A program made the translations under genes and the position numbers. Below, piece by piece: positions 1 to 56,728 of a stretch of 56,728 bases of DNA. This DNA comes from a virus (taxonomy: Duplodnaviria; Caudoviricetes). The notes beneath the pieces are model-generated. The model did not search any database. It had not been told where the DNA came from and saw only the letters and a program-made list of their open reading frames with translations. How positions within the stretch are numbered: position 1 is the stretch's first letter; every line of letters starts with the position of its first letter. The stretch is taken from the IMG/VR virus record IMGVR_UViG_3300014818_000012, positions 1 through 56,728 of that record; one strand, 5' to 3'.

Positions 1-87
1 TGGTTATGGGAACAGCGTGAAGATGGTAAGGGTTTTGATATAGCGGCTACTTTGATTAGGTGGGTTAAGTACCCAGATAGGAGGTAA
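1..87 (+). CDS. 3' end of a CDS entering from outside the window
   Basis: Frame 1 is open from base 1 (WLWEQREDGKGFDIAATLIRWVKYPDRR) to TAA at 85-87 and is followed by a terminator. Confidence 0.5.
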   Translation, partial: WLWEQREDGKGFDIAATLIRWVKYPDRR

Positions 88-92
88 GACAG

Positions 93-127
93 AAATAAAA
101 AAGGGCCTTAAACAGCCCTTTTTATTT
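93..127. terminator. Bidirectional intrinsic terminator
   Basis: AAATAAAAAAGGGC-cttaaaca-GCCCTTTTTATTT between convergent ORFs. Confidence 0.8.
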
Positions 128-136
128 ACTTTTCTA

Positions 137-373
137 TCAAGACTGTAAGGGTGGCGTTGGCTCTTCTTGAACCTTGTCAACCTCTGCTTTTAGTGCTGTG
201 ATAAAACCACTTTCTGACATCGCTAGCTGGTCTAACCGTGCTCGTGCGACAGAGAGTTGTCCACGGATGTCTTCAATCTGCTGTAGACAGTACTTTGAGC
301 TTGCAGACAAGTCCGCAATAACGTAGTCTTTATCATCAATAGTGATAGTAGTTTGGGTTTCTTGGTTTTCCAT
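137..373 (-). CDS. Small coiled-coil phage protein (78 aa)
   Basis: AGGAA RBS, own promoter and terminator; TITIDDKDY...RLDQL pattern resembles small proteins found near phage tail genes. Confidence 0.7.
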   Translation of the reverse strand: MENQETQTTITIDDKDYVIADLSASSKYCLQQIEDIRGQLSVARARLDQLAMSESGFITALKAEVDKVQEEPTPPLQS

Positions 374-425
374 AAGTGGTTCCTAAGTGGTTAAATAAAG
401 TACATTAGTTCAAACTAATGGTGGT

Positions 426-454
426 AGTTTACCTGCCCCTTAAGAGTAAAGCAA
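426..454 (-). promoter_or_regulatory. Sigma70-like promoter for the 137-373 gene
   Basis: Minus strand TTGCTT-17 nt-TAAACT. Confidence 0.5.
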
Positions 455-601
455 TACTTAATAGTACTTTTATGTATAGTTTTTATGAAAACCATAGGTG
501 CCACTGCAGACTACTTAGGGGAGTACCCATCTCCCTACATAGGTAGGGAGTAAGTTAAAGGTAATGGTACTCCGTAGTACATCCCCTCCCTCTAATGGGG
601 G

Positions 602-630
602 TGGAGATCCTTAAGGCGCTATGGTATAAT
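602..630 (+). promoter_or_regulatory. Extended -10 promoter of the lysis cassette
   Basis: TGgTATAAT at 622-630. Confidence 0.55.
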
Positions 631-667
631 ATCAGGTAACTCAGGGTTCCTTAAAGAAGGTCGTGAA

Positions 668-1060
668 ATGTTAGGAATATTTGGCAAAATACTAGGTAGT
701 GATAAAGTTATAACTAAAGCCCTAGACTTAATTGACGATGTTTGGACATCTGATAGCGAGTGTGAAGAAGATAAGCGTTTACTTGTTGCAGCCAAAACCA
801 AAGCTAAGGTAGACTTACTATCTGCATATGCTCCCTTTAAACTTGCCCAGCGGTGGATAGCTTTTGGGTTTACCTTTGTATTTTTATTTATTATGGCTAA
901 TGGAGTATTGGGGGCTATGTATGGAATTATCGATATAGACGCCGTTAAAGCTGCCAAAGCCTTCGCAAATGAGATGTGGCTGGGTGAAATTATGATAGCC
1001 ATTGTGTCTTTTTACTTTGGTGGCGGCCTTGCAGAATCAATTAACCATAAAAGACTATGA
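668..1060 (+). CDS. Holin-like membrane protein (GTA 3TM-holin type)
   Basis: Two hydrophobic segments, C-terminal FYFGG, upstream of the endolysin. Confidence 0.7.
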   Translation: MLGIFGKILGSDKVITKALDLIDDVWTSDSECEEDKRLLVAAKTKAKVDLLSAYAPFKLAQRWIAFGFTFVFLFIMANGVLGAMYGIIDIDAVKAAKAFANEMWLGEIMIAIVSFYFGGGLAESINHKRL

Positions 1061-1389
1061 CTATGAGCACAGAAAACGCAATACGCGATGCAGTAATAAA
1101 ACTGGAAACCAAAATGGAGGTTATGTCAGACTCCATGATATCTATGGCAGACTCCGTCGCCAAACTGACGGACCTCAGGTATGAACTCCTAGCTATTAAA
1201 AAAGACATTGATGCCCTAGCCGCACGTACAGTCAAATCTGAGGATCAGATTGTTTCCTTGTATAAACATCAACGGGCCTTAGAAAAAGTACAGGACAAGA
1301 ATACTTACGTAATAGGTAAGATTGAGGTATTCTGGACAGCCTTGATTACAGGTGGCGCTGCATTTTTATGGTGGTTACTAAAGGTCTAG
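1057..1389 (+). CDS. Coiled-coil protein with C-terminal membrane anchor (lysis cassette)
   Basis: Heptad pattern, then FWTALITGGAAFLWWLL; lies between holin and lysozyme. Confidence 0.65.
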   Translation: MTMSTENAIRDAVIKLETKMEVMSDSMISMADSVAKLTDLRYELLAIKKDIDALAARTVKSEDQIVSLYKHQRALEKVQDKNTYVIGKIEVFWTALITGGAAFLWWLLKV

Positions 1390-1413
1390 GCACTACCCCG
1401 GCATGAGTAACAT

Positions 1414-1830
1414 ATGATGAACCAGAATCTACTAGAACAGCTTAAGAAACACGAAGGTTTTCGTGGTGCCGTGTATAAGTGTACGGCAGGGGCAAATACT
1501 ATAGGCTACGGCAGAAACTTAGATGCTAAGCCACTAACCCCTAGTGAAGCTGAGTACTTACTAAAAAATGATATAACCTACTTTATAGACAGACTTAACA
1601 GTGAAGATTTACTAGAAGGCCACGATGAAGTTAGGCAATCCGTAGTTATAAACATGTGCTTTAACTTAGGATTTAATGGACTATTGGCGTTTAAAAACAC
1701 TCTTCAGTGCTATAGAGATAAGAAGTACGAAGAAGCTGCAGCTGAAATGCTTAACTCCAGGTGGGCTAGGCAAGTATGTGGCAGGGCCCAAGAGCTGGCA
1801 GCACAGATGTCTACTGGCGAGTGGGAATAG
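1414..1830 (+). CDS. Endolysin, GH24/T4-type lysozyme
   Basis: LKKHEG...TIGYGRNL, NMCFNLG and EMLNSRWARQV motifs. Confidence 0.92.
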   Translation: MMNQNLLEQLKKHEGFRGAVYKCTAGANTIGYGRNLDAKPLTPSEAEYLLKNDITYFIDRLNSEDLLEGHDEVRQSVVINMCFNLGFNGLLAFKNTLQCYRDKKYEEAAAEMLNSRWARQVCGRAQELAAQMSTGEWE

Positions 1831-1833
1831 TTA

Positions 1834-1862
1834 ATGACAAATCTTTACGCAATTGGTATAAT
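1834..1862 (+). promoter_or_regulatory. Sigma70-like promoter upstream of portal
   Basis: ATGACA-17 nt-TATAAT with TGn extension. Confidence 0.7.
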
Positions 1863-1897
1863 CAAATCATTACCTGATAGGGTTATCGAAGGAAATC

Positions 1898-3886
1898 ATG
1901 AAAATTAAAAAAGCTGAACTACTTAGCGCCTTAAAGGCTGACCTAAAAGCTGCAGATGTGCTTAAACGTGATCAAGATGGCGCTATAGCTAAATGGAAAG
2001 CTGAGTACAATGGAGACCCTTATGGTAACGAGAAGAAGGGCAAGTCCGCTATTGTATCTAGGGATATTAAAAAGCAGTCTGAGTGGCAACATGCTACTAT
2101 TGTAGACCCCTTTGTAAGCACTAGTGAAGTTATTAAGTGTGTTCCTATTACCTGGGAAGATGAAGACTCCGCCCGACAAAATGAACTATTACTTAACGCT
2201 CAGTTTTGTCGTAAGTTTGATCGATTCAACTTTATGTCTAAAGCAGTAAAGGTACTTGATCGGGAAGGAACTCTAGTTGTACAAACAGGCTGGGACTACG
2301 AAGATGAAGAAGCTACCACTATAGCAGAAGCAGTAGAGATTACCGCTGAAGGTCTAGAGGTTATTGTAGAGCAAGAAGTTACAGAAACTATAATTAAGAA
2401 AAACCAACCAACAGCTAAAGTATGCCGTAACGAAGATGTCTATATTGACCCTACTTGCCAAGACAACCTAGATAACGCACAGTTCGTTATTCATAGATAT
2501 GAAACAGACTTGTCGTCACTTAAGAAAGATGGACGATACAAAAATTTAGATCAGGTAGCCAAGGTTGGTCGTGAAGACTTTGACTATGAGTCGCCCGATG
2601 ATACTGAATTCAGATTCAGTGACGAACCACGCAAGAAGATGGTGGTTTATGAGTACTGGGGCAACTATGATGTAAATGACGATGGTATTGCTGAGCCTAT
2701 TGTATGTGCTTGGATTAACGATGTAATTATTCGTTTACAGTCAAACCCTTACCCTGACGGAAAGCCTCCGTTTATTGTTGTACCTTTTAATAGTATACCT
2801 TTCCAAATTCACGGTGAAGCTAATGCAGAGTTAATTGGGGACAACCAGAAAGTTAAAACCGCCATAATTCGTGGTATTATCGACAACATGTCCCAGTCAA
2901 ATAATGGACAAGTAGCTATCCGTAAAGGCGCACTAGACCAAGTAAACCGCAAGAAGTTCTTAGCAGGTAACAACTTTGAGTTTAACGGTACCCCTAACGA
3001 CTTCTGGCAAGGCAGCTACAACTCTATTCCTGGTTCAGCTTTCGATATGATTGGTTTAATGAACAACGAAATTGAGTCTATTACAGGAACTAAGTCATTT
3101 AGCGGTGGTATTAACTCAGGAAGCCTGGGAGCTACGGCCACGGGTGCTAGAGGTGCTATGGATGCTACTGCAACAAGACGTATGAACATGGTACGTAATA
3201 TTGCAGAGAACCTAGTTAAACCGCTTATTCGTAAATGGATGTCATATAACTCAGAATTCTTAGAAGACGAAGAAGTAGTACGAGTAACTAATACAGAATT
3301 TGTTCCAGTACGTCGTGACGACTTAGACGGACGAATTGACCTAGATATTAGTATATCTACTGCTGAAGATAACGCAGCTAAATCCCAAGAATTATCCTTC
3401 TTGTTACAGACCTTGGGCCCTAATGAGGACCCTACTATTCGCCGTACGATTATGGCAGATATTATGGAACTTATGCGTATGCCAGACCAAGCTAAGCGTG
3501 TTCGTGACTTCAAACCAGAGCCAGATCCGGTACAGGAACAGTTTAAGAAACTTGAGTTAGAGCGTCTTATTCTTGAGAATGAAAAGGTTAAAGCGGAGAT
3601 TATGGATAGAAAAGCTCGTGCAAACGAAAACACTATTGATGCTCAACTTAAGATGAACAAAGCAGCGGTTGAAGCAGCTAAAGCTCGTAAGTTAACTAGC
3701 GAAGCTGATATGACTGACCTTAGGTTTATTAAAGAAGACGAAGGCTACTCTCACTTAGAACGTGTGGAGTTGGAAGACCTTAAGCATACTCAACGTATGC
3801 AATCAACGTCTCTTAAGCATAAAGCTAACCTTGAACAGATGATGGCTCAGCAGTTAGCTGGCGATACAAATATTGGAGTAATATAA
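1898..3886 (+). CDS. Portal protein (N4-like)
   Basis: 662 aa; IKKQSEWQ, IDPTC, YEYWG and TGTKSFSGG motifs recalled from N4-like portals; precedes scaffold and capsid genes. Confidence 0.9.
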   Translation: MKIKKAELLSALKADLKAADVLKRDQDGAIAKWKAEYNGDPYGNEKKGKSAIVSRDIKKQSEWQHATIVDPFVSTSEVIKCVPITWEDEDSARQNELLLNAQFCRKFDRFNFMSKAVKVLDREGTLVVQTGWDYEDEEATTIAEAVEITAEGLEVIVEQEVTETIIKKNQPTAKVCRNEDVYIDPTCQDNLDNAQFVIHRYETDLSSLKKDGRYKNLDQVAKVGREDFDYESPDDTEFRFSDEPRKKMVVYEYWGNYDVNDDGIAEPIVCAWINDVIIRLQSNPYPDGKPPFIVVPFNSIPFQIHGEANAELIGDNQKVKTAIIRGIIDNMSQSNNGQVAIRKGALDQVNRKKFLAGNNFEFNGTPNDFWQGSYNSIPGSAFDMIGLMNNEIESITGTKSFSGGINSGSLGATATGARGAMDATATRRMNMVRNIAENLVKPLIRKWMSYNSEFLEDEEVVRVTNTEFVPVRRDDLDGRIDLDISISTAEDNAAKSQELSFLLQTLGPNEDPTIRRTIMADIMELMRMPDQAKRVRDFKPEPDPVQEQFKKLELERLILENEKVKAEIMDRKARANENTIDAQLKMNKAAVEAAKARKLTSEADMTDLRFIKEDEGYSHLERVELEDLKHTQRMQSTSLKHKANLEQMMAQQLAGDTNIGVI

Positions 3887-4392
3887 TGAGTGCAATAGCT
3901 ACTAGTAAACAAAATGCGGAAAATGCTAAAAAGGCAGCTACACTAGACAAGCTAGTTTCTGCTAAGCAAAGCCAGGATAACGTGGAGATTGCCTTAGACC
4001 AAGGTAGAACTCAAGGTAGAGACGGTCTGATTAGTGAGCTGCGTAGTGTAGCACAACGTCAGGTCCCTGAATGGGCACAACAACAAGCAGCGCAAGAAAG
4101 TCTAGATGCTAATATGCGCAATGGCCTTGACCGCTACCGTCGCGGAGCAAGCGCACCACAAGCGCCTGATACTCCTAGGGGGTTTTTCGGCGGCTTGTAC
4201 GATAGCTTCACAAATAATGCTGCGGACACTCAGGAACAGGACCCTTACGCTGCACAAGCTGCACAGCAACTAGAGAGCTTACGCAACAACGCACGTACTA
4301 ACGCTTTTAACAATGCCCAGCGTATGGGTGACATGTCAGAAGACAATATAAATACTCAAATGATAATAGAAAATAGCAAGGCGGGATTATAA
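3886..4392 (+). CDS. Hypothetical Q/A-rich protein, head module
   Basis: 168-aa ORF coupled to portal by a TAATG overlap. Confidence 0.7.
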   Translation: MSAIATSKQNAENAKKAATLDKLVSAKQSQDNVEIALDQGRTQGRDGLISELRSVAQRQVPEWAQQQAAQESLDANMRNGLDRYRRGASAPQAPDTPRGFFGGLYDSFTNNAADTQEQDPYAAQAAQQLESLRNNARTNAFNNAQRMGDMSEDNINTQMIIENSKAGL

Positions 4393-4643
4393 TGGAAGGT
4401 TTAGCACAACAAATGGCAGGTGCTCCTGCTCAACAACCCCAACCACAACCACAGCAACAACCACAAGTTGACCAAGAAATGCTTCAGCAGGTTATCCAGC
4501 TGTTAATGAATGGAGCGGACCCACAGGAACTAGTTAAACAAGGCATACCTCCTGAGGTAATCATGCAGGCTATTGAGATGCTAGAGCAAGAAATGGCCAC
4601 ACAGCAAGCTCCAGAAGGCCTAGCGCAGTCAATGATAGCATAG
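4392..4643 (+). CDS. Hypothetical Q/P-rich protein, head module
   Basis: 83-aa ORF with TAATG overlap; EGLAQxM at both ends. Confidence 0.75.
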   Translation: MEGLAQQMAGAPAQQPQPQPQQQPQVDQEMLQQVIQLLMNGADPQELVKQGIPPEVIMQAIEMLEQEMATQQAPEGLAQSMIA

Positions 4644-4645
4644 TA

Positions 4646-4789
4646 GTGGAGCAAGGATTAGCGCACCAAATGACCTACGGTGATGGTAAAGGGCAAAATA
4701 CTGTCCACTACTATGCCGGAAAGGTGAAAAAAGGGCGTAATAAAAAGAAAGGTAAGAAGTGTGGCTGCAAAGGGGGTTGCGCTAGGTAG
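4646..4789 (+). CDS. Unannotated small basic, Cys-containing protein (47 aa from GTG, 39 aa from ATG 4670)
   Basis: Manual translation MEQGLAHQMTYGDGKGQNTVHYYAGKVKKGRNKKKGKKCGCKGGCAR; shares GLAxxM with the upstream protein. Confidence 0.6.
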   Translation: MEQGLAHQMTYGDGKGQNTVHYYAGKVKKGRNKKKGKKCGCKGGCAR

Positions 4790-4892
4790 CCTACTTGTTA
4801 TATAATAGTAAAAGGTTAGTAGTAACTACCCCTACAGGCGTTACTATTATTATTTTTAAACTACAAGTATCATTAGATACAAGGATTCATTC

Positions 4893-5186
4893 ATGAATAA
4901 CCTTAACGACCAGCAAATTTTAGAAGTAGAAAATCAGTATTGGGTTGACCTATGGGCATCTTTAGAACGTTTAAAGGGTAACAAGGACTTTAAAAGAGTT
5001 ATCTTAGAAGGATATTTTAAAGATAAAGCGGTTAACGGCGTTAGTTTGTTAGCACGAGATGCAATCGTAGAGGGTGGACATCGGTCTGCTGTTATGGAAG
5101 ACTTAATAGCTATTTCTAGCTTAGAAGACTTCTTTATTACGATAGAGAATTTAGGTGCTATACCTGCCGAACATGAAGACGAATAG
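4893..5186 (+). CDS. Conserved head-module protein (N4 gp58 position)
   Basis: LERLKGNKDFKRVILEGYF motif; lies between portal and scaffold. Confidence 0.75.
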   Translation: MNNLNDQQILEVENQYWVDLWASLERLKGNKDFKRVILEGYFKDKAVNGVSLLARDAIVEGGHRSAVMEDLIAISSLEDFFITIENLGAIPAEHEDE

Positions 5187-5202
5187 TCGAGGGGTATAGA
5201 CC

Positions 5203-6426
5203 ATGCAAGAAGATGATTTATGGGACATGTCTGATGATGATCTTGAAGCGGCCTTTAAGGAAGCACAAGCATCAGAGCAGTCTCCTGATACTGATATAGA
5301 ACATCAAGAATTTGATGCGTCAGAGATATCTGATGAGGAAGTAACTTTAGATGATGAAGTTACAGAAGAAGAAATTGACAATGGTCCTGAACAACCTGAA
5401 GATGAACTTGAGGACTCCGGCCATGATACTAGCGACGAACCTGAAACAGACGTAGCTGCAGAAGAAGACGATACTGAAACAGATGAAGAGACTCCTGACG
5501 AGGACTCTGATGAAGATGAAGTGCCTAGTTCTGATGAAGCTGAAGACGATGATGAGGAAGAGCGACCAGTACAGCCACATAAGTTTCGTGCTAACGGCAA
5601 AGATTATGAGTTTTCAAGCGAAGAGATCGTAGATCAATTCCCTCGTATCTTTGGGCAAGCAATGGATTACACCAAAAAGATGCAAACCATCAAACCTTGG
5701 CGTAAAACTATTGATGCTATTGAAGGCGCAGAGCTTAATCATGATGACGTGAGTCTTATGATAGATGTACTGAAGGGCGACAAAGACGCAATCACTGAAG
5801 TATTAAAGCGAACAGGTACTGATACCCTCGACTTAGATACAGACGCAGATAGCACTTATGTAGCTAAGGATTATGGCCGAGACGCTAGTGCCTTGGCGAT
5901 CAATGATGTCGTAAATGATATCAGTCGAGACGTAGAGTATGCTACGACCCATAATATACTGTCTAAAGATTGGGATGAAAAGTCATGGTCAACCATGGCG
6001 GATAACCCTGAGATGATTCGGTTGCTCCACACAGACGTTAAAAGTGGTATGTACGATACGTTACAGCCCATAGCTGAAAAGCTAAAAGTCTTTGATGGCA
6101 GTAAGCAGTCAGACATAGACTATTATAAAGAAGCTGCTCAACAGCACTTTGCTAAAGTTGCTGAGCAAGAGGCCTACAATGGTCGTCAAGCTGCTAGACA
6201 AGCTACAATGGATACTAAGAAGGCTGCTGCGGAAGCAGAAAGCAAAAGATTAGTGGATGTTAAAGCGAAGTCACAGCAGCGAAGTGCGACTAAGCAAGCC
6301 TCTGCAAAGCGTAAAGCTGCTGCACCTACTAAAAATGCAGGAGCGAGTCGCGATGTAGTTGACTACCTGGATGGTTCAGATGAAGCATTCGATGATTGGT
6401 ATAAGAAACTACAGGATGCGATGTAA
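5203..6426 (+). CDS. Scaffold-like protein (N4 gp57 position)
   Basis: Very acidic N-terminal half, FRANGK and MDYTKKMQ motifs, immediately upstream of the capsid gene. Confidence 0.8.
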   Translation: MQEDDLWDMSDDDLEAAFKEAQASEQSPDTDIEHQEFDASEISDEEVTLDDEVTEEEIDNGPEQPEDELEDSGHDTSDEPETDVAAEEDDTETDEETPDEDSDEDEVPSSDEAEDDDEEERPVQPHKFRANGKDYEFSSEEIVDQFPRIFGQAMDYTKKMQTIKPWRKTIDAIEGAELNHDDVSLMIDVLKGDKDAITEVLKRTGTDTLDLDTDADSTYVAKDYGRDASALAINDVVNDISRDVEYATTHNILSKDWDEKSWSTMADNPEMIRLLHTDVKSGMYDTLQPIAEKLKVFDGSKQSDIDYYKEAAQQHFAKVAEQEAYNGRQAARQATMDTKKAAAEAESKRLVDVKAKSQQRSATKQASAKRKAAAPTKNAGASRDVVDYLDGSDEAFDDWYKKLQDAM

Positions 6427-6437
6427 AAACCATCTTA

Positions 6438-6459
6438 AAGGGAGTAATTTCACTCCCTT
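6438..6459 (+). promoter_or_regulatory. Hairpin in the capsid gene leader
   Basis: AAGGGAGT-aatttc-ACTCCCTT with no U-tract; possible mRNA-stabilising or processing stem. Confidence 0.4.
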
Positions 6460-6486
6460 AACTAGTTATAATTAAGGATTATTACA

Positions 6487-7647
6487 ATGGCTACAAATGT
6501 ATATGGCACAGGTGCTAACAGCACTGCAGGTGCTAACACAGTTACTCACTTCTATGACCGTGCAGGTGTTAAAGCTGCCAACCGCGTAAACGTATATGGC
6601 CAGTTCGCTGATCGTAAGTCTATGCCTAAGAAAATGGGTAAAACGTTCAAGATTTCAAAATTCTTGCACATGTACGATCGCTCTATCAACGATGCAGAAT
6701 TCTCAGCAAATGGCTATTTGTCAGCTCGCTCTGTAGACGAAGTAAACACTGCATTAACAAGTGCAGTACTTGGCGAAGGTGCTGGTGCAGTTAACAAGAA
6801 GTCTTTACAAAAAGTAACAATGGAAACTACTTTAGCTCGTTACGGCGAAATGATTGACTACTCTGATGAGGTTGATTTATTCTCTGAAGATGCTATTCAG
6901 GTTCGTTACCGTGAAGAGTTAGGTGAACTAGCAAACTCTCGTATGGAAGATTTGATCCAACTAGATATGCTTGCAACATCTACTGTAATGTACGCAGGTT
7001 CTGCTACTTCTTTAACTGAGATTGATGAAGACTCAACTGTTTCTTACGATTTAATTCGTAAAGCTGTTCGTAAATTAGTACGTAACCGTGCTCAAAAGAA
7101 CACTCAGCTAGTAGCTGGTGACGTTAAAGTTGATACTCGTTCAGTAGCAAAAGCTTACTACGCAGTTATCGGTGCTAATGTTAAGGGTGATTTAGAAACT
7201 CTTACTCGTGGTACAGTTGCAGCTAACGGTACTACTGAGTTTGTTTACATCCCAGTTCACAAGTATGCTTCTGCTGGTACTATTGCTGAAGGTGAAGTTG
7301 GTGCAATGCACGAAGTTCGTTTCATTGAGTCTGAATCTGCAGTTGTTTATGCAGGTGCTGGTGCAGCTGCTACTACAGCTAACGTTGGTGATTTGGCTTA
7401 TACTGGTACATTAGATACTACAGCTAAATTTGATGCATTCCCTATCTTATTCCCAACTCAAGGCGCTTTTGCTACTGTTGGTCTTAAAGGTCAGGGTAAA
7501 ATTAAGTTTAACTCTAAGTCTCCTGAGCAAGTTGAAAACGCTAACCCTTACGGTACTAACGGTTTCTTCTCTTACAACTTCTTCTACGCAGGTGTTATCC
7601 TGGAAGAAGAAAAATTACTTAAAGTATTAGTTTCTGCGTCTGCGTAG
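6487..7647 (+). CDS. Major capsid protein (N4 gp56-like)
   Basis: MPKKMGKT, GEVG...RFI and PYG..GFFS motifs; strongly biased codons; TAAGGA RBS; terminator downstream. Confidence 0.93.
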   Translation: MATNVYGTGANSTAGANTVTHFYDRAGVKAANRVNVYGQFADRKSMPKKMGKTFKISKFLHMYDRSINDAEFSANGYLSARSVDEVNTALTSAVLGEGAGAVNKKSLQKVTMETTLARYGEMIDYSDEVDLFSEDAIQVRYREELGELANSRMEDLIQLDMLATSTVMYAGSATSLTEIDEDSTVSYDLIRKAVRKLVRNRAQKNTQLVAGDVKVDTRSVAKAYYAVIGANVKGDLETLTRGTVAANGTTEFVYIPVHKYASAGTIAEGEVGAMHEVRFIESESAVVYAGAGAAATTANVGDLAYTGTLDTTAKFDAFPILFPTQGAFATVGLKGQGKIKFNSKSPEQVENANPYGTNGFFSYNFFYAGVILEEEKLLKVLVSASA

Positions 7648-7666
7648 TAACTAACTGGTAGTATTC

Positions 7667-7691
7667 AAAGCCCCTCTTCGGAGGGGTTTTT
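7667..7691 (+). terminator. Intrinsic terminator after the capsid gene
   Basis: GCCCCTC-TTCG-GAGGGGT followed by a T-run. Confidence 0.9.
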
Positions 7692-7701
7692 CATTTATAC
7701 C

Positions 7702-7730
7702 TTTACATTAATTAACCGTTTTTATATAAT
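7702..7730 (+). promoter_or_regulatory. Sigma70-like promoter
   Basis: TTTACA-17 nt-TATAAT. Confidence 0.75.
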
Positions 7731-7783
7731 AAGAAAACTGAATATCTTTTAACATCTAAATAACCTATAAAGGAATTAGAATA

Positions 7784-8275
7784 ATGTCCACACTACAAGA
7801 ATTGAAAAAAGAAGCTGATGAGTTAGGCTTAACATATGGTAAAACTATTGGTGCTAACAGCCTTCAAGAAAAAATTGAAAAGTTTTATGAAGCTCAAGAA
7901 ACATCAGGCCCTGCCTTAGAAGCTACTGTAGCTGAGAGCGTAGTACCTAAAAAAGAACCTGCAGCAGAGCTAGACCCTAAGGTAGCCAAGCGTAGGTCGC
8001 GTGAAAAATCAGCTCGTGAGACTAAGGTTGTTACTATTATTGATAATGATCAAAGAGTTAATAACCAGACTAGTACGTGTACTGTGAATTGCTCAAATGA
8101 ATTTTTTGACCTTGGTACTGTGATTCTTCCACTGAATGAAAAAATCGAAGTAGCACAAGGCCATATTCGTACACTTGATCAGGTAAAAATACCTCTCCAT
8201 GTACGGGATAATAAGACCGGCTTAGCACAAGTTAAGCTGCGCCCTCGTTACACAATTTCATACGAAAATATGTAA
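7784..8275 (+). CDS. Conserved protein (N4 gp55 position)
   Basis: N-terminal LKKEADELGL...IG...LQEKI helical motif; follows the capsid gene as in N4. Confidence 0.75.
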   Translation: MSTLQELKKEADELGLTYGKTIGANSLQEKIEKFYEAQETSGPALEATVAESVVPKKEPAAELDPKVAKRRSREKSARETKVVTIIDNDQRVNNQTSTCTVNCSNEFFDLGTVILPLNEKIEVAQGHIRTLDQVKIPLHVRDNKTGLAQVKLRPRYTISYENM

Positions 8276-8279
8276 CAAC

Positions 8280-8301
8280 AAAAGGGCCTACGGGCCCTTT
8301 T
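8280..8301 (+). terminator. Intrinsic terminator
   Basis: AAAAGGGCC-TACG-GGCCCTTTT. Confidence 0.85.
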
Positions 8302-8327
8302 ATGTATAGAACCTTAAAGGACGAGCT

Positions 8328-8702
8328 ATGAGCTGCGATACCCCTAAATTTAATATTACTAAAGGTTTAGACAATACCTTCATTTTTACCATCAAAGCTG
8401 ACGGGTCTACTCTTCCAATGGAAATTGTGGGTACCGATACGTTTGTAGCTGACCTAGTGCCTCTAGACCCTGCGGACACTACCACAGGCCTTTCAGGTAT
8501 ATCATTATCTTTGCCCAGCGATCTGCTATCTGGCAAAGTCACACTTAACATCAGTGCCGCATCAACTAGTAACCTAGTTTCCGATAAAGGTACAAAAACA
8601 GACCGGTACTACACACGCCCTGTATATAAACTAATTATTAGCTGTACCACAACCAACAACGGTAATTTTATCGCTAAGGTACCAGAAATCTATGTCGACT
8701 AA
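8328..8702 (+). CDS. Small beta-rich virion/tail adaptor protein
   Basis: 124-aa ORF with AAGGA RBS, first gene of the tail cluster. Confidence 0.6.
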   Translation: MSCDTPKFNITKGLDNTFIFTIKADGSTLPMEIVGTDTFVADLVPLDPADTTTGLSGISLSLPSDLLSGKVTLNISAASTSNLVSDKGTKTDRYYTRPVYKLIISCTTTNNGNFIAKVPEIYVD

Positions 8703-10317
8703 CATCACTACTACTATTGGGGTTGATGTAGAGGGTATTGAAATTGATACCAATACCACTGATGACCTTATCACTACCAACCAGCACTACGCAGAGGTAG
8801 AGGCCCTTACGTCTATTATTTCGGGTAGTAAGCAGGAGTACTCTGTAGTAGGCGACGCGTTATATGCGTCCGTTAGTATGTCTGAGGCGCCTGAGTGGCT
8901 TACTTCTATAATTGATGGTGTTGTAGGTACCGCTGTATCTAATGGTATGGGGGACTATGCCACCTTAGTACAAGAAGTACGTAATGCTATTGACTCCATA
9001 GACGTTGCTAGAAATACTTATGTAGAACAGATAAATATAAACGCCTTAGTCGATGGTATAGTGACTACTAGACTAGAAACTCTTAATGCTACCCTAGGTG
9101 ATACTTATGCTACCAGAGTTGCCTTAACAGCAGCTATGGCTACATCTGAGCTAGCTTCCACCACTCACGCTACCGATATAGTTGCTACCCTTAATGCAGA
9201 TGTAAACTCTCGTATCACCAACGTGGAGACTGCGTATGCTGCAGCTGACCAATCATTAGCTACTAGTGTCACCGCACTAAATAACGTACTGGTGGATCAG
9301 GCAGGAGATATATCAGGTAGCGCTGGTGCTATTAGTAGTTTACAGACTTACGTTGGCTTAAGCCCAACGTCCACCCCTGACGGTACCGGGGCATTATCCA
9401 ATATTACGTCCCTTAGTACGTCACTTCTAGCACTGGACAACGCTGTACACGCCCCTGATGGGTCTGTAGCACTAGGCCTTAGTGCCCTTGAGGTAGCAAA
9501 TAAGGCGTACACAGACGACAGCGTTGTAGGCGTAGAAAACAAGTTTGCTTACGATAGTACTATCACATTAGGAGGAAAAACATACCAGGCAGGATTTGGT
9601 CTTGATTCACTAGGCACATCAAACATAGGAACCCCTGAGGATCCTGTATTTGACAGTACTTTTAGAGTGAATGCAGAAAGGTTTGCGCTGACAAGTCCAT
9701 CACATCCAGGAGTATCTGCAGTATTTAATGTTACCGCTACTGGTTTACTTCTTTCATTAGATCAGACAGAGGCTACCAGAAATGAGGCTAAGGGATCGCA
9801 TCCTACAACCGCCATACCTGCCTATGTTAAAGGAGACATGGTAACAAGTGGTGGCTCTAGCTATGTAGCGTTAAAAGATGTCCCAGCAAGCACGGCAATT
9901 ACTGATACCTCTTACTGGCAGCTACTTGCATCTAGGGGTTCTGAATCGATCACTGTTAATATACACTCTACAGAGGGTACTGTGTTCCGTAACGACACAG
10001 GTACTACAGTATTAAAAGCTAATGTAGACATAGGTGGCACCCTTCAAGATGACACCAAACATGGGCAGTACAGCTACAACTGGACAATAGGAGAAGACAC
10101 CTTATGTGTAGATGGCTATGGCAACGTAGCCTCCGACGGGTTAGGTAATATTTACACCGACATAGAAGGAGCTACGTGTCAGAGCAGGGGCCCTTACCAC
10201 AGGGCTGACTCTTCTAACTCAACTGCTTCTATTAATTTTAGACAAATAACTTTAAGTGCAGATGATATCGGACTGGTAGAAACCATAAGACTATCTGTAT
10301 CCAACATACCAGAATAA
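8692..10317 (+). CDS. Tail fibre/tail-tip protein
   Basis: Coiled-coil N-terminal half, FRVNAERFAL motif, CBM5/12-like YVKGDMVTSGGSSYVAL, C-terminal Ig-like segment. Confidence 0.7.
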   Translation: MSTNITTTIGVDVEGIEIDTNTTDDLITTNQHYAEVEALTSIISGSKQEYSVVGDALYASVSMSEAPEWLTSIIDGVVGTAVSNGMGDYATLVQEVRNAIDSIDVARNTYVEQININALVDGIVTTRLETLNATLGDTYATRVALTAAMATSELASTTHATDIVATLNADVNSRITNVETAYAAADQSLATSVTALNNVLVDQAGDISGSAGAISSLQTYVGLSPTSTPDGTGALSNITSLSTSLLALDNAVHAPDGSVALGLSALEVANKAYTDDSVVGVENKFAYDSTITLGGKTYQAGFGLDSLGTSNIGTPEDPVFDSTFRVNAERFALTSPSHPGVSAVFNVTATGLLLSLDQTEATRNEAKGSHPTTAIPAYVKGDMVTSGGSSYVALKDVPASTAITDTSYWQLLASRGSESITVNIHSTEGTVFRNDTGTTVLKANVDIGGTLQDDTKHGQYSYNWTIGEDTLCVDGYGNVASDGLGNIYTDIEGATCQSRGPYHRADSSNSTASINFRQITLSADDIGLVETIRLSVSNIPE

Positions 10318-10328
10318 GGAACTAGAGC

Positions 10329-11471
10329 ATGGCACGTATAGCAGCAGGCGCAATAACACTAGCGGATATTGCAGACGGGGGTAGCCCAATAGCGGCTTTC
10401 TTAACTAACGAAAACCACACATTTGCCGCAGGAACTGATGGGACTATAGCTTCCGCAGAGCTTGCGGTATTCACAACATTAGTAACTATATTCCTTGGAA
10501 CTACAGCGGGAGTATTTAAGAGTACCGCAGTGACTACAGCAGGTACTGATGCTAACAAGTTCTCTATTGGTACAATAGCATCAAGTGCAGCTACCTGGGC
10601 TACGACTGTTAGTCCCACTACAGGTGCAATAACGTTGACTGCAGCACCTACAGGTACTAGCAACATGGGTACTACGTTAACCGTACCCATTACTGTTAAT
10701 GACACCTCAAGCTCATTAAAGAGCATCACCCTAGTTATAAGTTTAAGTAAGCAGGTAGCAGGTGCAGGTGGCCAGATCGTACAAATGACTGCTAACAAGC
10801 AGCATTTCCAATACGATGAGTTCTCTGTACTGAGCCCTTCAACTCAGGGTGACATAACATTGATAATGGATACTCAGGGTGCCACAGGTGCCCTCACAGC
10901 CCAAAAGAGTATCGATGGCGGCGCTTACACCACCTTGGCTGTTGGTTCGGATGCAGGGCAGGCTAGTAGTATAGACATAGATGGAATTGGTGATAACGAT
11001 ACTATCGTTATCACCCCAGCCAACTTTGGAACAGCCAATACGATGACTGTACGGGTAAGTGGAACCAACGACGGCTCTGACTCAGTATCTCTTGTTAGAA
11101 TCCGTGATGGTGTACGTGGTGCAAGCTCGTTGTTTGTAGCTATCAATTCATCTGACGGTACCTTGTTCAAGAACAACTCTGGTTCAGCTAAGACAATCAC
11201 CTGCGATGTATGGGATCAGGTAGATGGATCCTCTGTTACCCACGTAGGCACTTCACCAGGCCAGCGTTCAGTTCACTTTAATTGGCAACGTGTGGATGCA
11301 GGTGGTACCTCCGCTGATGTGTTTGTTGCAACTGCATCCAATCGACAAGTTTCTGCAACGGGCGTATCCGCAGATGGTTATGGGGCTTCCACGTTGGTTA
11401 TTGGACCAGAAGATATTGCTGATAATAGTTCAACCCAGTTCTCGTGCGAAGTCACCGTAACGGAAAATTAA
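10329..11471 (+). CDS. Tail fibre protein with Ig-like repeats
   Basis: T/G/A/S-rich beta protein; LTNENHT and GTLFKN motifs. Confidence 0.7.
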   Translation: MARIAAGAITLADIADGGSPIAAFLTNENHTFAAGTDGTIASAELAVFTTLVTIFLGTTAGVFKSTAVTTAGTDANKFSIGTIASSAATWATTVSPTTGAITLTAAPTGTSNMGTTLTVPITVNDTSSSLKSITLVISLSKQVAGAGGQIVQMTANKQHFQYDEFSVLSPSTQGDITLIMDTQGATGALTAQKSIDGGAYTTLAVGSDAGQASSIDIDGIGDNDTIVITPANFGTANTMTVRVSGTNDGSDSVSLVRIRDGVRGASSLFVAINSSDGTLFKNNSGSAKTITCDVWDQVDGSSVTHVGTSPGQRSVHFNWQRVDAGGTSADVFVATASNRQVSATGVSADGYGASTLVIGPEDIADNSSTQFSCEVTVTEN

Positions 11472-11499
11472 GAGAACACATAAACAAGGGTAGTAAATT

Positions 11500-13335
11500 A
11501 TGAGTAGAGTAGCTAGTAGCGCTTTGACACTATATGATGTAAAAGATGGAGATAACGCGGATGTCTATAAGTTTGTCTACAAGGATTTCCTAACAAAACC
11601 AGACAAACCTACAGATAATGCAGCTACTGGCTGGATGGACAGCATACCGACAAATATTAATAATACTCTTTGGCATTCTCAGGGCAAACAGACAGAAGGG
11701 TCTGGTAACTACGTGTGGCAAGAGCCCGTACAGATTGCCGCTAAAGACGGTAAGGGTATAGTTGGTATTACAGAGGCGTACCAACTCGGAACTAGTGCTA
11801 CTGTCGCACCTACAGGTTCATGGGCATCTACGTTTGCTGGAGCAGGCGCAGTATCGGTTGCTAGCCCTTATATGTGGAATAGAACCACAACTAGTTACAC
11901 TGAAGGCACAAATACTACAGTTACCACTATGATTGCTGCTAAAGGTGAGACTGGTGGTGTTAGTACTACTCCTGGACCTAGGGGCTCTGCTAATCTTGCT
12001 TGGAGTACTGACGTGTTAGGGAATTTCTCTCCGTCCGAGATGGTTAGTGGGCACCAGGGTGCCTTAAACGACATGTGGGACTACGCCTCAAACTATAGCG
12101 CAAGTTTAGCATCTAATATAGATGGGGATACTCTAGTAGTGTCTAATACCACTGGTGGTGTTGATGGGGAGTGGACTCATATATTTACTTGGGAGGGTAC
12201 TGCGTGGTCTGCACTAATAGCTCAGAGGTTTTCAGGCTCTATAATTGTAGATGATACAATATCTGCAGGGCACCTACAGGCAGGTTCGGTAAACGCTAGT
12301 AAACTAGATATTTCAGCTGTGAGTGGTTCTACAGGAGTGAGTACAACAATTGACCCCCTTGGGGAGTCTCCGCTTAGGTTATCGGCTAACGGTAGTCCTA
12401 TATTTGAAGTACAATACGATGCTTACGCAGTAGGCGGCCCTAAGACTGTTGTGTATATAGATGGTAAATTGTCTGCTAACACGGTAAATATAGCTGCTAT
12501 ACAAGAAGAAGCCCGTAAGCAGATAAACCCCTATTACCTAGGGACAGTTAATGGTAATGAGGTGGAGAACACTAATGTTGGTAGCAGCACTTCAACTATT
12601 TCAACAATACTTTCTAGTGTGACTACTCTAGGGGGTGGCTGTAATTTATCTTGGAGGCTGGAAGGTAGTTCTACAACGACACCCACTACCACTGGTTTCA
12701 TAACTGCACCAGTATGGAAGGTTTATATATACAGGAACAGTCTGACAGGACCTTCCGTCACCATCAGAACTTACACAGGTACCACCACAATTACCCACAC
12801 CACTCAGGTTTGGAACGAGGGAGAGTGCTCCTATGATGCTACGTACTACATACGTTCAGACCTCCTTATAGATGACTCTTTTTACGACGCCAATGCCCCG
12901 GCGACAGAAATATATGCAATAAAAGCCGTCCGGCAGACAGGTACTGTCTCATTAGCCTTAGAAAGTTTTAAAGCGCATTCTCCTGCATTTGCACCTATAG
13001 AATCTGAGCTTGTGTACACTACTTTGTATGAGCATGCTACAGGTTATGGAAATGGTAACATAACTCTATCGGAGCCGTTTACAAACTTTGACTACTTAGT
13101 AGTAGTAGGTGCAGACGATAACAACTCATTTACAGAAGTATATACACAACCTACCGCAATTATTGAGTATAGTATATCTCACTCTACAACAGGGGCTTTT
13201 ACCATATGGAGTGGAGGGAGCAGCAGATACTGGATAGTAACTACAAATACATCACGAGATGTGCTTGTTGACTACTCTGAAAACAGTCGTATACATAAGA
13301 TTTTAGGTGCTAACCTAGAGTCAAAACCTATATAG
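11500..13335 (+). CDS. Tail fibre/receptor-binding protein
   Basis: DGKGI...YMWNRTTTSYT repeat unit; C-terminal GNITLSEPFTNFDYL domain. Confidence 0.75.
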   Translation: MSRVASSALTLYDVKDGDNADVYKFVYKDFLTKPDKPTDNAATGWMDSIPTNINNTLWHSQGKQTEGSGNYVWQEPVQIAAKDGKGIVGITEAYQLGTSATVAPTGSWASTFAGAGAVSVASPYMWNRTTTSYTEGTNTTVTTMIAAKGETGGVSTTPGPRGSANLAWSTDVLGNFSPSEMVSGHQGALNDMWDYASNYSASLASNIDGDTLVVSNTTGGVDGEWTHIFTWEGTAWSALIAQRFSGSIIVDDTISAGHLQAGSVNASKLDISAVSGSTGVSTTIDPLGESPLRLSANGSPIFEVQYDAYAVGGPKTVVYIDGKLSANTVNIAAIQEEARKQINPYYLGTVNGNEVENTNVGSSTSTISTILSSVTTLGGGCNLSWRLEGSSTTTPTTTGFITAPVWKVYIYRNSLTGPSVTIRTYTGTTTITHTTQVWNEGECSYDATYYIRSDLLIDDSFYDANAPATEIYAIKAVRQTGTVSLALESFKAHSPAFAPIESELVYTTLYEHATGYGNGNITLSEPFTNFDYLVVVGADDNNSFTEVYTQPTAIIEYSISHSTTGAFTIWSGGSSRYWIVTTNTSRDVLVDYSENSRIHKILGANLESKPI

Positions 13336-13344
13336 GGAGTAAAA

Positions 13345-13686
13345 ATGAGGTACAGTACAGAAGAGGCTAAGCCTACAAAAATATACATAAATAAGCTTAA
13401 ACTAGATGACGTGGTCATATACCCTGCTCCGGAAGACCTAGAGAACTGGATTGAAGCGCCTTATGATAAGGACTTTATCTACCTAGGTAAGATTTATGAT
13501 GTACTTTCTGGTACGTTTGTAGAAAATACTGCTAGACGTAGGGAATCTCAGCTGTCCCTACGTAAAGAAGCGTATGGCGTGGAGTCAGATCCACTATTTC
13601 TAGAATGGCAATATGACTTATCAGTTGAAGCAGAAGAAGCTTGGCGCACTAAAGTAAATGACATTAAATTAAGGTACCCCCTATGA
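13345..13686 (+). CDS. Tail-fibre-associated/assembly protein
   Basis: RKEAY..ESDPLFLEWQYD...W..KV..IK.RYP pattern directly after a fibre gene. Confidence 0.65.
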   Translation: MRYSTEEAKPTKIYINKLKLDDVVIYPAPEDLENWIEAPYDKDFIYLGKIYDVLSGTFVENTARRRESQLSLRKEAYGVESDPLFLEWQYDLSVEAEEAWRTKVNDIKLRYPL

Positions 13687-14774
13687 CAAAGTACATAGCA
13701 ACCAGCAGAGGCGAATACCTAGGCGCCAAGGAAGACACCTACGAACTACAGGTAGGTGAAGTAGACACTGAAATTCCTCCGCATAGTGACGAACATATTA
13801 TGAAGTGGTCTGAGGATGATTGGATATACTTGTATGGTGTAGATGATAATGATACCTACATGGGCTTAATCCCTGTGGGTAACGCTAGTAGTGCAAAACT
13901 TCTTGTAGATGTTAAACCAATATATGAAGACCTGACAGAGCTCTATGGCCACAGATGGCTTGTTAACGAGCAGAGGTGGGGCCTTAAACCAGACTACGTG
14001 ACTACCCGAATGGTACAGGAGCGTAAAGAGTTCTACAAAAATAGTACTGCTGCCCTACGTCTGTGTCAGGGACACTTAGGAAATATCAGAATTAACAAAA
14101 CTTTACAGAAAAGATGCTACTCTGTATTTTCTTCTGCTGAAGTTGTAGCTAGCACTTTCGCAGATATACGTAGAGTATTTCCTGAGTTCGTTAAAAGTAA
14201 CAGTATTACAGACTTTAGCTACATAGCTGTTGGTGGAACCACACCACACCTAGTTTCACTAAGTGCTATAAGACAATCAGGTAAAGGGTATTCTTCATCC
14301 GCGTTAGGGCAGACCTACTTCTTTAACTTGGACAGCGCGACTTACTATAAAGAAACTAGGTGTGTGCTCCAGGACGCAGGTTTACGTATAGCAAATTTAG
14401 CTGACGTAGTACAGCAGGATATATGTGGGGTGTTAACAAGCGATACAGCAACAACAGATAACTATGGTAACCCTATAGGCACCGTAGTTGAGATAGTAAT
14501 CACTCCTAACACAATTGACGAGGTAGTTGCCCTTAACGCTTGGGTAACGGCTACTGGCATACCTTGTGAGATGTTCAACACAGTACGAAAGGAAGTATGT
14601 ATAGCTACGCTACATAAAGAGTCAAAAGAGGTGCTACAGGTAAGGCATTTAAGTTTTGACAGGACTTTTATACGTCATGACCCTACATACTCAGGGGAAA
14701 CACTAAGAGCCAGGTCTATAGTTAGTTCAGACCCAAATCTTAACTCTGATAATGCTCGGTGGAAAGGGGTGTAG
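13683..14774 (+). CDS. Hypothetical protein (363 aa)
   Basis: Long ORF with ATGA overlap; no family recognised. Confidence 0.65.
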   Translation: MTKYIATSRGEYLGAKEDTYELQVGEVDTEIPPHSDEHIMKWSEDDWIYLYGVDDNDTYMGLIPVGNASSAKLLVDVKPIYEDLTELYGHRWLVNEQRWGLKPDYVTTRMVQERKEFYKNSTAALRLCQGHLGNIRINKTLQKRCYSVFSSAEVVASTFADIRRVFPEFVKSNSITDFSYIAVGGTTPHLVSLSAIRQSGKGYSSSALGQTYFFNLDSATYYKETRCVLQDAGLRIANLADVVQQDICGVLTSDTATTDNYGNPIGTVVEIVITPNTIDEVVALNAWVTATGIPCEMFNTVRKEVCIATLHKESKEVLQVRHLSFDRTFIRHDPTYSGETLRARSIVSSDPNLNSDNARWKGV

Positions 14775-14928
14775 CCCGTACTTAGCTTTGCTTGGTGGTG
14801 ATTTCCTAGGGTACTCTTGCTATCTCCAAGGTAGGTTATGAGGGTGCCCTGAGTTACTACGACTATTTACTTACTCTTAGTATCCTAGTACACTAGGGTA
14901 CTTACAGCATACTACTTAAGGAACAATA

Positions 14929-15387
14929 ATGGCGGATATTACCGTAGAGGGTATAACTAATACAGGAGGTACTGGGGTTTTTGATAAGTTAATGGAAAGC
15001 ATTAATGGTCAAATTGAAACTCAATACCTTAATAATAGAATAACTGGTGCAGACTATGCAACAGTGTACCTAGGGAGCCTTCAAACAGCACTATCCCAAA
15101 GTATCCAATTTGCTATGCAGGAAGTTCTGACAGAATCTCAAGTAGATAGTATTATTGCAGACACTGCTTTAAAAGATAAACAGCTTGAGATTGCTGGTAT
15201 AGAGGAGTTAGCTAAGCAGTTTGAAGTAGACAATTTACTCCCAGCACAGCTCAAGGCGGCATACGCAGATAGAGTACTAAAAGATAAACAAGCAGCTAAA
15301 TTAGGGCTAGACAACGTCATGAAAACAACTGAAATTGCGAAGCAGAGTAACCCTAATTTTGTTTACACCCCAAATTACGAAGAGTGA
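14929..15387 (+). CDS. Virion structural protein (N4 gp54-like, short)
   Basis: GTGVFDKLM...RITGADYATVYLG motif. Confidence 0.75.
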   Translation: MADITVEGITNTGGTGVFDKLMESINGQIETQYLNNRITGADYATVYLGSLQTALSQSIQFAMQEVLTESQVDSIIADTALKDKQLEIAGIEELAKQFEVDNLLPAQLKAAYADRVLKDKQAAKLGLDNVMKTTEIAKQSNPNFVYTPNYEE

Positions 15388-15396
15388 GAGTAACCA

Positions 15397-16275
15397 ATGG
15401 CAACTATAACCATTACTGATACGCTAGATGTAGCAGAAAAATATGAATTACTAGTTAAGCAATCCTTAGCTGGTAACTCCGCATATATCCGTGCTAAAGA
15501 AACAATACAAGAGCTAGTGGATAGCGGCTCTATTGACGAGACCCAGAAGTCTGAAGTCCTTAGTAGCATACTTGGTGGTATGATTAATAACATAACTAGC
15601 TCTAGTATGAGTACTGCTATGGCGTGGGCTAATTCGGAAAAAGACGTAGCTCTCAAGAAGTTAGAGTTGGCTAAACAGCTAGACATACTAGATCAAGAGC
15701 TAGCACTTAAGACAGCGCAAGTAGCTCAAGTAACTAGTGCAACTCGGTTGAGTAAAGTAGAGTCTAAACGTGTCTACGGAACAGCTGTGTTTGATACCAA
15801 CAACAACATATCTTCCATAGATGCCACTGGTAAGGTAGCTACAGACATCCTACTTGCAGAAGCACAAACAGTTAAGGTAGGCTCAGAAAATACCCTAGTT
15901 ATACAAAAAGTTAAAGAGTCTCATGCGGCTGTCCACAAGATAGTAGCTGACACTTATGTTAACTACGGTAACTACACATATAGTGGTTTGAGTGAGTCAG
16001 GGATATCTACGGTGTCTCCTGGACATGGTGCTTATAAAACCCTTAGTACTACACAGCAGGATATTGCAATTGAGCAAGCTAAAGGCTACACGTATAACGC
16101 ATGGGCAAATGCACTAACAGGGTCTGCTTCCATGCTTGGCACTGCTATTGCCGCAGACCTAGCTTCGTTTGAGCCAGGGGAGACTGGTGATATACTGTTA
16201 AATACTGTACTTGACACCGCCAGAAACCTTAAAGAGGCAAGTACTAGCGTAGACGACGCTACACCGACTTACTAG
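15397..16275 (+). CDS. Virion structural protein, possible gp54-like paralogue
   Basis: Helical 292-aa protein with a similar overall layout and a C-terminal EQAKGY segment. Confidence 0.6.
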   Translation: MATITITDTLDVAEKYELLVKQSLAGNSAYIRAKETIQELVDSGSIDETQKSEVLSSILGGMINNITSSSMSTAMAWANSEKDVALKKLELAKQLDILDQELALKTAQVAQVTSATRLSKVESKRVYGTAVFDTNNNISSIDATGKVATDILLAEAQTVKVGSENTLVIQKVKESHAAVHKIVADTYVNYGNYTYSGLSESGISTVSPGHGAYKTLSTTQQDIAIEQAKGYTYNAWANALTGSASMLGTAIAADLASFEPGETGDILLNTVLDTARNLKEASTSVDDATPTY

Positions 16276-16277
16276 CT

Positions 16278-18209
16278 ATGAAAAGACCTCAACCCGACAT
16301 AAGTGACGTACTCAGGAACGAATTTCTCGGTAACACTGCTAGTGTTAGAAAGTTAAAACGTCACTGGGGAACAACCACTATAGGTGGGGTAGAGGTTTTT
16401 ACCCCTAGACAGTACTATCATACAGCCTCAAAAAGATCTGATAACTTCGAGGAGCTTTTCAAGTTTCTCGGGGCTTATGATGATGTTACTGGGCAGGACT
16501 ACGCGGGAGTTAGGGACGCTTGGTTGTACCTTAACAAAAATAAAGGTACCGACTTAGGTATAGATTTTAACACCTTTGTATCCGATAACTTGAATAAGAT
16601 GTGGTGGGACGACACGGATGGTGTAAGACCAGAAGGGCTTACCCTCACTACTAGTGTAGTAATAGACATTACTAATAACAACTCAGTAGAGCGTGCTAGG
16701 ATAGATGAAATAATAAATCCTGAAATGCTTAAGGAAGTGGCTATCCAGTCTGTTATTGATAACTACGAGGAGTTGTGGGACTTATGTTCTATCACTCATG
16801 AAGGTGTGGGAGTCATTAACAAAGGCAGTATTACGGATAGTGTTAACCAGGTTGAGGTGCCAGATGAAGATGATTTAACTCCAGATGACCCTTGGTTAGC
16901 CACAGCCGCAAGGTATGCTTTACGGGATCATGGTATTTTCTGTACTGTTAAGGACCTAGCTATTGGAACTATCTCACGTGGTACCGGCGGTATCGCATCT
17001 AGGCTAATGTACCAAACTACTTATGTACTTGATATTGAAATTCCGTATAACCCGTTTAACGCAGGTGAAGTGGTTGTTCAAAGTATTGCAAGTGACTTAA
17101 GCTATGACTACGCTAGATCTAAGGGTAGCAATGGGTATACTACTAAGCAGGCACTACAGTCTATGGACTCTACGGACTTAGAGGACGACGCAGACTTAGT
17201 TACTCGCTCTTATATACTGTGGGAGGACGTATCGACTGAAGCGGATGGCTTATATAGTAGCTTGTGGTTTTTATACCAACCAACTGAGTACCACAGACCT
17301 ACATACTACTTACGTGCAGCCCCTTTTAACGACCCACGGGCTTTTGGTTTAACCTATAAACAGCTAAATCAATATACCCTACAGCTACTTGACAGTGGTT
17401 ATAGGAAGAAAAAAGTCCCATGGTGGAAAAAAGCTATAGCTGTAGTTCTAGTAGTAATAGCTATTATAGTGTTCATAGTACCAGGACTACAGGGGGCAGG
17501 GTACACCTTACTCTCACTAGCCAAAGCCATACTCCTAATATCACTAACCCTTACACTAGCCATGGCAGCTCTTGCCGTTATGGGTATGAGTGAGTGGGCA
17601 AGTGCGTTTGGTATGATTAGCAAGTGGATTGAACCACTTACCCTAGTAGCTACTATTTTCCTAATATACACTGGAGTTTCCAACGCTATTGAAGCTGCTA
17701 AAAAAGCTGCTGAGGAGGCTGCTAAAGCATCTGGTAAAGAGTTAGTTACTCAAAGTACCTTGGACTTAGTTGTTGATATGGTTGAGGATAAGCTAGATTC
17801 TCTCGTTGAAGATTTTGTGGAGGGTATAGTCAAGGGTGCTAGTGACATGGCAGCAGGAGATGTACTTTCTAATGCAGCACTTTCTTTCAGTAACAACCTA
17901 GCTAAGATCGTTAACTTTGCCCTTAACTTACGACTGGAATCTCTACATGATAAGAATAAAGACCTAAAAGCAGCCTACGATGAGATGCAGGAAGAAATGG
18001 CACGAGAAACCGACAGTCTACAAGGGTTTATGCGTATTTATGCTAAACCTGCTACGGCTGACTGGTCTATTTTTTCTTCTCAGTTTGATCTACCGTATGA
18101 GCGTGGCGGAGGTATATTAGCCATGGGTAACATACAACGTACCACTAAACAAGCCACACGTAAAGCTAGTTATGATGATCCTGCGTTTGATAGCATCCTC
18201 ATAATATAG
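16278..18209 (+). CDS. Virion/ejection protein with membrane segments (N4 gp53 position)
   Basis: KKKVPWWKK followed by several hydrophobic helices and a C-terminal coiled coil. Confidence 0.75.
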   Translation: MKRPQPDISDVLRNEFLGNTASVRKLKRHWGTTTIGGVEVFTPRQYYHTASKRSDNFEELFKFLGAYDDVTGQDYAGVRDAWLYLNKNKGTDLGIDFNTFVSDNLNKMWWDDTDGVRPEGLTLTTSVVIDITNNNSVERARIDEIINPEMLKEVAIQSVIDNYEELWDLCSITHEGVGVINKGSITDSVNQVEVPDEDDLTPDDPWLATAARYALRDHGIFCTVKDLAIGTISRGTGGIASRLMYQTTYVLDIEIPYNPFNAGEVVVQSIASDLSYDYARSKGSNGYTTKQALQSMDSTDLEDDADLVTRSYILWEDVSTEADGLYSSLWFLYQPTEYHRPTYYLRAAPFNDPRAFGLTYKQLNQYTLQLLDSGYRKKKVPWWKKAIAVVLVVIAIIVFIVPGLQGAGYTLLSLAKAILLISLTLTLAMAALAVMGMSEWASAFGMISKWIEPLTLVATIFLIYTGVSNAIEAAKKAAEEAAKASGKELVTQSTLDLVVDMVEDKLDSLVEDFVEGIVKGASDMAAGDVLSNAALSFSNNLAKIVNFALNLRLESLHDKNKDLKAAYDEMQEEMARETDSLQGFMRIYAKPATADWSIFSSQFDLPYERGGGILAMGNIQRTTKQATRKASYDDPAFDSILII

Positions 18210-18215
18210 TATAAT
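18187..18215 (+). promoter_or_regulatory. Sigma70-like promoter
   Basis: TTGATA-17 nt-TATAAT. Confidence 0.7.
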
Positions 18216-18257
18216 AGCATATATATATAAACACAATAAATAAAGGAAAAAGTTATT

Positions 18258-18614
18258 ATGAACTGGTTAGACTATAGCAAGAAAAGTAGTTCTGGGGGTA
18301 ATGAGGTTGGTACCAACATTGACGAGTTTGTTAATGGATTTACTACATTTGACTCTTTTAAGGCTCCTGAGGTTATAACGGGAGACTCTGAGGGTTTTGG
18401 CCTTGGTAATCTTTTTAGTGATAAGCACACGATGGGTAATATCACCGGACTTGCAGGTACCCTAGCGCAGCTAGCGTCTCTTCCTCTGATGAAGAAACAG
18501 GCTGAACTAAACAATGAGATTACACAATACAACTTCGATACGACTAAAGAAGAGAACGCAAAGCACGCTAAAAAAGCTGCTAACTTCGCTAGTGCAGGTA
18601 CTAGATATACATAA
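18258..18614 (+). CDS. Small ejection-type virion protein (N4 gp52 position)
   Basis: Gly-rich amphipathic segment followed by a coiled coil; synteny with N4. Confidence 0.65.
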   Translation: MNWLDYSKKSSSGGNEVGTNIDEFVNGFTTFDSFKAPEVITGDSEGFGLGNLFSDKHTMGNITGLAGTLAQLASLPLMKKQAELNNEITQYNFDTTKEENAKHAKKAANFASAGTRYT

Positions 18615-18634
18615 CAAGGTAAAAGGACTAAACA

Positions 18635-20602
18635 ATGGCTCGTAACAACATCTATGCCCCATCCGCCAGCGGAGGGTCCACTAACTGGGCTGCTGGTATT
18701 AGTGGCGCTCTTACTGACTTAAGCAAAAGTTTTCGGGCTCAAGGGGATAGTGAGCTTGAGCGTGACAGATTAGCTGCAAAAGACAAAAAAGAAGAAACTC
18801 GTTATAATGCACAGGAAGCTCGCCTACTTGCCGATCGCAAACTAAAGGCTGACGCCAGAAAAGACTCAAACACCCTAGGTAACCTTAAGGTTAACATAGG
18901 TTTTGGTGATTTAGGCCAAGGCGTGCAAGACAAAGCTTCAAATACCGAAAAGGGTATAGAAAAGCTAGAGGAAGATTATACCACAAACATAGTGGAGTTG
19001 ACTAAGCGACGTGGGGCTATTGATGAAGATGGTAAGCTAAGCCCCTACGGCACTACCCTATTTGATACCTACAAGACTAGCTACTTGGAAGCATTACCTC
19101 CTGCAGAAGCAGAGGCTAAGGCTATGGAAGCTGTGCGTGGTATCCAGTCTGCTGCTAAAGACAACGACTATGACGTTAAAGCTAAAAAACATATAACCTC
19201 AGCACGAGAAGCCCTGGTTAAGGGTAAAGTAGGCGCTACTGCTAATGCTACTGTGCAGGAATTTGTAGAGGCTGGGCAACGACAGCTGGAGAGTGCAGGT
19301 CATGCTAACCCTTTCTCTGCTGAGGTGCGCGCTGACCTAGCTAACAGAGCCAAGATCCTAGGCCTTCGTACTGGTGGTGAGTACCGCACTGCGGATGTTA
19401 CAGCCAATAAAGCTGCTTATGATAATGCCTACCAAAAAGAAAAAGACCGTATATCATACTTAAAAGACTACTACAGTGCTAGTAAGTCAGCTGGTAGAAG
19501 CACGGACGGTAGTTACAAAGGTGCAACTGCTAAGGATTGGGCTGAGTTTACTAGCAACCTGGATGCTTTCGGTACTGGCGATAAAGATAGGGCCAACACC
19601 TTGTTTTCTGAGGTAAGGAGCGCTCATTCTAACCTGCCTGCAGGTTTCATAAGAGAAGCTATTATGGCCAGATCTGGGGGTAAGTTCTGGGATGCCGAGA
19701 CGCCAGCCTCTACGAAAGCAGAGATTAAAGCCATTGGTAAGATGGCTACGTCTCTTGGTACTGGTACAGGACCCACAGTAAATAAGGATGCCTTTAAAAT
19801 AAATGAGGCCAAATTAGCTGAGCTGAAGCCATCCAACTCGTTGGCAGGCAGACTTAACTTAAGGACCCCTAAGTTTACTGGTAAGTTGTCAGACATACCG
19901 GATGCAAAAAAATTAATCCAGGGTCTTGCGAAGGCTAAAGAAGAGATTAAGAAGGCAGCAGTAGTCCAAACTACTAAGGACGTACAGCAAGCTAAGGAGT
20001 ACCTAGATAAGCCTACGAATACTAGGGCTCAGAGGTTCAGGACACTTTCTCCAGAAGTACAGCAGGAGGTGGCTAAACTTGTTGGCGGACCTAAACTTAT
20101 TGATGACACTACATCACCGTATGCGGATAGTCCGCTATTAGTAGGGGATGTACAGCCCAGTAGTAGTAGTAGTGCCCCATTAGACGCCACCACTAGGTCA
20201 GCAGCACGTGCTGAGCGTAAAAAAGAAGATAGAAGTGTGCTGGATACTATAAGTAGCGCACCACTAGTGCCTAAGTTGTCTGTACAACCTAGTATCCTTA
20301 CCCAACCTAAGTTGTCTGAATACATCCGTAGGCCTAGCGTTTACAACAACAGGGCCACCTTAGATGCCCAAGCCGCAGCTATCAATGCTAAGAATGATAG
20401 AATAAGTGGAGGTAAGCAGCCAATAGGCACACAGTTAGTTCCTAATCTGCCCGGTACCAGCAACAGACCACCACAGATAGACATAGAAAACGCTAACGAG
20501 CGGATGGCTAAGGTACTAGCAAATATGGAAAAACTGAAAAGTAAGGCTAACTCCCCTAGTCAGGTAAGAGAAGACGGCTACATACACAAAGGAATAAACT
20601 AG
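18635..20602 (+). CDS. Internal virion/ejection protein (N4 gp51 position)
   Basis: 655 aa, A/K-rich, no Cys seen, directly upstream of vRNAP. Confidence 0.7.
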   Translation: MARNNIYAPSASGGSTNWAAGISGALTDLSKSFRAQGDSELERDRLAAKDKKEETRYNAQEARLLADRKLKADARKDSNTLGNLKVNIGFGDLGQGVQDKASNTEKGIEKLEEDYTTNIVELTKRRGAIDEDGKLSPYGTTLFDTYKTSYLEALPPAEAEAKAMEAVRGIQSAAKDNDYDVKAKKHITSAREALVKGKVGATANATVQEFVEAGQRQLESAGHANPFSAEVRADLANRAKILGLRTGGEYRTADVTANKAAYDNAYQKEKDRISYLKDYYSASKSAGRSTDGSYKGATAKDWAEFTSNLDAFGTGDKDRANTLFSEVRSAHSNLPAGFIREAIMARSGGKFWDAETPASTKAEIKAIGKMATSLGTGTGPTVNKDAFKINEAKLAELKPSNSLAGRLNLRTPKFTGKLSDIPDAKKLIQGLAKAKEEIKKAAVVQTTKDVQQAKEYLDKPTNTRAQRFRTLSPEVQQEVAKLVGGPKLIDDTTSPYADSPLLVGDVQPSSSSSAPLDATTRSAARAERKKEDRSVLDTISSAPLVPKLSVQPSILTQPKLSEYIRRPSVYNNRATLDAQAAAINAKNDRISGGKQPIGTQLVPNLPGTSNRPPQIDIENANERMAKVLANMEKLKSKANSPSQVREDGYIHKGIN

Positions 20603-20718
20603 GTAACTCCCACCTTGACCACATGGATGTGGGGTAGGTAGCAAGAATGAGTGTAAAGTATACTGCAGGTATGTTAAAATACTTGCAGTATATTTATTCT
20701 TTTAAGGCATCCCTATCT

Positions 20719-23700
20719 ATGAACAACTCTTTTGATGACACTAGCTACCAACCAGACACTACCGACCTAACGACTGGTGTTAGTATAGACACTCCAGATA
20801 CTACTCCTTATGAAGCACCTACTCCTTATGAAGCACCTAGTGCTTATGATACCTTCCTAGAAGAGAAATCCACTTACAGTCAAGAAGACCAAGATGCCCT
20901 TTATGGGGACATTGAAGGTTTCCTTGGTGACAGTACCCAGAGTAAAGCAGAGGCCCTGGCCATACGTAAGGCGGAAAAGCTTAAGCATCTTGGGGAACAG
21001 TCCCAGTTTAGTAGCTTATCCTCATCTTACACTGAATTAGATGATGGCACACTCGAAAGTAACGCCAATAAGATTTGGAATGACCTATCTGGCGCGGAGT
21101 ACACATCCTTATATGACTTTGCAGTAGAGGACCTTTCTTTAGGTGTTGATGATCAGGGTTATTTTTATAAAGGCAGTGGTGAACGTTATGAAGGGCCTGT
21201 AAGACGCAGTTACGGCTATAACACCAAAACTAGTGACGAAGCTTACAAGTTTGGGGTTGCTCGAGGCGACAGAGCCAGTTCTGACACTCGTTATACCGAC
21301 TATGAGGTTGGTGCGGACGGGGTAGACATAAACAAAAAGCAACATGATATACTTCTACCAGAGTACATAGCTAATACCCTTGAGGCTCTCGGACACGGCA
21401 GAAAAGAAGCGCTTAAAGGCAGACTAGTTCCAGACGCCCTAGATATTGAAAACTACGATAGGTTTGGTGGCGGTGCTACTGAGTACTACAAGTCTAAAAA
21501 TGCTTTTTTTGGAGACCCAACAGCAGAGAACTACGGTACGTCTTTAGACAGTTCTGCGGCAAAAGAATTGCTGTACAACTACGCTACTGAGTATACTACG
21601 CCTAGTAAGTACTATAGAGGACAATACTCTGATGATAAGTACATGGATGCTTACTATGGGAACATAGCAGAAGACGCTGCGCAAGAGCGTTATGAAAACC
21701 AAACAGTTTTAGACGAAGCTCTTCAAGTACTATCCGGATTTCCTGCAGGTGTAGCAAAAGGTGCCTTAGAGCTGTTAGATGCGGCTCAAGAGGCGGTTAC
21801 CTACTTGCCACAACTGGCTGCACGGGTAGCTACTGGGAACAGCGCCCTTGATATTGATCTATTTGATGATGGGTACAAAAAAGCTATTATAGAGTTTACC
21901 GACGATTTGGTAGGGTATGACCGTAAACTGGATGAGGTAACACTATCCAAGGCTACAGAAGAACTCACAGCCGCTGGAGTAGACATTACTAGCTGGGAAA
22001 GTATTAAATCAGCCATCTCTGACCCCGAAAAACGAGCACATTTAGGCGCTGCTGCATGGAAATTACTATCTGATCCGTCTTTGACAGTTTCTATGGTAAC
22101 TGAAATGATAGGCTCTGGTGGTGCATTAGGTGCCATTACTAAGACGGCCTCTAAAGTTACCTCTAAAGTTGGCTCTAAGGCAGTACTTGACGCACAGAAA
22201 GCAGTTAGTGGTGTGCTAAAAAGTAACCTAGACAACCTAAAAACTAATGTTGCAGCTGCTAACAGTGCAGGCGACCTAGTGAAGGTAGCGGAACTTCAAA
22301 AGAACTACAATATCCTCCAAAAAGTACCGGATCTACTCAAAGGTAGTGTGTACACTAATGCCGATATGATGGTTCGAATGAACAAGGATATTACCGCATT
22401 TAAAGAAAACAATGAGGGCTCACCCCCTAATACTGCTAAACTACTGCAGATAGCACTAGCTAATCGCGTTGTGTCTACAGCGGAAGTTATGTCCCTAAAG
22501 TCACTAGTTGGGATTAAAGATGTGCCGGCTAGAGTTCTTAAAGAAGCCGCTAAGAAAGGTGTTATTAAGGCTTCTGGTGAAGCTGTTGGTAGACTGACTA
22601 AGAATGGCCTTATGGAAGGTAGTCAAGAGACTCTTGACAGTATCGTTGAACAAATTAACCAGAAACTAGACACCACTAGATTCGAAGGGAAAACCCTTCC
22701 GGACGTGCTCAGTGAGGCCAGTGCGGAAATACTTACTGGCACCTTTGCTGGTATGGCCGGTGGTGTGCAGATCGGTACAGGGAAACTAGCTCTAGATACC
22801 GTTGGGGCTATCACTAAAAAACCTCTAGGTAGTCTAGGTAAGAAAGTACTGAAAAAAGGTGCTAAAGCAGTTCCTGCCCCAGCCACTGACCTTTCCGAAG
22901 AAGACCTAGCGGTAGTCGTAGGTACTGCTGATAAGACAGCTAATTCCACAGTTGGTAAGTATAGTGCTATGTTTGGTGACGAAGAAGTCGCTAAGCTACT
23001 AGTTAATGAAGACTTAGAAACAGAGCAAGAGATACCTACCCCAGAACTAGACACAGCGTTAGAAGAGGCGGTTAGTACAGAAAGTACCTACGCAGACATG
23101 ATTTCTGAAATTGAGGCTGCTGAAGTTGTACTTGAGGATCGACAGGCTACACCCCGTAAAAAAGATACGGATGGTATCGCATTAAAAATGCTTAGAAAAG
23201 CTAAAGCGCAAGCAGCTATACGTATCATAGAAAGTGAAGAACTGCCGGTATTAGGTTCGGGATACAGCCCAGAAGACTTAGTGGACGACTTTATAGACGC
23301 AAAAACTGACGTCTCAGGCAACCTGGATATCACAGAAGAAGAAAAAGCTAAAGTTAATACATTCCTTAAAAAGAATGGACAGAAGCCGTTCCGTTTTGAA
23401 CGAGTGCAGGCACGCCTGTCAGGTAAGGATGCTGCAGCAGTTTACGAAGAATCTATGGGTACAAGTGCTAACAGTGCTCCTAGCCGTCGTGCACGCCTTA
23501 GACGTCTTGTAAACACCCCAGGAGTAAACAAGGCACTAATAAGTAAAGAGCTAGGGCAGATTAACAACTTCTTAACTACCCAGTTAAACCGTAGAACGCA
23601 GTATAGTGTTACGGAAAAAGAAGTCCAAAAAGACATAGATGCGTACAACAACCGTAAAAGCACTGCGGGTAAAGATGTAGGTGCCCCTAAGAGTAGGGCG

Positions 23701-26700
23701 GTAGATGGCTTACCTAACAACGAGATAATCGTTGAGGTAGGTAGTGATGGTAAATATAAAATAGCAAAACCTTCACGCGCAATCTTAGACTCCTTAGATG
23801 ACACTATTGACCATCTACAGACCACACTAGCCCGTTACAACAAAGCTACTGCTAAAGTGCTAGGGGTAAGCTCCTCTACCACTATTGATGTACCAGCCTC
23901 TACTAGTGTAAATAAATCTATACAAAAAGCTAGGGAAGCGGACACGAAATACTATGACAGTGTAAAGCCTACCAAGGTTATTGTTGATAATGGCACCAGC
24001 AGTAAGCAGTGGCAAAAAGGTGGTGACTACCATAGCTTAAATGAGACTAAAATAGTAGGGCCTAAGGAGTTTACTGCCGATGACGTAGTGCTACTGACCA
24101 CCCTAGATATAAAAGCGGGGAGCTCTGCGAGTAGACGACTAGCTGCGGCAATTGCTGCTGGTGCCACTATTGTAGTTGATCGTCAGTTGAAAAAGGGTAA
24201 TGGTAAAGCTATAAACACTCTTGCTAAGGCTTATAATGCAGGTGCAGTAACTGTAGAAGGTAAGTCTGTATGGAGGCCTATAGCAGAAGCTACTGAAATT
24301 AGAGCCGCTGCAGCTGTAGTAAAAAAAGAAGAGAATAAAAAAGCTCTTATTTTATCAAACTTGGTTAAAGCTTTTGACCAGATGTTTATAGAAAAAGGAA
24401 ATGCTAGTACCACGCAGAAAGAAAATGCCACCAAAGCGCAAGAGGCTGCTATAGAGTATTTTAAAGGGGATGCTAAAAAGCTAAATGACTATGTCCTTAA
24501 TACTATAAGAAAAGAGGCAGAGGCATTAGAGGTTATCCTTGATGACATTGTACTAAAAGAAGGTAGAGACTCTAAGGAGTACTCAGAGGCAGTAGGGAAG
24601 GCAACAGCTTCCGCCTACCTACTAGTAGAGAAAAAGGTTAAAGCTAATGAAGAAAGGCTCAGCAAAGGAAGTAGTCGTATTAAGGAATGGAAAAACGCTG
24701 CAGAAGTTGCTAAAAAAGGTGGTGAGACTTTAGTAGCATGGGTTAAAAAGGTATTTGGGGACGAATCTCGCAGTATTGCTATTACCGCTATTAAGAACTC
24801 CCTAGGGAAAGATAAGGCAGGTAAGACAATCTATTCTTACTGGTCAGAAGAACGTAGCGACTATGTTACTACAACTATGCTCAAAGAGGTAGAGGCGTTC
24901 TCCACGGATGGTACCTACACTATTATTGAAGTAGATCCTGATAACTACGTGGAAGTACGTGAAGCTACTGTACTTAATACATTAAGTGTAGAAGACCTGA
25001 AGGTGGAAGGTCTGGATGGTTTCGTATTTAACAGCTTTGTAGAAGACGCTGTGGAGGAGATGGGTAAGGCGATAAGTAGTGAAACTGATAAAGAGACTAT
25101 TTTACCTTTTAGTATAATAAATAGTTCAGCAGTTGGTCTACTCTATGATAAAGATAAAAAGCTCAACCCTAACTTAGCCGTAGCAGCTAAGGCAGCATTA
25201 TACAATTTTATAAAACATAACCAGTATTTACTAAGTAAAGATAGTAAAACCCTAGAGGATATCGCCCAGATTCTAGGGAAGCACCCTTCTGAGTTGTCCA
25301 AATCAGCTATTACAGCTATGCAAGATAATGGCCTCCTTCTTAAGATGGTCGCAGACAGTATGGGTAAAGAGATACTAGCTCTTATGGGTATGTCGCGTAA
25401 GAACACACCTGGAGTGGACTTACAGGCGTTTAGTGCCCTGACTACTGGATTAGGACAAGCAGCTGTCCTTATGGGTGTTAGTGAGGGACTACTTAACGAG
25501 ACATCCATGGGCAGTGTTGATTTTGCCAAAAATGTGCTAGGCAAAAAGGTAGAAGACACAACTGGCAGTACGTCAAAGGTAAACTTCGTAGAGCTAACTA
25601 CTGACTCTGCCGCTATTGAGGAAGTTATCTTAGCTGCAGATATCCTAGCGGATATCCTTCCGGGCTTGGATACTACCAGAAAAGAGCCGTTATTTAGTAA
25701 ACCAAATCATAAAGTGAAAAGTAAGGCTACTAAGGGAATTAAAAAGGAGCGCTTAGGACTTAACCTAGCTGCAGATTCTGTATCAGCAATGGAAAAGCTA
25801 ATGGACACGGAAATGGTCGCAGATATGACTTTAGTACGCTTCTTGATAGCTCCTGAGAATAAGGACCGTGCCTTGGCCCTACTAGGGCACATAGCCTTAG
25901 ACAGTGACGCATTTATGAACCTAAGCTACAAGGAGCAGCAAGTACAAGGTTCTAAAAATCGTGCTCTAGAGAACGCTATGGCCCACATGGAATGGTTGGA
26001 CACAACATCTGCAGGTGACGCTAAGGTGTCTATGTGGTTTAACTACTTCTTCTCAAAGAATGGTCGTTTCTTTATTGATAGTAATACTATTAACCCACAA
26101 ACAGATAAGCACTTCGCTAGATTCTTTGTTCAACCTAAAGACCATAATAACACGTACACAAAGTCAAAAGATGGGTCATTTAAGGTAGAGGGTAAAGATG
26201 TAACTAGTCTTGTTCATTATGCCTTAGCCCAGGCATTTGGTCTCGCTACTGATAAGTTGGGGGATCCTAAAATTGAGGCTTTCAGCAAAAAAATAATTAA
26301 GTCTATTAACAGTATGGCTAAGTTAAACAAGTACAGAGAAGAGTTTTTGACTACTGGGAAAGTAGAATCCCTAGGTATTGAGTTAGAGCACTTTGGTCAC
26401 GCTTTACAGGCTTTTGCCTTTTTGGAGAATACAATTAAGGCTAAAGGGAAACCTTTTGATAGTGCTATTAGTGCTGAGTTCGATGCGGTAACAAGTGGTT
26501 TTGCTCTAAAGCTACTACAAATGCCTATTATCGGAACCCTAACGAAAAAGTTACCTAGTGCTATGATAGAGTGGCTTGATAAGGTAGGTATTGTTATTAA
26601 CAGTTCAAGGTACCTAGATAAATTAGGGGATAAGACACCACTAAGTATGAACAACCTACTAGACACTAAAGGGTTTTTGGACAGTTATCAGTTCTTGGCT

Positions 26701-28179
26701 TCTAGTATTAAACCTACAGCTTATAAAAAACTGAAAAGTAGCTCTAACTCTCCACTACTTACTGATGAAGGATATCCAAAAGCCTTGTGGCAGGCAGTAT
26801 CTAAAGTGTTACCTAGCGTAGATCCGGGAGAGGCTGTGGACTCTTCACTACGTAGCTTGTTTAAAAGCCCTTTCATGACGTTTAACTACGCTGCTTCTAT
26901 CAAGTCTATTAGAACTAGGTTAAAAACTACTATGACGGACGAGGTGGCCGCTAAAATAGCCAAGCTAGATCTTAGTGCGGTGGAACAAGAGCCTGAAAAT
27001 GCTGCCTTAATAACCATGCTTACTGCGTATGTTGGTAATACCACAAGTAAAACAGCAGAAGAAGTGCAAAATATTATTGAAGATATACAGCAAAAAGTCC
27101 GTATATCAGACATTAATACCGTAAAGGTGGGTAAAGGGGCATCCCTAGGCCACTACTTAGAGTTAATGATTGATGCGTCTTATGGTAAACAGGTTGAAGA
27201 GGTATTAACAGCGAAGTTTAAACCATTCGTAGCAGCTCAAGATATTGTTAATGATAGTTTTAAAGCTATGTTTGAGGTGTTTGACATAGCCTTCCAGGAA
27301 AAGTTACTAGCTGCTAGACAGAATGGACCTGTCTCGGCGGTACAAGAAAAAGAGCTATATGAGTCATTGAAGAACCAGTGGCCTGCAATTAAGGGCCCAC
27401 TCAGTAACATGGAAGAAGAGTTTTCCGGTACAGGGGATATTGGGGTGTACAGTTTAGACACTGCTTCACCTTATGGGGTATTTGCTGGCCGTAAAGCTTC
27501 ACAAGTTACAAGAGGGGCTAGCAACAGAACAAGCAAAACTGGTAAGACTTTAACCACTTCTCATATGATCAAAAAGATAAGTGCAGCCATTAGTGCAGGC
27601 GCAGTTATCCCTATACATTATATTGATGGTGCTGTTATGGCCAAAACTGTACTAAACCATGATGGAAGCATACTGACCATACATGATGCTATAATACCTA
27701 GCTTAACTAAAATGTCTGAAGGACAAAAGGCCTATAACAAAGCCACGGTAGACGTGAGTATGGACTACAGCTTTATTAATGAGATAATGAAAAGCCTAGA
27801 TAGGGTTATTGAAAACACGGAGTTATTTGGTGAAGTAGGAAACCCTACAGTATACCAAAAAGCCCAAGTGGCTATAGACCGCACCACCAGCAGTAGTGCG
27901 AGTAGCTACATTATAAGTGTTAGAAACCAGATGGCAGGTTTAGCTAATACTGTTAATGCAGCACGTAAAGAGTTAGCATCGGCACTTAATGAAGGTGCGT
28001 CTATTATGCATATGGCGGGTACGTCTGAAGGTGTCCACACCATTGATGATACTAACAAGGTTGCCTACAAGGAAATTGACACTTACAAGCAAATAGCCGA
28101 TAATGTCCTTACACCATTGACGGAAGATGGTAAGTCTGTTACTGCCCTTATGGAAGACGCTGCAAATATCTGCAAATAA
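20719..28179 (+). CDS. Virion RNA polymerase, N-terminal and catalytic part (N4 gp50-like single-subunit RNAP)
   Basis: NGRF..INPQTDK; motif A EFDAVTSG; motif B RSLFKSPFMTFNY; motif C IHDA. ATG 20719 has a TAAGG RBS; the ORF is open from 20647. Confidence 0.92.
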   Translation: MNNSFDDTSYQPDTTDLTTGVSIDTPDTTPYEAPTPYEAPSAYDTFLEEKSTYSQEDQDALYGDIEGFLGDSTQSKAEALAIRKAEKLKHLGEQSQFSSLSSSYTELDDGTLESNANKIWNDLSGAEYTSLYDFAVEDLSLGVDDQGYFYKGSGERYEGPVRRSYGYNTKTSDEAYKFGVARGDRASSDTRYTDYEVGADGVDINKKQHDILLPEYIANTLEALGHGRKEALKGRLVPDALDIENYDRFGGGATEYYKSKNAFFGDPTAENYGTSLDSSAAKELLYNYATEYTTPSKYYRGQYSDDKYMDAYYGNIAEDAAQERYENQTVLDEALQVLSGFPAGVAKGALELLDAAQEAVTYLPQLAARVATGNSALDIDLFDDGYKKAIIEFTDDLVGYDRKLDEVTLSKATEELTAAGVDITSWESIKSAISDPEKRAHLGAAAWKLLSDPSLTVSMVTEMIGSGGALGAITKTASKVTSKVGSKAVLDAQKAVSGVLKSNLDNLKTNVAAANSAGDLVKVAELQKNYNILQKVPDLLKGSVYTNADMMVRMNKDITAFKENNEGSPPNTAKLLQIALANRVVSTAEVMSLKSLVGIKDVPARVLKEAAKKGVIKASGEAVGRLTKNGLMEGSQETLDSIVEQINQKLDTTRFEGKTLPDVLSEASAEILTGTFAGMAGGVQIGTGKLALDTVGAITKKPLGSLGKKVLKKGAKAVPAPATDLSEEDLAVVVGTADKTANSTVGKYSAMFGDEEVAKLLVNEDLETEQEIPTPELDTALEEAVSTESTYADMISEIEAAEVVLEDRQATPRKKDTDGIALKMLRKAKAQAAIRIIESEELPVLGSGYSPEDLVDDFIDAKTDVSGNLDITEEEKAKVNTFLKKNGQKPFRFERVQARLSGKDAAAVYEESMGTSANSAPSRRARLRRLVNTPGVNKALISKELGQINNFLTTQLNRRTQYSVTEKEVQKDIDAYNNRKSTAGKDVGAPKSRAVDGLPNNEIIVEVGSDGKYKIAKPSRAILDSLDDTIDHLQTTLARYNKATAKVLGVSSSTTIDVPASTSVNKSIQKAREADTKYYDSVKPTKVIVDNGTSSKQWQKGGDYHSLNETKIVGPKEFTADDVVLLTTLDIKAGSSASRRLAAAIAAGATIVVDRQLKKGNGKAINTLAKAYNAGAVTVEGKSVWRPIAEATEIRAAAAVVKKEENKKALILSNLVKAFDQMFIEKGNASTTQKENATKAQEAAIEYFKGDAKKLNDYVLNTIRKEAEALEVILDDIVLKEGRDSKEYSEAVGKATASAYLLVEKKVKANEERLSKGSSRIKEWKNAAEVAKKGGETLVAWVKKVFGDESRSIAITAIKNSLGKDKAGKTIYSYWSEERSDYVTTTMLKEVEAFSTDGTYTIIEVDPDNYVEVREATVLNTLSVEDLKVEGLDGFVFNSFVEDAVEEMGKAISSETDKETILPFSIINSSAVGLLYDKDKKLNPNLAVAAKAALYNFIKHNQYLLSKDSKTLEDIAQILGKHPSELSKSAITAMQDNGLLLKMVADSMGKEILALMGMSRKNTPGVDLQAFSALTTGLGQAAVLMGVSEGLLNETSMGSVDFAKNVLGKKVEDTTGSTSKVNFVELTTDSAAIEEVILAADILADILPGLDTTRKEPLFSKPNHKVKSKATKGIKKERLGLNLAADSVSAMEKLMDTEMVADMTLVRFLIAPENKDRALALLGHIALDSDAFMNLSYKEQQVQGSKNRALENAMAHMEWLDTTSAGDAKVSMWFNYFFSKNGRFFIDSNTINPQTDKHFARFFVQPKDHNNTYTKSKDGSFKVEGKDVTSLVHYALAQAFGLATDKLGDPKIEAFSKKIIKSINSMAKLNKYREEFLTTGKVESLGIELEHFGHALQAFAFLENTIKAKGKPFDSAISAEFDAVTSGFALKLLQMPIIGTLTKKLPSAMIEWLDKVGIVINSSRYLDKLGDKTPLSMNNLLDTKGFLDSYQFLASSIKPTAYKKLKSSSNSPLLTDEGYPKALWQAVSKVLPSVDPGEAVDSSLRSLFKSPFMTFNYAASIKSIRTRLKTTMTDEVAAKIAKLDLSAVEQEPENAALITMLTAYVGNTTSKTAEEVQNIIEDIQQKVRISDINTVKVGKGASLGHYLELMIDASYGKQVEEVLTAKFKPFVAAQDIVNDSFKAMFEVFDIAFQEKLLAARQNGPVSAVQEKELYESLKNQWPAIKGPLSNMEEEFSGTGDIGVYSLDTASPYGVFAGRKASQVTRGASNRTSKTGKTLTTSHMIKKISAAISAGAVIPIHYIDGAVMAKTVLNHDGSILTIHDAIIPSLTKMSEGQKAYNKATVDVSMDYSFINEIMKSLDRVIENTELFGEVGNPTVYQKAQVAIDRTTSSSASSYIISVRNQMAGLANTVNAARKELASALNEGASIMHMAGTSEGVHTIDDTNKVAYKEIDTYKQIADNVLTPLTEDGKSVTALMEDAANICK
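20803..20849 (+). repeat. 18-nt coding tandem repeat (TPYEAP x2 plus a partial copy)
   Basis: ACTCCTTATGAAGCACCT twice, then AGTGCTTATGA. Confidence 0.85.
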
Positions 28180-28194
28180 TACTAGGAAATATTT

Positions 28195-31100
28195 ATGACA
28201 AGTTGTACAAGCCCGAAGTTCCTTTTGGCGCAAGTGGAAGAACAAATTAGTATGCACGAGGTTCTTGCAGCAGACGATACCTTACAGGACGTGGACAGTA
28301 CTCCGCCATCGGAAACTCTGGATGAATTATACCTTGTGAGAAAAGCCTTACAGAAGGCAGAGCACGATCTAGTGCAGTCTCATGGTAAGTATAAACTTAG
28401 CTTGAAAGAGAAAAGTGACGCCGCTACTACAGCGTTTAAAAAAACGTTTGGTGCGGCCTTTAGCTTTACCCAAGGTACCGGTAACAAAGCTAGGGAAGGG
28501 TTGTTTAACAAAGCAGAAGTGGTGGATGGGGGAGTAAGAATTACCTTCACTCACGCAAAGAAAGTTAAAAGCTATACTTTTTCTTTGACTAGTGGGTCCC
28601 GTAGCACTAATAAAGGTAACACGTTTATTAATGTTGCAGGGTTCCGAGAGTTCCTGGATAACTATTTTCTTGAGCAAGATGCCATGAAAGCTTTACCAGA
28701 TATTTTTGGTAGTGAGCCTGGGGCAACACTTAATACAGATGACAAAAACCTAGAGGCGGACTACGTACATGGTGATGTAAAAAGTATGAGGGCAATGCTT
28801 AAAAAACTACACGTTATGGGTGGTGAGAAAGCCAGTGAAGCTGAACTAGACGAACACCTAGCTCTTGTAGATAAGATGGATCCTACGTTTTTCGAGTCTT
28901 TAAAGTTATATATAGAGGCTGAAGCTGATCGCTCTAATGGCGTAGTCAGTGCTAAGGCTATGAATATAAAGATAAAAGGCGCCCCAGCATCAATAGGGAA
29001 TCAACAGTCAGAAGCGTCTATTTACTTGGAAGAAGTAGTCCATTCAATGACTACTGCAGCTATAACCTCTAAAACTAAGAAGTCTGTCGCCCTTAAACGG
29101 CAGCTAGATCACTTAATAGAGTTGGGACGTGCACAGCTTACGTGGGAAGACTTTTTACCTCCTAGCAGCGAGTCTATTGACCCTGCAGTAGAAGAAGCCT
29201 ACGCGAAAAAGCTTTATAGCTACATATTTAACGCTGAAAATGCAGACTATGAATTCTTAGCTAAGGGTGTTGCACAGCCTTTAGTAGCTAAAGCATTATC
29301 AACAGTGCAGGTACGGGATAGGGGTGAAGTTAAAAGTATTCTTGAAAAGCTACAAATGTTTTTTTCTACTGTCATAGATATATTACTAGGCAATATTTCC
29401 GCTAAGAATAAAGATAGTAACGTAAAAGATGCCTTAATTTCTTTAGCCTATGAGCTTGGGGCTATTAACACCAAGAAAAGTCAAAAGTTGTTAGAGGCGC
29501 CTGGGTTCTTAGGAAGAGTTTATGACATTGTATTTAATGACACTGACAGAGTTGTTGCTGATGCTGTACATAAGGTAACTAAAAAAACTTTTGGCAAAGC
29601 TGCAGCTAAAGCATACCAACCTATGCCAGAAGACCTGTATGGCCGTGTAAAGTGGATGAGCAACAACATAAGGTTGTCCTTAGTAAACCCTACATATACT
29701 AAAGTAATGGGGGCATTGGCTAGCTCTTATGGCTTACGCCCAGACGGTACTGTACGTGAAATTGTTTCAGGACTCTTTGAGACTGAACCTGTACAGAAGA
29801 TAGCTGAATTTTTAGTACTACAAGCCGGTTACGTAGATAAGCAGCGTAACAACCAGGTAGGTATCACTAGAGATAGCGTACTTTCTATGTTTACAGAAGC
29901 TCCTACCAGAGAAGAGGAAGAAGCCCTAACGGAAATCTTAGCTGACACTGACCTAGCCTCGTTATTTGGTATGGCATCAAGTGCATCTGATAACAACTTA
30001 GTAGGTAAAAGGGTTTTTGACAACGCCACTGTACGGAAAATATTGACAGACGAAGACACACTAGACAAGTTTATTGCTGAAGCAAAACGAGCCTTAAGAG
30101 ACCTAGATCCCGCACACTATAACTGGCATACCAACCAAGCTGCTGGCCTGGGTATATACATGGCTAAGCACCAAGGTACTCCTGCACAAAACTTTAATGC
30201 AGAAAATATTGTTAAGGGTATTCACAGTGCCCATAGTAAGCAAGCTAATAAAAATACAGTGAGAGCTGTAGATGAGTTAGCTACGCTAGTCGCTATAAAG
30301 TATAGCGATGTAGGAGCACGTAACACTACAGCTGCCTTAATGAAGAAAGATTGGACAGGCGTACAGCACGTAGCCGATGTGGTTAAAGGGTTTAGTGCTA
30401 ACTCTAATGAAACAGTCTTTAAAGGTAAGAAAACTAACAAGATAAAAGGTTACAGCAGAGAAATTTACGACGATTCTATTATCGTGGAAACAGCCCTTCT
30501 AGAAGACCGAGAGGCTATGGAAGCCCAAGGATTTACCTTTAGGGGTAAGCTTTCTGCTAGGATAGGAGACGGTAGTAGAAAACCTATGGCTTTATACGTA
30601 ACTGATAGTATTAGTCGACCAGAACGATTACGTGGTGGGTTACGTTTAAACCAACTTAGAAGTAAAGGTACTACCGTTAGTTCTGCAGCTTACAAGCAAG
30701 GTGAAGGTTTTAGTAACAGCGTGATTAGAGAAAGATCTAAACGTGATATTAATGAGTTACAGAGAATAGCTACTGTTGACGCTAAAAAGATGGAGTCAGG
30801 AGAATTTACATTTAAAGATAGTATGTTTGGCGTATCCCCTATCATAAACGAAGACGGGAAAGTAGTTGACTACCGTTACATGATGGATAAAGAAACGAAG
30901 ACAAATATCCTTAAGCCAGATAGACGTATATCAGAAGTTATGGGTAGATCTTTTGGTAGTTTACTAGATAAAGAAATGAGTGCTGCACATAATGCAACTG
31001 TGTTAGAAACTATGAAAGAGGATATGGTACGTAGCTGGGAAAGTGGAAGCAAAGGAAAAGATGGACTAACAGACTTCACATTAGTTGGCCCTAACGTAGC

Positions 31101-32514
31101 TGACCCAGAAATGCGTAAGATGTACTACATGCTGCCTAGGGAGTTCCATGAGTTTATTAATTCTCGTGAAGATAAAACTTTGGCGGTACGCACTAGTTTA
31201 AAGAATGCCTACTTTGGGTACACCCAGTTGTCTATTACAGATTTTCCTGGGCTAAAATATATTACACCTAAGGTGGTGAGGAAAATTTTACGTGTCGCGG
31301 AAGTTATCTGGATGGAATTAGTACAGATAGCCAAAACAAATATCTTAATGAAAATGCCTACGGTTACTGTCAGTAACTTTATTTCTAACACAGTGTACTT
31401 ATTATCTAAAGGGTATAACCCTGTAGAAGTAATAACAATGCAGTTAGAGAGTTTTAAAGAGATTAAGAGTTATAACAAGCATACTAAAAGACTCCAAGCA
31501 TTGCAAAATAGAGAAGGGGAGATTGTTGCTGCTCTTACAAGGGACATGCTATCAAGTGCAAAACGTAAGGAGCTGTTAGCTGAAGAACGTAAGATAACTA
31601 TGCAATTGGGACGAAAGGACTTAAAACCTGCACGACGAGAAGAGTTGCTAAGACAAGATGGTAGAGTAAAAAAGGCTATTGTAGCTGATTCTACTATGGA
31701 TAAGAGAAAAAAAGCACTTAGCGTAGAGTTGAGTAGAGTAAAAGGGGAAGCTGCTAAGTTACGTGTTAGTATTAAAGATAGTCGTATAAATGAGTTAGTT
31801 GAGTTAGGTTTGGATCAGAGTGTAGAGGATATAACCTCTAATGTTGTGAGGGACACTAATAGAGTTAGCGAGTTTTTTGATAGTAAACTTGAAAAAGTTC
31901 CTACGGTGATACGTACGGGGGTAGATTACTTGTTTTTAACAAAACGTACTGTGCCTTACAAAGTGGTAAATGAGTTTTTAGAAATTACGGATTTGATGTC
32001 TAGGGATATTCAGAATACTTTTGAACAGCGTACTGAAGAAAAGCAGGTGAGAGGCAAGGAAAAACTACCTCGTTGGTGGTTGGATAAGCAGAAAGATGGG
32101 TACTTAGCTACGCAGACCTTAACAGGCGCAGAGCGTACAGCTTTCTTAAAAGAAGCAAAAAAGGTAAGGCACTATGATCTAGTTGAAGATTATATTAACT
32201 ATGCATTACCATCATCTAGCTTCGAGGAATACTTGAATAAAGTAGGTATTTTAATGTTTACTAAATACGTTAAACGTATTCAGCGTATTATTGTAAAAGC
32301 AGGTAGTAAAGGCCCTATAAAAGCTATAGTGACCCTAATGCTAGTAAGTATAGCGGCTGGACTACCCACTATTCATGAGCAGTCCTTTTTAGCTAAGGAG
32401 TGGTACACAAGCTCTATAGGGTTTGGAAATGTATTTCCAGTGTACGCCCCTACAGATATTTTGCTTAATGTATTTACCCCATCATTACTGAAAGAGTCTA
32501 CGTATCAGTTTTAA
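28195..32514 (+). CDS. Virion RNA polymerase C-terminal part encoded as a separate gene
   Basis: Zincin-like LEEVVH...EFLA segment and C-terminal YINY...YLNKVGILMF resemble the N4-like vRNAP C-terminal region; own AGGAA RBS. Confidence 0.8.
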   Translation: MTSCTSPKFLLAQVEEQISMHEVLAADDTLQDVDSTPPSETLDELYLVRKALQKAEHDLVQSHGKYKLSLKEKSDAATTAFKKTFGAAFSFTQGTGNKAREGLFNKAEVVDGGVRITFTHAKKVKSYTFSLTSGSRSTNKGNTFINVAGFREFLDNYFLEQDAMKALPDIFGSEPGATLNTDDKNLEADYVHGDVKSMRAMLKKLHVMGGEKASEAELDEHLALVDKMDPTFFESLKLYIEAEADRSNGVVSAKAMNIKIKGAPASIGNQQSEASIYLEEVVHSMTTAAITSKTKKSVALKRQLDHLIELGRAQLTWEDFLPPSSESIDPAVEEAYAKKLYSYIFNAENADYEFLAKGVAQPLVAKALSTVQVRDRGEVKSILEKLQMFFSTVIDILLGNISAKNKDSNVKDALISLAYELGAINTKKSQKLLEAPGFLGRVYDIVFNDTDRVVADAVHKVTKKTFGKAAAKAYQPMPEDLYGRVKWMSNNIRLSLVNPTYTKVMGALASSYGLRPDGTVREIVSGLFETEPVQKIAEFLVLQAGYVDKQRNNQVGITRDSVLSMFTEAPTREEEEALTEILADTDLASLFGMASSASDNNLVGKRVFDNATVRKILTDEDTLDKFIAEAKRALRDLDPAHYNWHTNQAAGLGIYMAKHQGTPAQNFNAENIVKGIHSAHSKQANKNTVRAVDELATLVAIKYSDVGARNTTAALMKKDWTGVQHVADVVKGFSANSNETVFKGKKTNKIKGYSREIYDDSIIVETALLEDREAMEAQGFTFRGKLSARIGDGSRKPMALYVTDSISRPERLRGGLRLNQLRSKGTTVSSAAYKQGEGFSNSVIRERSKRDINELQRIATVDAKKMESGEFTFKDSMFGVSPIINEDGKVVDYRYMMDKETKTNILKPDRRISEVMGRSFGSLLDKEMSAAHNATVLETMKEDMVRSWESGSKGKDGLTDFTLVGPNVADPEMRKMYYMLPREFHEFINSREDKTLAVRTSLKNAYFGYTQLSITDFPGLKYITPKVVRKILRVAEVIWMELVQIAKTNILMKMPTVTVSNFISNTVYLLSKGYNPVEVITMQLESFKEIKSYNKHTKRLQALQNREGEIVAALTRDMLSSAKRKELLAEERKITMQLGRKDLKPARREELLRQDGRVKKAIVADSTMDKRKKALSVELSRVKGEAAKLRVSIKDSRINELVELGLDQSVEDITSNVVRDTNRVSEFFDSKLEKVPTVIRTGVDYLFLTKRTVPYKVVNEFLEITDLMSRDIQNTFEQRTEEKQVRGKEKLPRWWLDKQKDGYLATQTLTGAERTAFLKEAKKVRHYDLVEDYINYALPSSSFEEYLNKVGILMFTKYVKRIQRIIVKAGSKGPIKAIVTLMLVSIAAGLPTIHEQSFLAKEWYTSSIGFGNVFPVYAPTDILLNVFTPSLLKESTYQF

Positions 32515-32543
32515 GCGTAGCTAATATGTGATAAGTTATAAAC

Positions 32544-32576
32544 ACTAGGGATAGGATTATTACGCCTATTCCTAGT
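32544..32576. terminator. Hairpin at the convergence of the late and replication blocks
   Basis: ACTAGGGATAGG-9 nt-CCTATTCCTAGT; lacks a clear U-tract. Confidence 0.5.
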
Positions 32577-32657
32577 AGATATGATATATACATAGACACT
32601 AAGACTACAGCTACTATAATAAGTAGCGTAAATACAACGCCAATAGACTGAAAGAGA

Positions 32658-32942
32658 CTAGTTATCATAATGATTAGTCCTTTTCGCTCTACTTATAAAC
32701 TTATGCAGAAAGCCTGTTTCCCCGCTAAAGAACTTGGGGGGGCTCGCAAAAAAGTAAATACTTATAAATAAGGACGCCACAGAACCTACAATAAGTCCTG
32801 CGTAAGACCCACTGAATAATGCCATAACAATTAACAATGTTAGCACATCAAAGACAGCGTCTTCCCAGCGTTTTCGATCCAGTTTAAGCTTAACAATAAT
32901 AAAGTTAATAGCTACTACAAGTCCAAGTACTAGAAATTCCAT
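32658..32942 (-). CDS. Small membrane protein
   Basis: Three hydrophobic segments; TAAGG RBS. Confidence 0.75.
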   Translation of the reverse strand: MEFLVLGLVVAINFIIVKLKLDRKRWEDAVFDVLTLLIVMALFSGSYAGLIVGSVASLFISIYFFASPPKFFSGETGFLHKFISRAKRTNHYDN

Positions 32943-32945
32943 ACC

Positions 32946-33293
32946 TTACCCCTTAGCTTCTTTGTAGGAGGCCCTGTAAAGAGTAGACGGGTCTTGCTTA
33001 GGGTCTTTCTCCCATTTACCCGTACTTTTATTAAGAGCGCCCTGTCGGCTTGTTATCTCTTTCAGCGTCTCTTCTAAGGCCGCTGTAGGATCATAACCTA
33101 GTTTATGTAGACCACCAACAGCCACTACAACAATATCACATAAGGCATCTACCATATCATAGGCATTGCCTTTACTGCTGGCTACCATAAATTCTTGCAA
33201 CTCCTCAAAAAGCATTGCGTATTCTGTACTGCTCTCAAAGTAGTTTAGGTTACGGTCTACGTTAAATTGTATGATACTCTCTATGGGGTGCAT
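32946..33293 (-). CDS. MazG-like/all-alpha nucleotide pyrophosphohydrolase
   Basis: EELQEF...DALCDIVVV motif. Confidence 0.8.
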   Translation of the reverse strand: MHPIESIIQFNVDRNLNYFESSTEYAMLFEELQEFMVASSKGNAYDMVDALCDIVVVAVGGLHKLGYDPTAALEETLKEITSRQGALNKSTGKWEKDPKQDPSTLYRASYKEAKG

Positions 33294-33514
33294 TGGTTAC
33301 ACCCCTTACTATAGAATATAGTTAGCACGCTTAGTAGACTTACTTCCTCGGCAGTAAGTACATCTTTCGATAACAGCCCATATATATGGTCTCCAGCTTC
33401 TTGCCGTAAAGAGACTCCAGTAGAGTCTTTTTTGCAAGTAGTTACTGCTGCAGCCTCAGTTAGGCCTGAAAGGGACCCTAGCATACCGTCAAATAGTGTT
33501 TCTTGATTAGGCAT
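33281..33514 (-). CDS. Hypothetical protein (77 aa)
   Basis: GAGGAG RBS; overlaps both neighbours. Confidence 0.65.
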   Translation of the reverse strand: MPNQETLFDGMLGSLSGLTEAAAVTTCKKDSTGVSLRQEAGDHIYGLLSKDVLTAEEVSLLSVLTIFYSKGCNQCTP

Positions 33515-34100
33515 CTGCTTCTCCTCTTATGTAACTAACACGATTTTCCCAACGGTCTGCTACTTCATCAGTGCCCATCCAAAGGTCAGTACCTTCAATG
33601 ACTTTACTCATCTCGTCGTCCGTAAGGAAACCCGAGTAGAAAGATGTAAATGCGTTGTTTAAGTGGTCGTCAGTAAACTTTTGTCGTGCTTTCATTTCAT
33701 GACCTTTTCCTGCCATGCCTCCTGAGTAGTTATGTATCATAAAAGACAAGTGCTGGCTGGCCACTACATCGTCACACGCCATAGATATTAAGGTGCCTGC
33801 TGATGCTACGGTACCAGATAGCTGCGCCACTACTCTAGCTTTGGAATTGCTAATAGCATTAGTGAGCATAAACGCAGAGTCTATGATACCCCCAGGAGTA
33901 TTGATATATAGGGTAACCTCTGTATCAGCACTAGCGGCTATAAGTAGATGACACAGCTCATTGTACATACAAGGTTCATCAATAGACCCAGTTAGGTACG
34001 CTTTAATTGTTTTTTCTTTAGCATCAACGACTATAGGGACAACAAGGTCCCAAATACGTGTAGGCTCTTTAGGTAGGTCGAAAAGTGATAAGTCTGACAT
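33507..34100 (-). CDS. ClpP-like serine protease
   Basis: INTPGG, ASAG (Ser), FMIH (His) and DLWM (Asp) motifs. Confidence 0.88.
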   Translation of the reverse strand: MSDLSLFDLPKEPTRIWDLVVPIVVDAKEKTIKAYLTGSIDEPCMYNELCHLLIAASADTEVTLYINTPGGIIDSAFMLTNAISNSKARVVAQLSGTVASAGTLISMACDDVVASQHLSFMIHNYSGGMAGKGHEMKARQKFTDDHLNNAFTSFYSGFLTDDEMSKVIEGTDLWMGTDEVADRWENRVSYIRGEADA

Positions 34101-34141
34101 GGTAATTTCCTTTTGTTTTTTGATGAATAAAGTGTGGTGGT

Positions 34142-34165
34142 AAAAAAGGGACCTAAGTCCCTTTT
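34142..34165 (-). terminator. Intrinsic terminator after nrdB
   Basis: AAAAAAGGGAC-ctaa-GTCCCTTTT. Confidence 0.85.
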
Positions 34166-34191
34166 GTTAGTTAGTTATGGTAAAAAGTACC

Positions 34192-35121
34192 TTAATAAAT
34201 AAAGTCTCCTTCCATTCCGGCAACTGCATAATCAGTTACACGTTTTTCAAAGAAGTTGGCTAGTGAGCTACCGTTGTTTAATTCGTCCATCCAACCTAAA
34301 GGGTTCGTAGTACTATTAAAATTAGGCTTTAGCCCTAGCTGAACTAGTCGTCTATCAGCTATAAACTCAATGTAAGCCTTAACGTCCTCTTTATTTAGTT
34401 TAGGCGGCTGGTAAGAACCAAAGGCAAACTCAACAAAGTTTTGTTCAAGCAGTACAATCTCACGTGCCATTGTGTAGATGTGCTTTTTGAAAGTGTCATT
34501 AACTTCTTTTGGGTTCTCGTCACACCAAGTACGGAACAACCATGCATTACCTTCAACATGAAGTGATTCATCACGTAAAGACCATTCATTGATTGTACAT
34601 GTACCTAGGTACTTACCCACACGCTCAAAGTTTTTAAGCATGACGAAAGAGCCAAATAAACTGACCCCTTCTAGTAGAATACCCTTAGCCAGCTTTAAAC
34701 CAAAGCTCTCAAAGGTACTATTTGCCATGTAAGAATCTTTTTCTAAGGTTTCCTGATGTACCAAGAAATCAGTATAGTAGCTATCTGGAAAGCCTAAAGA
34801 TTCATTTAAGTGTGCATAGCCTTCTTGGTGAATAAATTCACGGGCCATGAAACTAGTTAGCATGCCACGCACTTCATTGTTTTTAACCTTGTTGATTAAA
34901 GGCAAGTAGTTAGCGGCTACGTTAAAGTCGGACTGGGTAAATATGGATAAGATGTTCTTGATAAACTCTTTTTCCTCTAAAGAGGCTGACTTAAAGTCTT
35001 CCACATCTTTAGTCATCTCAACTTCTTTTACTATCCAATGGATATCCTCTGACTGAAGACGATATTCTTCAGCTTGAGGGTACCTTAGAGGCTTATACGT
35101 TCTACTTAGTTCTGTTAGCAT
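34192..35121 (-). CDS. nrdB: Ribonucleotide reductase class Ia beta subunit
   Basis: FTQSD, EFIHQEGY, EGVSLF, DESLH and NFFEKRVTDY motifs; start placed at ATG 35121. Confidence 0.95.
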   Translation of the reverse strand: MLTELSRTYKPLRYPQAEEYRLQSEDIHWIVKEVEMTKDVEDFKSASLEEKEFIKNILSIFTQSDFNVAANYLPLINKVKNNEVRGMLTSFMAREFIHQEGYAHLNESLGFPDSYYTDFLVHQETLEKDSYMANSTFESFGLKLAKGILLEGVSLFGSFVMLKNFERVGKYLGTCTINEWSLRDESLHVEGNAWLFRTWCDENPKEVNDTFKKHIYTMAREIVLLEQNFVEFAFGSYQPPKLNKEDVKAYIEFIADRRLVQLGLKPNFNSTTNPLGWMDELNNGSSLANFFEKRVTDYAVAGMEGDFIY

Positions 35122-35126
35122 GTCAA

Positions 35127-36854
35127 TTATCCTTCGCAAGCAAGACAAGTGTCTAGTGAGCCTTGTACGCCGTCTTTCAACGCGTTACGCTCAACCTTAA
35201 CATTAATCTTTTCGGTTTTTTTACTAGACTCAGTACGTAAATAGTACACCCCTTTAAGAGGTTGTCCTACATCGTCAGCGGGCTTAAAGGCACGTCTATG
35301 AACTGCATTAACATAACTTTTTGGTGCCCCAGAAGGGAAAAATATGTTAACTGACTGTCCTTGGCATAGGTACTCTTGACGGCTACGAGCCATCTCCACT
35401 ACCCAGTTCTGGTCAATCTCAAATCCAGTTTTAAAGATATCTTTTTGGTCAACTGATAAGAAGTCTAAATGTTGTACAGAACCATCTTTTTGCATAATGG
35501 AACTCCATGTACTCTCTGTATTTTGGTTGTAACTTTCCAACACAGGAACTAACGCTGGGCTCTTAACTAAAAAGCTACCAACCCTAGTTTTATGAGTATA
35601 GCAATTTGATGCTCTAGGCTCTATAGAAGGACTTACCCCTAAAATTATAGAGCTGTTGGCATTAGGTGCAATAGCAAGTAAATGCGTATTACGAACACCA
35701 TACCCTACAGCATCTGGAGCTTCACCACGTAGTTGAGCTAGTTCTTTTGTTTTGGTTAACGCTTGAGACTTAATATTGTTAAATATTCTTTTATTAACAG
35801 AGATAGCTAAGCTACTCTCAAAAGGTATATTATTAAACATTAAGTAGTCGTGAAAACCCATGGCACCTAGGCCTAGTGATCGTTCTCGAATAGCCGAGTA
35901 CTTTGTCTTCACTAGCTCACTTGGAGCATTGTCAATAAAGAACTGTAAAACGTTATCTAGCATCTCTATTAAATCACCGATAAACAACTTGTTATCTTGC
36001 CATTCATTAAACTTAACCAAGTTTACTGAAGACAAACAACATACCGCTGAACGATTTTCATCCGTAGGTAAGTGTATTTCATTACACAAATTACTTCCGT
36101 TAATCTTAAGACCTAGCGCACGTAGTGCTGGATGCATTTGACGGTTAGCTTCATCTAAGTAGTTAATGTAGGGTTCCCCAGTACGGAATCGAGTCGTTAA
36201 GATCTCTTCCCATATGTGACGAGCACGTACAACTTCTACGACTCTACCATCCTTTGTATCCAATAGTGACCATTCTAAATCATCATTAACCGCTTCAAGG
36301 AATGCATCATTGATGTTTACTCCGTGGTGGAGGTTAAGGTTTTTACGATTTAAGTCACCTGTGGGCGTACGCATCTTAATAAACTCAATAATTTCTGGAT
36401 GACTAACATCCAAGTATGCGGCATAGCTGCCTCTACGAGTTTTACCTTGACGGTACGCTACCATATCGGCATCTACGGTGTGTAGAAAACCATTAACACC
36501 TGGAGTTTTATCGGAGATTGATCTTACACTAGACCAATGACCTCCAACGCCACCTCCTTTAACAGATAGCCAACGTTCTTCGGTAGTGTGTGAACACAAC
36601 CCTTCGATGGTATCTGGTACATAAGTTAAAAAGCAGCTGATAGGCAAGCCTTTAACTTCTTCACCCGGTGCTGGGGCGTTACTGAGTATAGGTGAACTAA
36701 ACATAAACCATTCTTTTTTAAGATAGTCTTGCAGTCGTTCACTATGCCCGGAGTCTGTAGCATAACACTCACTAGCCCTTTTAAAAGCGTCATGAATGGA
36801 TTCATTTGGTCTACAGTAGTGTTTTTTAAGTAACTCTTTAGCGAAATCAAGCAC
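35127..36854 (-). CDS. nrdA: Ribonucleotide reductase class I alpha subunit (no ATP cone)
   Basis: PISCF, SNLCNEI, CCLSS, APNANSS, YYLR and C-terminal CLACEG. Confidence 0.96.
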   Translation of the reverse strand: MLDFAKELLKKHYCRPNESIHDAFKRASECYATDSGHSERLQDYLKKEWFMFSSPILSNAPAPGEEVKGLPISCFLTYVPDTIEGLCSHTTEERWLSVKGGGVGGHWSSVRSISDKTPGVNGFLHTVDADMVAYRQGKTRRGSYAAYLDVSHPEIIEFIKMRTPTGDLNRKNLNLHHGVNINDAFLEAVNDDLEWSLLDTKDGRVVEVVRARHIWEEILTTRFRTGEPYINYLDEANRQMHPALRALGLKINGSNLCNEIHLPTDENRSAVCCLSSVNLVKFNEWQDNKLFIGDLIEMLDNVLQFFIDNAPSELVKTKYSAIRERSLGLGAMGFHDYLMFNNIPFESSLAISVNKRIFNNIKSQALTKTKELAQLRGEAPDAVGYGVRNTHLLAIAPNANSSIILGVSPSIEPRASNCYTHKTRVGSFLVKSPALVPVLESYNQNTESTWSSIMQKDGSVQHLDFLSVDQKDIFKTGFEIDQNWVVEMARSRQEYLCQGQSVNIFFPSGAPKSYVNAVHRRAFKPADDVGQPLKGVYYLRTESSKKTEKINVKVERNALKDGVQGSLDTCLACEG

Positions 36855-36864
36855 TTTATGCCCC

Positions 36865-37257
36865 TTATTTTAGTTCTGTTATTGAGATTATAGCTCTCGG
36901 ATTATCTTTATCTGCGCCTAGTACTTTCCAAGAAGTGCCTAGGTGGTACTTAACGTTGTCGTTTATTACCGTTTTATTTTCTTGCAGCGCGTCTAGTGTG
37001 AATTTTTCTATTAGTGCTACTATGTTGGCTCCGTCACAAGAAGCGTTTTTATAGTATATTCCTATATCTAAGGAAAACTTACCCGTGAACTGAGCAGTAT
37101 CTAGTTGCTTCACTACCAGCTCATGAAAGTCTTTTTTCATTTTATTCTGCGCGTGAAAATGTGCGTTTCGATACCAGTTCATACCAACAAGGCATGTTTT
37201 ATCGTTCTTAGTTTTAAAATGTTGTGTCCAATATATTGGTAACTCTATGTCTATCAT
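36865..37257 (-). CDS. RusA-like Holliday junction resolvase
   Basis: DGAN...K...DAL...INDN motif; ATG 37257 with GAGAG RBS. Confidence 0.7.
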   Translation of the reverse strand: MIDIELPIYWTQHFKTKNDKTCLVGMNWYRNAHFHAQNKMKKDFHELVVKQLDTAQFTGKFSLDIGIYYKNASCDGANIVALIEKFTLDALQENKTVINDNVKYHLGTSWKVLGADKDNPRAIISITELK

Positions 37258-37272
37258 AATACTCTCAATTAA

Positions 37273-37412
37273 ATTAGGTCCAATGATTATCTGGCACCCC
37301 ATTGGGAAGGCTGAAAGGAATATTAACCCCTGCCACTACTTCGATTAGGTCGGTGATTATTGAGCACCCCACCGAAAAGGCTCAACAGGTATAAGGAGTC
37401 ACACCCTGCTCA
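37273..37412 (-). ncRNA. Two tandem copies of a structured (junction plus pseudoknot) RNA motif
   Basis: 71-nt period; conserved linkers with compensatory stem changes; G-U pairs favour the minus strand. Confidence 0.7.
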
Positions 37413-37433
37413 GAGAGTCTTTTATCCATCACC

Positions 37434-39287
37434 TTAATCGGGTTTTGTCTTTTTAGTCTTTAGCTCTTGTAGTACTTTTTTAACTTCAGTAACAGAAGCC
37501 TTATTTGGTACCCTAAGCATTTCTGCCCAGTTGTACCCGATGTCACTTTCAGCTTCATTTTTAATGGTTTGGTTTTCCATAAAATCAACCAGCATCGCAT
37601 CGATTAAGTTATCATTAACCCATTTAATAACTTCAGCATCTTCAGTTATCTCAAAGTATATAGAGTCATAAATAGTTGATACAACCTTAACATCTTCCTG
37701 GTACCCCATTTGGTCTATCCGCTGATGCATCTTGTTTATAGTCAACGCAGTCAGTATAGACCAGAACTGGCAAGTAGCATTAGCTAGTGTTCTGATGTCC
37801 CTATCAGGGTCATCTGTTTTTAGCATAAAACCAAGCCCTAGGTGAATCTCACCTTGCCTCTTAGCTGTCGGCAGTACGTAGTTTTCACGGTAGTCCGTAA
37901 TCCCTGGGTACAGTACGTTATGGTAGTTGTTAAAGATATCTTCTGCATCCTCTAAAGGAATTTTAAGGGTAGCTGCAATTTTAGGCGGGAAAGCCCCATA
38001 AGCTAAGCCAAATGTAGGCCCTTTTGAGTCTTGCCTAATTTCCCCTGCAGCTACATTCCCTTCGTCTACCAGCTTTTTAAAGTTAGCAGCATCCGTAGAA
38101 GTATTACCTGTAAGAGGCATAAGAGCTTTAATCTTGTTATAAAAGTACCCTAAGGCATTTAGTGAATGTCCATCTAAGTTCTTTAGGAAGATATCACATT
38201 TGTTAGTATCTCTAGAAAGAGATGCTATTACCCGGTCTTCTAGTGCACTGTAATCTGCCGTCAGTATAACTTTACCCGCTGGTGCCGTAAAGCACTTTTT
38301 CACAGGCTTAGCAAACCTAGATCCTGTGGACGGAGTATTAAGCATGTTAGGGTTGCTACTTGTGTAGCGCCCTGACTTGGCTCCCAGTAGTTTATACTGC
38401 CCGTACAGTCTACCATCAACTGAGTAGTTATAAAAAGCTTCTATGAAGTTATTTTTAATGATAGCAGCAAAGGAGTAGTCAATAAAGCACTGAGTAAAAT
38501 GTTTTACCTCTGTGTCATGAGTTTCTATATGTACTCTTTCTACTTGGCTACGATCCCACTTAGGTAGTCCTGTAGTCTTAGACACGTTCTCTGAAGGTAT
38601 GTCTAACATACTAAATAGCTCCTGCTTTTGTACTGGAGATCCGGGGTTAAACATAGGGTACTCTACGGAAGGTTTTTTAACTTGCGCTAAAAACTTCTCA
38701 TTGTACATCTTAGCTTTGTCTTTAGCCAGCTTTGCCATAGCCAACCCAATAGTAGGGTTACTACTAGGTAGTGTCCCTGCTAGCAGGTTCTGGAGCACCC
38801 TATTAGTCTTAGCATACTTTTTAACAAGGTTCGCTGGCCACTTACTAACACCTGTAGGTAGCTTATCTTCAGGGTTACCCCATCCTTGTAGCTTGGCATA
38901 CTCATGCATAAAGTAACTTCTGTGTGCCATATCATTGTATTTAAAGGACCCTAGGTAGTGTTCAGGCTTACGCATTTTGTCTTTTCTGTCTTTAACATAA
39001 GCGTTTACTTGGGCAGAGTACCTGTCCTCAAGATAGTTATTTATTAAAGGGTTAGCCGCCAGCTCACTCTTAACCTCTGCAAGTTGCTCTGCCAGCACCA
39101 CCTCCAGCTCAATTACTTTATCTATATCGATGTGTAAACCATTATCCATTATACGTACAGTATCTTTAATAAGGTGTTTGGCAGTATTTTCATAAAAATA
39201 CCCTGGAGCATATACCTTTTCTTTTGGCTCTGTGCCAGGCAATTGGTCATGAGGGCTATAGTTATTTGTGGTTATTGACAAAGTCAT
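37434..39287 (-). CDS. Family A DNA polymerase, polymerase domain
   Basis: SGRYTSSNPN; motif A DYSALEDR; motif B RQDSKGPTFGLAYG; motif C IYDS. Confidence 0.93.
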   Translation of the reverse strand: MTLSITTNNYSPHDQLPGTEPKEKVYAPGYFYENTAKHLIKDTVRIMDNGLHIDIDKVIELEVVLAEQLAEVKSELAANPLINNYLEDRYSAQVNAYVKDRKDKMRKPEHYLGSFKYNDMAHRSYFMHEYAKLQGWGNPEDKLPTGVSKWPANLVKKYAKTNRVLQNLLAGTLPSSNPTIGLAMAKLAKDKAKMYNEKFLAQVKKPSVEYPMFNPGSPVQKQELFSMLDIPSENVSKTTGLPKWDRSQVERVHIETHDTEVKHFTQCFIDYSFAAIIKNNFIEAFYNYSVDGRLYGQYKLLGAKSGRYTSSNPNMLNTPSTGSRFAKPVKKCFTAPAGKVILTADYSALEDRVIASLSRDTNKCDIFLKNLDGHSLNALGYFYNKIKALMPLTGNTSTDAANFKKLVDEGNVAAGEIRQDSKGPTFGLAYGAFPPKIAATLKIPLEDAEDIFNNYHNVLYPGITDYRENYVLPTAKRQGEIHLGLGFMLKTDDPDRDIRTLANATCQFWSILTALTINKMHQRIDQMGYQEDVKVVSTIYDSIYFEITEDAEVIKWVNDNLIDAMLVDFMENQTIKNEAESDIGYNWAEMLRVPNKASVTEVKKVLQELKTKKTKPD

Positions 39288-39924
39288 TTAAGTATCCCCA
39301 TAGTTTGTAGGTAGCACATGCATCAATAGCTGCGTATTTTAGTACATGCTCTTCATACTGCTGCGCTATAGTAAAGTTATCCACAGATATCGCCCAGTCC
39401 CCATACCACTGTCCTGCCAAGTCTTTTAACCTAGTGCTAGCTTTAAAGACTTCTACATGGTTAATTAGGGTTTTAGCAAATACTTGGGTGTCTTCTACGT
39501 TTTTAGCATTTTTGTTTGCATAGTAACTTAGAAATCTACCATCGTAACTATAGTTATGCCATACTTGTGTTCTGTCGGTCTCTACTAAAAAATTTAGTAC
39601 TACATCAGCAATAGCTTGGCCATCAATAATAAACACATAAGCATTTCTTTCGTCATAGGCAATACTACAATGAGTAATGGTACAATGGGAAGGGTGTCCT
39701 AGTGCTGTGGCTTTAGCTATGGCCTGGTACACTACACGTTCTTTTTTAGGTAAGGTTACGTCTACCATTTTTTCTTTAGCATCTGCTACAAACTCTTTAG
39801 TGTAACGAACGGCAGTCTCAAAGTCAGCAGCAAAAGTACTTGGTAACCCATCTAGCCACTGTTTAGCAACTGCTGGGTCGTTTGTACTTTGGTACTGTAC
39901 TTCAATGCTATGCGTAACTTGCAT
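39262..39924 (-). CDS. 3'-5' exonuclease domain of the DNA polymerase as a separate gene
   Basis: Exo I DFET, Exo II HNYSYD, Exo III YAAID. Confidence 0.88.
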   Translation of the reverse strand: MQVTHSIEVQYQSTNDPAVAKQWLDGLPSTFAADFETAVRYTKEFVADAKEKMVDVTLPKKERVVYQAIAKATALGHPSHCTITHCSIAYDERNAYVFIIDGQAIADVVLNFLVETDRTQVWHNYSYDGRFLSYYANKNAKNVEDTQVFAKTLINHVEVFKASTRLKDLAGQWYGDWAISVDNFTIAQQYEEHVLKYAAIDACATYKLWGYLNDFVNNHK

Positions 39925-39925
39925 G

Positions 39926-41350
39926 CTACCTCCCTAGTAAGTGCGTAGCATTCATTAGTCTAACGATTGCCCGAGTACACGCTACGTAGTATAAGTTTAA
40001 AGATTCTCTATCTTCCCTAGTTAGAGGCCTAGTGGCATCATCACTTAGTTCTTCTAGCAGTAACTCAATACAGTTATTCATATCAGGTGCTAGCATCACT
40101 TCGTCAAACTCTAAACCTTTAGAAGAATGGGCAGTAAGCAGCATAAAGTTTTGTTTAGTATTTTCATGCTTTTTAGCTTCCGCATACGCCTCAAAAATAC
40201 CGCCTTTGCTGTGTTTAGCTACCAAGTTAATCGCTTGGTTTAGTGCTATGTCTTCTGGGTACTTCTGCTTAAGGTACCCAAGAAGTAATGGAGCACTAGA
40301 CCTTACGTGGTTAACGTTTTCATGCCAGTTATCAATATCTTCTTGAAGATGCTTGTACGCTGGGTCATATATTTTACCTTGGTACCTTAGGCCTGCAGCC
40401 ATCAAAGGTACTTTGAATATTTCTTGGGCTTTACGCACTAGTCCATAAGGAGTTCGTTCGTTGTTAAGCTCAATCATCTTGTTAATTAAACCGCTGTTAG
40501 TGCGGGAGATATAACCCCTAGTTCGTACCAAGGTGGTACTCGCCTCAACTCCTTCAAACACCATAGTTTTATCTAGGTAGCGCTGACAAAAACTTTCTAT
40601 AGGTCCTGCTATAGTTTGAGGTACTCGGAAAGACTTTGATAACTTAAAGGTTATACCTTCTCCTGCAAGCTTCTCAAAGCAGTTAATTGTGTGGTTAAAC
40701 GTATAAATGTTTTGGTAGGGGTCACCTACAGCCACTTTAATTTTTGCTGGGAGGAGCTTGAATATTTCTAATGTTACTTCGTTTAAATCACCTGCTTCAT
40801 CCAGCATTAATAAGTCATAGGTTGGACATTCTATGTTATCTTCTGAAAGTGCCACATGGAAAAGCTTTAGGTAAAAGTCATGTGTGCAGTCAATGACGCC
40901 TGTACTCATTAAATTTAAGTACTTATTGGCTAATGCTGTGTTTACCAACCCTTTCTTTTCTGCGTAGTCTTCGTAGGCTAGGTACGAGGATAAACAAAAC
41001 TCTCGGATGTCATCCACTAGCAGCTGCTTATCTGCGTAGGATAGCTTATCAGCTACCTGCTTAGGGCCAAAGAATCCTACAGTAAGGCGCATAGGCACAA
41101 CTGTAGCCTTATAGGCCAAGGAATGGGTAGTACGGCAGTCAACAGAACTAGGGAATTTACTTTTAGAGCTCGTAGCAATAGCTTTATTGTACGCTAGATA
41201 TAAGCTATGTCCACCTGGTACTGCTTCTGCTATAGCTCTAAGTAGAGTAGTTTTACCACTACCGGCTACCGAATCAATTAGGATTAGTTCGTCTTTATCT
41301 GTCTGTTTTACGTAGTCAACTACGTCTTGTTGCTCTTTAGTTAAATTCAT
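39926..41350 (-). CDS. UvrD/Rep-like SF1 helicase
   Basis: AGSGKT, LDEAGD, GDPYQNIY, SFR, TAHSSKGLEFD and YVACTRA motifs. Confidence 0.92.
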   Translation of the reverse strand: MNLTKEQQDVVDYVKQTDKDELILIDSVAGSGKTTLLRAIAEAVPGGHSLYLAYNKAIATSSKSKFPSSVDCRTTHSLAYKATVVPMRLTVGFFGPKQVADKLSYADKQLLVDDIREFCLSSYLAYEDYAEKKGLVNTALANKYLNLMSTGVIDCTHDFYLKLFHVALSEDNIECPTYDLLMLDEAGDLNEVTLEIFKLLPAKIKVAVGDPYQNIYTFNHTINCFEKLAGEGITFKLSKSFRVPQTIAGPIESFCQRYLDKTMVFEGVEASTTLVRTRGYISRTNSGLINKMIELNNERTPYGLVRKAQEIFKVPLMAAGLRYQGKIYDPAYKHLQEDIDNWHENVNHVRSSAPLLLGYLKQKYPEDIALNQAINLVAKHSKGGIFEAYAEAKKHENTKQNFMLLTAHSSKGLEFDEVMLAPDMNNCIELLLEELSDDATRPLTREDRESLNLYYVACTRAIVRLMNATHLLGR

Positions 41351-41370
41351 AGTTCTTAAATAATATTAGA

Positions 41371-41397
41371 AATACCCCCTCGTAAAAAAGGGGTATT
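41371..41397 (-). terminator. Intergenic hairpin, possible weak terminator
   Basis: AATACCCC...GGGGTATT inverted repeat. Confidence 0.45.
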
Positions 41398-41412
41398 GAG
41401 TTGATTGCAGTA

Positions 41413-42564
41413 TTACTTACGTAATACTTGTGCAATATTAATAGTGTGCCTTTCAATTTCACCGTATTTTTTGTGGATTACAAGTGCCTTACTATCTTGT
41501 CCGGCTCTGTAGCCCCCAGAATACGCATAAGAATCTTTGGCTGCAAGAGTTCTAAATGATTCTACTGAACATCCAGAGTATTCTTTGCGACTATCATGGT
41601 GTATGTGGCCAGTTAACCAATAACGGAATGTTGCTGCGCCCCATTCTTTTGGTCTATCTGTAGCCATTACTAGTGGTAACTTTTCTGCTTTACACGTATG
41701 ACCGTGATGTACTCCGAAAAGTGTACTACCGTGTTCGAAGTATTGGAATACTGAACTAGTACATCCAATTTCTACACGGGGCTCCTCTTCGTACATATGT
41801 TTTAATGCAGCCTGTAAAAACATGGCACCAGTATCATCGTGATTACCTATAATGGTAATAACTTGTACGGTTTCATGATGTTCAAGAGCTGAATTAATCA
41901 TCTGCAGCATAATTTTAATACCGGTGTCTACCATCATCAAGTAGTTGCCATCGGTGTCTAGAACGTGTCTATGACGTTCTGTAACACCAGCGACATTATC
42001 TCGATGGAAGTAATCCCCTAGATTAACAATTACCGCCTTTTTACAGGATGGAGCTGTTTTTACTAGCCTATCAAAAACTCCACAAAATACTTCTTGTGCT
42101 GTTTTTAAGTCCCAGTTGTCACCTGCTTCATCTTTGTAGGCTTTCATACCAACATGGGGGTCACCTAGCGGGTAGACTGCTAAAAGATCTTCTGAAGCAA
42201 AAGCTACTTCATAAGGTTTCTTTTTAAACTTAGGCAGTTGTTCCACATACATTTCGACAAGCTCTTTGATGTTATCCACCATAGCTTGTTTTTCTATGTC
42301 TGTTTTAACCCACTGTATTTTAACGTTTCCGTCTTGGTCATACAGGGTAGATGAGCCTTTTAGTACTTCACCGCTACTTACGTAGTTGCCCGAATCAAGA
42401 GGAAGCATACCTTTTTGGCGTAGCTTATTGATTCTGTCATGTATACGGTAAGGTCTTACTATGTAGCCTGGATATCGTTCCTTCATAGCTTTCGCTATCA
42501 GTGTGACATCCAGGTTAAACTCTTTACATAGCTTAACCATTGCGGCGTCAGTTACTATAGCCAT
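41413..42564 (-). CDS. Calcineurin-like metallophosphoesterase with N-terminal extension
   Basis: GDPH, GDYFH, GNHD, HHGH and GHIHH motifs. Confidence 0.88.
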   Translation of the reverse strand: MAIVTDAAMVKLCKEFNLDVTLIAKAMKERYPGYIVRPYRIHDRINKLRQKGMLPLDSGNYVSSGEVLKGSSTLYDQDGNVKIQWVKTDIEKQAMVDNIKELVEMYVEQLPKFKKKPYEVAFASEDLLAVYPLGDPHVGMKAYKDEAGDNWDLKTAQEVFCGVFDRLVKTAPSCKKAVIVNLGDYFHRDNVAGVTERHRHVLDTDGNYLMMVDTGIKIMLQMINSALEHHETVQVITIIGNHDDTGAMFLQAALKHMYEEEPRVEIGCTSSVFQYFEHGSTLFGVHHGHTCKAEKLPLVMATDRPKEWGAATFRYWLTGHIHHDSRKEYSGCSVESFRTLAAKDSYAYSGGYRAGQDSKALVIHKKYGEIERHTINIAQVLRK

Positions 42565-42595
42565 ACTTAAACTCCTTACTTTGGTTTAATAAATA

Positions 42596-43267
42596 TTACT
42601 TACCAAACAAAGGACGTTTTGCCGTAGTTTTAGCTACAGGGGATGCACTTGTTTTGGGCGCACCACCACCACTAGACCTGGCTTTAATCCAGGCTTGTAC
42701 ATCTTCTTCGGTCAAACCATCTTTGTAGGTAACGTTAGATGCATATTTTTCTTCATCTAATGCTAGACGACGACCAATACCCTCTCCTGAGTCAGCTTCA
42801 GCAGCTGTTGCACCATCTTCACGATAAAATGCTTTAATGGCTTTACGTTCTTGGACATTATTGTCCCATAAACTATATTCCATCTGTACACGCATTTTAA
42901 CATCAACGTCAATCAGGTCTGGAATTACTTCCATTTCCATCATTCGTTGGTCTTTACCAACTGGGTACTCAGCTGTCTCAGTTTCAATCGTTTGACCATC
43001 TTCCATACCGGTGATGATACATAAACGGTTAAGTAGATTTTTAGTAATCTCATTAACTTTACCATCTTTGCCCATAATGTAAGGACCATAGATAGTTTGA
43101 TCCATACCCCCACTTTGTACATTAAAGTTAAGCTGGTAAGCCTTATTCTTAGTTTCCGCTACTTGCACGTAGTTAATTTTAACGTCATAGATGCCAGATT
43201 TATTAATTAAGCCACCGTTGCCGCTGTCTTTCATGTCGTCTTGTTTTTTAGATACTGTTAATTTCAT
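42596..43267 (-). CDS. Putative single-stranded DNA-binding protein
   Basis: SGIYDVKI OB-fold-like start, flexible tail, next to a Sak4-like ATPase. Confidence 0.6.
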   Translation of the reverse strand: MKLTVSKKQDDMKDSGNGGLINKSGIYDVKINYVQVAETKNKAYQLNFNVQSGGMDQTIYGPYIMGKDGKVNEITKNLLNRLCIITGMEDGQTIETETAEYPVGKDQRMMEMEVIPDLIDVDVKMRVQMEYSLWDNNVQERKAIKAFYREDGATAAEADSGEGIGRRLALDEEKYASNVTYKDGLTEEDVQAWIKARSSGGGAPKTSASPVAKTTAKRPLFGK

Positions 43268-43282
43268 TTTATTTTCCTTTTA

Positions 43283-43343
43283 TATTGATTAAATAGGGGG
43301 TAAAAACCCCCTTGTTATTGACTAAATAGGGGGTAAAAACCCC
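43283..43343. repeat. Direct repeat (33-nt period), each unit containing a GGGGT-AAAA-ACCCC hairpin
   Basis: TATTGAyTAAATAGGGGGTAAAAACCCC occurs twice. Confidence 0.9.
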
Positions 43344-43348
43344 GCCAG

Positions 43349-44011
43349 TTAGAGCTGGTACTGGTCGATCTCACCTGCGTTTCCTGCCAACAAGTTAATA
43401 TGGTCTTGAAGATTAAAGTCTTCAACAGGCAAACTGGCTGGTAGGTCTTCTTGCAGAGAGCGGGCCGGTAACTTAGGTGATTTAAAGTGTAAAACTCGCT
43501 TATTGCTTTTTATCTCAATAAACACAGCTTCATCAACTTCGGCCAAGAAACCACCACGCTTGGCAAAAGAGCCCTTACCTACAAGGTTATACTTAGCTGT
43601 GTCAGCATCATACAACGCGTGAGATATAAGAACTACGTTCATCCCACTTGCAATTAAGGAGTTTTCAATAAAAGCAGTAAACGCTACAACTTCTTTATCT
43701 AGCTCACTATAAATAACAAATCCTTTAAACTTCTCATTACAGTTAGCATGAATAGTATCAAAGATTTTAGACACAGAGTCAAATACGACTGTGTCAGGGT
43801 ACTTATCAAACTTTTTGTTATAGGCTTCAATTTTTTCAATAGTTAAACTGATCAGTGCTTCCACAGTTTCAAAAGTGGGCACTAATACATGGGGAATAGG
43901 AAACGGATAGCGTTTACCATCATGGCTCACAACTAATGAATTTTCTAGGTTTTTGGTCAGCGTTGTTTTACCTGAGTTTGCTTCCGCTGAGATTAATATC
44001 TTAACTGACAT
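43349..44011 (-). CDS. AAA_24/Sak4-like ATPase
   Basis: ANSGKTT, VVFDSVS and VVLISH motifs. Confidence 0.8.
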   Translation of the reverse strand: MSVKILISAEANSGKTTLTKNLENSLVVSHDGKRYPFPIPHVLVPTFETVEALISLTIEKIEAYNKKFDKYPDTVVFDSVSKIFDTIHANCNEKFKGFVIYSELDKEVVAFTAFIENSLIASGMNVVLISHALYDADTAKYNLVGKGSFAKRGGFLAEVDEAVFIEIKSNKRVLHFKSPKLPARSLQEDLPASLPVEDFNLQDHINLLAGNAGEIDQYQL

Positions 44012-44014
44012 AAA

Positions 44015-44824
44015 TTACTCCTTAATAAATAAAATAGGTTTAGGTTTAGGTTTTAGCCGCATGTCCTGTGCTAGTAAGTGGCGTACTTCTGGGTTTGTAT
44101 TCCACGTCTGCACTGACTCCGCAACTAGTTTTAAGCAGGATCCAATTAAGTCCAAGCTTTCTTGTGTAACCTGTTCGGTTACTACTGAGCAAGTAGACGG
44201 GTAATCTTTTAATGGCTTACCTGTTTTTTCACTTACTCTCCCTGTATCACTAGTAGTAATGTATACTAGTTTAAGGTAGTTAATGTTAATACCCTGCTGT
44301 TTAAGTACCCAAGCGTATGTCATCTGCTGAAACCAGTAGTTACGAGAAAACTTGGTAGGCGGTGACTTTGCCCCAGTAGTTTTCCAGTCCATGATGGTAT
44401 CTCCTCTTAGGGCATCAATAGAGCCCCCAGCGCCAATTCCCGGCAGTATCTCATGAAATACAAACTTCTCTACCTCAGTAGGCATATTAGCCTCTACATA
44501 AGGTAGAGCAACTCCTATCATGGACTCAAACTGCTCGAGTATCCTACACTTGTCTACTTCAGGGTCTTTAATTGAATGGATATGTTTCTCTAGAGCTTCC
44601 CAATCAACATCTCCTTCTGTTACAAACATTTCGATACCAGCGTGCACCACAGTACCTAGGTGAGTTGCAGTATTACCATTAAACCCTTTTACTCCCACCA
44701 AGTTTTCGTGGTACCACTCTGATGTGCGGTCAAAGAACTTACTTACTTGTGAAGCCCCTATACGAAAAGCCCCTTTGGTGATGTCTTTTCCATCGTTGTA
44801 CTCAAAGTAGTTATTACTTGGCAT
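44015..44824 (-). CDS. PD-(D/E)xK Cas4-like exonuclease
   Basis: GTVVH, GSID, DWKT and QQMTY motifs; start at ATG 44824 with GGAGG RBS. Confidence 0.85.
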   Translation of the reverse strand: MPSNNYFEYNDGKDITKGAFRIGASQVSKFFDRTSEWYHENLVGVKGFNGNTATHLGTVVHAGIEMFVTEGDVDWEALEKHIHSIKDPEVDKCRILEQFESMIGVALPYVEANMPTEVEKFVFHEILPGIGAGGSIDALRGDTIMDWKTTGAKSPPTKFSRNYWFQQMTYAWVLKQQGININYLKLVYITTSDTGRVSEKTGKPLKDYPSTCSVVTEQVTQESLDLIGSCLKLVAESVQTWNTNPEVRHLLAQDMRLKPKPKPILFIKE

Positions 44825-44871
44825 ACATGTTCCCTCCATTAGTTAGTTAGTTAGTTAAAAATAGTAGCACC

Positions 44872-45252
44872 CTATAGGGCGTACTCTGGCCAGTCCTGGG
44901 TTACTTCCTCCATAGAGCTATACACCCCAAGAAACGTTGCCTTACCTTCTTTAAAATGTCTTATGACATCCCCTTGGGGTTCGGATAACCAAAAAACAGA
45001 AAAGGTAGTATGCCCTTCTACTTCTATTGTGTTTTTGATAGCAATCTTATCCTCCTCCGGTATAAGATACGCTTCATATATTCCATTAGGAAGTTCAGGT
45101 GCCTTAAGTAGTGGAAGTATCTCAGTTTCCGTTGACCCTTTATTTATCAAGTCTTTAATCTTGTTAAAATTAAAGGATTTACGGTCTAGTGTGGATAGCC
45201 CCATAGCTGTTTTAACTATGTAGCTATTGTCGCTTAGATGTATGTAGTGCAT
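44872..45252 (-). CDS. Short protein at the rIIB position, possibly the rIIB N-terminal domain only
   Basis: Overlaps the rIIA end; GGAGG RBS before ATG 45252. Confidence 0.55.
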   Translation of the reverse strand: MHYIHLSDNSYIVKTAMGLSTLDRKSFNFNKIKDLINKGSTETEILPLLKAPELPNGIYEAYLIPEEDKIAIKNTIEVEGHTTFSVFWLSEPQGDVIRHFKEGKATFLGVYSSMEEVTQDWPEYAL

Positions 45253-47326
45253 AGGATTCCTCCAATTTAGCAATATGTGCTACCGTACTTGATACCATAT
45301 CATAGCTAGTAGTTTGGTATTGTAGAAAGCCTAAGGTTACAGGGAACACTTCTTCAAGGTAAGCTAAGTCTACGTCCTTGGTAGGCGTATACCTCTTAAG
45401 GATGCTTCCAGCAGTCTCCGCTAGCGACTTAATTGATCCTTCCTCTAATGTACTAGGGTCGGCTATAAAATTGTGGTACGCAGACAGTTCATCATAGTAA
45501 TCCCTAATACTTTCAGGAAAATCTGCCCTAGTACTCTTGTCCATATAGCGTGAGTGTAACGATTTTATTTCCTCTACATTCTTTACGTTAAAAGTTGTAG
45601 TGGTTAACACTTCCGTAATATAGGTCTCCAGGTCCATCCAGTTGCTAAGATCCTTAACGACCTCTTGATATTTTTTTGGTACCCCCATAATTTTTGGAAT
45701 CTCTATACCCATACGTCGCAACTTTGCTGCAGTGCAGCAAAAGGTACGCAAATTATGGGTAGTACTGGTTAGTTCAGGGGTAGTGTTACTAAGTTTCACA
45801 TATAAGTAATCTCGGCTAGTGGTTTCATCTGGTGTTAGTAGACTACTTTTTACCACTGCTCCAAGAGCACCTATAGTGCTAGCATAAAACCCTTTAGCGC
45901 GTTCCAGTGTGGCTGCAGTCTCTGGCGGTACCTCTTTTAGGAAGTCCTCCACTACGGTAGAAGCTAGCTTGTAGTCTACACCTAGGGTGGCTAAGGCCTC
46001 TTTAGCTTGAGTTACTGCTACGTCTAAGTCTCCGCCCTTAACCCGTTGCCAGTATACCACTGAACGGTTTGAGTACTTATAATCAAAAGCTTTCCTGTAG
46101 TTAGTTTTTACATCCACTATTACGTGTAATGCATTAAAAAAATCCCTAGTGGTCATAGGGTTACTTGGTGTTAGGGTTTTTGCTTGCTTATAGTAAGAGC
46201 TCTTGTACGCTATTACTAAGTTGGAGGAAAACCGTGTGTCAAACGCCTCGCTAGCCGTTACATTCATAAAGTGTTTAGACGAACGCCATGTTAGTCCGTC
46301 ATACATATCTTTCATAAGCGTAGAAAAAAAGGGCTCTGGGGTGATTAGGGAAGTAATCTCACTAGGAGCATCTTTGAACAGCATGTAAGCATCTAGCACT
46401 TCTTTATCTGTAGTACCTTCTGCGATAGCAAGTGTTGCCATAAGGACATACTCTGCTTTTATCGTGATGAAAGCGTTGTTTAGGTACTCTACAGTTTCCC
46501 TGTTTAAGGAAAGTGTTTCCCTACCTGGGTTAAACGTTACAGCGCCCGGGTCAGCTTTAATTACCAACCCCCTAAACCCTAGATCCTTCACCCTATCATC
46601 CCAAGGAATAGTGTAAACTACTTGGGACATCACTACAAAGTTGTTTTGGCGATAACCGGAATCGTTTTTTATAAACCAAGTATCAGCCATATGCGTAGAG
46701 GTATCCAGTTCTATATTGATATTCTCTAGGTTAAGCTTTGGTTTATGGTCAAAGTACTTATACAGCTCAGGTGCCCTAGTTACGTACGAGGGAATGTCAT
46801 CTGCGTCTACTGACACCGACAACTTTAGCCCATCTGGCTCAGTGGTAGGCTGACTACCTAAGTTCATAGTACTAGGGACACCATTACTTACGCTTATAGC
46901 GTATGAGTAGTGGGTACCTTTATAAAATGATTCAACAGTAAACGCATTGGATACCGCAAGACCAGCCATTCTTCCTATACCAAAAGTACCGTTGAGCTTG
47001 TTAGAAGATCTTTTGGTGGAAGCACCTAGTTTACTGAACAAGCCTACAATATCCTCTGGGTGTAACCCTGTACCGTAATCCCGTACCGAAAAGTAGCGTT
47101 CTGATAAAGTAGGGATATGTACATTAAATAGTACAGGTTTTTCCGCTACTATGCAGGCGTCACAAGCATTAGTTGACCACTCCCTCATTACTGCAAGGAT
47201 AGGGTCATTATACACATTAGATGTAAGCATCTGGAACATAGACTCATTAACTTCAACGGTAAAACCACTGGTAGTTACTTCATCACTCATACCCTTAACA
47301 TCATTTTTGTATTCTTGTTGAATCAT
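45224..47326 (-). CDS. rIIA: rIIA-like protein (GHKL ATPase)
   Basis: VYNDPILAVMREWSTNACDA, RDYGTG, STK and GTFGIG motifs. Confidence 0.88.
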   Translation of the reverse strand: MIQQEYKNDVKGMSDEVTTSGFTVEVNESMFQMLTSNVYNDPILAVMREWSTNACDACIVAEKPVLFNVHIPTLSERYFSVRDYGTGLHPEDIVGLFSKLGASTKRSSNKLNGTFGIGRMAGLAVSNAFTVESFYKGTHYSYAISVSNGVPSTMNLGSQPTTEPDGLKLSVSVDADDIPSYVTRAPELYKYFDHKPKLNLENINIELDTSTHMADTWFIKNDSGYRQNNFVVMSQVVYTIPWDDRVKDLGFRGLVIKADPGAVTFNPGRETLSLNRETVEYLNNAFITIKAEYVLMATLAIAEGTTDKEVLDAYMLFKDAPSEITSLITPEPFFSTLMKDMYDGLTWRSSKHFMNVTASEAFDTRFSSNLVIAYKSSYYKQAKTLTPSNPMTTRDFFNALHVIVDVKTNYRKAFDYKYSNRSVVYWQRVKGGDLDVAVTQAKEALATLGVDYKLASTVVEDFLKEVPPETAATLERAKGFYASTIGALGAVVKSSLLTPDETTSRDYLYVKLSNTTPELTSTTHNLRTFCCTAAKLRRMGIEIPKIMGVPKKYQEVVKDLSNWMDLETYITEVLTTTTFNVKNVEEIKSLHSRYMDKSTRADFPESIRDYYDELSAYHNFIADPSTLEEGSIKSLAETAGSILKRYTPTKDVDLAYLEEVFPVTLGFLQYQTTSYDMVSSTVAHIAKLEESYALHTSKRQ

Positions 47327-47341
47327 TTTTAGGTTCCTTAT

Positions 47342-49603
47342 TTAGTATAGGCGTCTACCTTGGTCACGTAGTTTTTCCAACCGGTCATCAGCCATTGGTG
47401 ATTCCCAGTAGTCATTAACATCCTCAATTAATAGTAGTATGTCTTCTAAGCTAGCGCCCAAGTCTTGTGCATGTCGCATCATACGGTACATAGATCGTGA
47501 ACCTTCACCGTGACAAGCTTCAAACGCGTACTCGAAAGTAGTTGTAGGGTCATTTAATTGGGCACGTCTTTGTGCAGTAGACATAACTTTATTAGTGTGG
47601 TCTTTCTCCGTTGCCATATCTTTGGCATACATCAAGTAATCACGAGTTTCTATAGGAGCAGCATCAGTGTTGCTGTAAATAGTCCGGCCACCATAAGAGT
47701 AAAATATTTGTGCTTGTGGTAGTGGGTCTGCTTTTAGCCCTAAGTCGTCTGCAATTTTGAGGTAGAAGTGTTTCCAAGCAATCGCATTCAAGTGAACTTC
47801 AGAGTCTAGCTCCAAGAGTACACGAAACTTAAACGCGTTGCTGTTATCACTCGTAAGCGCAATATGGTGGTTAATATCCCCTATCATCATATGAGCTTCT
47901 TCAGCTGATAACGGAGAGTCGTCAATATCAAGAACAACCCACTTAGTACCAGACTCTAGGTTTTCTTTGCGACGTACCCCATCTTTAAACTTAAATGGGG
48001 AAAACGCGTAGTCATAAGCCAGCATTGCCGGTAGGTCTACAAACGCAGTGTCTGCACACTCAAATCCGTAGTTTACGGTCATTGCTATATCTTGCTTAGC
48101 TTGACGTGCCCTAGCGGCATCTCCTGCATCAACAGCAGTGTTAAGCGCAGAGCAATCAATTTCTTTGTATGTAACGTTAATAACGTCTGTCTTAACAATA
48201 GGTTCATAATGTAACGCAGCGCCATCATTAATAACTGAGTATACAGAGTTTTTATCATAGCCTGCACATAGTGACACCATCTCTTTTAACTTAGGTTTAG
48301 ATATGTTATTCATAAACCCTTGTTTTTTAAGGTCATGGGTACTAATTTCTGATGCACCATCTACTAGAGTTTTTATGTGGAAAAAGTCCACTAGTAACTC
48401 ATGTGGGGCTTTATTTAGGTCACGTTCAAACTCCTCCATGTCTTTATCCAGGGTCTCACAAAAGCGGATAGCTTGAATAAAGTGGTCTGCAGTAATCTCG
48501 TCTGAACAATCCATAATAGCAAAAGCACCTGATAACTTTAGGGCTTTCCACTGCAAGTGTCTTCTAATTAAAGCAAAAGTAGAATCTTGGTTAGGCAGTA
48601 AGTCTGCTACATCATTGTTATATCGCTTGTATGTTTTATATAGACGTTCAACGTCTTTACCTACTACAATATCTTCCCCAAGTTTTTGGGTATGATGTTT
48701 AGCAATTGACTCAGCCTCAAGGTCCATACCGACACGAGCTTGCTTAGATTGAACTTCAATAGCTTCTTCATAGTCCCAAAAAGCTTCAAGGGTGTCGAAC
48801 ACCTGTTCTTCAATCTTAGTTGGGGCATAACAAAACCAGCTACGTCGAGCCAGCTTTGACATAAATGCTATGTTAAACTTTTTCTTTGTACTTTCATCAT
48901 ATAATATATGTCCTGGAGAGCCTACAAACAGTGCAGAAACAGGTTGCCCAGTAATAGCCTTAGATCTATGCTCTATGGACTTAGTGTATTTTACTTCCTT
49001 ATCCCCAGTGTCATAAATTTCTGACAACGTTTTAATGTTCTCTACCATGTCCTGGTTGTACGCTAGCTCATCAGAGAATTCTCCTGAGTACATAAACCCT
49101 GCACCTACACCAATATCTCCAATATCATTAATATGTTGGATAAGCCCGGGGCCTGTAGTAGGCATAATGTCCACAGGGGGCACTGGGCGCAAATATGGGC
49201 GGTATATAGCTTCATCCTTAGGATTGGGTAGACCTTCAGCTTTAGCCTCCTCTATTGCCGCAGAAACAGCTGCTCTAAGGGATACATCTTCTACTAGGGC
49301 ATAACCCTTAGTAAAGCATTTACGCGCTGCTTTTACTGAAGAGTCTTTACCAGCACCGGAACCCGTGATTACAAACGAGATAGCGTTGATAGGCACTTCA
49401 GTATGCTCATCCCACAGTTTAATGTTACGTCTAAATTGGCTGGCAAAAGCTGTTACTTGTGCTACAGCAACTACGGCTTTCATCCTAGGGTCAATAGTAG
49501 GAAAGCTAATAGCACTAATGACGTTTTTTATGTACTTGTTCTGGTCTGTAGTAAAAGCACCCGCCTCTGACAGTAGTTCTTTTGTTTGTATTAACATACT
49601 CAT
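47342..49603 (-). CDS. Helicase-primase fusion (N-terminal P-loop NTPase, C-terminal AEP-like primase)
   Basis: GSGAGKDS Walker A; C-terminal VLDIDD, HIALTS and KFRVLL motifs with a helical tail. Confidence 0.72.
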   Translation of the reverse strand: MSMLIQTKELLSEAGAFTTDQNKYIKNVISAISFPTIDPRMKAVVAVAQVTAFASQFRRNIKLWDEHTEVPINAISFVITGSGAGKDSSVKAARKCFTKGYALVEDVSLRAAVSAAIEEAKAEGLPNPKDEAIYRPYLRPVPPVDIMPTTGPGLIQHINDIGDIGVGAGFMYSGEFSDELAYNQDMVENIKTLSEIYDTGDKEVKYTKSIEHRSKAITGQPVSALFVGSPGHILYDESTKKKFNIAFMSKLARRSWFCYAPTKIEEQVFDTLEAFWDYEEAIEVQSKQARVGMDLEAESIAKHHTQKLGEDIVVGKDVERLYKTYKRYNNDVADLLPNQDSTFALIRRHLQWKALKLSGAFAIMDCSDEITADHFIQAIRFCETLDKDMEEFERDLNKAPHELLVDFFHIKTLVDGASEISTHDLKKQGFMNNISKPKLKEMVSLCAGYDKNSVYSVINDGAALHYEPIVKTDVINVTYKEIDCSALNTAVDAGDAARARQAKQDIAMTVNYGFECADTAFVDLPAMLAYDYAFSPFKFKDGVRRKENLESGTKWVVLDIDDSPLSAEEAHMMIGDINHHIALTSDNSNAFKFRVLLELDSEVHLNAIAWKHFYLKIADDLGLKADPLPQAQIFYSYGGRTIYSNTDAAPIETRDYLMYAKDMATEKDHTNKVMSTAQRRAQLNDPTTTFEYAFEACHGEGSRSMYRMMRHAQDLGASLEDILLLIEDVNDYWESPMADDRLEKLRDQGRRLY

Positions 49604-49869
49604 AGCATATGCTCCGGGTAGTGTTTTTTATTATATTCAAGTTGTCGGCTAACTACTATCACTTGGTCAGCACGCTTACGCATAGCCTTAGGGGCCTCTA
49701 CATACAAATTGCTTTTAGCGTCGTAGGACCACGCGTTTACTGTCACGTAGATAGCCTTAGCGGTTACTCTGTCCACTTTAGAGATATCTGTCATACTAGC
49801 GGAGCAGTAACTATTAGTGAGTACCGTCATTCCTTTTTCTATAGGGTGTCCTAATATATCAATGTGCAT
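49600..49869 (-). CDS. Hypothetical protein (89 aa)
   Basis: GGAGG RBS; DILGHPIEKG start. Confidence 0.7.
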   Translation of the reverse strand: MHIDILGHPIEKGMTVLTNSYCSASMTDISKVDRVTAKAIYVTVNAWSYDAKSNLYVEAPKAMRKRADQVIVVSRQLEYNKKHYPEHML

Positions 49870-49881
49870 AAAACCTCCGTA

Positions 49882-50124
49882 TTATAAGAACTGTTCGATG
49901 AATAGGTCTTTTGTCATACTACCTACGTGCGTTGTTTTTATTTCGTTGTCATCGGTAACTAGGATTAGTGTAGGTACTCCTCTAACTTTATACTTCTGGG
50001 CTTTCGCCATATCCTCGTCTATATTAATTACCTCTACTTCATAAGGTATTTCAATACCACTTAGTACTTTAGTTAAGTTTTTACATGGTTGACACCATGG
50101 AGCTTCAAATTTTAATAGTTTCAT
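49882..50124 (-). CDS. Thioredoxin
   Basis: WCQPC active site and VRGVPT. Confidence 0.92.
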   Translation of the reverse strand: MKLLKFEAPWCQPCKNLTKVLSGIEIPYEVEVINIDEDMAKAQKYKVRGVPTLILVTDDNEIKTTHVGSMTKDLFIEQFL

Positions 50125-50157
50125 AATTGCACCTGTGTTGGTTTTTTTACTCTTTTA

Positions 50158-50562
50158 CTATCGGTAAAAGATATGATTGTTTATCTGGACAGTTTTTTGG
50201 TAGTGGCTTGCCCAGTAGGGAGAAACTAGCGTACTATGGTAATACAGAGAGTTTTCCGTAATATCAAAGGTACCTTCTAGTAGTACTACTTCCGCCACAC
50301 TCCTAGCTTTTCCCCACTCCTCGTAGTTTGAAATCCTGTCAGACTTTCCGTCACACCACCAACTAAAATGGCATTTATAGCGCACAGGATGTCCGTTGTG
50401 ATACTTTCCTTGGTGTACTACACCGCAGACCGTATTTGGGAATTGAGGCGCTTTAACACGGTTCAGGACCACTTGTGCTACGGCTACTCTCCCGGCTACA
50501 GGCTCACCCCTAGCTTCATGGTATATATTCGTAGCCATGCACATAATAGCTGTTTCTAACAT
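50158..50562 (-). CDS. SleB-like cell wall hydrolase
   Basis: NIYHEARGE, VVLNRV, FSW and HIFY motifs. Confidence 0.92.
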   Translation of the reverse strand: MLETAIMCMATNIYHEARGEPVAGRVAVAQVVLNRVKAPQFPNTVCGVVHQGKYHNGHPVRYKCHFSWWCDGKSDRISNYEEWGKARSVAEVVLLEGTFDITENSLYYHSTLVSPYWASHYQKTVQINNHIFYR

Positions 50563-50598
50563 AATAGGACTCTTTTCAATTACTTGGATGGCAGAGAT

Positions 50599-50622
50599 AA
50601 AAAAAGCCTCCGAAGAAGCTTT
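50599..50622 (-). terminator. Intrinsic terminator after phoH
   Basis: Minus strand AAAGCTTC-TTCG-GAGGCTTTTTTT. Confidence 0.85.
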
Positions 50623-50642
50623 AGTTACGCGATAACTTTTGT

Positions 50643-51356
50643 TTACTTATACCCGTCCGGGTATAGTTTATGCTTAGTTTTGATATACTTACCTACTAGG
50701 CCACTTCTTACAATATCATTTTCACCAAAATAAGTAAAATCAAAATCGTCTACCATAGCTTCTAGCACTTTTAGCAGCACTTCAATGTTCTTTTCTGCGT
50801 GCTTACTTAAATCCCGTTGAAGTATGTCTCCACAAAGGATAAGCTTACTACTAGCGCCTACCCTAGTTACAACAGAGTCCGCTTCATGGGCTGTCATATT
50901 TTGGACTTCATCCACAATAATAATAGCCTTATCTAATGTTATACCACGGATAACTGAGGTGGTAATAAACTCGATACACCTGTGCTTCTTTAGGATCTCA
51001 TAGGCGTCCCCTCTTCCGAATAACTCATTACAGATAGACATATAAGGGAGCTCATAAACTGCAGATTTTTCTGCTAGGGTGCCTGGAAGGAAACCAACGT
51101 CTCTTGTCGGTACTGCTGATCTGACAATTATAATCCTTTGGTATTTAGACTTAGGATTATTAATTTCTTCAAGGGCACTAGCTAAGGCCATAAATGTCTT
51201 ACCGGTACCTGGGTACCCTAGCAAGACTTGGGATTTCCCTCTTTCATAGTTCTCAAAGAATACTGACTGGTTACCCGTCATGGGTGAAATTTCTTTCATT
51301 GCTAAGTGGTTGTCATCTAACTGTGATTTTTTAGATTTGTGTTTAGTTTTAGCCAT
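50643..51356 (-). CDS. phoH: PhoH-like ATPase
   Basis: GYPGTGKT, GFLPG, RGIT, DEVQN and GD..QRD motifs; start placed at ATG 51356. Confidence 0.93.
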   Translation of the reverse strand: MAKTKHKSKKSQLDDNHLAMKEISPMTGNQSVFFENYERGKSQVLLGYPGTGKTFMALASALEEINNPKSKYQRIIIVRSAVPTRDVGFLPGTLAEKSAVYELPYMSICNELFGRGDAYEILKKHRCIEFITTSVIRGITLDKAIIIVDEVQNMTAHEADSVVTRVGASSKLILCGDILQRDLSKHAEKNIEVLLKVLEAMVDDFDFTYFGENDIVRSGLVGKYIKTKHKLYPDGYK

Positions 51357-51429
51357 GGTAGCCCTACATTGGTGTAAAGGAGAAGTGGAAGATCCAAGTA
51401 TACTATACAACAGTAAGGCTAGCCAGGGG

Positions 51430-52107
51430 TTAATCCTGTACTACGTATTTTTCTGCAAGGGGAAAAATTGCTGTAATTGCCTGGGCACAAGCCCTAGCAA
51501 CTTCAATATGCTCTTTTTGGGTACCATTACCTGATCGCAACTCTATAAAGTGAATCCACGATCGTATAGTCCCCTGCATGTACAACCTAGATTTTGTATT
51601 TCCTTCCGGAAGTACCACTCTAGCCTGTTCTTTAGCAATACCTTTTTCAATTGCCCACTCATATACTTCCTTAGCAGCCTCAATCACCTTAGTTTGTTGT
51701 AACGCCCATTCAGACTCTAGACCTAAGTCATCATTGTCAACAGAGTTTTGGCGGTTCTTTACATCTTGAAGACGAGCTTCCCGAAGTACAAACTGTTCAC
51801 CAAATGCGGCTGGGTCTGCATAACGCTGAGAGAACTCTTGAAATGCAAAGGAACGATGTCGAAGCATCTGTCGTGCAATATCCCGGGTAGTGTCAATTTC
51901 CAGAGTAGCAGAAGCCATCTCAAATGGGGACCAGTGCTTATGTTTAGCTAGGTACCCTAGTAGTTTTTCTGTTGTTTCCATGTTTATTTGGTTAGAAGGA
52001 TTTGACACTCGGGCACAGAATGATACTAAGTCTTGTACAGACTCCATATTTAGCTCTTTGTCCAAGCCTTCTGCAGGTTGTGTGTAACCAATTAGTTTTA
52101 CTTGCAT
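51430..52107 (-). CDS. thyX: Flavin-dependent thymidylate synthase
   Basis: HWSPFE and RHRSFAFQEFSQRY motifs. Confidence 0.96.
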   Translation of the reverse strand: MQVKLIGYTQPAEGLDKELNMESVQDLVSFCARVSNPSNQINMETTEKLLGYLAKHKHWSPFEMASATLEIDTTRDIARQMLRHRSFAFQEFSQRYADPAAFGEQFVLREARLQDVKNRQNSVDNDDLGLESEWALQQTKVIEAAKEVYEWAIEKGIAKEQARVVLPEGNTKSRLYMQGTIRSWIHFIELRSGNGTQKEHIEVARACAQAITAIFPLAEKYVVQD

Positions 52108-52108
52108 A

Positions 52109-53410
52109 TTAACCTCGTTTTAATGATACTATCTTTAAGAATAGTGCTTTATTGTTATGTACTCTGTCAAGTTTAGCTAACTTGGCATATAGTGCTATGT
52201 CACTGCTTTGCATAGACTTAAGGGTGGCAGCTAGGTTTTCTAGAGGTAAGGAATATAAGTAGACTAGCATAGGCAAGCACTCCTCATCGGATTTTCCTTT
52301 ACCTAGGTACTCCGCTATAAATGTTTCGGCATACTCAAGTTTTTTAATAGCATCTACATCTTTCATTACTACTGCTATACCATCTGCAGTATCCTGAATA
52401 GGTGCGTCTTTATTTTTCTTAACAGCAGCTTTCACTAGTTTACGTAGTGTTTGGTAGTTCATACCAGATCCATAGGATGTATAAAACATAATAAACTGAG
52501 CGGCTAGTGAAGAACCTACCGTACCTTTAATGTAGTGGCTCATAATGTCTTTTGGTGTGTCTTCTAATCTATCTATGTAGTTAGCTAACCTAGTCCAGGA
52601 TCTTGGTGAGGCTCCTTTACTTCCATCTTTAGGCTCAAAGTGGAACTTGCTTTGATTCTCTATAAGAAAATCAATAACGACTTGGCTAACCTTATTTTCT
52701 TTAGCCCAACGTGTCCAAATTTTAAGGTCTGGAGTAACTTCACAGTCTACGAAACGGTCTAACAACGCTGGATCAAATTCCTGTACTGTGTAGGCACCGT
52801 CTGCTGGGTTAACAGCAGCTACCACAAGCGTTTCCTGCCCTCTAACTAGAGGTAACTCATGTGAGTGTAGTTTATGGTCTAATATTAGTTGTAGTGATGC
52901 ATTTAGTATGTCTGAAGGAGCACGATTAAACTCATCAAGAAAAAGAACTGAACGACGACTGTCTAAGTTACGTACATTATCTTGACGTAGTATTTGAAGT
53001 CTGTCATTAGGTAACTTGTAAAATTCACAGTATGCAGTATTTAGACTTTCACGCCCTGAAAACGGGGAAGAGTCTTTTTTTAGTAGGTACTCTTGAAAGT
53101 CTTTATCCATAAACTGTAATCTGTCTAATGTGAATTTTTGTGGCCACGCTGCATTAACAATATTACTATACCAGCTAGGGGCTGCCCACAATGTAGACAT
53201 CATTCCGTTTACACGTTCTGTAACGGGTAATCCTAACATGTCTCCTGTGTCCATCAATGACAGTATGAGTGGCTCGAAGTGCATGTCTTGTTCTTTTGCG
53301 TACTGTGATGCAGACTCTGATTTACCAACACCATGGCGGCCTTTAATAAGGGGCACATGGCCGCATACATCAGCTGCTGCGATGAGGTTTTTAATTTCTG
53401 TGATATTGAT
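52109..53410 (-). CDS. MoxR-like AAA+ ATPase
   Basis: GRHGVGKS, LFLDEFNRA, DPALLDRF and SPRSW motifs; start either ATC 53410 (AAGGAG RBS) or TTG 53440. Confidence 0.88.
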   Translation of the reverse strand: MNITEIKNLIAAADVCGHVPLIKGRHGVGKSESASQYAKEQDMHFEPLILSLMDTGDMLGLPVTERVNGMMSTLWAAPSWYSNIVNAAWPQKFTLDRLQFMDKDFQEYLLKKDSSPFSGRESLNTAYCEFYKLPNDRLQILRQDNVRNLDSRRSVLFLDEFNRAPSDILNASLQLILDHKLHSHELPLVRGQETLVVAAVNPADGAYTVQEFDPALLDRFVDCEVTPDLKIWTRWAKENKVSQVVIDFLIENQSKFHFEPKDGSKGASPRSWTRLANYIDRLEDTPKDIMSHYIKGTVGSSLAAQFIMFYTSYGSGMNYQTLRKLVKAAVKKNKDAPIQDTADGIAVVMKDVDAIKKLEYAETFIAEYLGKGKSDEECLPMLVYLYSLPLENLAATLKSMQSSDIALYAKLAKLDRVHNNKALFLKIVSLKRG

Positions 53411-53420
53411 AGTATTCTCC

Positions 53421-54110
53421 TTATAGGTATACCCAAGCAAAACCTCCAGCGGTTTTACGGGTACCTTTGCATGTTTGTGTTATGTTTGAATGATTGATGC
53501 TTAACTGTTCAGATGCTTCTTTAGCACTGCTATATATGATACTAGTTTCTATACATTTAACAGGTTTACCCACAGGTGGTCTAAGATTTTTTATTCCGTG
53601 AGTTTTGCCTTTATTTGCTTTGGATATTTTATCTTTGGTAGCGTCAGACATGGAGCTCCCTAGCTTAGCTACGCTCATTTTCTTTTTTGTTTCTTCAGAC
53701 ATTATGTTACCTGTGCTAGCTTCTGAGATTTTTCGTTTAGTTTCTTCAGATACTACTTTACCTGTGTTGCCTAAGCTGATATTTTTTCTGTGCTGTTCAG
53801 GTAAAGTACGTCCTAGCGAAGCTTTACTGTTTCCTCCTCCTATAAGTATGTTCCATCCTATAGCAAATGAAGGTCTATAGTAGTTCTCTTTAGTTTCGCA
53901 GTCTGCGTAATCCCCGCTAAATACTACTTCCCATACAAGATTGTCTGCACCATAAGCTTTTATAGCATTGGCTAGGTGTAAGCATCTTCCTGAAGTTTTG
54001 TGAGAGTTCCAACGCTTTTCTGTATTATTAGTAATTCCCACATAGCCTTCAGAATAAATATCTGTATGGTTTTTCTTATGAATCCAGTAAACAAAGCCTT
54101 GCATAGTCAA
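53421..54110 (-). mobile_element. Free-standing GIY-YIG homing endonuclease gene with NUMOD3 repeats
   Basis: GFVY...YVGIT...R, repeated SEETKRKIS units, C-terminal NUMOD1-like HTH. Confidence 0.9.
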
Positions 54111-54130
54111 ATCCCCAAAGGTAAATGACT

Positions 54131-54158
54131 ATTATAAAGGTTAATTGTCTAAAGTGAA
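54131..54158 (-). promoter_or_regulatory. Promoter in front of the endonuclease gene
   Basis: Minus strand TTCACT-16 nt-TATAAT. Confidence 0.6.
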
Positions 54159-54184
54159 ATCTCTTTGACTTCTTTAATATTCAT
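54149..54184 (-). pseudogene. Orphaned original 5' end of the AAA+ gene (MNIKEVKEISL*)
   Basis: AGAGAG RBS; aligns with INITEIKNL at the present AAA+ start. Confidence 0.65.
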
Positions 54185-54258
54185 AGTAACTCTCTATGTT
54201 AGATTTCTTTGGCGGAGTAAAGGGTGCTAATAGCTAAAAGACTCCGGGAATTATTTGT

Positions 54259-54669
54259 TTACCACCAAGCGCTATAAAGGATATAGTCACCTGATTTTAT
54301 AGCGTCTTTGGCTTCTGCTATCCAAGCTAGGTCTAGTAGTGTACTCTCGTCATCAGGAGGATTGCTGCCAAAAAAGAACCCAGTAGTACTAGGTAATGTA
54401 CCTTCCCTAACTTGTTCTTCTAAGGAATCTAGGTCATGTAAGGTTAAGTTTAGGTCTACGGCATTAAACCCAGCTGCACCATCTGTAAATCCTTTCTTTT
54501 CTGCAATACTAAACATAGCCCCATGTAAATCATGGTGCTTTCTCCAGTACATTACTTCTTCTAAAACTTCATCATTTTTTACAGGTAGGGAGTATCCCTC
54601 ATAATCTTCTGGTACTTCTTCCGATAGCTGCTCTTTTTCAACTCGGTAACTGTACATATCTAAGCCCAT
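54259..54669 (-). CDS. Conserved hypothetical phage protein
   Basis: MGLDMY...YWRK...LH...GFFFG...W pattern; AAGGAG RBS. Confidence 0.8.
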   Translation of the reverse strand: MGLDMYSYRVEKEQLSEEVPEDYEGYSLPVKNDEVLEEVMYWRKHHDLHGAMFSIAEKKGFTDGAAGFNAVDLNLTLHDLDSLEEQVREGTLPSTTGFFFGSNPPDDESTLLDLAWIAEAKDAIKSGDYILYSAWW

Positions 54670-54684
54670 TATGTGCTCCTTATT

Positions 54685-55905
54685 TTAGTTAGTTAATTTT
54701 ATTGCTGTCATTTTACCCTGATTCATATCTTCCATAATTCGCCCTGTTGAATCAACAAGCCATATAACTGGTACCTTCAAAGCATAAAATGCCATAACGT
54801 CTTCTGTTGACAGATATCCGTCTGTTGTTACTACTATGGCGTTGTAAGAAACTTTGTGCTCTTTAAAGGAGTCAATAGCAGGGGATAGGAAAGTACCCCC
54901 CATAGCCTTACGTTCTACAACTTTAGACTTTTTATTAAGTGCCTCTGGAGCAGTAGGGGTTGTGTCTACCTGCACCATTTGAACTGGTGTGTTATAGGTG
55001 TGGCAGATATTTATAATCTCCCCCCATAACTCTTTTAGTGCGGATTCAGAAACTGATCCAGACACATCTGATACAACAGCTAGTTCAAAGATACGATCTT
55101 TAGTCTTGCCTTTAATCCAGTTTGCAAATGGTAAACGTCTATCACGACGCATAAGTGTTTTACGGGTATTAGCTTTTTTATTGCCTACAATTCTACGAAG
55201 TACTTGTTTCCAATTAACTTCTCTACGAATTGTAAGATTCTCAACCATACCTGAATAGTTACTAGGTAGGCTGCCCATACTTTTAATAGTATCATTGGCT
55301 GCTTTCTCTACCATTTTTTTAGTTATTTCAGTTTGTACATACTCGTCCCCTTCGCTTTCTTGCCAAAGGTCATGGTCATCTAAAAGTGCCCCTTTTTCTG
55401 CAACGCTAGAAGAGCCAAACTCTTTATCCCCTAGCCCCTCTTCGGGAGTGTTCTCCAGAAGGTTGTAATAAAACTCTGATGTTTGTTTCCAGTGGTTGTT
55501 AGCCTCAGGGGCAGGATAGTTATCTGGGTATATAACACCTTTAGGTAGATGGCCTCTATCGATTTCTTGGTTAAGAGCACAATCCGCCGCATAGTTAAAC
55601 TTAACGTGGTTAGTGTTTTCATCCTTGCCTCGAAGTATGTGCCCTAAAGCAATATGTAGCATCTCATGCTTTATTACTCCTATACGTTGCTCCAAAGGGA
55701 ACAGCTTGTAGGCATCTAGGTTAATATACAAGTTGTAAGCACCATTAGTAAAGTTAACTCCCATAGGAGCTTTAAGGGTATCGTCAAATACTACCCGGCA
55801 CTGCGACAGCACATGCATGTAAAACACATACTCCTTGTAAAAAGGAGTAGAGGCTATAGACATGTTAGCTACTGCTTCGTCAAAAACGTTACGATCATTA
55901 GACAT
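54685..55905 (-). CDS. Metallopeptidase-vWA domain protein (AAA+ partner)
   Basis: HEMLH, MIDAS DVSGS, GGT and TDG motifs. Confidence 0.88.
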   Translation of the reverse strand: MSNDRNVFDEAVANMSIASTPFYKEYVFYMHVLSQCRVVFDDTLKAPMGVNFTNGAYNLYINLDAYKLFPLEQRIGVIKHEMLHIALGHILRGKDENTNHVKFNYAADCALNQEIDRGHLPKGVIYPDNYPAPEANNHWKQTSEFYYNLLENTPEEGLGDKEFGSSSVAEKGALLDDHDLWQESEGDEYVQTEITKKMVEKAANDTIKSMGSLPSNYSGMVENLTIRREVNWKQVLRRIVGNKKANTRKTLMRRDRRLPFANWIKGKTKDRIFELAVVSDVSGSVSESALKELWGEIINICHTYNTPVQMVQVDTTPTAPEALNKKSKVVERKAMGGTFLSPAIDSFKEHKVSYNAIVVTTDGYLSTEDVMAFYALKVPVIWLVDSTGRIMEDMNQGKMTAIKLTN

Positions 55906-55922
55906 ACTTAGCCTCTCTATAA

Positions 55923-56411
55923 TTAAATAGGTTTTACTCGATTAATAGTATTAACATGTCGGATAGAGCCTACTTTACTGCCCATACGGGATATAGCGGC
56001 TTGTGATACCTTGCGGTAAGTACCCCAAGTCCCATCATCAGTCCTAGCTTTAAGTTTAGCCTCAAGTCTAGTAGTGCAGTGGCTATTAATGTCCACTTCA
56101 GCACTATAACGAATTACAGTATTCTTAGTGGTATCTTTCTTTGCTATACTAAATTCACTATAATAGTCTCTTGATTTCATATACAGTCCATTCTCCCGTA
56201 GCAGGGCGTTAACGTCCATTTGGGCCGTCACTAGCTTCAGGTTAAATCTATGCATATCTGCGTAAGTACCGTTCGGGCTGTCCCCTACAAGGGCAAACAT
56301 TTTTATAAATTCCGTACGAGACAGAGTACGCCCAGCTGCAAACTTAGCTCGGTTTCTGCTAATAATATCGTTGTATTTTTGAAGTCTAAGTTGTTTAATA
56401 GTAAGTGACAT
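55923..56411 (-). CDS. Hypothetical basic protein (162 aa)
   Basis: ORF with AGGAA RBS. Confidence 0.7.
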   Translation of the reverse strand: MSLTIKQLRLQKYNDIISRNRAKFAAGRTLSRTEFIKMFALVGDSPNGTYADMHRFNLKLVTAQMDVNALLRENGLYMKSRDYYSEFSIAKKDTTKNTVIRYSAEVDINSHCTTRLEAKLKARTDDGTWGTYRKVSQAAISRMGSKVGSIRHVNTINRVKPI

Positions 56412-56463
56412 AGTAGTTTTCCTATCTTAATGGTTGATTTTTGGTTGATTTATGGCATTAGTT

Positions 56464-56658
56464 TTACTGCCATTGGTAGTCTTCTTCGTGCTCCCATGAG
56501 CAAACATCACTAGGTTTAGCACCTGTGTCATATTCGTTGGTGGGTTGTCCCGTATGGTCAATAGCCATGTATAAACGACTTAACCGTGCAGAATTCCGCT
56601 TCATCATTTGCTGCTTAGTTTTAAGTTTACGTAAGACTGTCTTTGTTGATTTTTTCAT
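56464..56658 (-). CDS. Hypothetical protein (64 aa)
   Basis: GGAG RBS; TAATG coupling with the upstream ORF. Confidence 0.55.
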   Translation of the reverse strand: MKKSTKTVLRKLKTKQQMMKRNSARLSRLYMAIDHTGQPTNEYDTGAKPSDVCSWEHEEDYQWQ

Positions 56659-56728
56659 TATTGTTTCTCCGCCTCTTCAATCCACATACTCAGTACATGT
56701 TGTGCTTTTTTTAACTGCTCAACTTTAT
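56658..56728 (-). CDS. 3' end of a CDS entering from the right edge
   Basis: Open frame ...KVEQLKKAQHVLSMWIEEAEKQ*. Confidence 0.45.
   Translation of the reverse strand, partial: KVEQLKKAQHVLSMWIEEAEKQ

Follow-up and report, generated by a model that had tools for sequence, protein, structure and literature searches.

Why should a giant virion RNA polymerase (vRNAP) be divided between two genes, with one cysteine, and only one, at each of the two ends that face each other? The question is raised by a locus in the window, the 56,728-nucleotide stretch of viral DNA analysed here. Schitovirus ejection proteins are noted for suppressing cysteine, a trait usually explained as a requirement of their passage through the tail and periplasm. 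The answer developed below, to which we give a probability of roughly two in three, is that a head-to-tail interchain disulfide restores the polymerase 'string' for ejection through the tail, with reduction in the cytoplasm then freeing the pieces.

The split polymerase locus

Piece 1 of the polymerase, comprising the NTD and a presumed T7-like RNAP core, is encoded by ORF A (20647-28179, plus strand; 2510 aa from the first ATG), and piece 2, the C-terminal domain (CTD), by ORF B (28195-32514, plus strand; 1439 aa). The sole cysteine of piece 1, Cys2509 (codon TGC, 28171-28173, plus strand), is its penultimate residue (...ANICK-stop), and the sole cysteine of piece 2 is Cys4 (MTSC...; codon TGT, 28204-28206, plus strand), bearing out a sequence-only reading of the window that had placed one cysteine in each piece, at the facing ends. 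The same reading had given ORF A about 2,490 aa, which holds as an approximation but not as a figure, since the size depends on the start chosen; a database protein 98% identical to ORF A is called at 2500 aa. By direct reading of the plus strand, the stop codon TAA (28177-28179) is followed by TAC and by a second in-frame stop, TAG (28183-28185), and an AGGA Shine-Dalgarno sequence (28184-28187) lies 7 nt ahead of the ATG of piece 2. The earlier statement that the genes are 15 nt apart (28180-28194) and that the second has its own RBS is therefore correct. The two ORFs share a reading frame, yet with two in-frame stops in between simple read-through is unlikely.

Both pieces match PHROG 2206, 'virion RNA polymerase' (3406 positions), ORF A over positions 49-1976 (E = 2e-64) and ORF B over positions 2346-3177 (E = 2e-116), and a Pfam search found no family for either. 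With an HMM of 24 fused vRNAPs, residues 348-2491 of piece 1 correspond to states 125-1883 (E = 1e-146), ending at about N4 residue 2118, and piece 2 corresponds to states 1913-3107 (E = 4e-227), the match opening at its residue 48, near N4 residue 2161. Many columns of the RNAP core are invariant among 25 aligned N-pieces, for instance H2346-D2347-A2348, and the window pieces are homologous to N4 gp50 over the NTD, the RNAP core and the CTD. Judged by this homology, the locus encodes a virion RNA polymerase of the N4 type, evidently divided by gene fission at the flexible RNAP/CTD linker. Just upstream of piece 1 are two cysteine-free ORFs of 118 aa and 655 aa (18258-20602, plus strand) with no PHROG or Pfam match, which by position and size only would occupy the place of the N4 gp52 and gp51 ejection proteins.

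N4 gp50 itself is packaged, ejected through the tail and strongly cysteine-avoiding (PMC11445570). It is one chain of 3500 aa with 0 cysteines, in agreement with the earlier description of N4 vRNAP as a single ~3,500-aa cysteine-free protein, whereas the window polymerase is cut at the RNAP/CTD linker and has a sole cysteine at each cut end; within the gp50 family it counts as a split variant, neither a single chain of ~3,000-4,000 aa nor free of cysteine. At the rate found in the other window genes (116 cysteines in 14,013 residues, or 0.83%), about 33 cysteines would be expected in the 3,949 aa of the two pieces, and 2 are seen. If each protein carried a single cysteine at random, the probability that both would fall within 6 residues of the facing terminus is, by simple arithmetic, ~1e-5. 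The published figures for the family are 0.00075% cysteine in vRNAP homologues versus 0.865% proteome-wide (PMC11445570), and among the fused homologues surveyed here 43 of 48 have no cysteine at all, the total being 23 in 168,842 residues.

Among cultured phages, Alteromonas phage AD45-P1 is nearest to the window, at 51-63% aa identity; the window phage is a separate member and a more divergent one. In vB_AmaP_AD45-P1 to -P4, ORF127 and ORF126 are split at the same place and carry the same terminal cysteine pair as the window; the AD45-P1 split lies in a different reading frame, and ...KHCKQ-stop and MTIC... hold the only cysteines. The AD45 stop was re-sequenced, and two separate bands of 270 and 175 kDa were reported from what is the one gel published for a split vRNAP, sample reduction being unstated in that part of the paper (Garcia-Heredia et al. 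2013, PMC3821669). A passage in a later survey ascribed the vRNAP split to gene-calling error or read-through (PMC10654107). The split was thus already in print; the terminal-cysteine rule was not found in the literature searched.

Terminal cysteines and cut sites among homologues

The sequence-only reading had proposed that terminal cysteine pairs should track the split among homologues, and they do so strictly. A single C-piece used as the query found no close relative in the viral contig set, and alignments served as queries instead. Among the 120 N-piece matches listed, 116 are split N-pieces of 1726-2751 aa and the other four are fused proteins of 3141-3628 aa; all 116 of the former have a cysteine in the last six residues (the sole cysteine in 112, and 1-4 residues off the C-terminus in 115 of the 116), and the four fused proteins have none. 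A CTD search gave 1,275 matches in all. On the CTD side, 199 unique sequences were scored after four fragments or unclear rows had been dropped. A cysteine within the first eight residues is present in 141 of 144 CTD-bearing pieces split at RNAP/CTD and in 7 of 7 from NTD/RNAP splits, or 148/151 split pieces in all, and in 0 of 48 fused proteins. In 133 of the 148 it is residue 3 or 4. An absence of the terminal cysteine from split homologues, the outcome named beforehand as speaking against the idea, did not arise in this survey. Nor are split forms rare, since more than 140 clusters at 50% identity were present within the best 150 matches of one search.

The placement is as precise as it is frequent, with 0-5 residues past the cysteine on the N-piece and 1-6 residues ahead of it on the C-piece. 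The terminal-cysteine column is invariant among 25 aligned N-pieces of 23-58% identity, and M1 and C4 are invariant across 50 aligned C-pieces. Wherever a single contig shows the two sides of a junction, both carry a cysteine (23 of 23), and neither the true N-terminus of piece 1 nor the true C-terminus of the last piece has one. The facing ends each carry one unpaired cysteine, as expected of a disulfide-linked two-chain translocated protein.

Three of the 151 split CTD pieces (P0189, P0213 and P0257) have no N-terminal cysteine. They start 8-50 residues later than their relatives, an indirect hint that their starts may possibly be miscalled; all three are singleton clusters absent from the viral contig set. 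Breaks of another kind also have no cysteine: the pSb-1 gp101-103 break, an in-frame stop within a conserved RNAP motif at metagenome locus L023, and a frameshift inside the CTD at metagenome locus L107. From their sequences these three look accidental, and the terminal cysteine sets genuine fissions apart from such breaks.

The same rule holds at three different cut sites in all, RNAP/CTD and two others. In the loci split at NTD/RNAP (L038, L042, L049 and L107), piece 1 ends in ...ECK, ...KCK or ...GCALK and piece 2 begins MGSKTC... or MALKDC..., and in nine of ten database NTD pieces the sole cysteine is at position -2. In two loci the polymerase is in three pieces (L009 and L027), and here the middle piece, of 408 and 644 aa, respectively, has a cysteine at both ends. 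N4 gp50 is described as beads on a string, with flexible linkers at residues 907-1007 and 2102-2123 (PMC13434306 section 7), and HMM mapping places every cut in these linkers. In the four loci of the NTD/RNAP class, 1.8-3.5 kb separate the split genes, unrelated genes lie in between, and the cysteine pair is kept, which argues that the constraint is on the proteins and not on the mRNA. Scanned against PHROG, the middle pieces and the genes that intervene between split genes gave only matches of 'unknown function'. The other cut sites, the two-cysteine middle pieces and the non-adjacent pairs fit a head-to-tail link, and fit none of the rival accounts considered below.

On a CTD tree the state changes between split and fused at least 11 times, and because the tree is unrooted and was made by FastTree only, gain is indistinguishable from loss in this count. 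Supported branches yield nine independent split/fused pairs, in which the cysteine changes in step with the split in an average of 8.4 and never against it (sign test over independent contrasts, median p = 0.008).

A proposed disulfide link and its rivals

We infer that the C-terminus of piece 1 would be joined to the N-terminus of piece 2 by one disulfide via the sole terminal cysteine pair, re-creating an almost unbranched 'beads-on-a-string' chain. With the cysteines so near the termini, the joined chain would have only minimal side stubs, a precondition for threading through a narrow channel. Packaging would take in both pieces together, and the chain would be drawn N-terminus first through the ~35 A tail channel, piece 1 ahead of piece 2. 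Since the virion is assembled in a reducing cytoplasm, the bond could arise only after assembly or lysis, when the virion has left that cytoplasm, and no sulfhydryl oxidase or other redox enzyme was found among 20 window ORFs by PHROG and Pfam scans. In the next host the disulfide would be reduced, and the piece with the RNAP would come away from the CTD, a domain that in N4 is autoinhibitory.

With one cysteine per end, wrong pairings are chemically possible, for instance N-piece with N-piece, and specificity would therefore need non-covalent pre-association. Complex prediction with residues 2100-2510 of piece 1 and residues 1-500 of piece 2, with a separate alignment for each, gave a score of 0.01, which weighs neither for nor against binding. 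The published view is contrary to a disulfide-joined thread: in their discussion of ORF127 the AD45 authors saw the cysteine and held that this piece 'will not be injected', ejection needing the absence of cysteine, and in that discussion neither a pairing nor a disulfide is proposed (PMC3821669).

The bond need not be a disulfide for thiols to matter. The invariant paired cysteines show that they do and leave the manner unspecified. A metal ion or some other thiol chemistry might bridge the two thiolates, for example at a Zn site to which the HExxH motif of CTD subdomain C1 also contributes; that motif lies some 280 residues into the C-piece (alignment of C-pieces; PMC13434306 section 7). The pieces would be joined all the same, but by a link that is not redox-cleavable in the same way. 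This we regard as unlikely, as a metal is poorly bound by two thiolates alone, and the cysteine rule also holds at the NTD/RNAP cut, ~1,100 residues from C1, and at the ends of middle pieces. A Zn(His2Cys2) staple through the CTD motif in particular was set aside, HExxH being intact in 41 of 50 aligned C-pieces, against 50 of 50 for the cysteine, and replaced by EEVVH in the window.

Alternatively, the cysteines might act independently on pieces that are never joined, each serving another virion partner, a terminal modification or a stability signal. Loci of the L038 class encode a third protein, of 741-751 aa (PHROG 2220, unknown function), that also starts MASC or MPTC, so the vRNAP pieces are not alone in these phages in having an N-terminal cysteine. 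Independent roles do not predict the accounting of one cysteine per cut end, however: the cysteines always occur as facing pairs, as the 23 complete junctions attest, both-end cysteines are confined to middle pieces while the outer true termini have none, and the fused forms do without them. We consider such roles improbable.

A single chain might also be made by recoding, the cysteine codons being an mRNA signal for read-through, frameshifting or a T4 gene-60-like hop. Adjacent pairs do have a cysteine codon shortly before the stop and another shortly after the next start, 7-30 nt apart, and read-through has been proposed, in the passage on 'rare' separated vRNAPs, by one survey (PMC10654107). 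Such a mechanism calls for a fixed geometry on one mRNA, and this failed: all three relative frames are seen, 8 loci have stop and start overlapping as TAATG, L010 and L025 have an overlap of 11 nt, the distances vary, and the non-adjacent genes described above keep the pair. Moreover, the upstream cysteine codon abuts the stop in just 25 of 116, the ATG 1-6 codons ahead of the downstream cysteine is invariant, the window has its two in-frame stops and separate RBS, and AD45 virions are reported to contain two polypeptides (PMC3821669). Recoding is accordingly very improbable. That the cysteine is a neutral relic of one split-lineage ancestor, or chance, is hardly credible, for although most RNAP/CTD-split forms lie within one large part of the CTD tree, the cysteine is invariant while its flanks fall to 23-30% identity, the nine independent contrasts agree in direction, two other cut sites obey the same rule, and the family otherwise purges cysteine.

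The proposed disulfide has parallels among known systems. In AB toxins such as diphtheria toxin, an interchain disulfide persists through membrane passage and its reduction in the cytosol releases the enzymatic chain; the likeness, one interchain disulfide uniting two chains, would apply only if the disulfide reading holds. The toxins have no sequence or structural relation to the vRNAP pieces, and arise from a single precursor nicked by a protease, whereas the vRNAP comes from two genes, its bond would link head to tail at the very ends of the chains, and its cargo is a phage polymerase delivered via the tail. Split inteins likewise make one functional chain from two gene products with a junction cysteine, but need fragments of ~100 aa and ~35 aa around that cysteine. 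These are lacking in the vRNAP pieces, where the cysteine lies 1-6 residues from the C-terminus of one piece and at residues 2-7 of the next, leaving no room, and a split intein was rejected.

Implications for protein ejection

A broader version of the disulfide reading is tentative, and we hold it to be rather doubtful. Cysteine-stitched fission might be a recurrent, reversible device in ejected phage proteins, in which any inter-domain linker of the giant polymerase could be replaced by a terminal Cys-Cys bond. The bond would keep one thread during packaging and tail passage and would then be broken deliberately by the host cytoplasm, releasing the RNAP from the autoinhibitory CTD or from a membrane-anchored NTD. 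The disulfide would in that case be more than a mere repair of the split, acting as a redox switch that times early transcription.

Whatever the chemistry, split vRNAPs are not sequencing errors, and annotation practice is corrected in this respect. To the rule of cysteine suppression they are a precise, conserved and convergent exception, with exactly one cysteine for each end made by fission. If the disulfide is real, it would supply evidence from nature that the polymerase moves as one linear thread and that the continuity of this thread matters, and would show that an ejected protein tolerates a cysteine at a chain end. It would also provide a simple experimental handle on how, and in what order, proteins are ejected by N4-like phages.

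The divided polymerase gene and its nearest cultured relative

The virion RNA polymerase (vRNAP) of the window is encoded by two plus-strand ORFs, piece 1 (20647..28179, 2510 aa), carrying the NTD and the RNAP core, and piece 2 (28195..32514, 1439 aa), carrying the CTD. Both match PHROG 2206 (virion RNA polymerase), piece 1 covering the first two thirds of that profile and piece 2 the last third, and a Pfam search of both pieces returned no family. The sequence-only reading had described a single cysteine per piece at facing ends, a 15-nt gap with a separate RBS for the second gene, and an N4 counterpart that is a single cysteine-free chain of ~3,500 aa, and all of this is borne out. Counted in the translations, the sole cysteine of piece 1 is residue 2509 (...ANICK, then the stop codon) and that of piece 2 is residue 4 (MTSC...). 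In the junction, TAA tac TAG gaa ata ttt ATG, the 15-nt spacer contains another stop in the same frame (TAG), and an AGGA precedes the ATG by 7 nt. N4 gp50 has 3500 aa and 0 cysteines. At the rate of the remaining window genes (116 cysteines in 14,013 residues, 0.83%), ~33 cysteines would be expected in the 3,949 residues of the two pieces, where 2 are found.

When aligned to an HMM built from 24 fused vRNAPs, N4 gp50 among them, piece 1 matches up to ~N4 residue 2118, 19 residues short of its own end, and piece 2 matches from ~N4 residue 2161, its own residue 48. These limits place the cut in or beside the 23-residue gp50 linker 2102-2123 that joins RNAP core to CTD and is not visible in the 2026 cryo-EM study (PMC13434306), whose account of gp50 is of beads on a string that must traverse a ~35 Å tail channel with the NTD leading. 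The matching linkers of fused relatives are long, rich in K/E/P/T, and devoid of cysteine. The window protein belongs to the N4 gp50 family as a split variant.

The neighbouring genes are also N4-like (portal, major head protein, tail proteins), and two cysteine-free ORFs at the gp52 and gp51 positions may, judging from position, be the counterparts of those genes. A sigma-70-like consensus match (TTGACA-17-GATAAT, 11/12) lies at 28076-28104 (+), inside the end of piece 1 and ~90 nt ahead of the piece 2 start, and the zincin-like HExxH of CTD subdomain C1 reads EEVVH at 29029-29043 (piece 2 residues 279-283). A gene for a ClpP-like protease (33507-34100, -) comes shortly after the vRNAP on the opposite strand, as at the same relative place in Alteromonas phage AD45-P1 (L001 14216-14809).

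The only phages in the collection with similarity to the junction region are AD45-P1 to P4, at 51% identity. Although labelled a 'potential frameshift', the AD45-P1 region actually consists of ORFs of 2495 aa and 1409 aa, in different frames and 7 nt apart, whose only cysteines are found in ...SKHCKQ at the end of the first and MTIC... at the start of the second. The relevant passages of the AD45 paper (PMC3821669) describe confirmation of the stop codon by re-sequencing and gel bands of 270 and 175 kDa for the two polypeptides; its authors also remarked on the lack of cysteine in N4 vRNAP, and took the cysteine in the large ORF to mean that the piece 'will not be injected'. A 2023 survey, in its passage on separated vRNAPs, calls them rare and puts them down to gene-calling mistakes or read-through (PMC10654107).

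Terminal cysteines among homologues

A co-occurrence of terminal cysteine with the split, as the earlier reading would have it, holds across homologues. The N-piece search gave 158 matches, and among the best 120 of these 116 are N-pieces of 1726-2751 aa, every one (116/116) with a cysteine in its last 6 residues, at distance 1 from the end in 25, 2 in 50, 3 in 27, 4 in 13 and 6 in 1. This is the only cysteine in 112 of the 116; in the other four (P0114, P0119, P0121 and P0130) a second lies 172-175 residues before the end, in a similar place in all. The four fused matches (3141-3628 aa) among the same best 120 have none. For C-pieces, 19 of 21 near-length matches have cysteine at residue 2-5, the two others being an internal start without cysteine and a member of another split class with cysteine at residue 6, and in a wider search of 1.84 billion representatives (1,275 matches) most of the best 150 are C-pieces beginning M-x-C. 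Alignment shows no variation at M1 and C4 across 50 C-pieces, nor at C2509 across 25 N-pieces at 23-58% identity.

CTD-bearing proteins were then pooled (203 unique, >=1150 aa), and 199 were scored after P0022, P0240, P0210 and P0239 were dropped as fragments or unclear, P0210 being a 5'-truncated version of a cysteine-free fused protein of 3078 aa. A cysteine within the first 8 residues is present in 141 of 144 proteins split between RNAP and CTD (137 with exactly one cysteine) and in 7 of 7 split between NTD and RNAP, that is, in 148/151 split CTD pieces as against 0/48 fused proteins. The three lacking it (P0189, P0213, P0257) are singletons that start 8-50 residues later than their relatives. 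Of the fused proteins 43 have no cysteine at all, and the 48 together have 23 in 168,842 residues; the published figures are 0.00075% for vRNAP homologues versus 0.865% proteome-wide (PMC11445570). A few fused proteins are exceptions to this avoidance: P0283 (3339 aa) with 12 cysteines, L044 3350-16534 (4394 aa) with 5, and P0270 and P0285, with a CxxxxC pair ~250 residues from the C-terminus.

Three breaks lack cysteine. Shigella phage pSb-1 vRNAP (L004 3194-13982) is annotated as three CDS with zero cysteines, and that record also has other genes in fragments (the tape measure and an RNA polymerase, for example), suggesting sequence errors in it. L023 has an in-frame stop (1105-1110) inside a conserved RNAP-core motif (...PIHFIDGA, stop, MGS...) with no cysteine on either side, for which misassembly, a pseudogene and stop-codon recoding are candidate explanations. 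The frame change within CTD-C2 of L107 (15675-15721, 23-47 nt overlap), also without cysteine, may be an assembly or a programmed frameshift. None of the three is at a linker, and all have the look of errors or pseudogenes; should they be genuine, they would count as counter-examples.

Junctions, other cut sites and lineages

In a DNA survey of 106 IMG/VR loci, both sides carry cysteine in 23 of the 23 junctions with both ends on the contig, comprising 19 distinct adjacent junctions (window and AD45-P1 included) and 4 non-adjacent ones. Among the adjacent junctions each of the three relative frames occurs; eight overlap as TAATG and two loci by 11 nt, and the cysteine codons are 7-30 nt apart.

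Two loci encode three pieces: L009 (983-13783), with 2497 aa (Cys -2), 408 aa (Cys 3 and -2) and 1356 aa (Cys 3), and L027 (84-13585), with 2478+ aa (Cys -2), 644 aa (Cys 6 and -2) and 1378 aa (Cys 4). The middle pieces, between RNAP and CTD, have no match to the fused-vRNAP HMM, and that of L009 resembles N-terminal extensions of some long C-pieces.

In other cases the cut separates NTD from RNAP, mapping by the HMM into N4 linker 907-1007. In L038, L042 and L049 an NTD piece of 836-845 aa ends ...ECK or ...KCK and an RNAP-CTD piece of 2338-2409 aa begins MGSKTC... or MGSKAC...; the L107 ends are ...GCALK and MALKDC.... The sole cysteine is at -2 in 9 of 10 NTD-piece homologues, down to 26% identity, the tenth being truncated at its 3' end. 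The genes are 1.8-3.5 kb apart, with two to five others between them (L038 7629-9432; L042 7162-9540; L107 5931-9201). These intervening genes are unrelated (434-638 aa plus 116-121 aa; five genes in L107), indicating that the pieces are not translationally coupled. A 741-751-aa protein of unknown function (PHROG 2220; L038 1206-3431, L042 648-2885, L049 521-2776), encoded four genes ahead of the NTD piece, likewise starts MASC or MPTC, with cysteine at residue 4; no partner cysteine for it was seen in these three loci.

On a quick, unrooted FastTree of the CTD (HMM columns 2000-3100, 199 rows), which does not distinguish fission from re-fusion, there are at least 11 switches between the split and fused states. 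Fused cysteine-free proteins fall within groups of split ones at branch supports of 98-100 (P0116 with P0198, P0250 with P0237, P0209 with P0206, P0138 with L013/P0197). By the treekit independent-pairs test, which yields 9 contrasts between split and fused on supported branches, terminal cysteine goes with the split in 8.4 on average and in the opposite direction never (sign test, median p = 0.008).

The AD45 split and vRNAP cysteine suppression are already in print. In the main texts of the papers searched, we did not find a terminal cysteine pair or disulfide in split vRNAP, a rule of one cysteine at every fission end, the spread of that rule over >140 clusters at 50% identity, its reappearance in independent lineages and at three linkers, or the three-piece forms.

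Probable coupling of the pieces

One cysteine per cut end, always in facing pairs and at the very termini, the purge of cysteine from the family, cuts at flexible linkers, and independence from gene adjacency are together suggestive of a head-to-tail interchain disulfide, which accounts for all of these facts and to which we assign a probability of about 0.65. That the pair physically couples the pieces, whatever the chemistry, is very probable. A separate role for each terminal cysteine would not predict the facing pairing. Bridging by a metal at the HExxH motif of the CTD is not general: the motif is intact in 41 of 50 aligned C-pieces, the first His or some other residue of it being absent from 9, and the window reads EEVVH. 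Chance or inheritance is ruled out by the independent-pairs test and by the same rule at other cut sites and terminal positions, and recoding or ribosome hopping by non-adjacent genes, variable geometry and the two AD45 gel bands.

A disulfide from the C-terminus of one piece to the N-terminus of the next would give a nearly unbranched thread, keeping the pieces together during packaging and ordered tail passage, and a single cysteine per end would avoid wrong cross-links. The CTD is reported to be required for encapsidation (Kazmierczak 2002, as cited in PMC3821669), and in N4 it autoinhibits RNAP through a weak interface (PMC13434306). The bond would presumably form once the virion has left the reducing cytoplasm and be reduced in the next host, where reduction might, more speculatively, also lift CTD autoinhibition of RNAP, as the N4 CTD autoinhibits. 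AB toxins are joined by an interchain disulfide that is reduced after translocation; if the disulfide forms, split vRNAP would be functionally alike, with no homology between the two.

What the first reader, a model, noticed from the sequence alone, without database searches (positions are those of the whole stretch)
37273..37412. Tandem covarying pseudoknot RNA motif between DNA polymerase and resolvase genes
Seen on the minus strand. Copy 1: UGAGCA-[hairpin]-AGCCUUU-UCGGUG-GGG-UGCUCA-AUAAU-CACCGA-CCUAAU. Copy 2: UGGCA-[hairpin]-AGCCUUC-CCAAUG-GGG-UGCCA-GAUAAU-CAUUGG-ACCUAAU. Linkers are conserved while both the closing stem and the pseudoknot stem change compensatorily, and the variable hairpins use G-U pairs. 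The second copy ends about 15 nt before the resolvase ATG. I could not match it to a tRNA, riboswitch or ribozyme that I know. Inference: a new structured RNA class, such as a nuclease-blocking element, tandem riboswitch, ribozyme or antitoxin-mimic RNA.
Basis: partly seen in the sequence, partly recalled or inferred. Interest (0 to 1): 0.85.

Follow-up and report, generated by a model that had tools for sequence, protein, structure and literature searches.

The report
New pseudoknot RNA behind phage polymerase
A previously undescribed folded RNA of about 65 bases, with a three-way junction and a pseudoknot, sits in one to three copies just after the DNA polymerase gene of a group of marine phages; its structure is well supported, but its job is still a guess.

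Summary
Two units (minus strand 37342-37413 and 37272-37337) fill the gap between a family-A DNA polymerase gene and a RusA gene. Rfam 15 and ARAGORN find nothing. Sixteen related phage lineages give 20 distinct units, all directly 3' of the polymerase stop codon (0-91 nt) and 1-3 per genome. Only AltAD45-like marine podophages carry it. Across them the closing stem S1 and the pseudoknot stem S2 covary: S2 is paired in 120 of 120 cells, with double changes at 6 of 6 pairs. A hairpin P2 folds in 20 of 20 units. A 2-bp helix P3 shows two compensatory changes. The fold is therefore a three-way junction whose P3 loop pairs with the strand 3' of S1.

The unit follows the polymerase gene, not the resolvase gene. 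In 7 lineages a promoter-driven gene cassette lies between it and RusA, and in 1 an endonuclease gene does.

The function is unresolved. My leading guess (about 0.35) is that it acts in cis on transcription read-through from the polymerase gene into RusA and ribonucleotide reductase. Control of decay or processing (including a ribozyme or a nuclease block) and a trans-acting decoy RNA remain live rivals. A translational switch for RusA is disfavoured.

The parts
37434..39287 (-). Family-A DNA polymerase gene. Its stop codon lies 20 nt upstream of unit 1.
   Evidence: ORF list; Pfam DNA_pol_A, E 6.2e-31
37342..37413 (-). RNA unit 1 (three-way junction plus pseudoknot). S1 5' strand 37412-37407. 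P2 hairpin 37406-37387. Junction 37386-37382. P3 5' strand 37380-37379. S2 5' strand 37375-37370. GGG (P3 3' strand) 37369-37367. S1 3' strand 37366-37361. Linker 37360-37356. S2 3' strand 37355-37350. Tail 37349-37344.
   Evidence: (69.8 bits)
37272..37337 (-). RNA unit 2. S1 5' strand 37335-37331. P2 hairpin and junction 37330-37313. P3 5' strand 37310-37309. S2 5' strand 37305-37300. GGG 37299-37297. S1 3' strand 37296-37292. Linker 37291-37286. S2 3' strand 37285-37280. Tail 37279-37273.
   Evidence: (66.2 bits)
36865..37257 (-). RusA-like Holliday-junction resolvase gene. The ATG at 37257 follows a purine-rich ribosome-binding site. The longer ORF starting at 37302 is only an in-frame extension into unit 2.
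   Evidence: phrog_1682, E 1.8e-31
34192..36854 (-). Ribonucleotide reductase large (35127-36854) and small (34192-35148) subunit genes, the downstream part of the same gene string.
   Evidence: Pfam Ribonuc_red_lgC, E 3.9e-96, and Ribonuc_red_sm, E 3.7e-60
34142..34165 (-). First canonical hairpin-plus-U-run terminator downstream of the units, after the small reductase subunit gene.

Best explanation
Each unit is an independently folding RNA domain of about 60-75 nt. It is transcribed on the sense strand as part of the replication-gene message. A closing stem S1, a variable hairpin P2 and a 2-bp helix P3 meet in a three-way junction. The loop of P3 pairs with the strand that follows S1, giving a 6-7 bp pseudoknot stem S2. 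A 5-nt A/U-rich linker joins S1 to S2. The junction-proximal pairs of all four helices are nearly invariant. All of this is shown by sequence and covariation.

What follows is inferred. The conserved core is a docking surface, and the unit acts in cis on the transcript that carries it. My leading reading is that it acts on transcription read-through at the border between the polymerase gene and the RusA/ribonucleotide-reductase genes. It could do this as an antiterminator or attenuator acting on the host RNA polymerase, with or without a bound ligand. Extra copies would then raise the chance that a passing polymerase is captured. I hold this as the best of several weak options, not as established.
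For: Structure:
- S2 is paired in 120 of 120 cells, with double-sided changes at 6 of 6 pairs.
- The five inner pairs of S1 are paired in 100 of 100 cells, and 2 of them covary. S1 was not part of the search model.
- In 0 of 500 shuffles is the covariation score or the paired fraction reached, and sliding the 3' partners drops pairing from 89% to 39-48% (a similar result on 15 MAFFT-aligned units).
- P2 folds from its first base in 20 of 20 units.
- P3: where the middle G of the GGG changes, the partner C changes to keep a Watson-Crick pair. This happens in L058 and in L029 unit 2.
- G-U pairs in S1 and P2 point to the sense strand.

Locus specificity:
- There is one locus per genome: the complete AD45-P1 genome has 1 unit, a 92%-complete record has 1, and others have 3, 1 and 1. 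The window has 2.
- The locus is always behind the polymerase stop codon.

Read-through reading:
- In AD45-P1 a hairpin with an A/U-rich tail follows the unit by 11 nt, just before RusA.
- In 4 of 4 cassette-bearing loci with enough sequence, a canonical terminator lies between the unit and RusA, with only about 20-25 nt and no obvious promoter before the RusA start.
- In 3 lineages S2 plus its U-rich tail itself scores as terminator-like.
- These phages show host-type -10 elements and hairpin terminators.
- No T7-type RNA polymerase domain was found in 4 records. The AltAD45 paper states that no RNA polymerase II genes were found (section 15 read).
Against: - I found no mutually exclusive structure (expression platform).
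- The U-rich tail is separated from S2 by about 3 non-U bases, which is poor for an intrinsic terminator.
- In 7 of the 8 lineages where RusA follows directly, including the window, I saw no terminator between the unit and RusA. In the two whose flank was long enough (the window and L006) the first one found lies after the reductase genes. AD45-P1 is the eighth.
- The window also has intergenic terminator-like hairpins upstream of the units in the same gene string, near 44861 and 43306. Read-through is therefore not a problem peculiar to this border.
- Nothing shows that the host polymerase transcribes this region. These phages carry a split virion RNA polymerase.
- The Pfam control genomes did not ring, so that negative is weak.
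- No experiment or RNA end mapping was available.
Confidence: 0.35

Rival explanations
1. Decay or processing element. The knot marks where the polymerase message is cut, for example by an endonuclease in the A/U-rich tail. It may also block an exonuclease or a scanning RNase, as flaviviral xrRNAs block Xrn1. The polymerase segment and the RusA/reductase segment would then have different lifetimes.
For: The unit lies behind the polymerase stop codon in 16 of 16 lineages, whatever gene follows. Its three-way junction plus P3-loop-to-3'-strand pseudoknot, its tandem copies and its place after a polymerase ORF parallel class 1a xrRNAs, as described in PMC8571300 (passages read). The A/U-rich tail after S2 is conserved.
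Against: A general stabiliser should recur in a genome, but there is one locus only. In AD45-P1 and in the cassette lineages a canonical terminator hairpin downstream would already protect the 3' end, yet the unit is kept. The nearly invariant junction core is more than a simple stabiliser needs. No counterpart of the xrRNA 5' pseudoknot is seen: the bases 5' of S1 are not conserved. From my own knowledge, gammaproteobacteria lack an Xrn1- or RNase J-type 5'-3' exonuclease.
Confidence: 0.2
2. Trans-acting RNA. The units are released from the polymerase message as stable small RNAs. They bind and titrate a protein, such as a host defence or RNA-metabolism factor, the phage polymerase, or an antitoxin-like target.
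For: The units are self-contained. Copy number ranges from 1 to 3 and spacers from 2 to 22 nt. The unit is independent of the downstream gene. The conserved core could serve as a binding surface. In AD45-P1 the unit plus the terminator hairpin resembles a small RNA derived from a 3' UTR.
Against: No own promoter was seen. Most lineages have no terminator right after the unit. For an antitoxin mimic specifically, the units are 59-75 nt and diverged, not near-identical short repeats, and no toxin gene is adjacent. In a pattern scan of 185,579 species genomes, only 1 of 64 matching stretches was a true copy, on a contig that carries the phage gene order.
Confidence: 0.2
3. A new class of small self-cleaving ribozyme that cuts the polycistronic message behind the polymerase gene.
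For: The size, the pseudoknotted junction with nearly invariant core bases, the tandem copies and the phage-only distribution all resemble the known small ribozyme classes (my own knowledge). The unit is independent of the neighbouring genes.
Against: No Rfam ribozyme model matches at E up to 10. There is no hammerhead, twister, pistol or HDV-type strand order (read). The prior for any new motif being catalytic is low. Nothing here points to a cleavage site.
Confidence: 0.1
4. Translational operator or riboswitch for the resolvase gene. The unit controls access to the RusA ribosome-binding site.
For: In 7 lineages, including the window, the last unit ends 18-26 nt before the RusA start. In the window a 6-nt stretch just upstream of unit 1 is complementary to the RusA ribosome-binding site.
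Against: In 7 lineages a promoter-driven gene and a terminator lie between the unit and RusA. In 1 lineage an endonuclease gene does, and in AD45-P1 a terminator hairpin does. The unit is still fully conserved in all of them. I did not find the window's flank complementarity in the other lineages, by eye.
Confidence: 0.05
5. A DNA-level feature (promoter, iterons, an origin) or a chance repeat, with no RNA structure involved.
For: The simple promoter scan lists a -35/-10-like pair inside unit 1 (37385-37356, 9 of 12 matches).
Against: Compensatory double changes in S1, S2 and P3 are not expected for a duplex-DNA binding site. The -35-like bases and the A at the key -10 position are not conserved across units. 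G-U pairs favour one strand. The promoter-like count in the region equals the shuffle expectation (33 against 36).
Confidence: 0.03

Closest known systems
Flavivirus class 1a exoribonuclease-resistant RNA (xrRNA)
   Same: Both have a three-way junction of three helices and a long-range pseudoknot between the loop of the third helix and the strand 3' of the first helix. Both often occur as tandem copies, lie in untranslated RNA right after a polymerase-encoding ORF, and are about 70 nt long (xrRNA features from passages of PMC8571300).
   Different: There is no sequence or model similarity. There is no sign of the second, 5'-end pseudoknot, and no fourth helix. P3 is only 2 bp. The host is a bacterium, which from my own knowledge lacks Xrn1. 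Nuclease resistance is untested.
Processive antiterminator RNAs (HK022 put, Bacillus EAR).
   Same: Both are structured RNAs of about 65-120 nt inside an operon. They act, or here would act, in cis on the elongating polymerase upstream of terminators. Both have a narrow distribution and few copies per genome. EAR lies between genes of an operon.
   Different: The architecture differs: put is two stem-loops. Rfam gives no match to any family. Any action on RNA polymerase is pure inference here.
Pseudoknot riboswitch aptamers with an embedded hairpin (such as preQ1-II) and tandem riboswitches. Recalled; the review PMC9481103 was seen only in a search listing.
   Same: Both have a compact pseudoknot with an A-rich linker, nearly invariant junction bases and tandem copies. 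In AD45-P1 a terminator hairpin follows. Reductase genes lie downstream.
   Different: No model match, no expression platform found, and no fixed position in a 5' leader. The unit occurs only in one phage clade.
Type III antitoxin RNA arrays (ToxI-like) and phage pseudo-ToxI. Recalled.
   Same: Tandem pseudoknotted RNA units whose copy number varies between related phages.
   Different: The units here are about twice as long and are diverged, with compensatory changes, instead of near-identical. There is no adjacent endoribonuclease toxin gene, and no cellular counterpart was found.

Membership tests
Any Rfam 15 family (4227 models, including riboswitches, ribozymes and xrRNA-type elements) | Score at or above the family's gathering threshold | tested here: not met
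   The whole window gave 0 matches at gathering score. The 401 bases around the units, at E up to 10, gave only a 17.6-bit fragment hit to a plastid intron model (cut-off 43), and it lies outside the units.
tRNA / tmRNA | Cloverleaf detected by ARAGORN | tested here: not met
   0 genes in the window.
Flavivirus class 1a xrRNA | Three-way junction of P1, P2 and P3 | tested here: met
   S1, P2 and P3 are supported by covariation and folding. P3 is only 2 bp, with two compensatory cases.
Flavivirus class 1a xrRNA | PK2: the loop of P3 pairs with the strand 3' of P1 | tested here: met
   S2 has 6-7 bp, is paired in 120 of 120 cells, and all 6 pairs covary.
Flavivirus class 1a xrRNA | PK1: the 5' end pairs into the junction, closing a ring around the 5' end | tested here: not met
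   The bases 5' of S1 are not conserved and I saw no covarying partner for them (table). The three-dimensional fold is not testable here.
Flavivirus class 1a xrRNA | Blocks a 5'-3' exoribonuclease | not testable with these tools
   Needs an enzyme assay.
Riboswitch | Conserved aptamer with covarying stems and conserved unpaired bases | tested here: met
Riboswitch | Constant position in the 5' leader of the regulated gene class | tested here: not met
   The next gene is RusA in 8 lineages, a promoter-driven 142-aa gene in 7 and an endonuclease VII-type gene in 1 of 16.
Riboswitch | Expression platform that competes with the aptamer | tested here: inconclusive
   A terminator hairpin follows in AD45-P1 only. 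I found no convincing alternative pairing by eye, and I ran no systematic test.
Riboswitch | Binds a small ligand | not testable with these tools
   Needs in-line probing or a similar assay.
Type III antitoxin RNA (ToxI-like) | Array of near-identical short repeats next to an endoribonuclease toxin gene | tested here: not met
   The units are 59-75 nt and diverged. The neighbours are a DNA polymerase and RusA.
Processive antiterminator RNA (put/EAR type) | Lies in the transcript upstream of terminators that must be passed | tested here: inconclusive
   Met in AD45-P1 and in 4 of 4 cassette loci with sequence. In 7 of the 8 lineages where RusA follows directly, including the window, there is no terminator between the unit and RusA, and in the two whose flank was long enough the first one found lies after the reductase genes. 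Terminator-like hairpins also lie upstream of the units.
Processive antiterminator RNA (put/EAR type) | Modifies the elongating RNA polymerase | not testable with these tools
   Needs in vitro transcription.
Intrinsic terminator | Stable hairpin directly followed by a U-run | tested here: inconclusive
   My scan calls S2 plus tail terminator-like in 3 of 13 sequences scanned (L027, L058, L020). The consensus scan lists nothing at the units in the window. About 3 non-U bases separate S2 from the U-rich stretch.

The most novel reading that the evidence does not exclude
The unit is a new class of small self-cleaving ribozyme that cuts the replication-gene message just behind the DNA polymerase cistron. 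Readings of similar novelty are a first phage counterpart of viral nuclease-resistant RNA knots, and a new riboswitch class that reports the nucleotide pool to the reductase genes. Each is separately about as likely.
Probability: 0.1. Interest if true: 0.9.

Novelty: new variant of a known kind. Interest (0 to 1): 0.62.

Why it matters
Structured RNAs with this much conserved architecture usually bind something specific or catalyse a reaction. Very few such classes are known from phages, and fewer still are limited to them. This one has a cultured representative: Alteromonas phage AD45-P1 on Alteromonas macleodii AD45. Its function can therefore be tested directly. If it acts on RNA polymerase, on an RNase or on a metabolite, it would add a new RNA device to phage gene control, at the border between the DNA synthesis genes and the nucleotide supply genes. 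If it only tunes message stability, it is still an unusually elaborate example. The distribution is narrow: 16 lineages of one clade.

Tried and rejected
- **Nested folding.** MFE folding of the region is no more stable than shuffles (z +0.86). It cannot see the pseudoknot.
- **Coding.** The units are 59-75 nt long, the open frame differs from unit to unit, and 6 of 20 have stops in all three frames.
- **Remnant of the RusA 5' end upstream of the unit in cassette lineages.** Local alignment scores of 12-18 fall within the shuffles, whose means are about 14.
- **Tail word as a recurring signal, such as a promoter.** 30 matches with up to 1 mismatch in the window, against 29 expected.
- **Promoter inside the unit.** The -35-like bases and the key -10 A are not conserved.
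- **boxA-like reading of the S1 3' strand plus linker** (consensus recalled). Those bases covary with the S1 5' strand, so it is the pairing that is kept, not the word.
- **Tail pairing with the P2 5' strand or with the GGG.** I saw no covariation by eye.
- **N4 RNA polymerase II promoter or terminator ideas.** The AltAD45 paper reports no RNA polymerase II genes, and no PF00940 match was found (weak control).
- **RNA sequencing runs.** Only Logan contigs of two runs with small shares lay on the region: 151- and 178-nt pieces spanning unit 2 and the RusA start. They cannot show ends, strand or expression, so I draw nothing from them.
- **Further pattern scans of the viral collection.** They added no new lineage.
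- **Literature searches.** Searches found no description of this element. The AltAD45 paper has 0 occurrences of 'intergenic' and 'terminator'. Supplementary files were not seen.
- **Tools.** The repeat finder call failed on strand format and I did not repeat it.

Full report
**What is in the window**

On the minus strand, the 176 nt between the stop codon of a family-A DNA polymerase gene (37434-39287; Pfam DNA_pol_A, E 6e-31) and the ATG of a RusA-like resolvase gene (37257; phrog_1682, E 1.8e-31) hold two similar units. They lie at 37342-37413 and 37272-37337.
- S1 5' strand
- a hairpin
- a short conserved word
- S2 5' strand
- GGG
- S1 3' strand
- an A/U-rich linker
- S2 3' strand
- a conserved tail

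A pattern for the shared core hits the window twice, against 0.02 expected. Ribonucleotide reductase large and small subunit genes follow RusA. A helicase gene and a 3'-5' exonuclease gene precede the polymerase gene.

**Known families**

- Rfam 15 gives no match at gathering score in the whole window.
- At E up to 10 around the units it gives only an unrelated fragment hit outside them.
- ARAGORN finds no tRNA or tmRNA.
- Nested MFE folding is unremarkable (z +0.86), as expected for a pseudoknot.

**Relatives**

- *Isolated phages.* Among 50,697 phage records, only the Alteromonas phages AD45-P1 to P4 share the region. AD45-P1 has one unit between its polymerase and RusA genes, and nothing is annotated there.
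- *First pattern scan of the viral collection.* It gave 20 stretches. By reading, 9 are true and 11 are chance hits in coding sequence.
- *Polymerase relatives from viral contigs.* The unit is present in 8 of 12 loci: those with 70-78% polymerase identity, and none of the four at 52-59%.
- *Polymerase relatives from metagenome contigs.* The unit is present in 6 of 9. Two of the misses have 56-57% identity, and one lacks the 3' end of the gene.
- *One genome per 185,579 prokaryote species.* The pattern scan gave 64 stretches, of which 1 is real. It lies on a contig of a bin labelled Sulfolobales that carries the same polymerase / unit / RusA order, so it is most likely a phage contig placed in the wrong bin.
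- *Further pattern scans.* They added nothing new.

After merging duplicates I count 16 lineages and 20 distinct units. The window and L029 have 2 units, L006 has 3, and all others have 1. The AltAD45 phages are N4-related podoviruses with a split virion RNA polymerase and no RNA polymerase II genes (PMC3821669, abstract passage and section 15 read).

**Structure**

I counted pairs on the 20 units aligned to a model that contained only P2 and S2.
- S2 is paired in 120 of 120 cells, and all 6 pairs show changes on both sides.
- S1 was not in the model. Its five inner pairs are paired in 100 of 100 cells, and two of them covary.
- Overall, 89.4% of cells pair, against 80.1% in shuffles. In 0 of 500 shuffles is this value or the covariation score reached. 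Sliding the partners drops pairing to 39-48%.
- A MAFFT alignment of 15 units gave the same picture.
- Caveat: the sequences are related and the alignment was fitted to S2, so the shuffle counts are not probabilities.

A script that extends pairs from the fixed anchors finds 6 of 6 S2 pairs and a 5-6 bp S1 in 20 of 20 units. The region after S1 folds into a hairpin starting at its first base in 20 of 20 units. Loop sequence and length are free.

Two Cs upstream of the S2 5' strand can pair with the first two Gs that follow it. This gives a 2-bp helix, P3. In the two units where the middle G differs, the partner C also differs and pairing is kept: G to A with C to U in L058, and G to C with C to G in L029 unit 2. 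The second case needs a 1-nt register shift.

The fold is therefore a three-way junction (S1, P2, P3) whose P3 loop pairs with the strand 3' of S1. The junction-proximal pairs of all four helices, the linker and the first bases of the tail are nearly invariant, while the distal pairs and the P2 loop vary. G-U pairs in S1 and P2 would be A-C mismatches on the other strand, so the sense strand is the folded one. The units are not coding.

**Context**

The locus is unique in each genome:
- 1 unit in the complete 103.9-kb AD45-P1 genome;
- 1 in a 92%-complete record;
- 3, 1 and 1 in three others, all at the polymerase 3' end;
- 2 in the window, with the next hit at 13.6 bits.

The first unit starts 0-91 nt after the polymerase stop codon. 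The next gene varies.
- *RusA in 8 lineages.* In 7 of them the unit ends 18-26 nt before the RusA start. In AD45-P1 a hairpin with an A/U-rich tail lies in between.
- *A 142-aa gene in 7 lineages.* It matches phrog_858, annotated as starvation-inducible, and looks Dps-like to me. By eye it has a perfect TATAAT in 6 of 7 and TATACT in 1, preceded by TG or by a -35-like hexamer. The consensus scan flags only L004 and not L024. In 4 of 4 loci with enough sequence the gene ends in a canonical covarying terminator, about 20-25 nt before RusA.
- *An endonuclease VII-type gene in 1 lineage*.

The unit thus stays with the polymerase 3' end and is fully conserved even when it is cut off from the RusA ribosome-binding site. 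This excludes RusA translational control as the general mechanism.

**Function**

None of this is shown. I partition the options as follows.

- **A. Cis control of transcription read-through, about 0.35.**
  - For: terminators lie between the unit and RusA/reductase in AD45-P1 and in the cassette lineages, with no promoter evident after them. S2 plus its tail scores as terminator-like in 3 lineages. The promoters and terminators are of host type. A self-contained promoter/gene/terminator cassette is tolerated inside the gene string.
  - Against: I found no expression platform. The window, and the six other lineages where RusA follows the unit directly, have no terminator between the unit and RusA; in the window and L006 the first one found lies after the reductase genes (window 34142-34165). 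Terminator-like hairpins also lie upstream of the units.
- **B. Decay or processing, about 0.3.** Of this, about 0.1 is a self-cleaving ribozyme, and the remaining 0.2 covers an xrRNA-like nuclease block and RNase-guided cutting in the tail together.
  - For: the architecture and the tandem habit resemble flaviviral class 1a xrRNAs (passages of PMC8571300).
  - Against: the 5' pseudoknot is not seen. A generic stabiliser should recur in the genome. It would also be redundant with the canonical terminators downstream.
- **C. A released, trans-acting protein-binding RNA, about 0.2.** It fits every context, but I saw no own promoter or terminator. An antitoxin mimic is unlikely.
- **D. A RusA translational operator, about 0.05.**
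- **E. A DNA-level feature, about 0.03.**

Only short assembled contigs from two RNA libraries touched the region, and they say nothing about ends or expression.

**Novelty and verdict**

I found no description of the element in Rfam, in the GenBank annotation of the AD45 phages, or in five literature searches.

The element is a real, new family of structured RNA with good comparative support, a narrow distribution and an open function. A cultured phage-host pair is available for the decisive tests.

Noticed in passing
L024:4825-4896, L026:4804-4875, L055:3469-3531, L056:3475-3535: In four cassette-bearing lineages the spacer between the polymerase stop codon and the unit holds a second element. 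It is a 9-10 bp stem whose two strands covary between lineages, by eye. The stem encloses a loop of about 35 nt with two conserved blocks. The automatic alignment is out of register and supports the stem only partly.
   Followed up: partly
L004:6090-6640; L024:4967-5510; L026:4945-5490; L027:4879-5400: A self-contained cassette lies between the unit and RusA. It consists of a -10/-35-like promoter, a 142-aa phrog_858-type gene (Dps-like to my eye) and a canonical terminator. It looks like a moron insertion.
   Followed up: partly
L020:6972-7607 (minus strand): An endonuclease VII / HNH-type gene is inserted between the unit and RusA and overlaps the RusA start. It looks like a free-standing homing endonuclease.
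   Followed up: partly
L006:7831-7840; L030:4915-4925: RusA seems to start at AUU, after a good ribosome-binding site. No ATG, GTG or TTG lies at the conserved N-terminus. This would mean deliberately weak RusA translation.
   Followed up: no
L114 (contig of a genome bin labelled Sulfolobales archaeon): The contig carries the phage polymerase / unit / RusA order, with a unit scoring 74.4 bits. It is almost certainly a marine phage contig placed in the wrong bin.
   Followed up: partly
window 20647-28179 and 28195-32514 (+): Two very long adjacent ORFs (about 2510 and 1439 aa) run towards the replication module. They may be the split virion RNA polymerase described for the AltAD45 phages. I did not test this.
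   Followed up: no
window 34142-34165: The hairpin after the small reductase subunit gene has A-runs and U-runs on both sides. It scores as a terminator on both strands, so it may be bidirectional.
   Followed up: partly
window 37416-37421 and 37262-37267 (minus strand): Six bases just upstream of unit 1 are complementary to the RusA ribosome-binding site. Pairing them would close a helix around both units. I did not see the same in the other lineages.
   Followed up: partly
window 54874-54934 (+): The only other model hit below E 1 in the window: 13.6 bits, E 0.09. I took it as noise and did not inspect it.
   Followed up: no

Follow-up and report, generated by a model that had tools for sequence, protein, structure and literature searches.

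How can a homing endonuclease gene (HEG) lie within the first codons of a phage gene, and from which codon is the interrupted gene then translated? On the usual view, a HEG can reside beside essential sequence only within an intron, an intein, or an intergenic gap. The locus analyzed here raises this question because a HEG is located between two versions of the 5' end of an ATPase gene, and the version joined to the body of the gene has ATC in place of ATG. The whole stretch of DNA analyzed, here referred to as the window, is a 56,728-nt metagenomic contig of a marine phage, and all features described below are on its minus strand. The original prediction held that the HEG had invaded the ATPase gene without splicing and had supplied a replacement start codon, probably ATC.

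The interrupted gene encodes a MoxR-like AAA ATPase

The ATPase open reading frame (ORF) at positions 52109 to 53410 has 433 codons counted from the ATC and encodes the Walker A motif GRHGVGKS. Its product matches PHROG 1297 ("ATPase"; 1.7e-65) and Pfam AAA_5 (2.2e-9, 37.9 bits), with the latter match spanning profile positions 66 to 139 only. Relatives are 40 to 75% identical to the window protein, and the homologue in AD45-P1 is annotated as COG0714, MoxR-like. The AAA_5-type domain, the Walker A motif as read from the sequence, and a VWA-like DUF2201 gene upstream support the assignment of this protein as MoxR-like. The DUF2201 metallopeptidase-like/VWA gene (54685 to 55905; Pfam DUF2201_N, 8.8e-15, and DUF2201, 7e-9) is the immediate upstream neighbor of the ATPase gene in several relatives and adjoins the ATPase start in AD45-P1 and in the related locus L003. 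The HEG element is absent from the AD45-type Alteromonas phages, which are cultured relatives. Between this gene and the native ATPase start, the window has an ORF of 136 aa (54259 to 54669) without a match in Pfam or PHROG and without a homologue among the 20 related loci searched, which we regard as a lineage-specific filler gene. A megablast comparison of the region with 50,697 phage records gave no match.

The endonuclease gene has its own translation signals and a conserved leader

The free-standing HEG at 53421 to 54104 encodes a protein of 227 aa counted from the ATG at 54104, which is preceded at a distance of 7 nt by GGGGA and is the most likely start codon, while the ORF listing gives TTG 54110. 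Its product matches the Pfam families GIY-YIG (PF01541; E 3.2e-6, 27.8 bits versus a cutoff of 22.6) over residues 5 to 77 and NUMOD3 (5.5e-12, 45.8 bits) in two stretches, as well as the I-HmuI NUMOD-like profile (4.3e-7, 29.8 bits) and PHROG 314 ("homing endonuclease"; 1.3e-35). These profile matches identify an N-terminal GIY-YIG catalytic domain and a modular C-terminal DNA-binding region. Using phmmer, we found no match to I-TevI or I-BmoI among PDB chains; the best match was a 66-aa chain (E 0.032) that aligned with the C-terminal module alone. The HEG has its own ribosome-binding site (RBS) and is read in another frame than the ATPase gene, and its stop codon TAA (53423 to 53421) overlaps the Shine-Dalgarno (SD) sequence AAGGAG (53422 to 53417), which ends 6 nt before the ATC and is supplied by the inserted cassette.

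Upstream of the HEG, a noncoding 24-nt block (54123 to 54146) is 100% conserved between the window cassette and a second cassette on the independent IMG/VR contig L005. The block contains TATAAT (54131 to 54136) and the 5' arm of a predicted hairpin. This TATAAT is part of a promoter-like TTCACT-16-TATAAT sequence (54158 to 54131), which has 10 of 12 consensus positions and lies between the HEG and the 11-codon ORF described below. Promoter-like sites are not enriched in the region (8 found versus 5.1 ± 2.4 expected), and the 16-nt promoter core does not recur as a motif in this phage (3 matches at ≤3 mismatches versus 1.9 expected). Because the TATAAT-bearing block is fully conserved between the two cassettes, it is plausible that the cassette has its own promoter, as originally predicted. 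The predicted RNA hairpin AUAGUCA ... UGACUAU (54103 to 54132) would enclose the HEG RBS and take the A and U of the HEG AUG into its stem; it appears in the folds of both cassettes, with 7 bp in the window (segment z, −3.0) and 9 bp in L005 (segment z, +0.9). A second hairpin is tentatively predicted in the 3' end of the HEG (53425 to 53466; core AAAACC-GCUGGA-GGUUUU; −18.9 kcal/mol; z, −1.7), with a core also present in L005.

The 5' end of the ATPase gene is present on both sides of the HEG

As originally described, a segment encoding MNIKEVKEI and preceded by an RBS lies upstream of the HEG, and AAGGAG, a 6-nt spacer, ATC, and codons for INITEIKNL lie downstream of it. These observations are confirmed with three small corrections. 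The upstream segment reads ATG AAT ATT AAA GAA GTC AAA GAG ATT TCA CTT TAG; this ORF (54149 to 54184; ATG at 54184 to 54182) has 11 codons, MNIKEVKEISL*, rather than nine followed by a stop. This orphan mini-ORF is the native ATPase 5' end. It has kept its own RBS, AGAGAG (54190 to 54195), 5 nt upstream, and its N terminus resembles those encoded at HEG-free loci, such as MNIQEVKEL of L003. Downstream of the HEG, ATC followed by AAT ATC ACA GAA ATT AAA AAC CTC opens the ATPase frame, and the segment at 53378 to 53410 (INITEIKNLIA) replaces ATPase codons 1 to 11. With the 4 nt that precede the start codon counted in (TACTATG... versus TACTATC...), the copies agree at 21 of 27 positions, a value reached in none of 200 shuffles; over 27 coding nucleotides alone, the match is 18/27. 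The endonuclease gene is flanked by a duplicated terminal segment, of which the diverged version, borne by the cassette, is continuous with the body of the gene. Since the downstream ORF has its own codons 1 to 11, the upstream 11-codon ORF is redundant, and the window does not have the two nonoverlapping, jointly required fragments of a gene in pieces.

The recoded tract spans 33 to 36 nt in two comparisons. Within its first 33 nt, the downstream copy in the window departs at nine positions from the HEG-free allele of its population, after which the alleles share contigs, in line with the earlier proposal that the element brought a recoded N terminus. Similarly, L005 and L003 match at 24 of the first 36 nt of the ATPase gene and at ~92% of nt 37 to 828.

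Occupied, empty, and decayed alleles occur in nature

Two contigs with the HEG were identified, namely, the window and L005, in which the HEGs are at the same site and 73% identical, while the ATPases are 65% identical. Homology between the two cassettes extends over their full length and takes in the left junction. A tree of the ATPases places L005 beside HEG-free L003 (support, 99/98), a clade of the window and L005 is rejected (AU test, P = 5.9e-9), and the occupied loci do not form one clade. These comparisons support a common origin of the two cassettes and mobility of the element. L005 and the HEG-free locus L081 are ~98% identical across the upstream 95-aa ORF and as far as ATPase nt 26, past which L081 continues as ATPase and L005 as cassette. 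L081 is an empty site, in which the upstream gene of L005 is joined directly to an intact ATPase gene.

Additional alleles were found in metagenome runs from two other studies (X2 and X3), in which the junctions were read from the loose-end letters of contigs, the table of contig joints being empty. In X2, a 94-nt contig joins window positions 54215 to 54162 to 30 letters that match 53387 to 53358 at 27/30 positions. This HEG-free junction runs in frame from 54162 into the ATPase gene and reads MNIKEVKDLIAAADVCGH; as summarized, the HEG-free allele reads MNIKEVKDLIAAAD. It differs from the window at 53378, 53384, and 53386 and in the repeat. An 868-nt contig from the same run is identical to the HEG-containing allele of the window, and the two alleles share flanking contigs there; the differences between them are confined to the insert and the first ~33 nt. 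In X3, a contig joins 53495 to 54199, corresponding to a deletion of 703 nt that retains the SD sequence and the ATC. Presence/absence polymorphism is thus observed both between L005 and the loci L081 and L003 and within X2, where contigs of both types occur together. Runs X8 and X9 contained only short endonuclease pieces or unrelated NUMOD-like pieces, which are uninformative on junctions.

We also scanned IMG/VR for exact patterns. The 24-nt promoter block matched the contig of L005 only. The SD-ATC junction pattern and the 18-nt hairpin core matched 35 and 9 loci, respectively; we rejected these as further occupied alleles and consider them chance matches because none encodes this ATPase or this endonuclease at an E value of 1e-5.

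Comparison with the empty sites demonstrates, at the level of sequence, that the cassette was inserted into the ATPase gene. HEG-free relatives were expected to have a single 5' segment, with the upstream MNIKEVK... version in frame with the ATPase gene, and this is the arrangement in X2 and in L081 compared with L005; a HEG-free locus that keeps both segments was found in 0 of 15 cases. Accordingly, the alleles largely support the original interpretation.

No intron is recognized in the insert

A spliced insert, with the mini-ORF as exon 1, has a precedent in that short N-terminal exons occur beside endonuclease genes in phages, e.g., in the terminase gene of ICP1 as described in PMC10448857. 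Against this reading, an Rfam scan of positions 53200 to 54400 at E values up to 10 detected no group I or group II intron family; the only two matches were to an sRNA and a microRNA family, at 16 to 17 bits versus gathering scores of 66 and 90. Moreover, noncoding sequence is limited to ~45 nt upstream of the HEG ORF with none downstream, and the insert contains a second copy of codons 1 to 9 with its own SD sequence, which splicing would make redundant. We therefore consider splicing very improbable. The proposal of a nonsplicing invasion holds as far as these features indicate, and the lack of an intron family together with the translation signals of the HEG characterize the gene as free standing. 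We also considered a frameshift fusion of endonuclease and ATPase and hopping of ribosomes from the mini-ORF, and dropped both because no signal supports either and an SD sequence comes with the cassette.

ATC occupies the position of the ATPase start codon

The ATC (53408 to 53410) is at the position homologous to the ATG of relatives. ATG is present in each of the 15 HEG-free loci whose 5' end could be read; it aligns with the ATC in 12 of them and lies one codon farther upstream in the other 3. Both HEG-containing contigs have ATC with (A/G)AGGAG 6 nt upstream (GAGGAG in L005). The codon is real DNA and not a read error: it was unchanged in the contigs of X2 and X3, as the read check suggested with the original prediction required, and ATC also occupies this position in L005. 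That the entire structure is an artefact of assembly or sequencing, as might be feared for a metagenomic contig, is negligibly probable given that it recurs in L005 and that contigs of two other studies span the junction and the ATC. None of the 22 runs listed for the sequence was an RNA run.

From the SD spacing and homology in both contigs, we infer that ribosomes start ATPase translation at the ATC. Codons 2 to 14 are conserved in both HEG-containing alleles, which differ there by six synonymous changes versus two replacements (counted by eye in the alignment). In L005, a canonical alternative is absent, in that no in-frame ATG, GTG, or TTG precedes a GTG adjoining the Walker A motif. In the window, such an alternative is present at TTG 53440 (53438 to 53440), which would add 10 residues (MLGYTYKENT). 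The two occupied contigs share one ancestral insertion, and the conservation of ATC may therefore partly reflect inheritance.

The same architecture with an unused ATC is an alternative to be weighed, in which translation would start at TTG 53440 in the window and at ATT or the GTG before Walker A in L005, or the L005 gene would hardly be translated, and ATC would be kept by descent in a single ancestral cassette. It would account for the in-frame TTG with GGAGG nearby and for the poor performance of AUC, which in the Escherichia coli measurements of 10.1101/063800 initiates at 1 to 2% of the level of AUG and yields N-terminal Met. Nevertheless, we judge this alternative unlikely: the GGAGG is only 2 nt upstream of the TTG, which lies inside the predicted stem at the 3' end of the HEG and is TTA in L005; the spacing of SD and ATC is conserved in both contigs; the continued conservation of codons 2 to 18 speaks against initiation at the GTG; and the X3 deletion allele retains SD and ATC. 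A different alternative accepts ATC as the start codon and attributes its maintenance to dosage, or to coupling with ribosomes that terminate at the HEG stop codon 10 nt upstream, rather than to immunity. The position of the HEG stop inside the SD sequence and the identical distance from stop to ATC in both cassettes fit with coupling. However, the X3 allele has lost the HEG start and most of the HEG ORF and still retains the ATC-led ATPase gene, so that coupling cannot be essential, which speaks against obligatory termination-reinitiation; and because all relatives use ATG, low dosage is not the norm in this family. We regard this second alternative as somewhat unlikely.

A model for insertion, immunity, and loss

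The explanation that we favor overall, and consider probable, is a HEG cassette with a replacement ATPase 5' end, an ATC start, and protection based on recoding. A free-standing GIY-YIG/NUMOD3 cassette lies ~23 to 26 nt into a phage gene for a MoxR-like AAA ATPase and contains a short leader (the TATAAT block and the predicted RBS-sequestering hairpin), the HEG ORF, an SD sequence over its stop codon, and diverged codons 1 to ~11. The native first codons remain upstream as the orphan 11-codon ORF, and the ATPase is read from the copy in the cassette; the gene is therefore not spliced, nor is it divided into two parts that each function. The empty sites demonstrate the model to this point. The ATC at the ancestral ATG position would be decoded as Met by initiator tRNA with low efficiency. 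The element would spread by double-strand-break repair between coinfecting phages, and it also decays by deletion, as seen in X3.

Recoding would confer resistance to cleavage: the recoded segment, chiefly through its lack of the G in ATG, would protect the occupied allele from its own enzyme. By analogy with I-TevI and I-BmoI, this enzyme would bind the conserved block coding for IAAADVCGHVP and cut some two turns upstream, close to the start codon. The product of the HEG has no match to I-TevI or I-BmoI in PDB, and this geometry of binding and cleavage is therefore assumed. As reported in the sources cited, I-TevI cuts 23 and 25 nt upstream of its insertion site (PMC2988022), a single G is critical for cleavage by I-BmoI (PMC5009752), and I-BmoI no longer cleaves the occupied allele because of differences that lie upstream of its insertion site (PMC3664794). 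The native copy of the window has a CNNNG motif of the I-TevI type whose last base is the G of ATG (CTATG); this motif is not conserved at the start codon, since most other HEG-free alleles lack it (ATATG, TTATG, and ACATG).

A scan for terminal direct repeats flanking endonuclease genes, in which 69 of 75 loci were scored with one 24-nt window, brings to three the number of unrelated genes with a 5'-replacement design, i.e., the MoxR ATPase gene, a primase-like gene (L074), and a gene for 581 aa (L058). The cassettes in L058 and L074 keep ATG, and ATC is thus not required by the architecture. A broader reading would combine these observations. On this reading, self-protection of the endonuclease would dictate the ATPase start codon, with the G of ATG as the critical GIY-YIG cleavage base ~24 nt upstream of the insertion as in I-TevI, such that occupied alleles must exchange AUG for AUC; and a replacement 5' end with initiation signals would be a recurrent route for free-standing phage endonucleases into coding sequence without intron or intein. 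We offer it tentatively, as a possibility rather than an expectation.

The locus exemplifies a fourth route for HEGs in phages, in which the 5' end of a gene is overwritten by the element's recoded copy with an RBS. Since occupied, empty, and decayed alleles occur naturally in the same populations, invasion, immunity, and loss are open to direct study. The AUC at the start position would be a rare, evolutionarily conserved case whose cause may be a selfish element and not regulation. Gene callers will start such genes incorrectly or truncate them and overlook the orphan mini-ORFs. Systematic searches could use the signature of an endonuclease gene flanked by a terminal direct repeat.

Comparison with known systems

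In the open-access literature searched, we found no description of 5'-end replacement by a phage endonuclease. The closest parallel is provided by the fungal mitochondrial mORFs described in PMC3630166, i.e., in atp6 of Allomyces macrogynus and in atp6, atp9, cox2, and nad3 of Glomus. As in the window, a GIY-YIG or LAGLIDADG gene near the end of a gene brings a diverged foreign terminal copy, and the native copy is orphaned alongside (PMC3630166). In the cases described there, the 3' end is replaced, often with an in-frame fusion and in organelles, whereas the window has a replaced 5' end in a phage gene and ATC; moreover, its orphan native piece keeps an RBS and ATG, unlike the mORF cases of that account (PMC3630166). 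Replacement of the 5' end means that the cassette must also supply translation-initiation signals. All described members of the mORF class have C-terminal replacements, and the window is their 5' mirror image; it would work like this class and is yet no member of it as described.

Among phage elements, the free-standing Seg and Mob genes of T4-type phages share with this locus a GIY-YIG and NUMOD-type free-standing gene, presence/absence polymorphism, and coconversion of flanks ("intronless homing," PMC2988022). For I-TevI, segB, and Aeh1 mobE, a hairpin is reported that covers the RBS and has a promoter at its 5' arm (PMC2988022), an arrangement like that predicted in the window. However, the Seg and Mob genes covered by that source are intergenic and their products cut hundreds of base pairs or more away (PMC2988022), whereas the HEG of the window is inside a coding region with the recoded tract adjoining. 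Free-standing endonuclease genes within coding regions, without intron or intein, are also found in genes in pieces, such as mobE in nrdA of Aeh1, mobA in gene 39/60 of T4, and seg in gene 43 of phage 25 (PMC2988022). There, two polypeptides must reassemble (PMC2988022), while in the window the small fragment has a duplicate in the downstream ORF, which specifies one full-length protein.

I-BmoI and I-TevI resemble the HEG product in being modular GIY-YIG enzymes, and a critical G and upstream differences protect the occupied allele (PMC3664794 and PMC5009752). Both are intron encoded and biochemically characterized in these reports, while the parallel in the window is drawn by analogy, with the third base of the start codon as the candidate G. 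Finally, the AUU start codons of E. coli infC and pcnB, as cited in 10.1101/063800, are like the window codon near-cognate AUH triplets at an SD-led start. These AUU codons are autoregulatory or ancient according to that source, whereas the AUC of the window goes together with the entry of a mobile element into a gene that has AUG in relatives.

An endonuclease gene separates two copies of an ATPase 5' end

The genes of this region of the window all lie on the minus strand. A gene for a DUF2201 metallopeptidase-like/VWA protein (55905-54685) and a 136-aa ORF with no family match (54669-54259) precede an 11-codon mini-ORF (54184-54149; ATG AAT ATT AAA GAA GTC AAA GAG ATT TCA CTT TAG) with AGAGAG upstream. 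After a non-coding stretch of ~45 nt containing TATAAT follows a 227-aa endonuclease ORF (54104-53421) with GIY-YIG, NUMOD3, and I-HmuI-type NUMOD domains (PHROG "homing endonuclease"). Its TAA stop codon is overlapped by AAGGAG, a Shine-Dalgarno (SD) sequence located 6 nt before ATC AAT ATC ACA GAA ATT AAA AAC CTC, the opening of a 433-codon gene for a MoxR-like AAA ATPase (AAA_5; Walker A GRHGVGKS) that ends at 52109 and is followed by the gene for ThyX. The two 5' copies are identical at 21 of 27 positions, including 4 nt ahead of the start codon, and 0 of 200 shuffles were as good. The layout is that of the original prediction, except that the mini-ORF has two extra codons.

The 56.7-kb IMG/VR record is estimated to be 55% complete and contains one copy of this endonuclease, together with an SU10-type portal and a replication module (RNR, family A DNA polymerase, helicase, PhoH, and ThyX). 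The family A DNA polymerase (37434-39924, minus strand) comprises two overlapping ORFs, one for the 3'-5' exonuclease (39924-39262; DNA_pol_A_exo1) and one for the polymerase (39287-37434; DNA_pol_A), which may reflect a genuine split, a frameshift, or a sequence error.

A second occupied allele and empty alleles support an insertion

Among 75 loci returned, only L005, on another contig, has a close homolog of the endonuclease (73% identity), in an arrangement and at a site identical to those in the window. Its mini-ORF (ATG AAC ATC AAT GAA ATC AAA GAC TTT GCA ATT TAA) is followed by a 24-nt block with TATAAT that is 100% identical to that in the window, the endonuclease ORF, and GAGGAG overlapping the TGA stop codon of the latter; 6 nt further, ATC AAT ATC AAT GAA ATC AAA GAC TTA ... 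continues as the ATPase. The two 5' copies in L005 are identical at all but 2 of 26 positions. The two cassettes, i.e., leader, endonuclease ORF, SD, and diverged ATPase copy, can be aligned over their whole length, with the sequence immediately past the upstream copy included, and so stem from a single insertion event ancestral to both.

The nearest named phages, Alteromonas phages vB_AmaP_AD45-P1 to P4, have an ATPase with 49% identity, which in AD45-P1 starts at an ATGA overlapping the DUF2201-type gene and has the N-terminus MNINEAVELIEDAD. A further 18 distinct ATPase loci were obtained by scanning IMG/VR and JGI metagenomes (L083 is the same contig as L003, and L086 the same as L005). 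Leaving out L096 and L098, in which the 5' end is absent, ATG occupies the codon aligned to the window ATC in 12 loci free of the homing endonuclease gene (HEG) (L081, L082, L003, L085, L087-L091, L093, L094, and L097) and lies one codon upstream in three (L084, L092, and L095). Therefore, the ATC is at the ancestral start position. The DUF2201-ATPase junction is a hotspot of small unrelated ORFs (window 54259-54669; L005 2259-2925; upstream regions of L085, L087, L090, and L095): the two genes directly adjoin in AD45-P1, L003, L082, L088, L089, L091, and L093, are separated by the 136-aa ORF in the window and by two ORFs in L005 and L081, and have gaps of 240-440 nt in several other loci.

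The original prediction held that HEG-free relatives would join the MNIKEVK-type 5' end directly to the ATPase, and two empty alleles do so. L081 carries the same two small upstream ORFs as L005, and its DNA is ~98% identical to that of L005 through nt 26 of the ATPase gene; beyond it, the L081 sequence remains that of an intact ATPase (MNINQIKDLIAAAD), and L005 enters the cassette. Directly ahead of the ATPase start, L005 (2638-2925, occupied) and L081 (651-935, empty) share a 95-aa ORF with 99% identity, compared with 65% for the neighboring 131-aa ORF and 70% for the ATPase. The endonuclease junction coincides exactly with the end of a recent exchange tract.

We also compared contigs from four public runs of four studies with window 52900-54800. 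Run X2 contains an 868-nt contig identical to window 53348-54215, i.e., the occupied allele with its ATC, and a 94-nt contig that matches 54215-54162 with one mismatch (exact position not listed), and then has 30 letters matching 53387-53358 at 27/30 (by eye). On the minus strand, the latter reads mini-ORF codons 1-7 plus GA in frame with C TTA ATC GCT GCA ... (MNIKEVKDLIAAADVCGH). Both contigs have the same flanking contigs at both ends (52900-53377 and 54186-54800) and therefore share a near-identical background, in which the alleles differ only by the insert and by 9 positions in the first 33 nt; the downstream copy is thus recoded, as had been proposed. In run X3, a 1,775-nt contig spans 52900-53495 with 6 differences, 0 of them at the ATC, and then matches 54199-54228 at 27/30. 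This 703-nt deletion (window 53496-54198) removes the mini-ORF, the promoter block, and ~200 endonuclease codons and retains the last 75 nt of the endonuclease, the SD, and the ATC. The junctions in both runs were taken from loose-end letters, with which contig sizes and k-mer overlaps agree. X3 also has an intact endonuclease on a separate contig, so that decayed and intact alleles co-exist; the deletion contig has the higher depth of the two, and the depths (12.2 and 7.8 in X2; 16.9 and 4.6 in X3) are whole-contig means that show the presence of both forms only. Together, the empty sites in L081 and X2 and the second occupied allele in L005 support the structural core of the proposed endonuclease invasion.

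The element lies at a mosaic boundary

In an ATPase tree for which the first 12 columns of the alignment were omitted, L005 grouped with HEG-free L003 (support 99/98), and the window was nearest to L081 and L082; a clade of the window and L005 was rejected (AU p 5.9e-9). Between the window and L005, the endonucleases are more similar than the ATPases (73% versus 65%). Comparing the ATPase genes of L005 and L003, the first 36 nt are identical at 24/36 positions and the following 22 windows at 29-36/36; identity is 74% for DUF2201, on the opposite flank, and 88% for ThyX. The element is thus at a mosaic boundary with a short replaced tract of 33-36 nt, as would be expected from double-strand-break repair with co-conversion, the general mechanism outlined in PMC2988022.

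ATC is conserved and probably used as the start codon

The ATC is real and conserved: it is unchanged in the X2 and X3 contigs and also present in L005, which confirms it as true DNA. We reasoned that it would serve as the start codon, which is probable in the window and more probable still in L005. In both lineages, the cassette provides an SD 6 nt before the ATC, and ATPase residues 2-18 are still conserved. Codons 1-14 of the window and L005 have 6 synonymous differences and 2 replacements (by eye), suggesting a translated stretch. Alternatively, the ATPase in the window might start at the in-frame TTG at 53440. However, GGAGG is merely 2 nt from this codon, which lies inside the stem of a predicted hairpin that leaves the SD and ATC unpaired (z -1.7, weak). 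Moreover, the TTG is TTA in L005, where no ATG, GTG, or TTG occurs in frame between the preceding stop codon and the GTG directly before Walker A. In Escherichia coli, AUC supports initiation at 1-2% of the AUG level, with an N-terminal Met (10.1101/063800).

We also reasoned that the G-to-C change at the start codon might protect the occupied allele from its own endonuclease, an idea that is possible if on balance doubtful. The occupied allele rebuilds a continuous gene 5' end and so cannot be identical to the empty one at positions where the enzyme requires a match. This third base of the start codon is the only coding difference that separates both occupied from all empty alleles; further differences lie upstream of the start. 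I-TevI cleavage occurs at CNNNG, 23 and 25 nt ahead of the insertion site (PMC2988022), in I-BmoI the final G alone is critical (PMC5009752), and I-BmoI cleavage of the occupied allele is abolished by differences upstream of the insertion site (PMC3664794). Because the left junction is 23-26 nt into the ATPase gene, an I-TevI-like cut would fall at the start codon, where the window has CTATG in the native and CTATC in the cassette copy. Three points weaken the idea: the corresponding bases in other empty alleles are ATATG, TTATG, or ACATG, the endonuclease has no detectable sequence match to the I-TevI or I-BmoI chains, and only one ancestral cassette is known.

Both cassettes contain a predicted hairpin, AUAGUCA...UGACUAU (7 bp in the window and 9 bp in L005), that would enclose the endonuclease RBS and pair part of its AUG, with TATAAT overlapping the 5' arm; the segment folds better than shuffles in the window only, not in L005. 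This layout is that of I-TevI, segB, and Aeh1 mobE, for which PMC2988022 describes late transcripts that begin within the hairpin and free the RBS. Hairpin-based control of the endonuclease is thus suggested as a resemblance.

Terminal replacement recurs among phage GIY-YIG elements

In 75 related-endonuclease loci, we compared the 200 nt preceding the endonuclease with the surroundings of its stop codon, looking for a 24-nt match; 69 were scored and 6 were at contig ends. Several loci besides L005 scored above all 20 shuffles. In L058 (2433-3200), a mini-ORF (MNKDLTVEQK*) is followed by TATAAATA and a NUMOD3 endonuclease (2512-3180), whose stop codon overlaps the ATG of a 581-aa gene of unassigned family (ATG AAT CGT AAT TTA ACA ...; MNRNLT); the 79 retrieved relatives have the N-terminus (M/L/V)NK(N/D)LT. 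In L074 (2444-3450), an upstream ORF (..RYFKMSVGQENIGKETLVDITARCPICGDS) corresponding to the N-terminus of HEG-free L222 (~34 codons) runs into a SegE-like GIY-YIG gene (2595-3335), and the downstream primase-like gene (Toprim_2) starts with ATG and a different N-terminus of the L223-L225 type, ~35 codons being replaced. By sequence, L058 and L074 represent a second and a third putative example of the 5'-replacement design. In L065 (2400-3310), a 5'-3' exonuclease gene has its final 24 codons (FVFWSTFITIIKKEQNYFKTKKI*) repeated past the stop codon of a NUMOD3 endonuclease with synonymous differences, as also in L066, L067, L070, L071, and L077. L023 has a similar C-terminal repeat (23/24 nt). 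Based on L058, L074, and the L065 family, terminal replacement is recurrent among phage GIY-YIG elements; ATG is kept in L058 and L074, and so the ATC is specific to the ATPase cassette.

In PMC2988022, free-standing phage endonucleases are described as intergenic, and in the three known intragenic cases the host protein is split into two polypeptides; in contrast, the ATPase here is not split. Searches of the literature, subscription journals and paper supplements being outside reach, retrieved no phage case of this arrangement. The nearest described design is that of fungal mitochondria, in which mobile endonuclease ORFs inserted at the 3' ends of atp6, atp9, cox2, or nad3 introduce a foreign C-terminal segment, and the native segment stays behind downstream (PMC3630166). 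The duplication in the L065 family is of this 3' type and resembles the fungal layout, whereas the window element is its 5' mirror image in a phage and, beyond the fungal design, adds an SD and a start codon.
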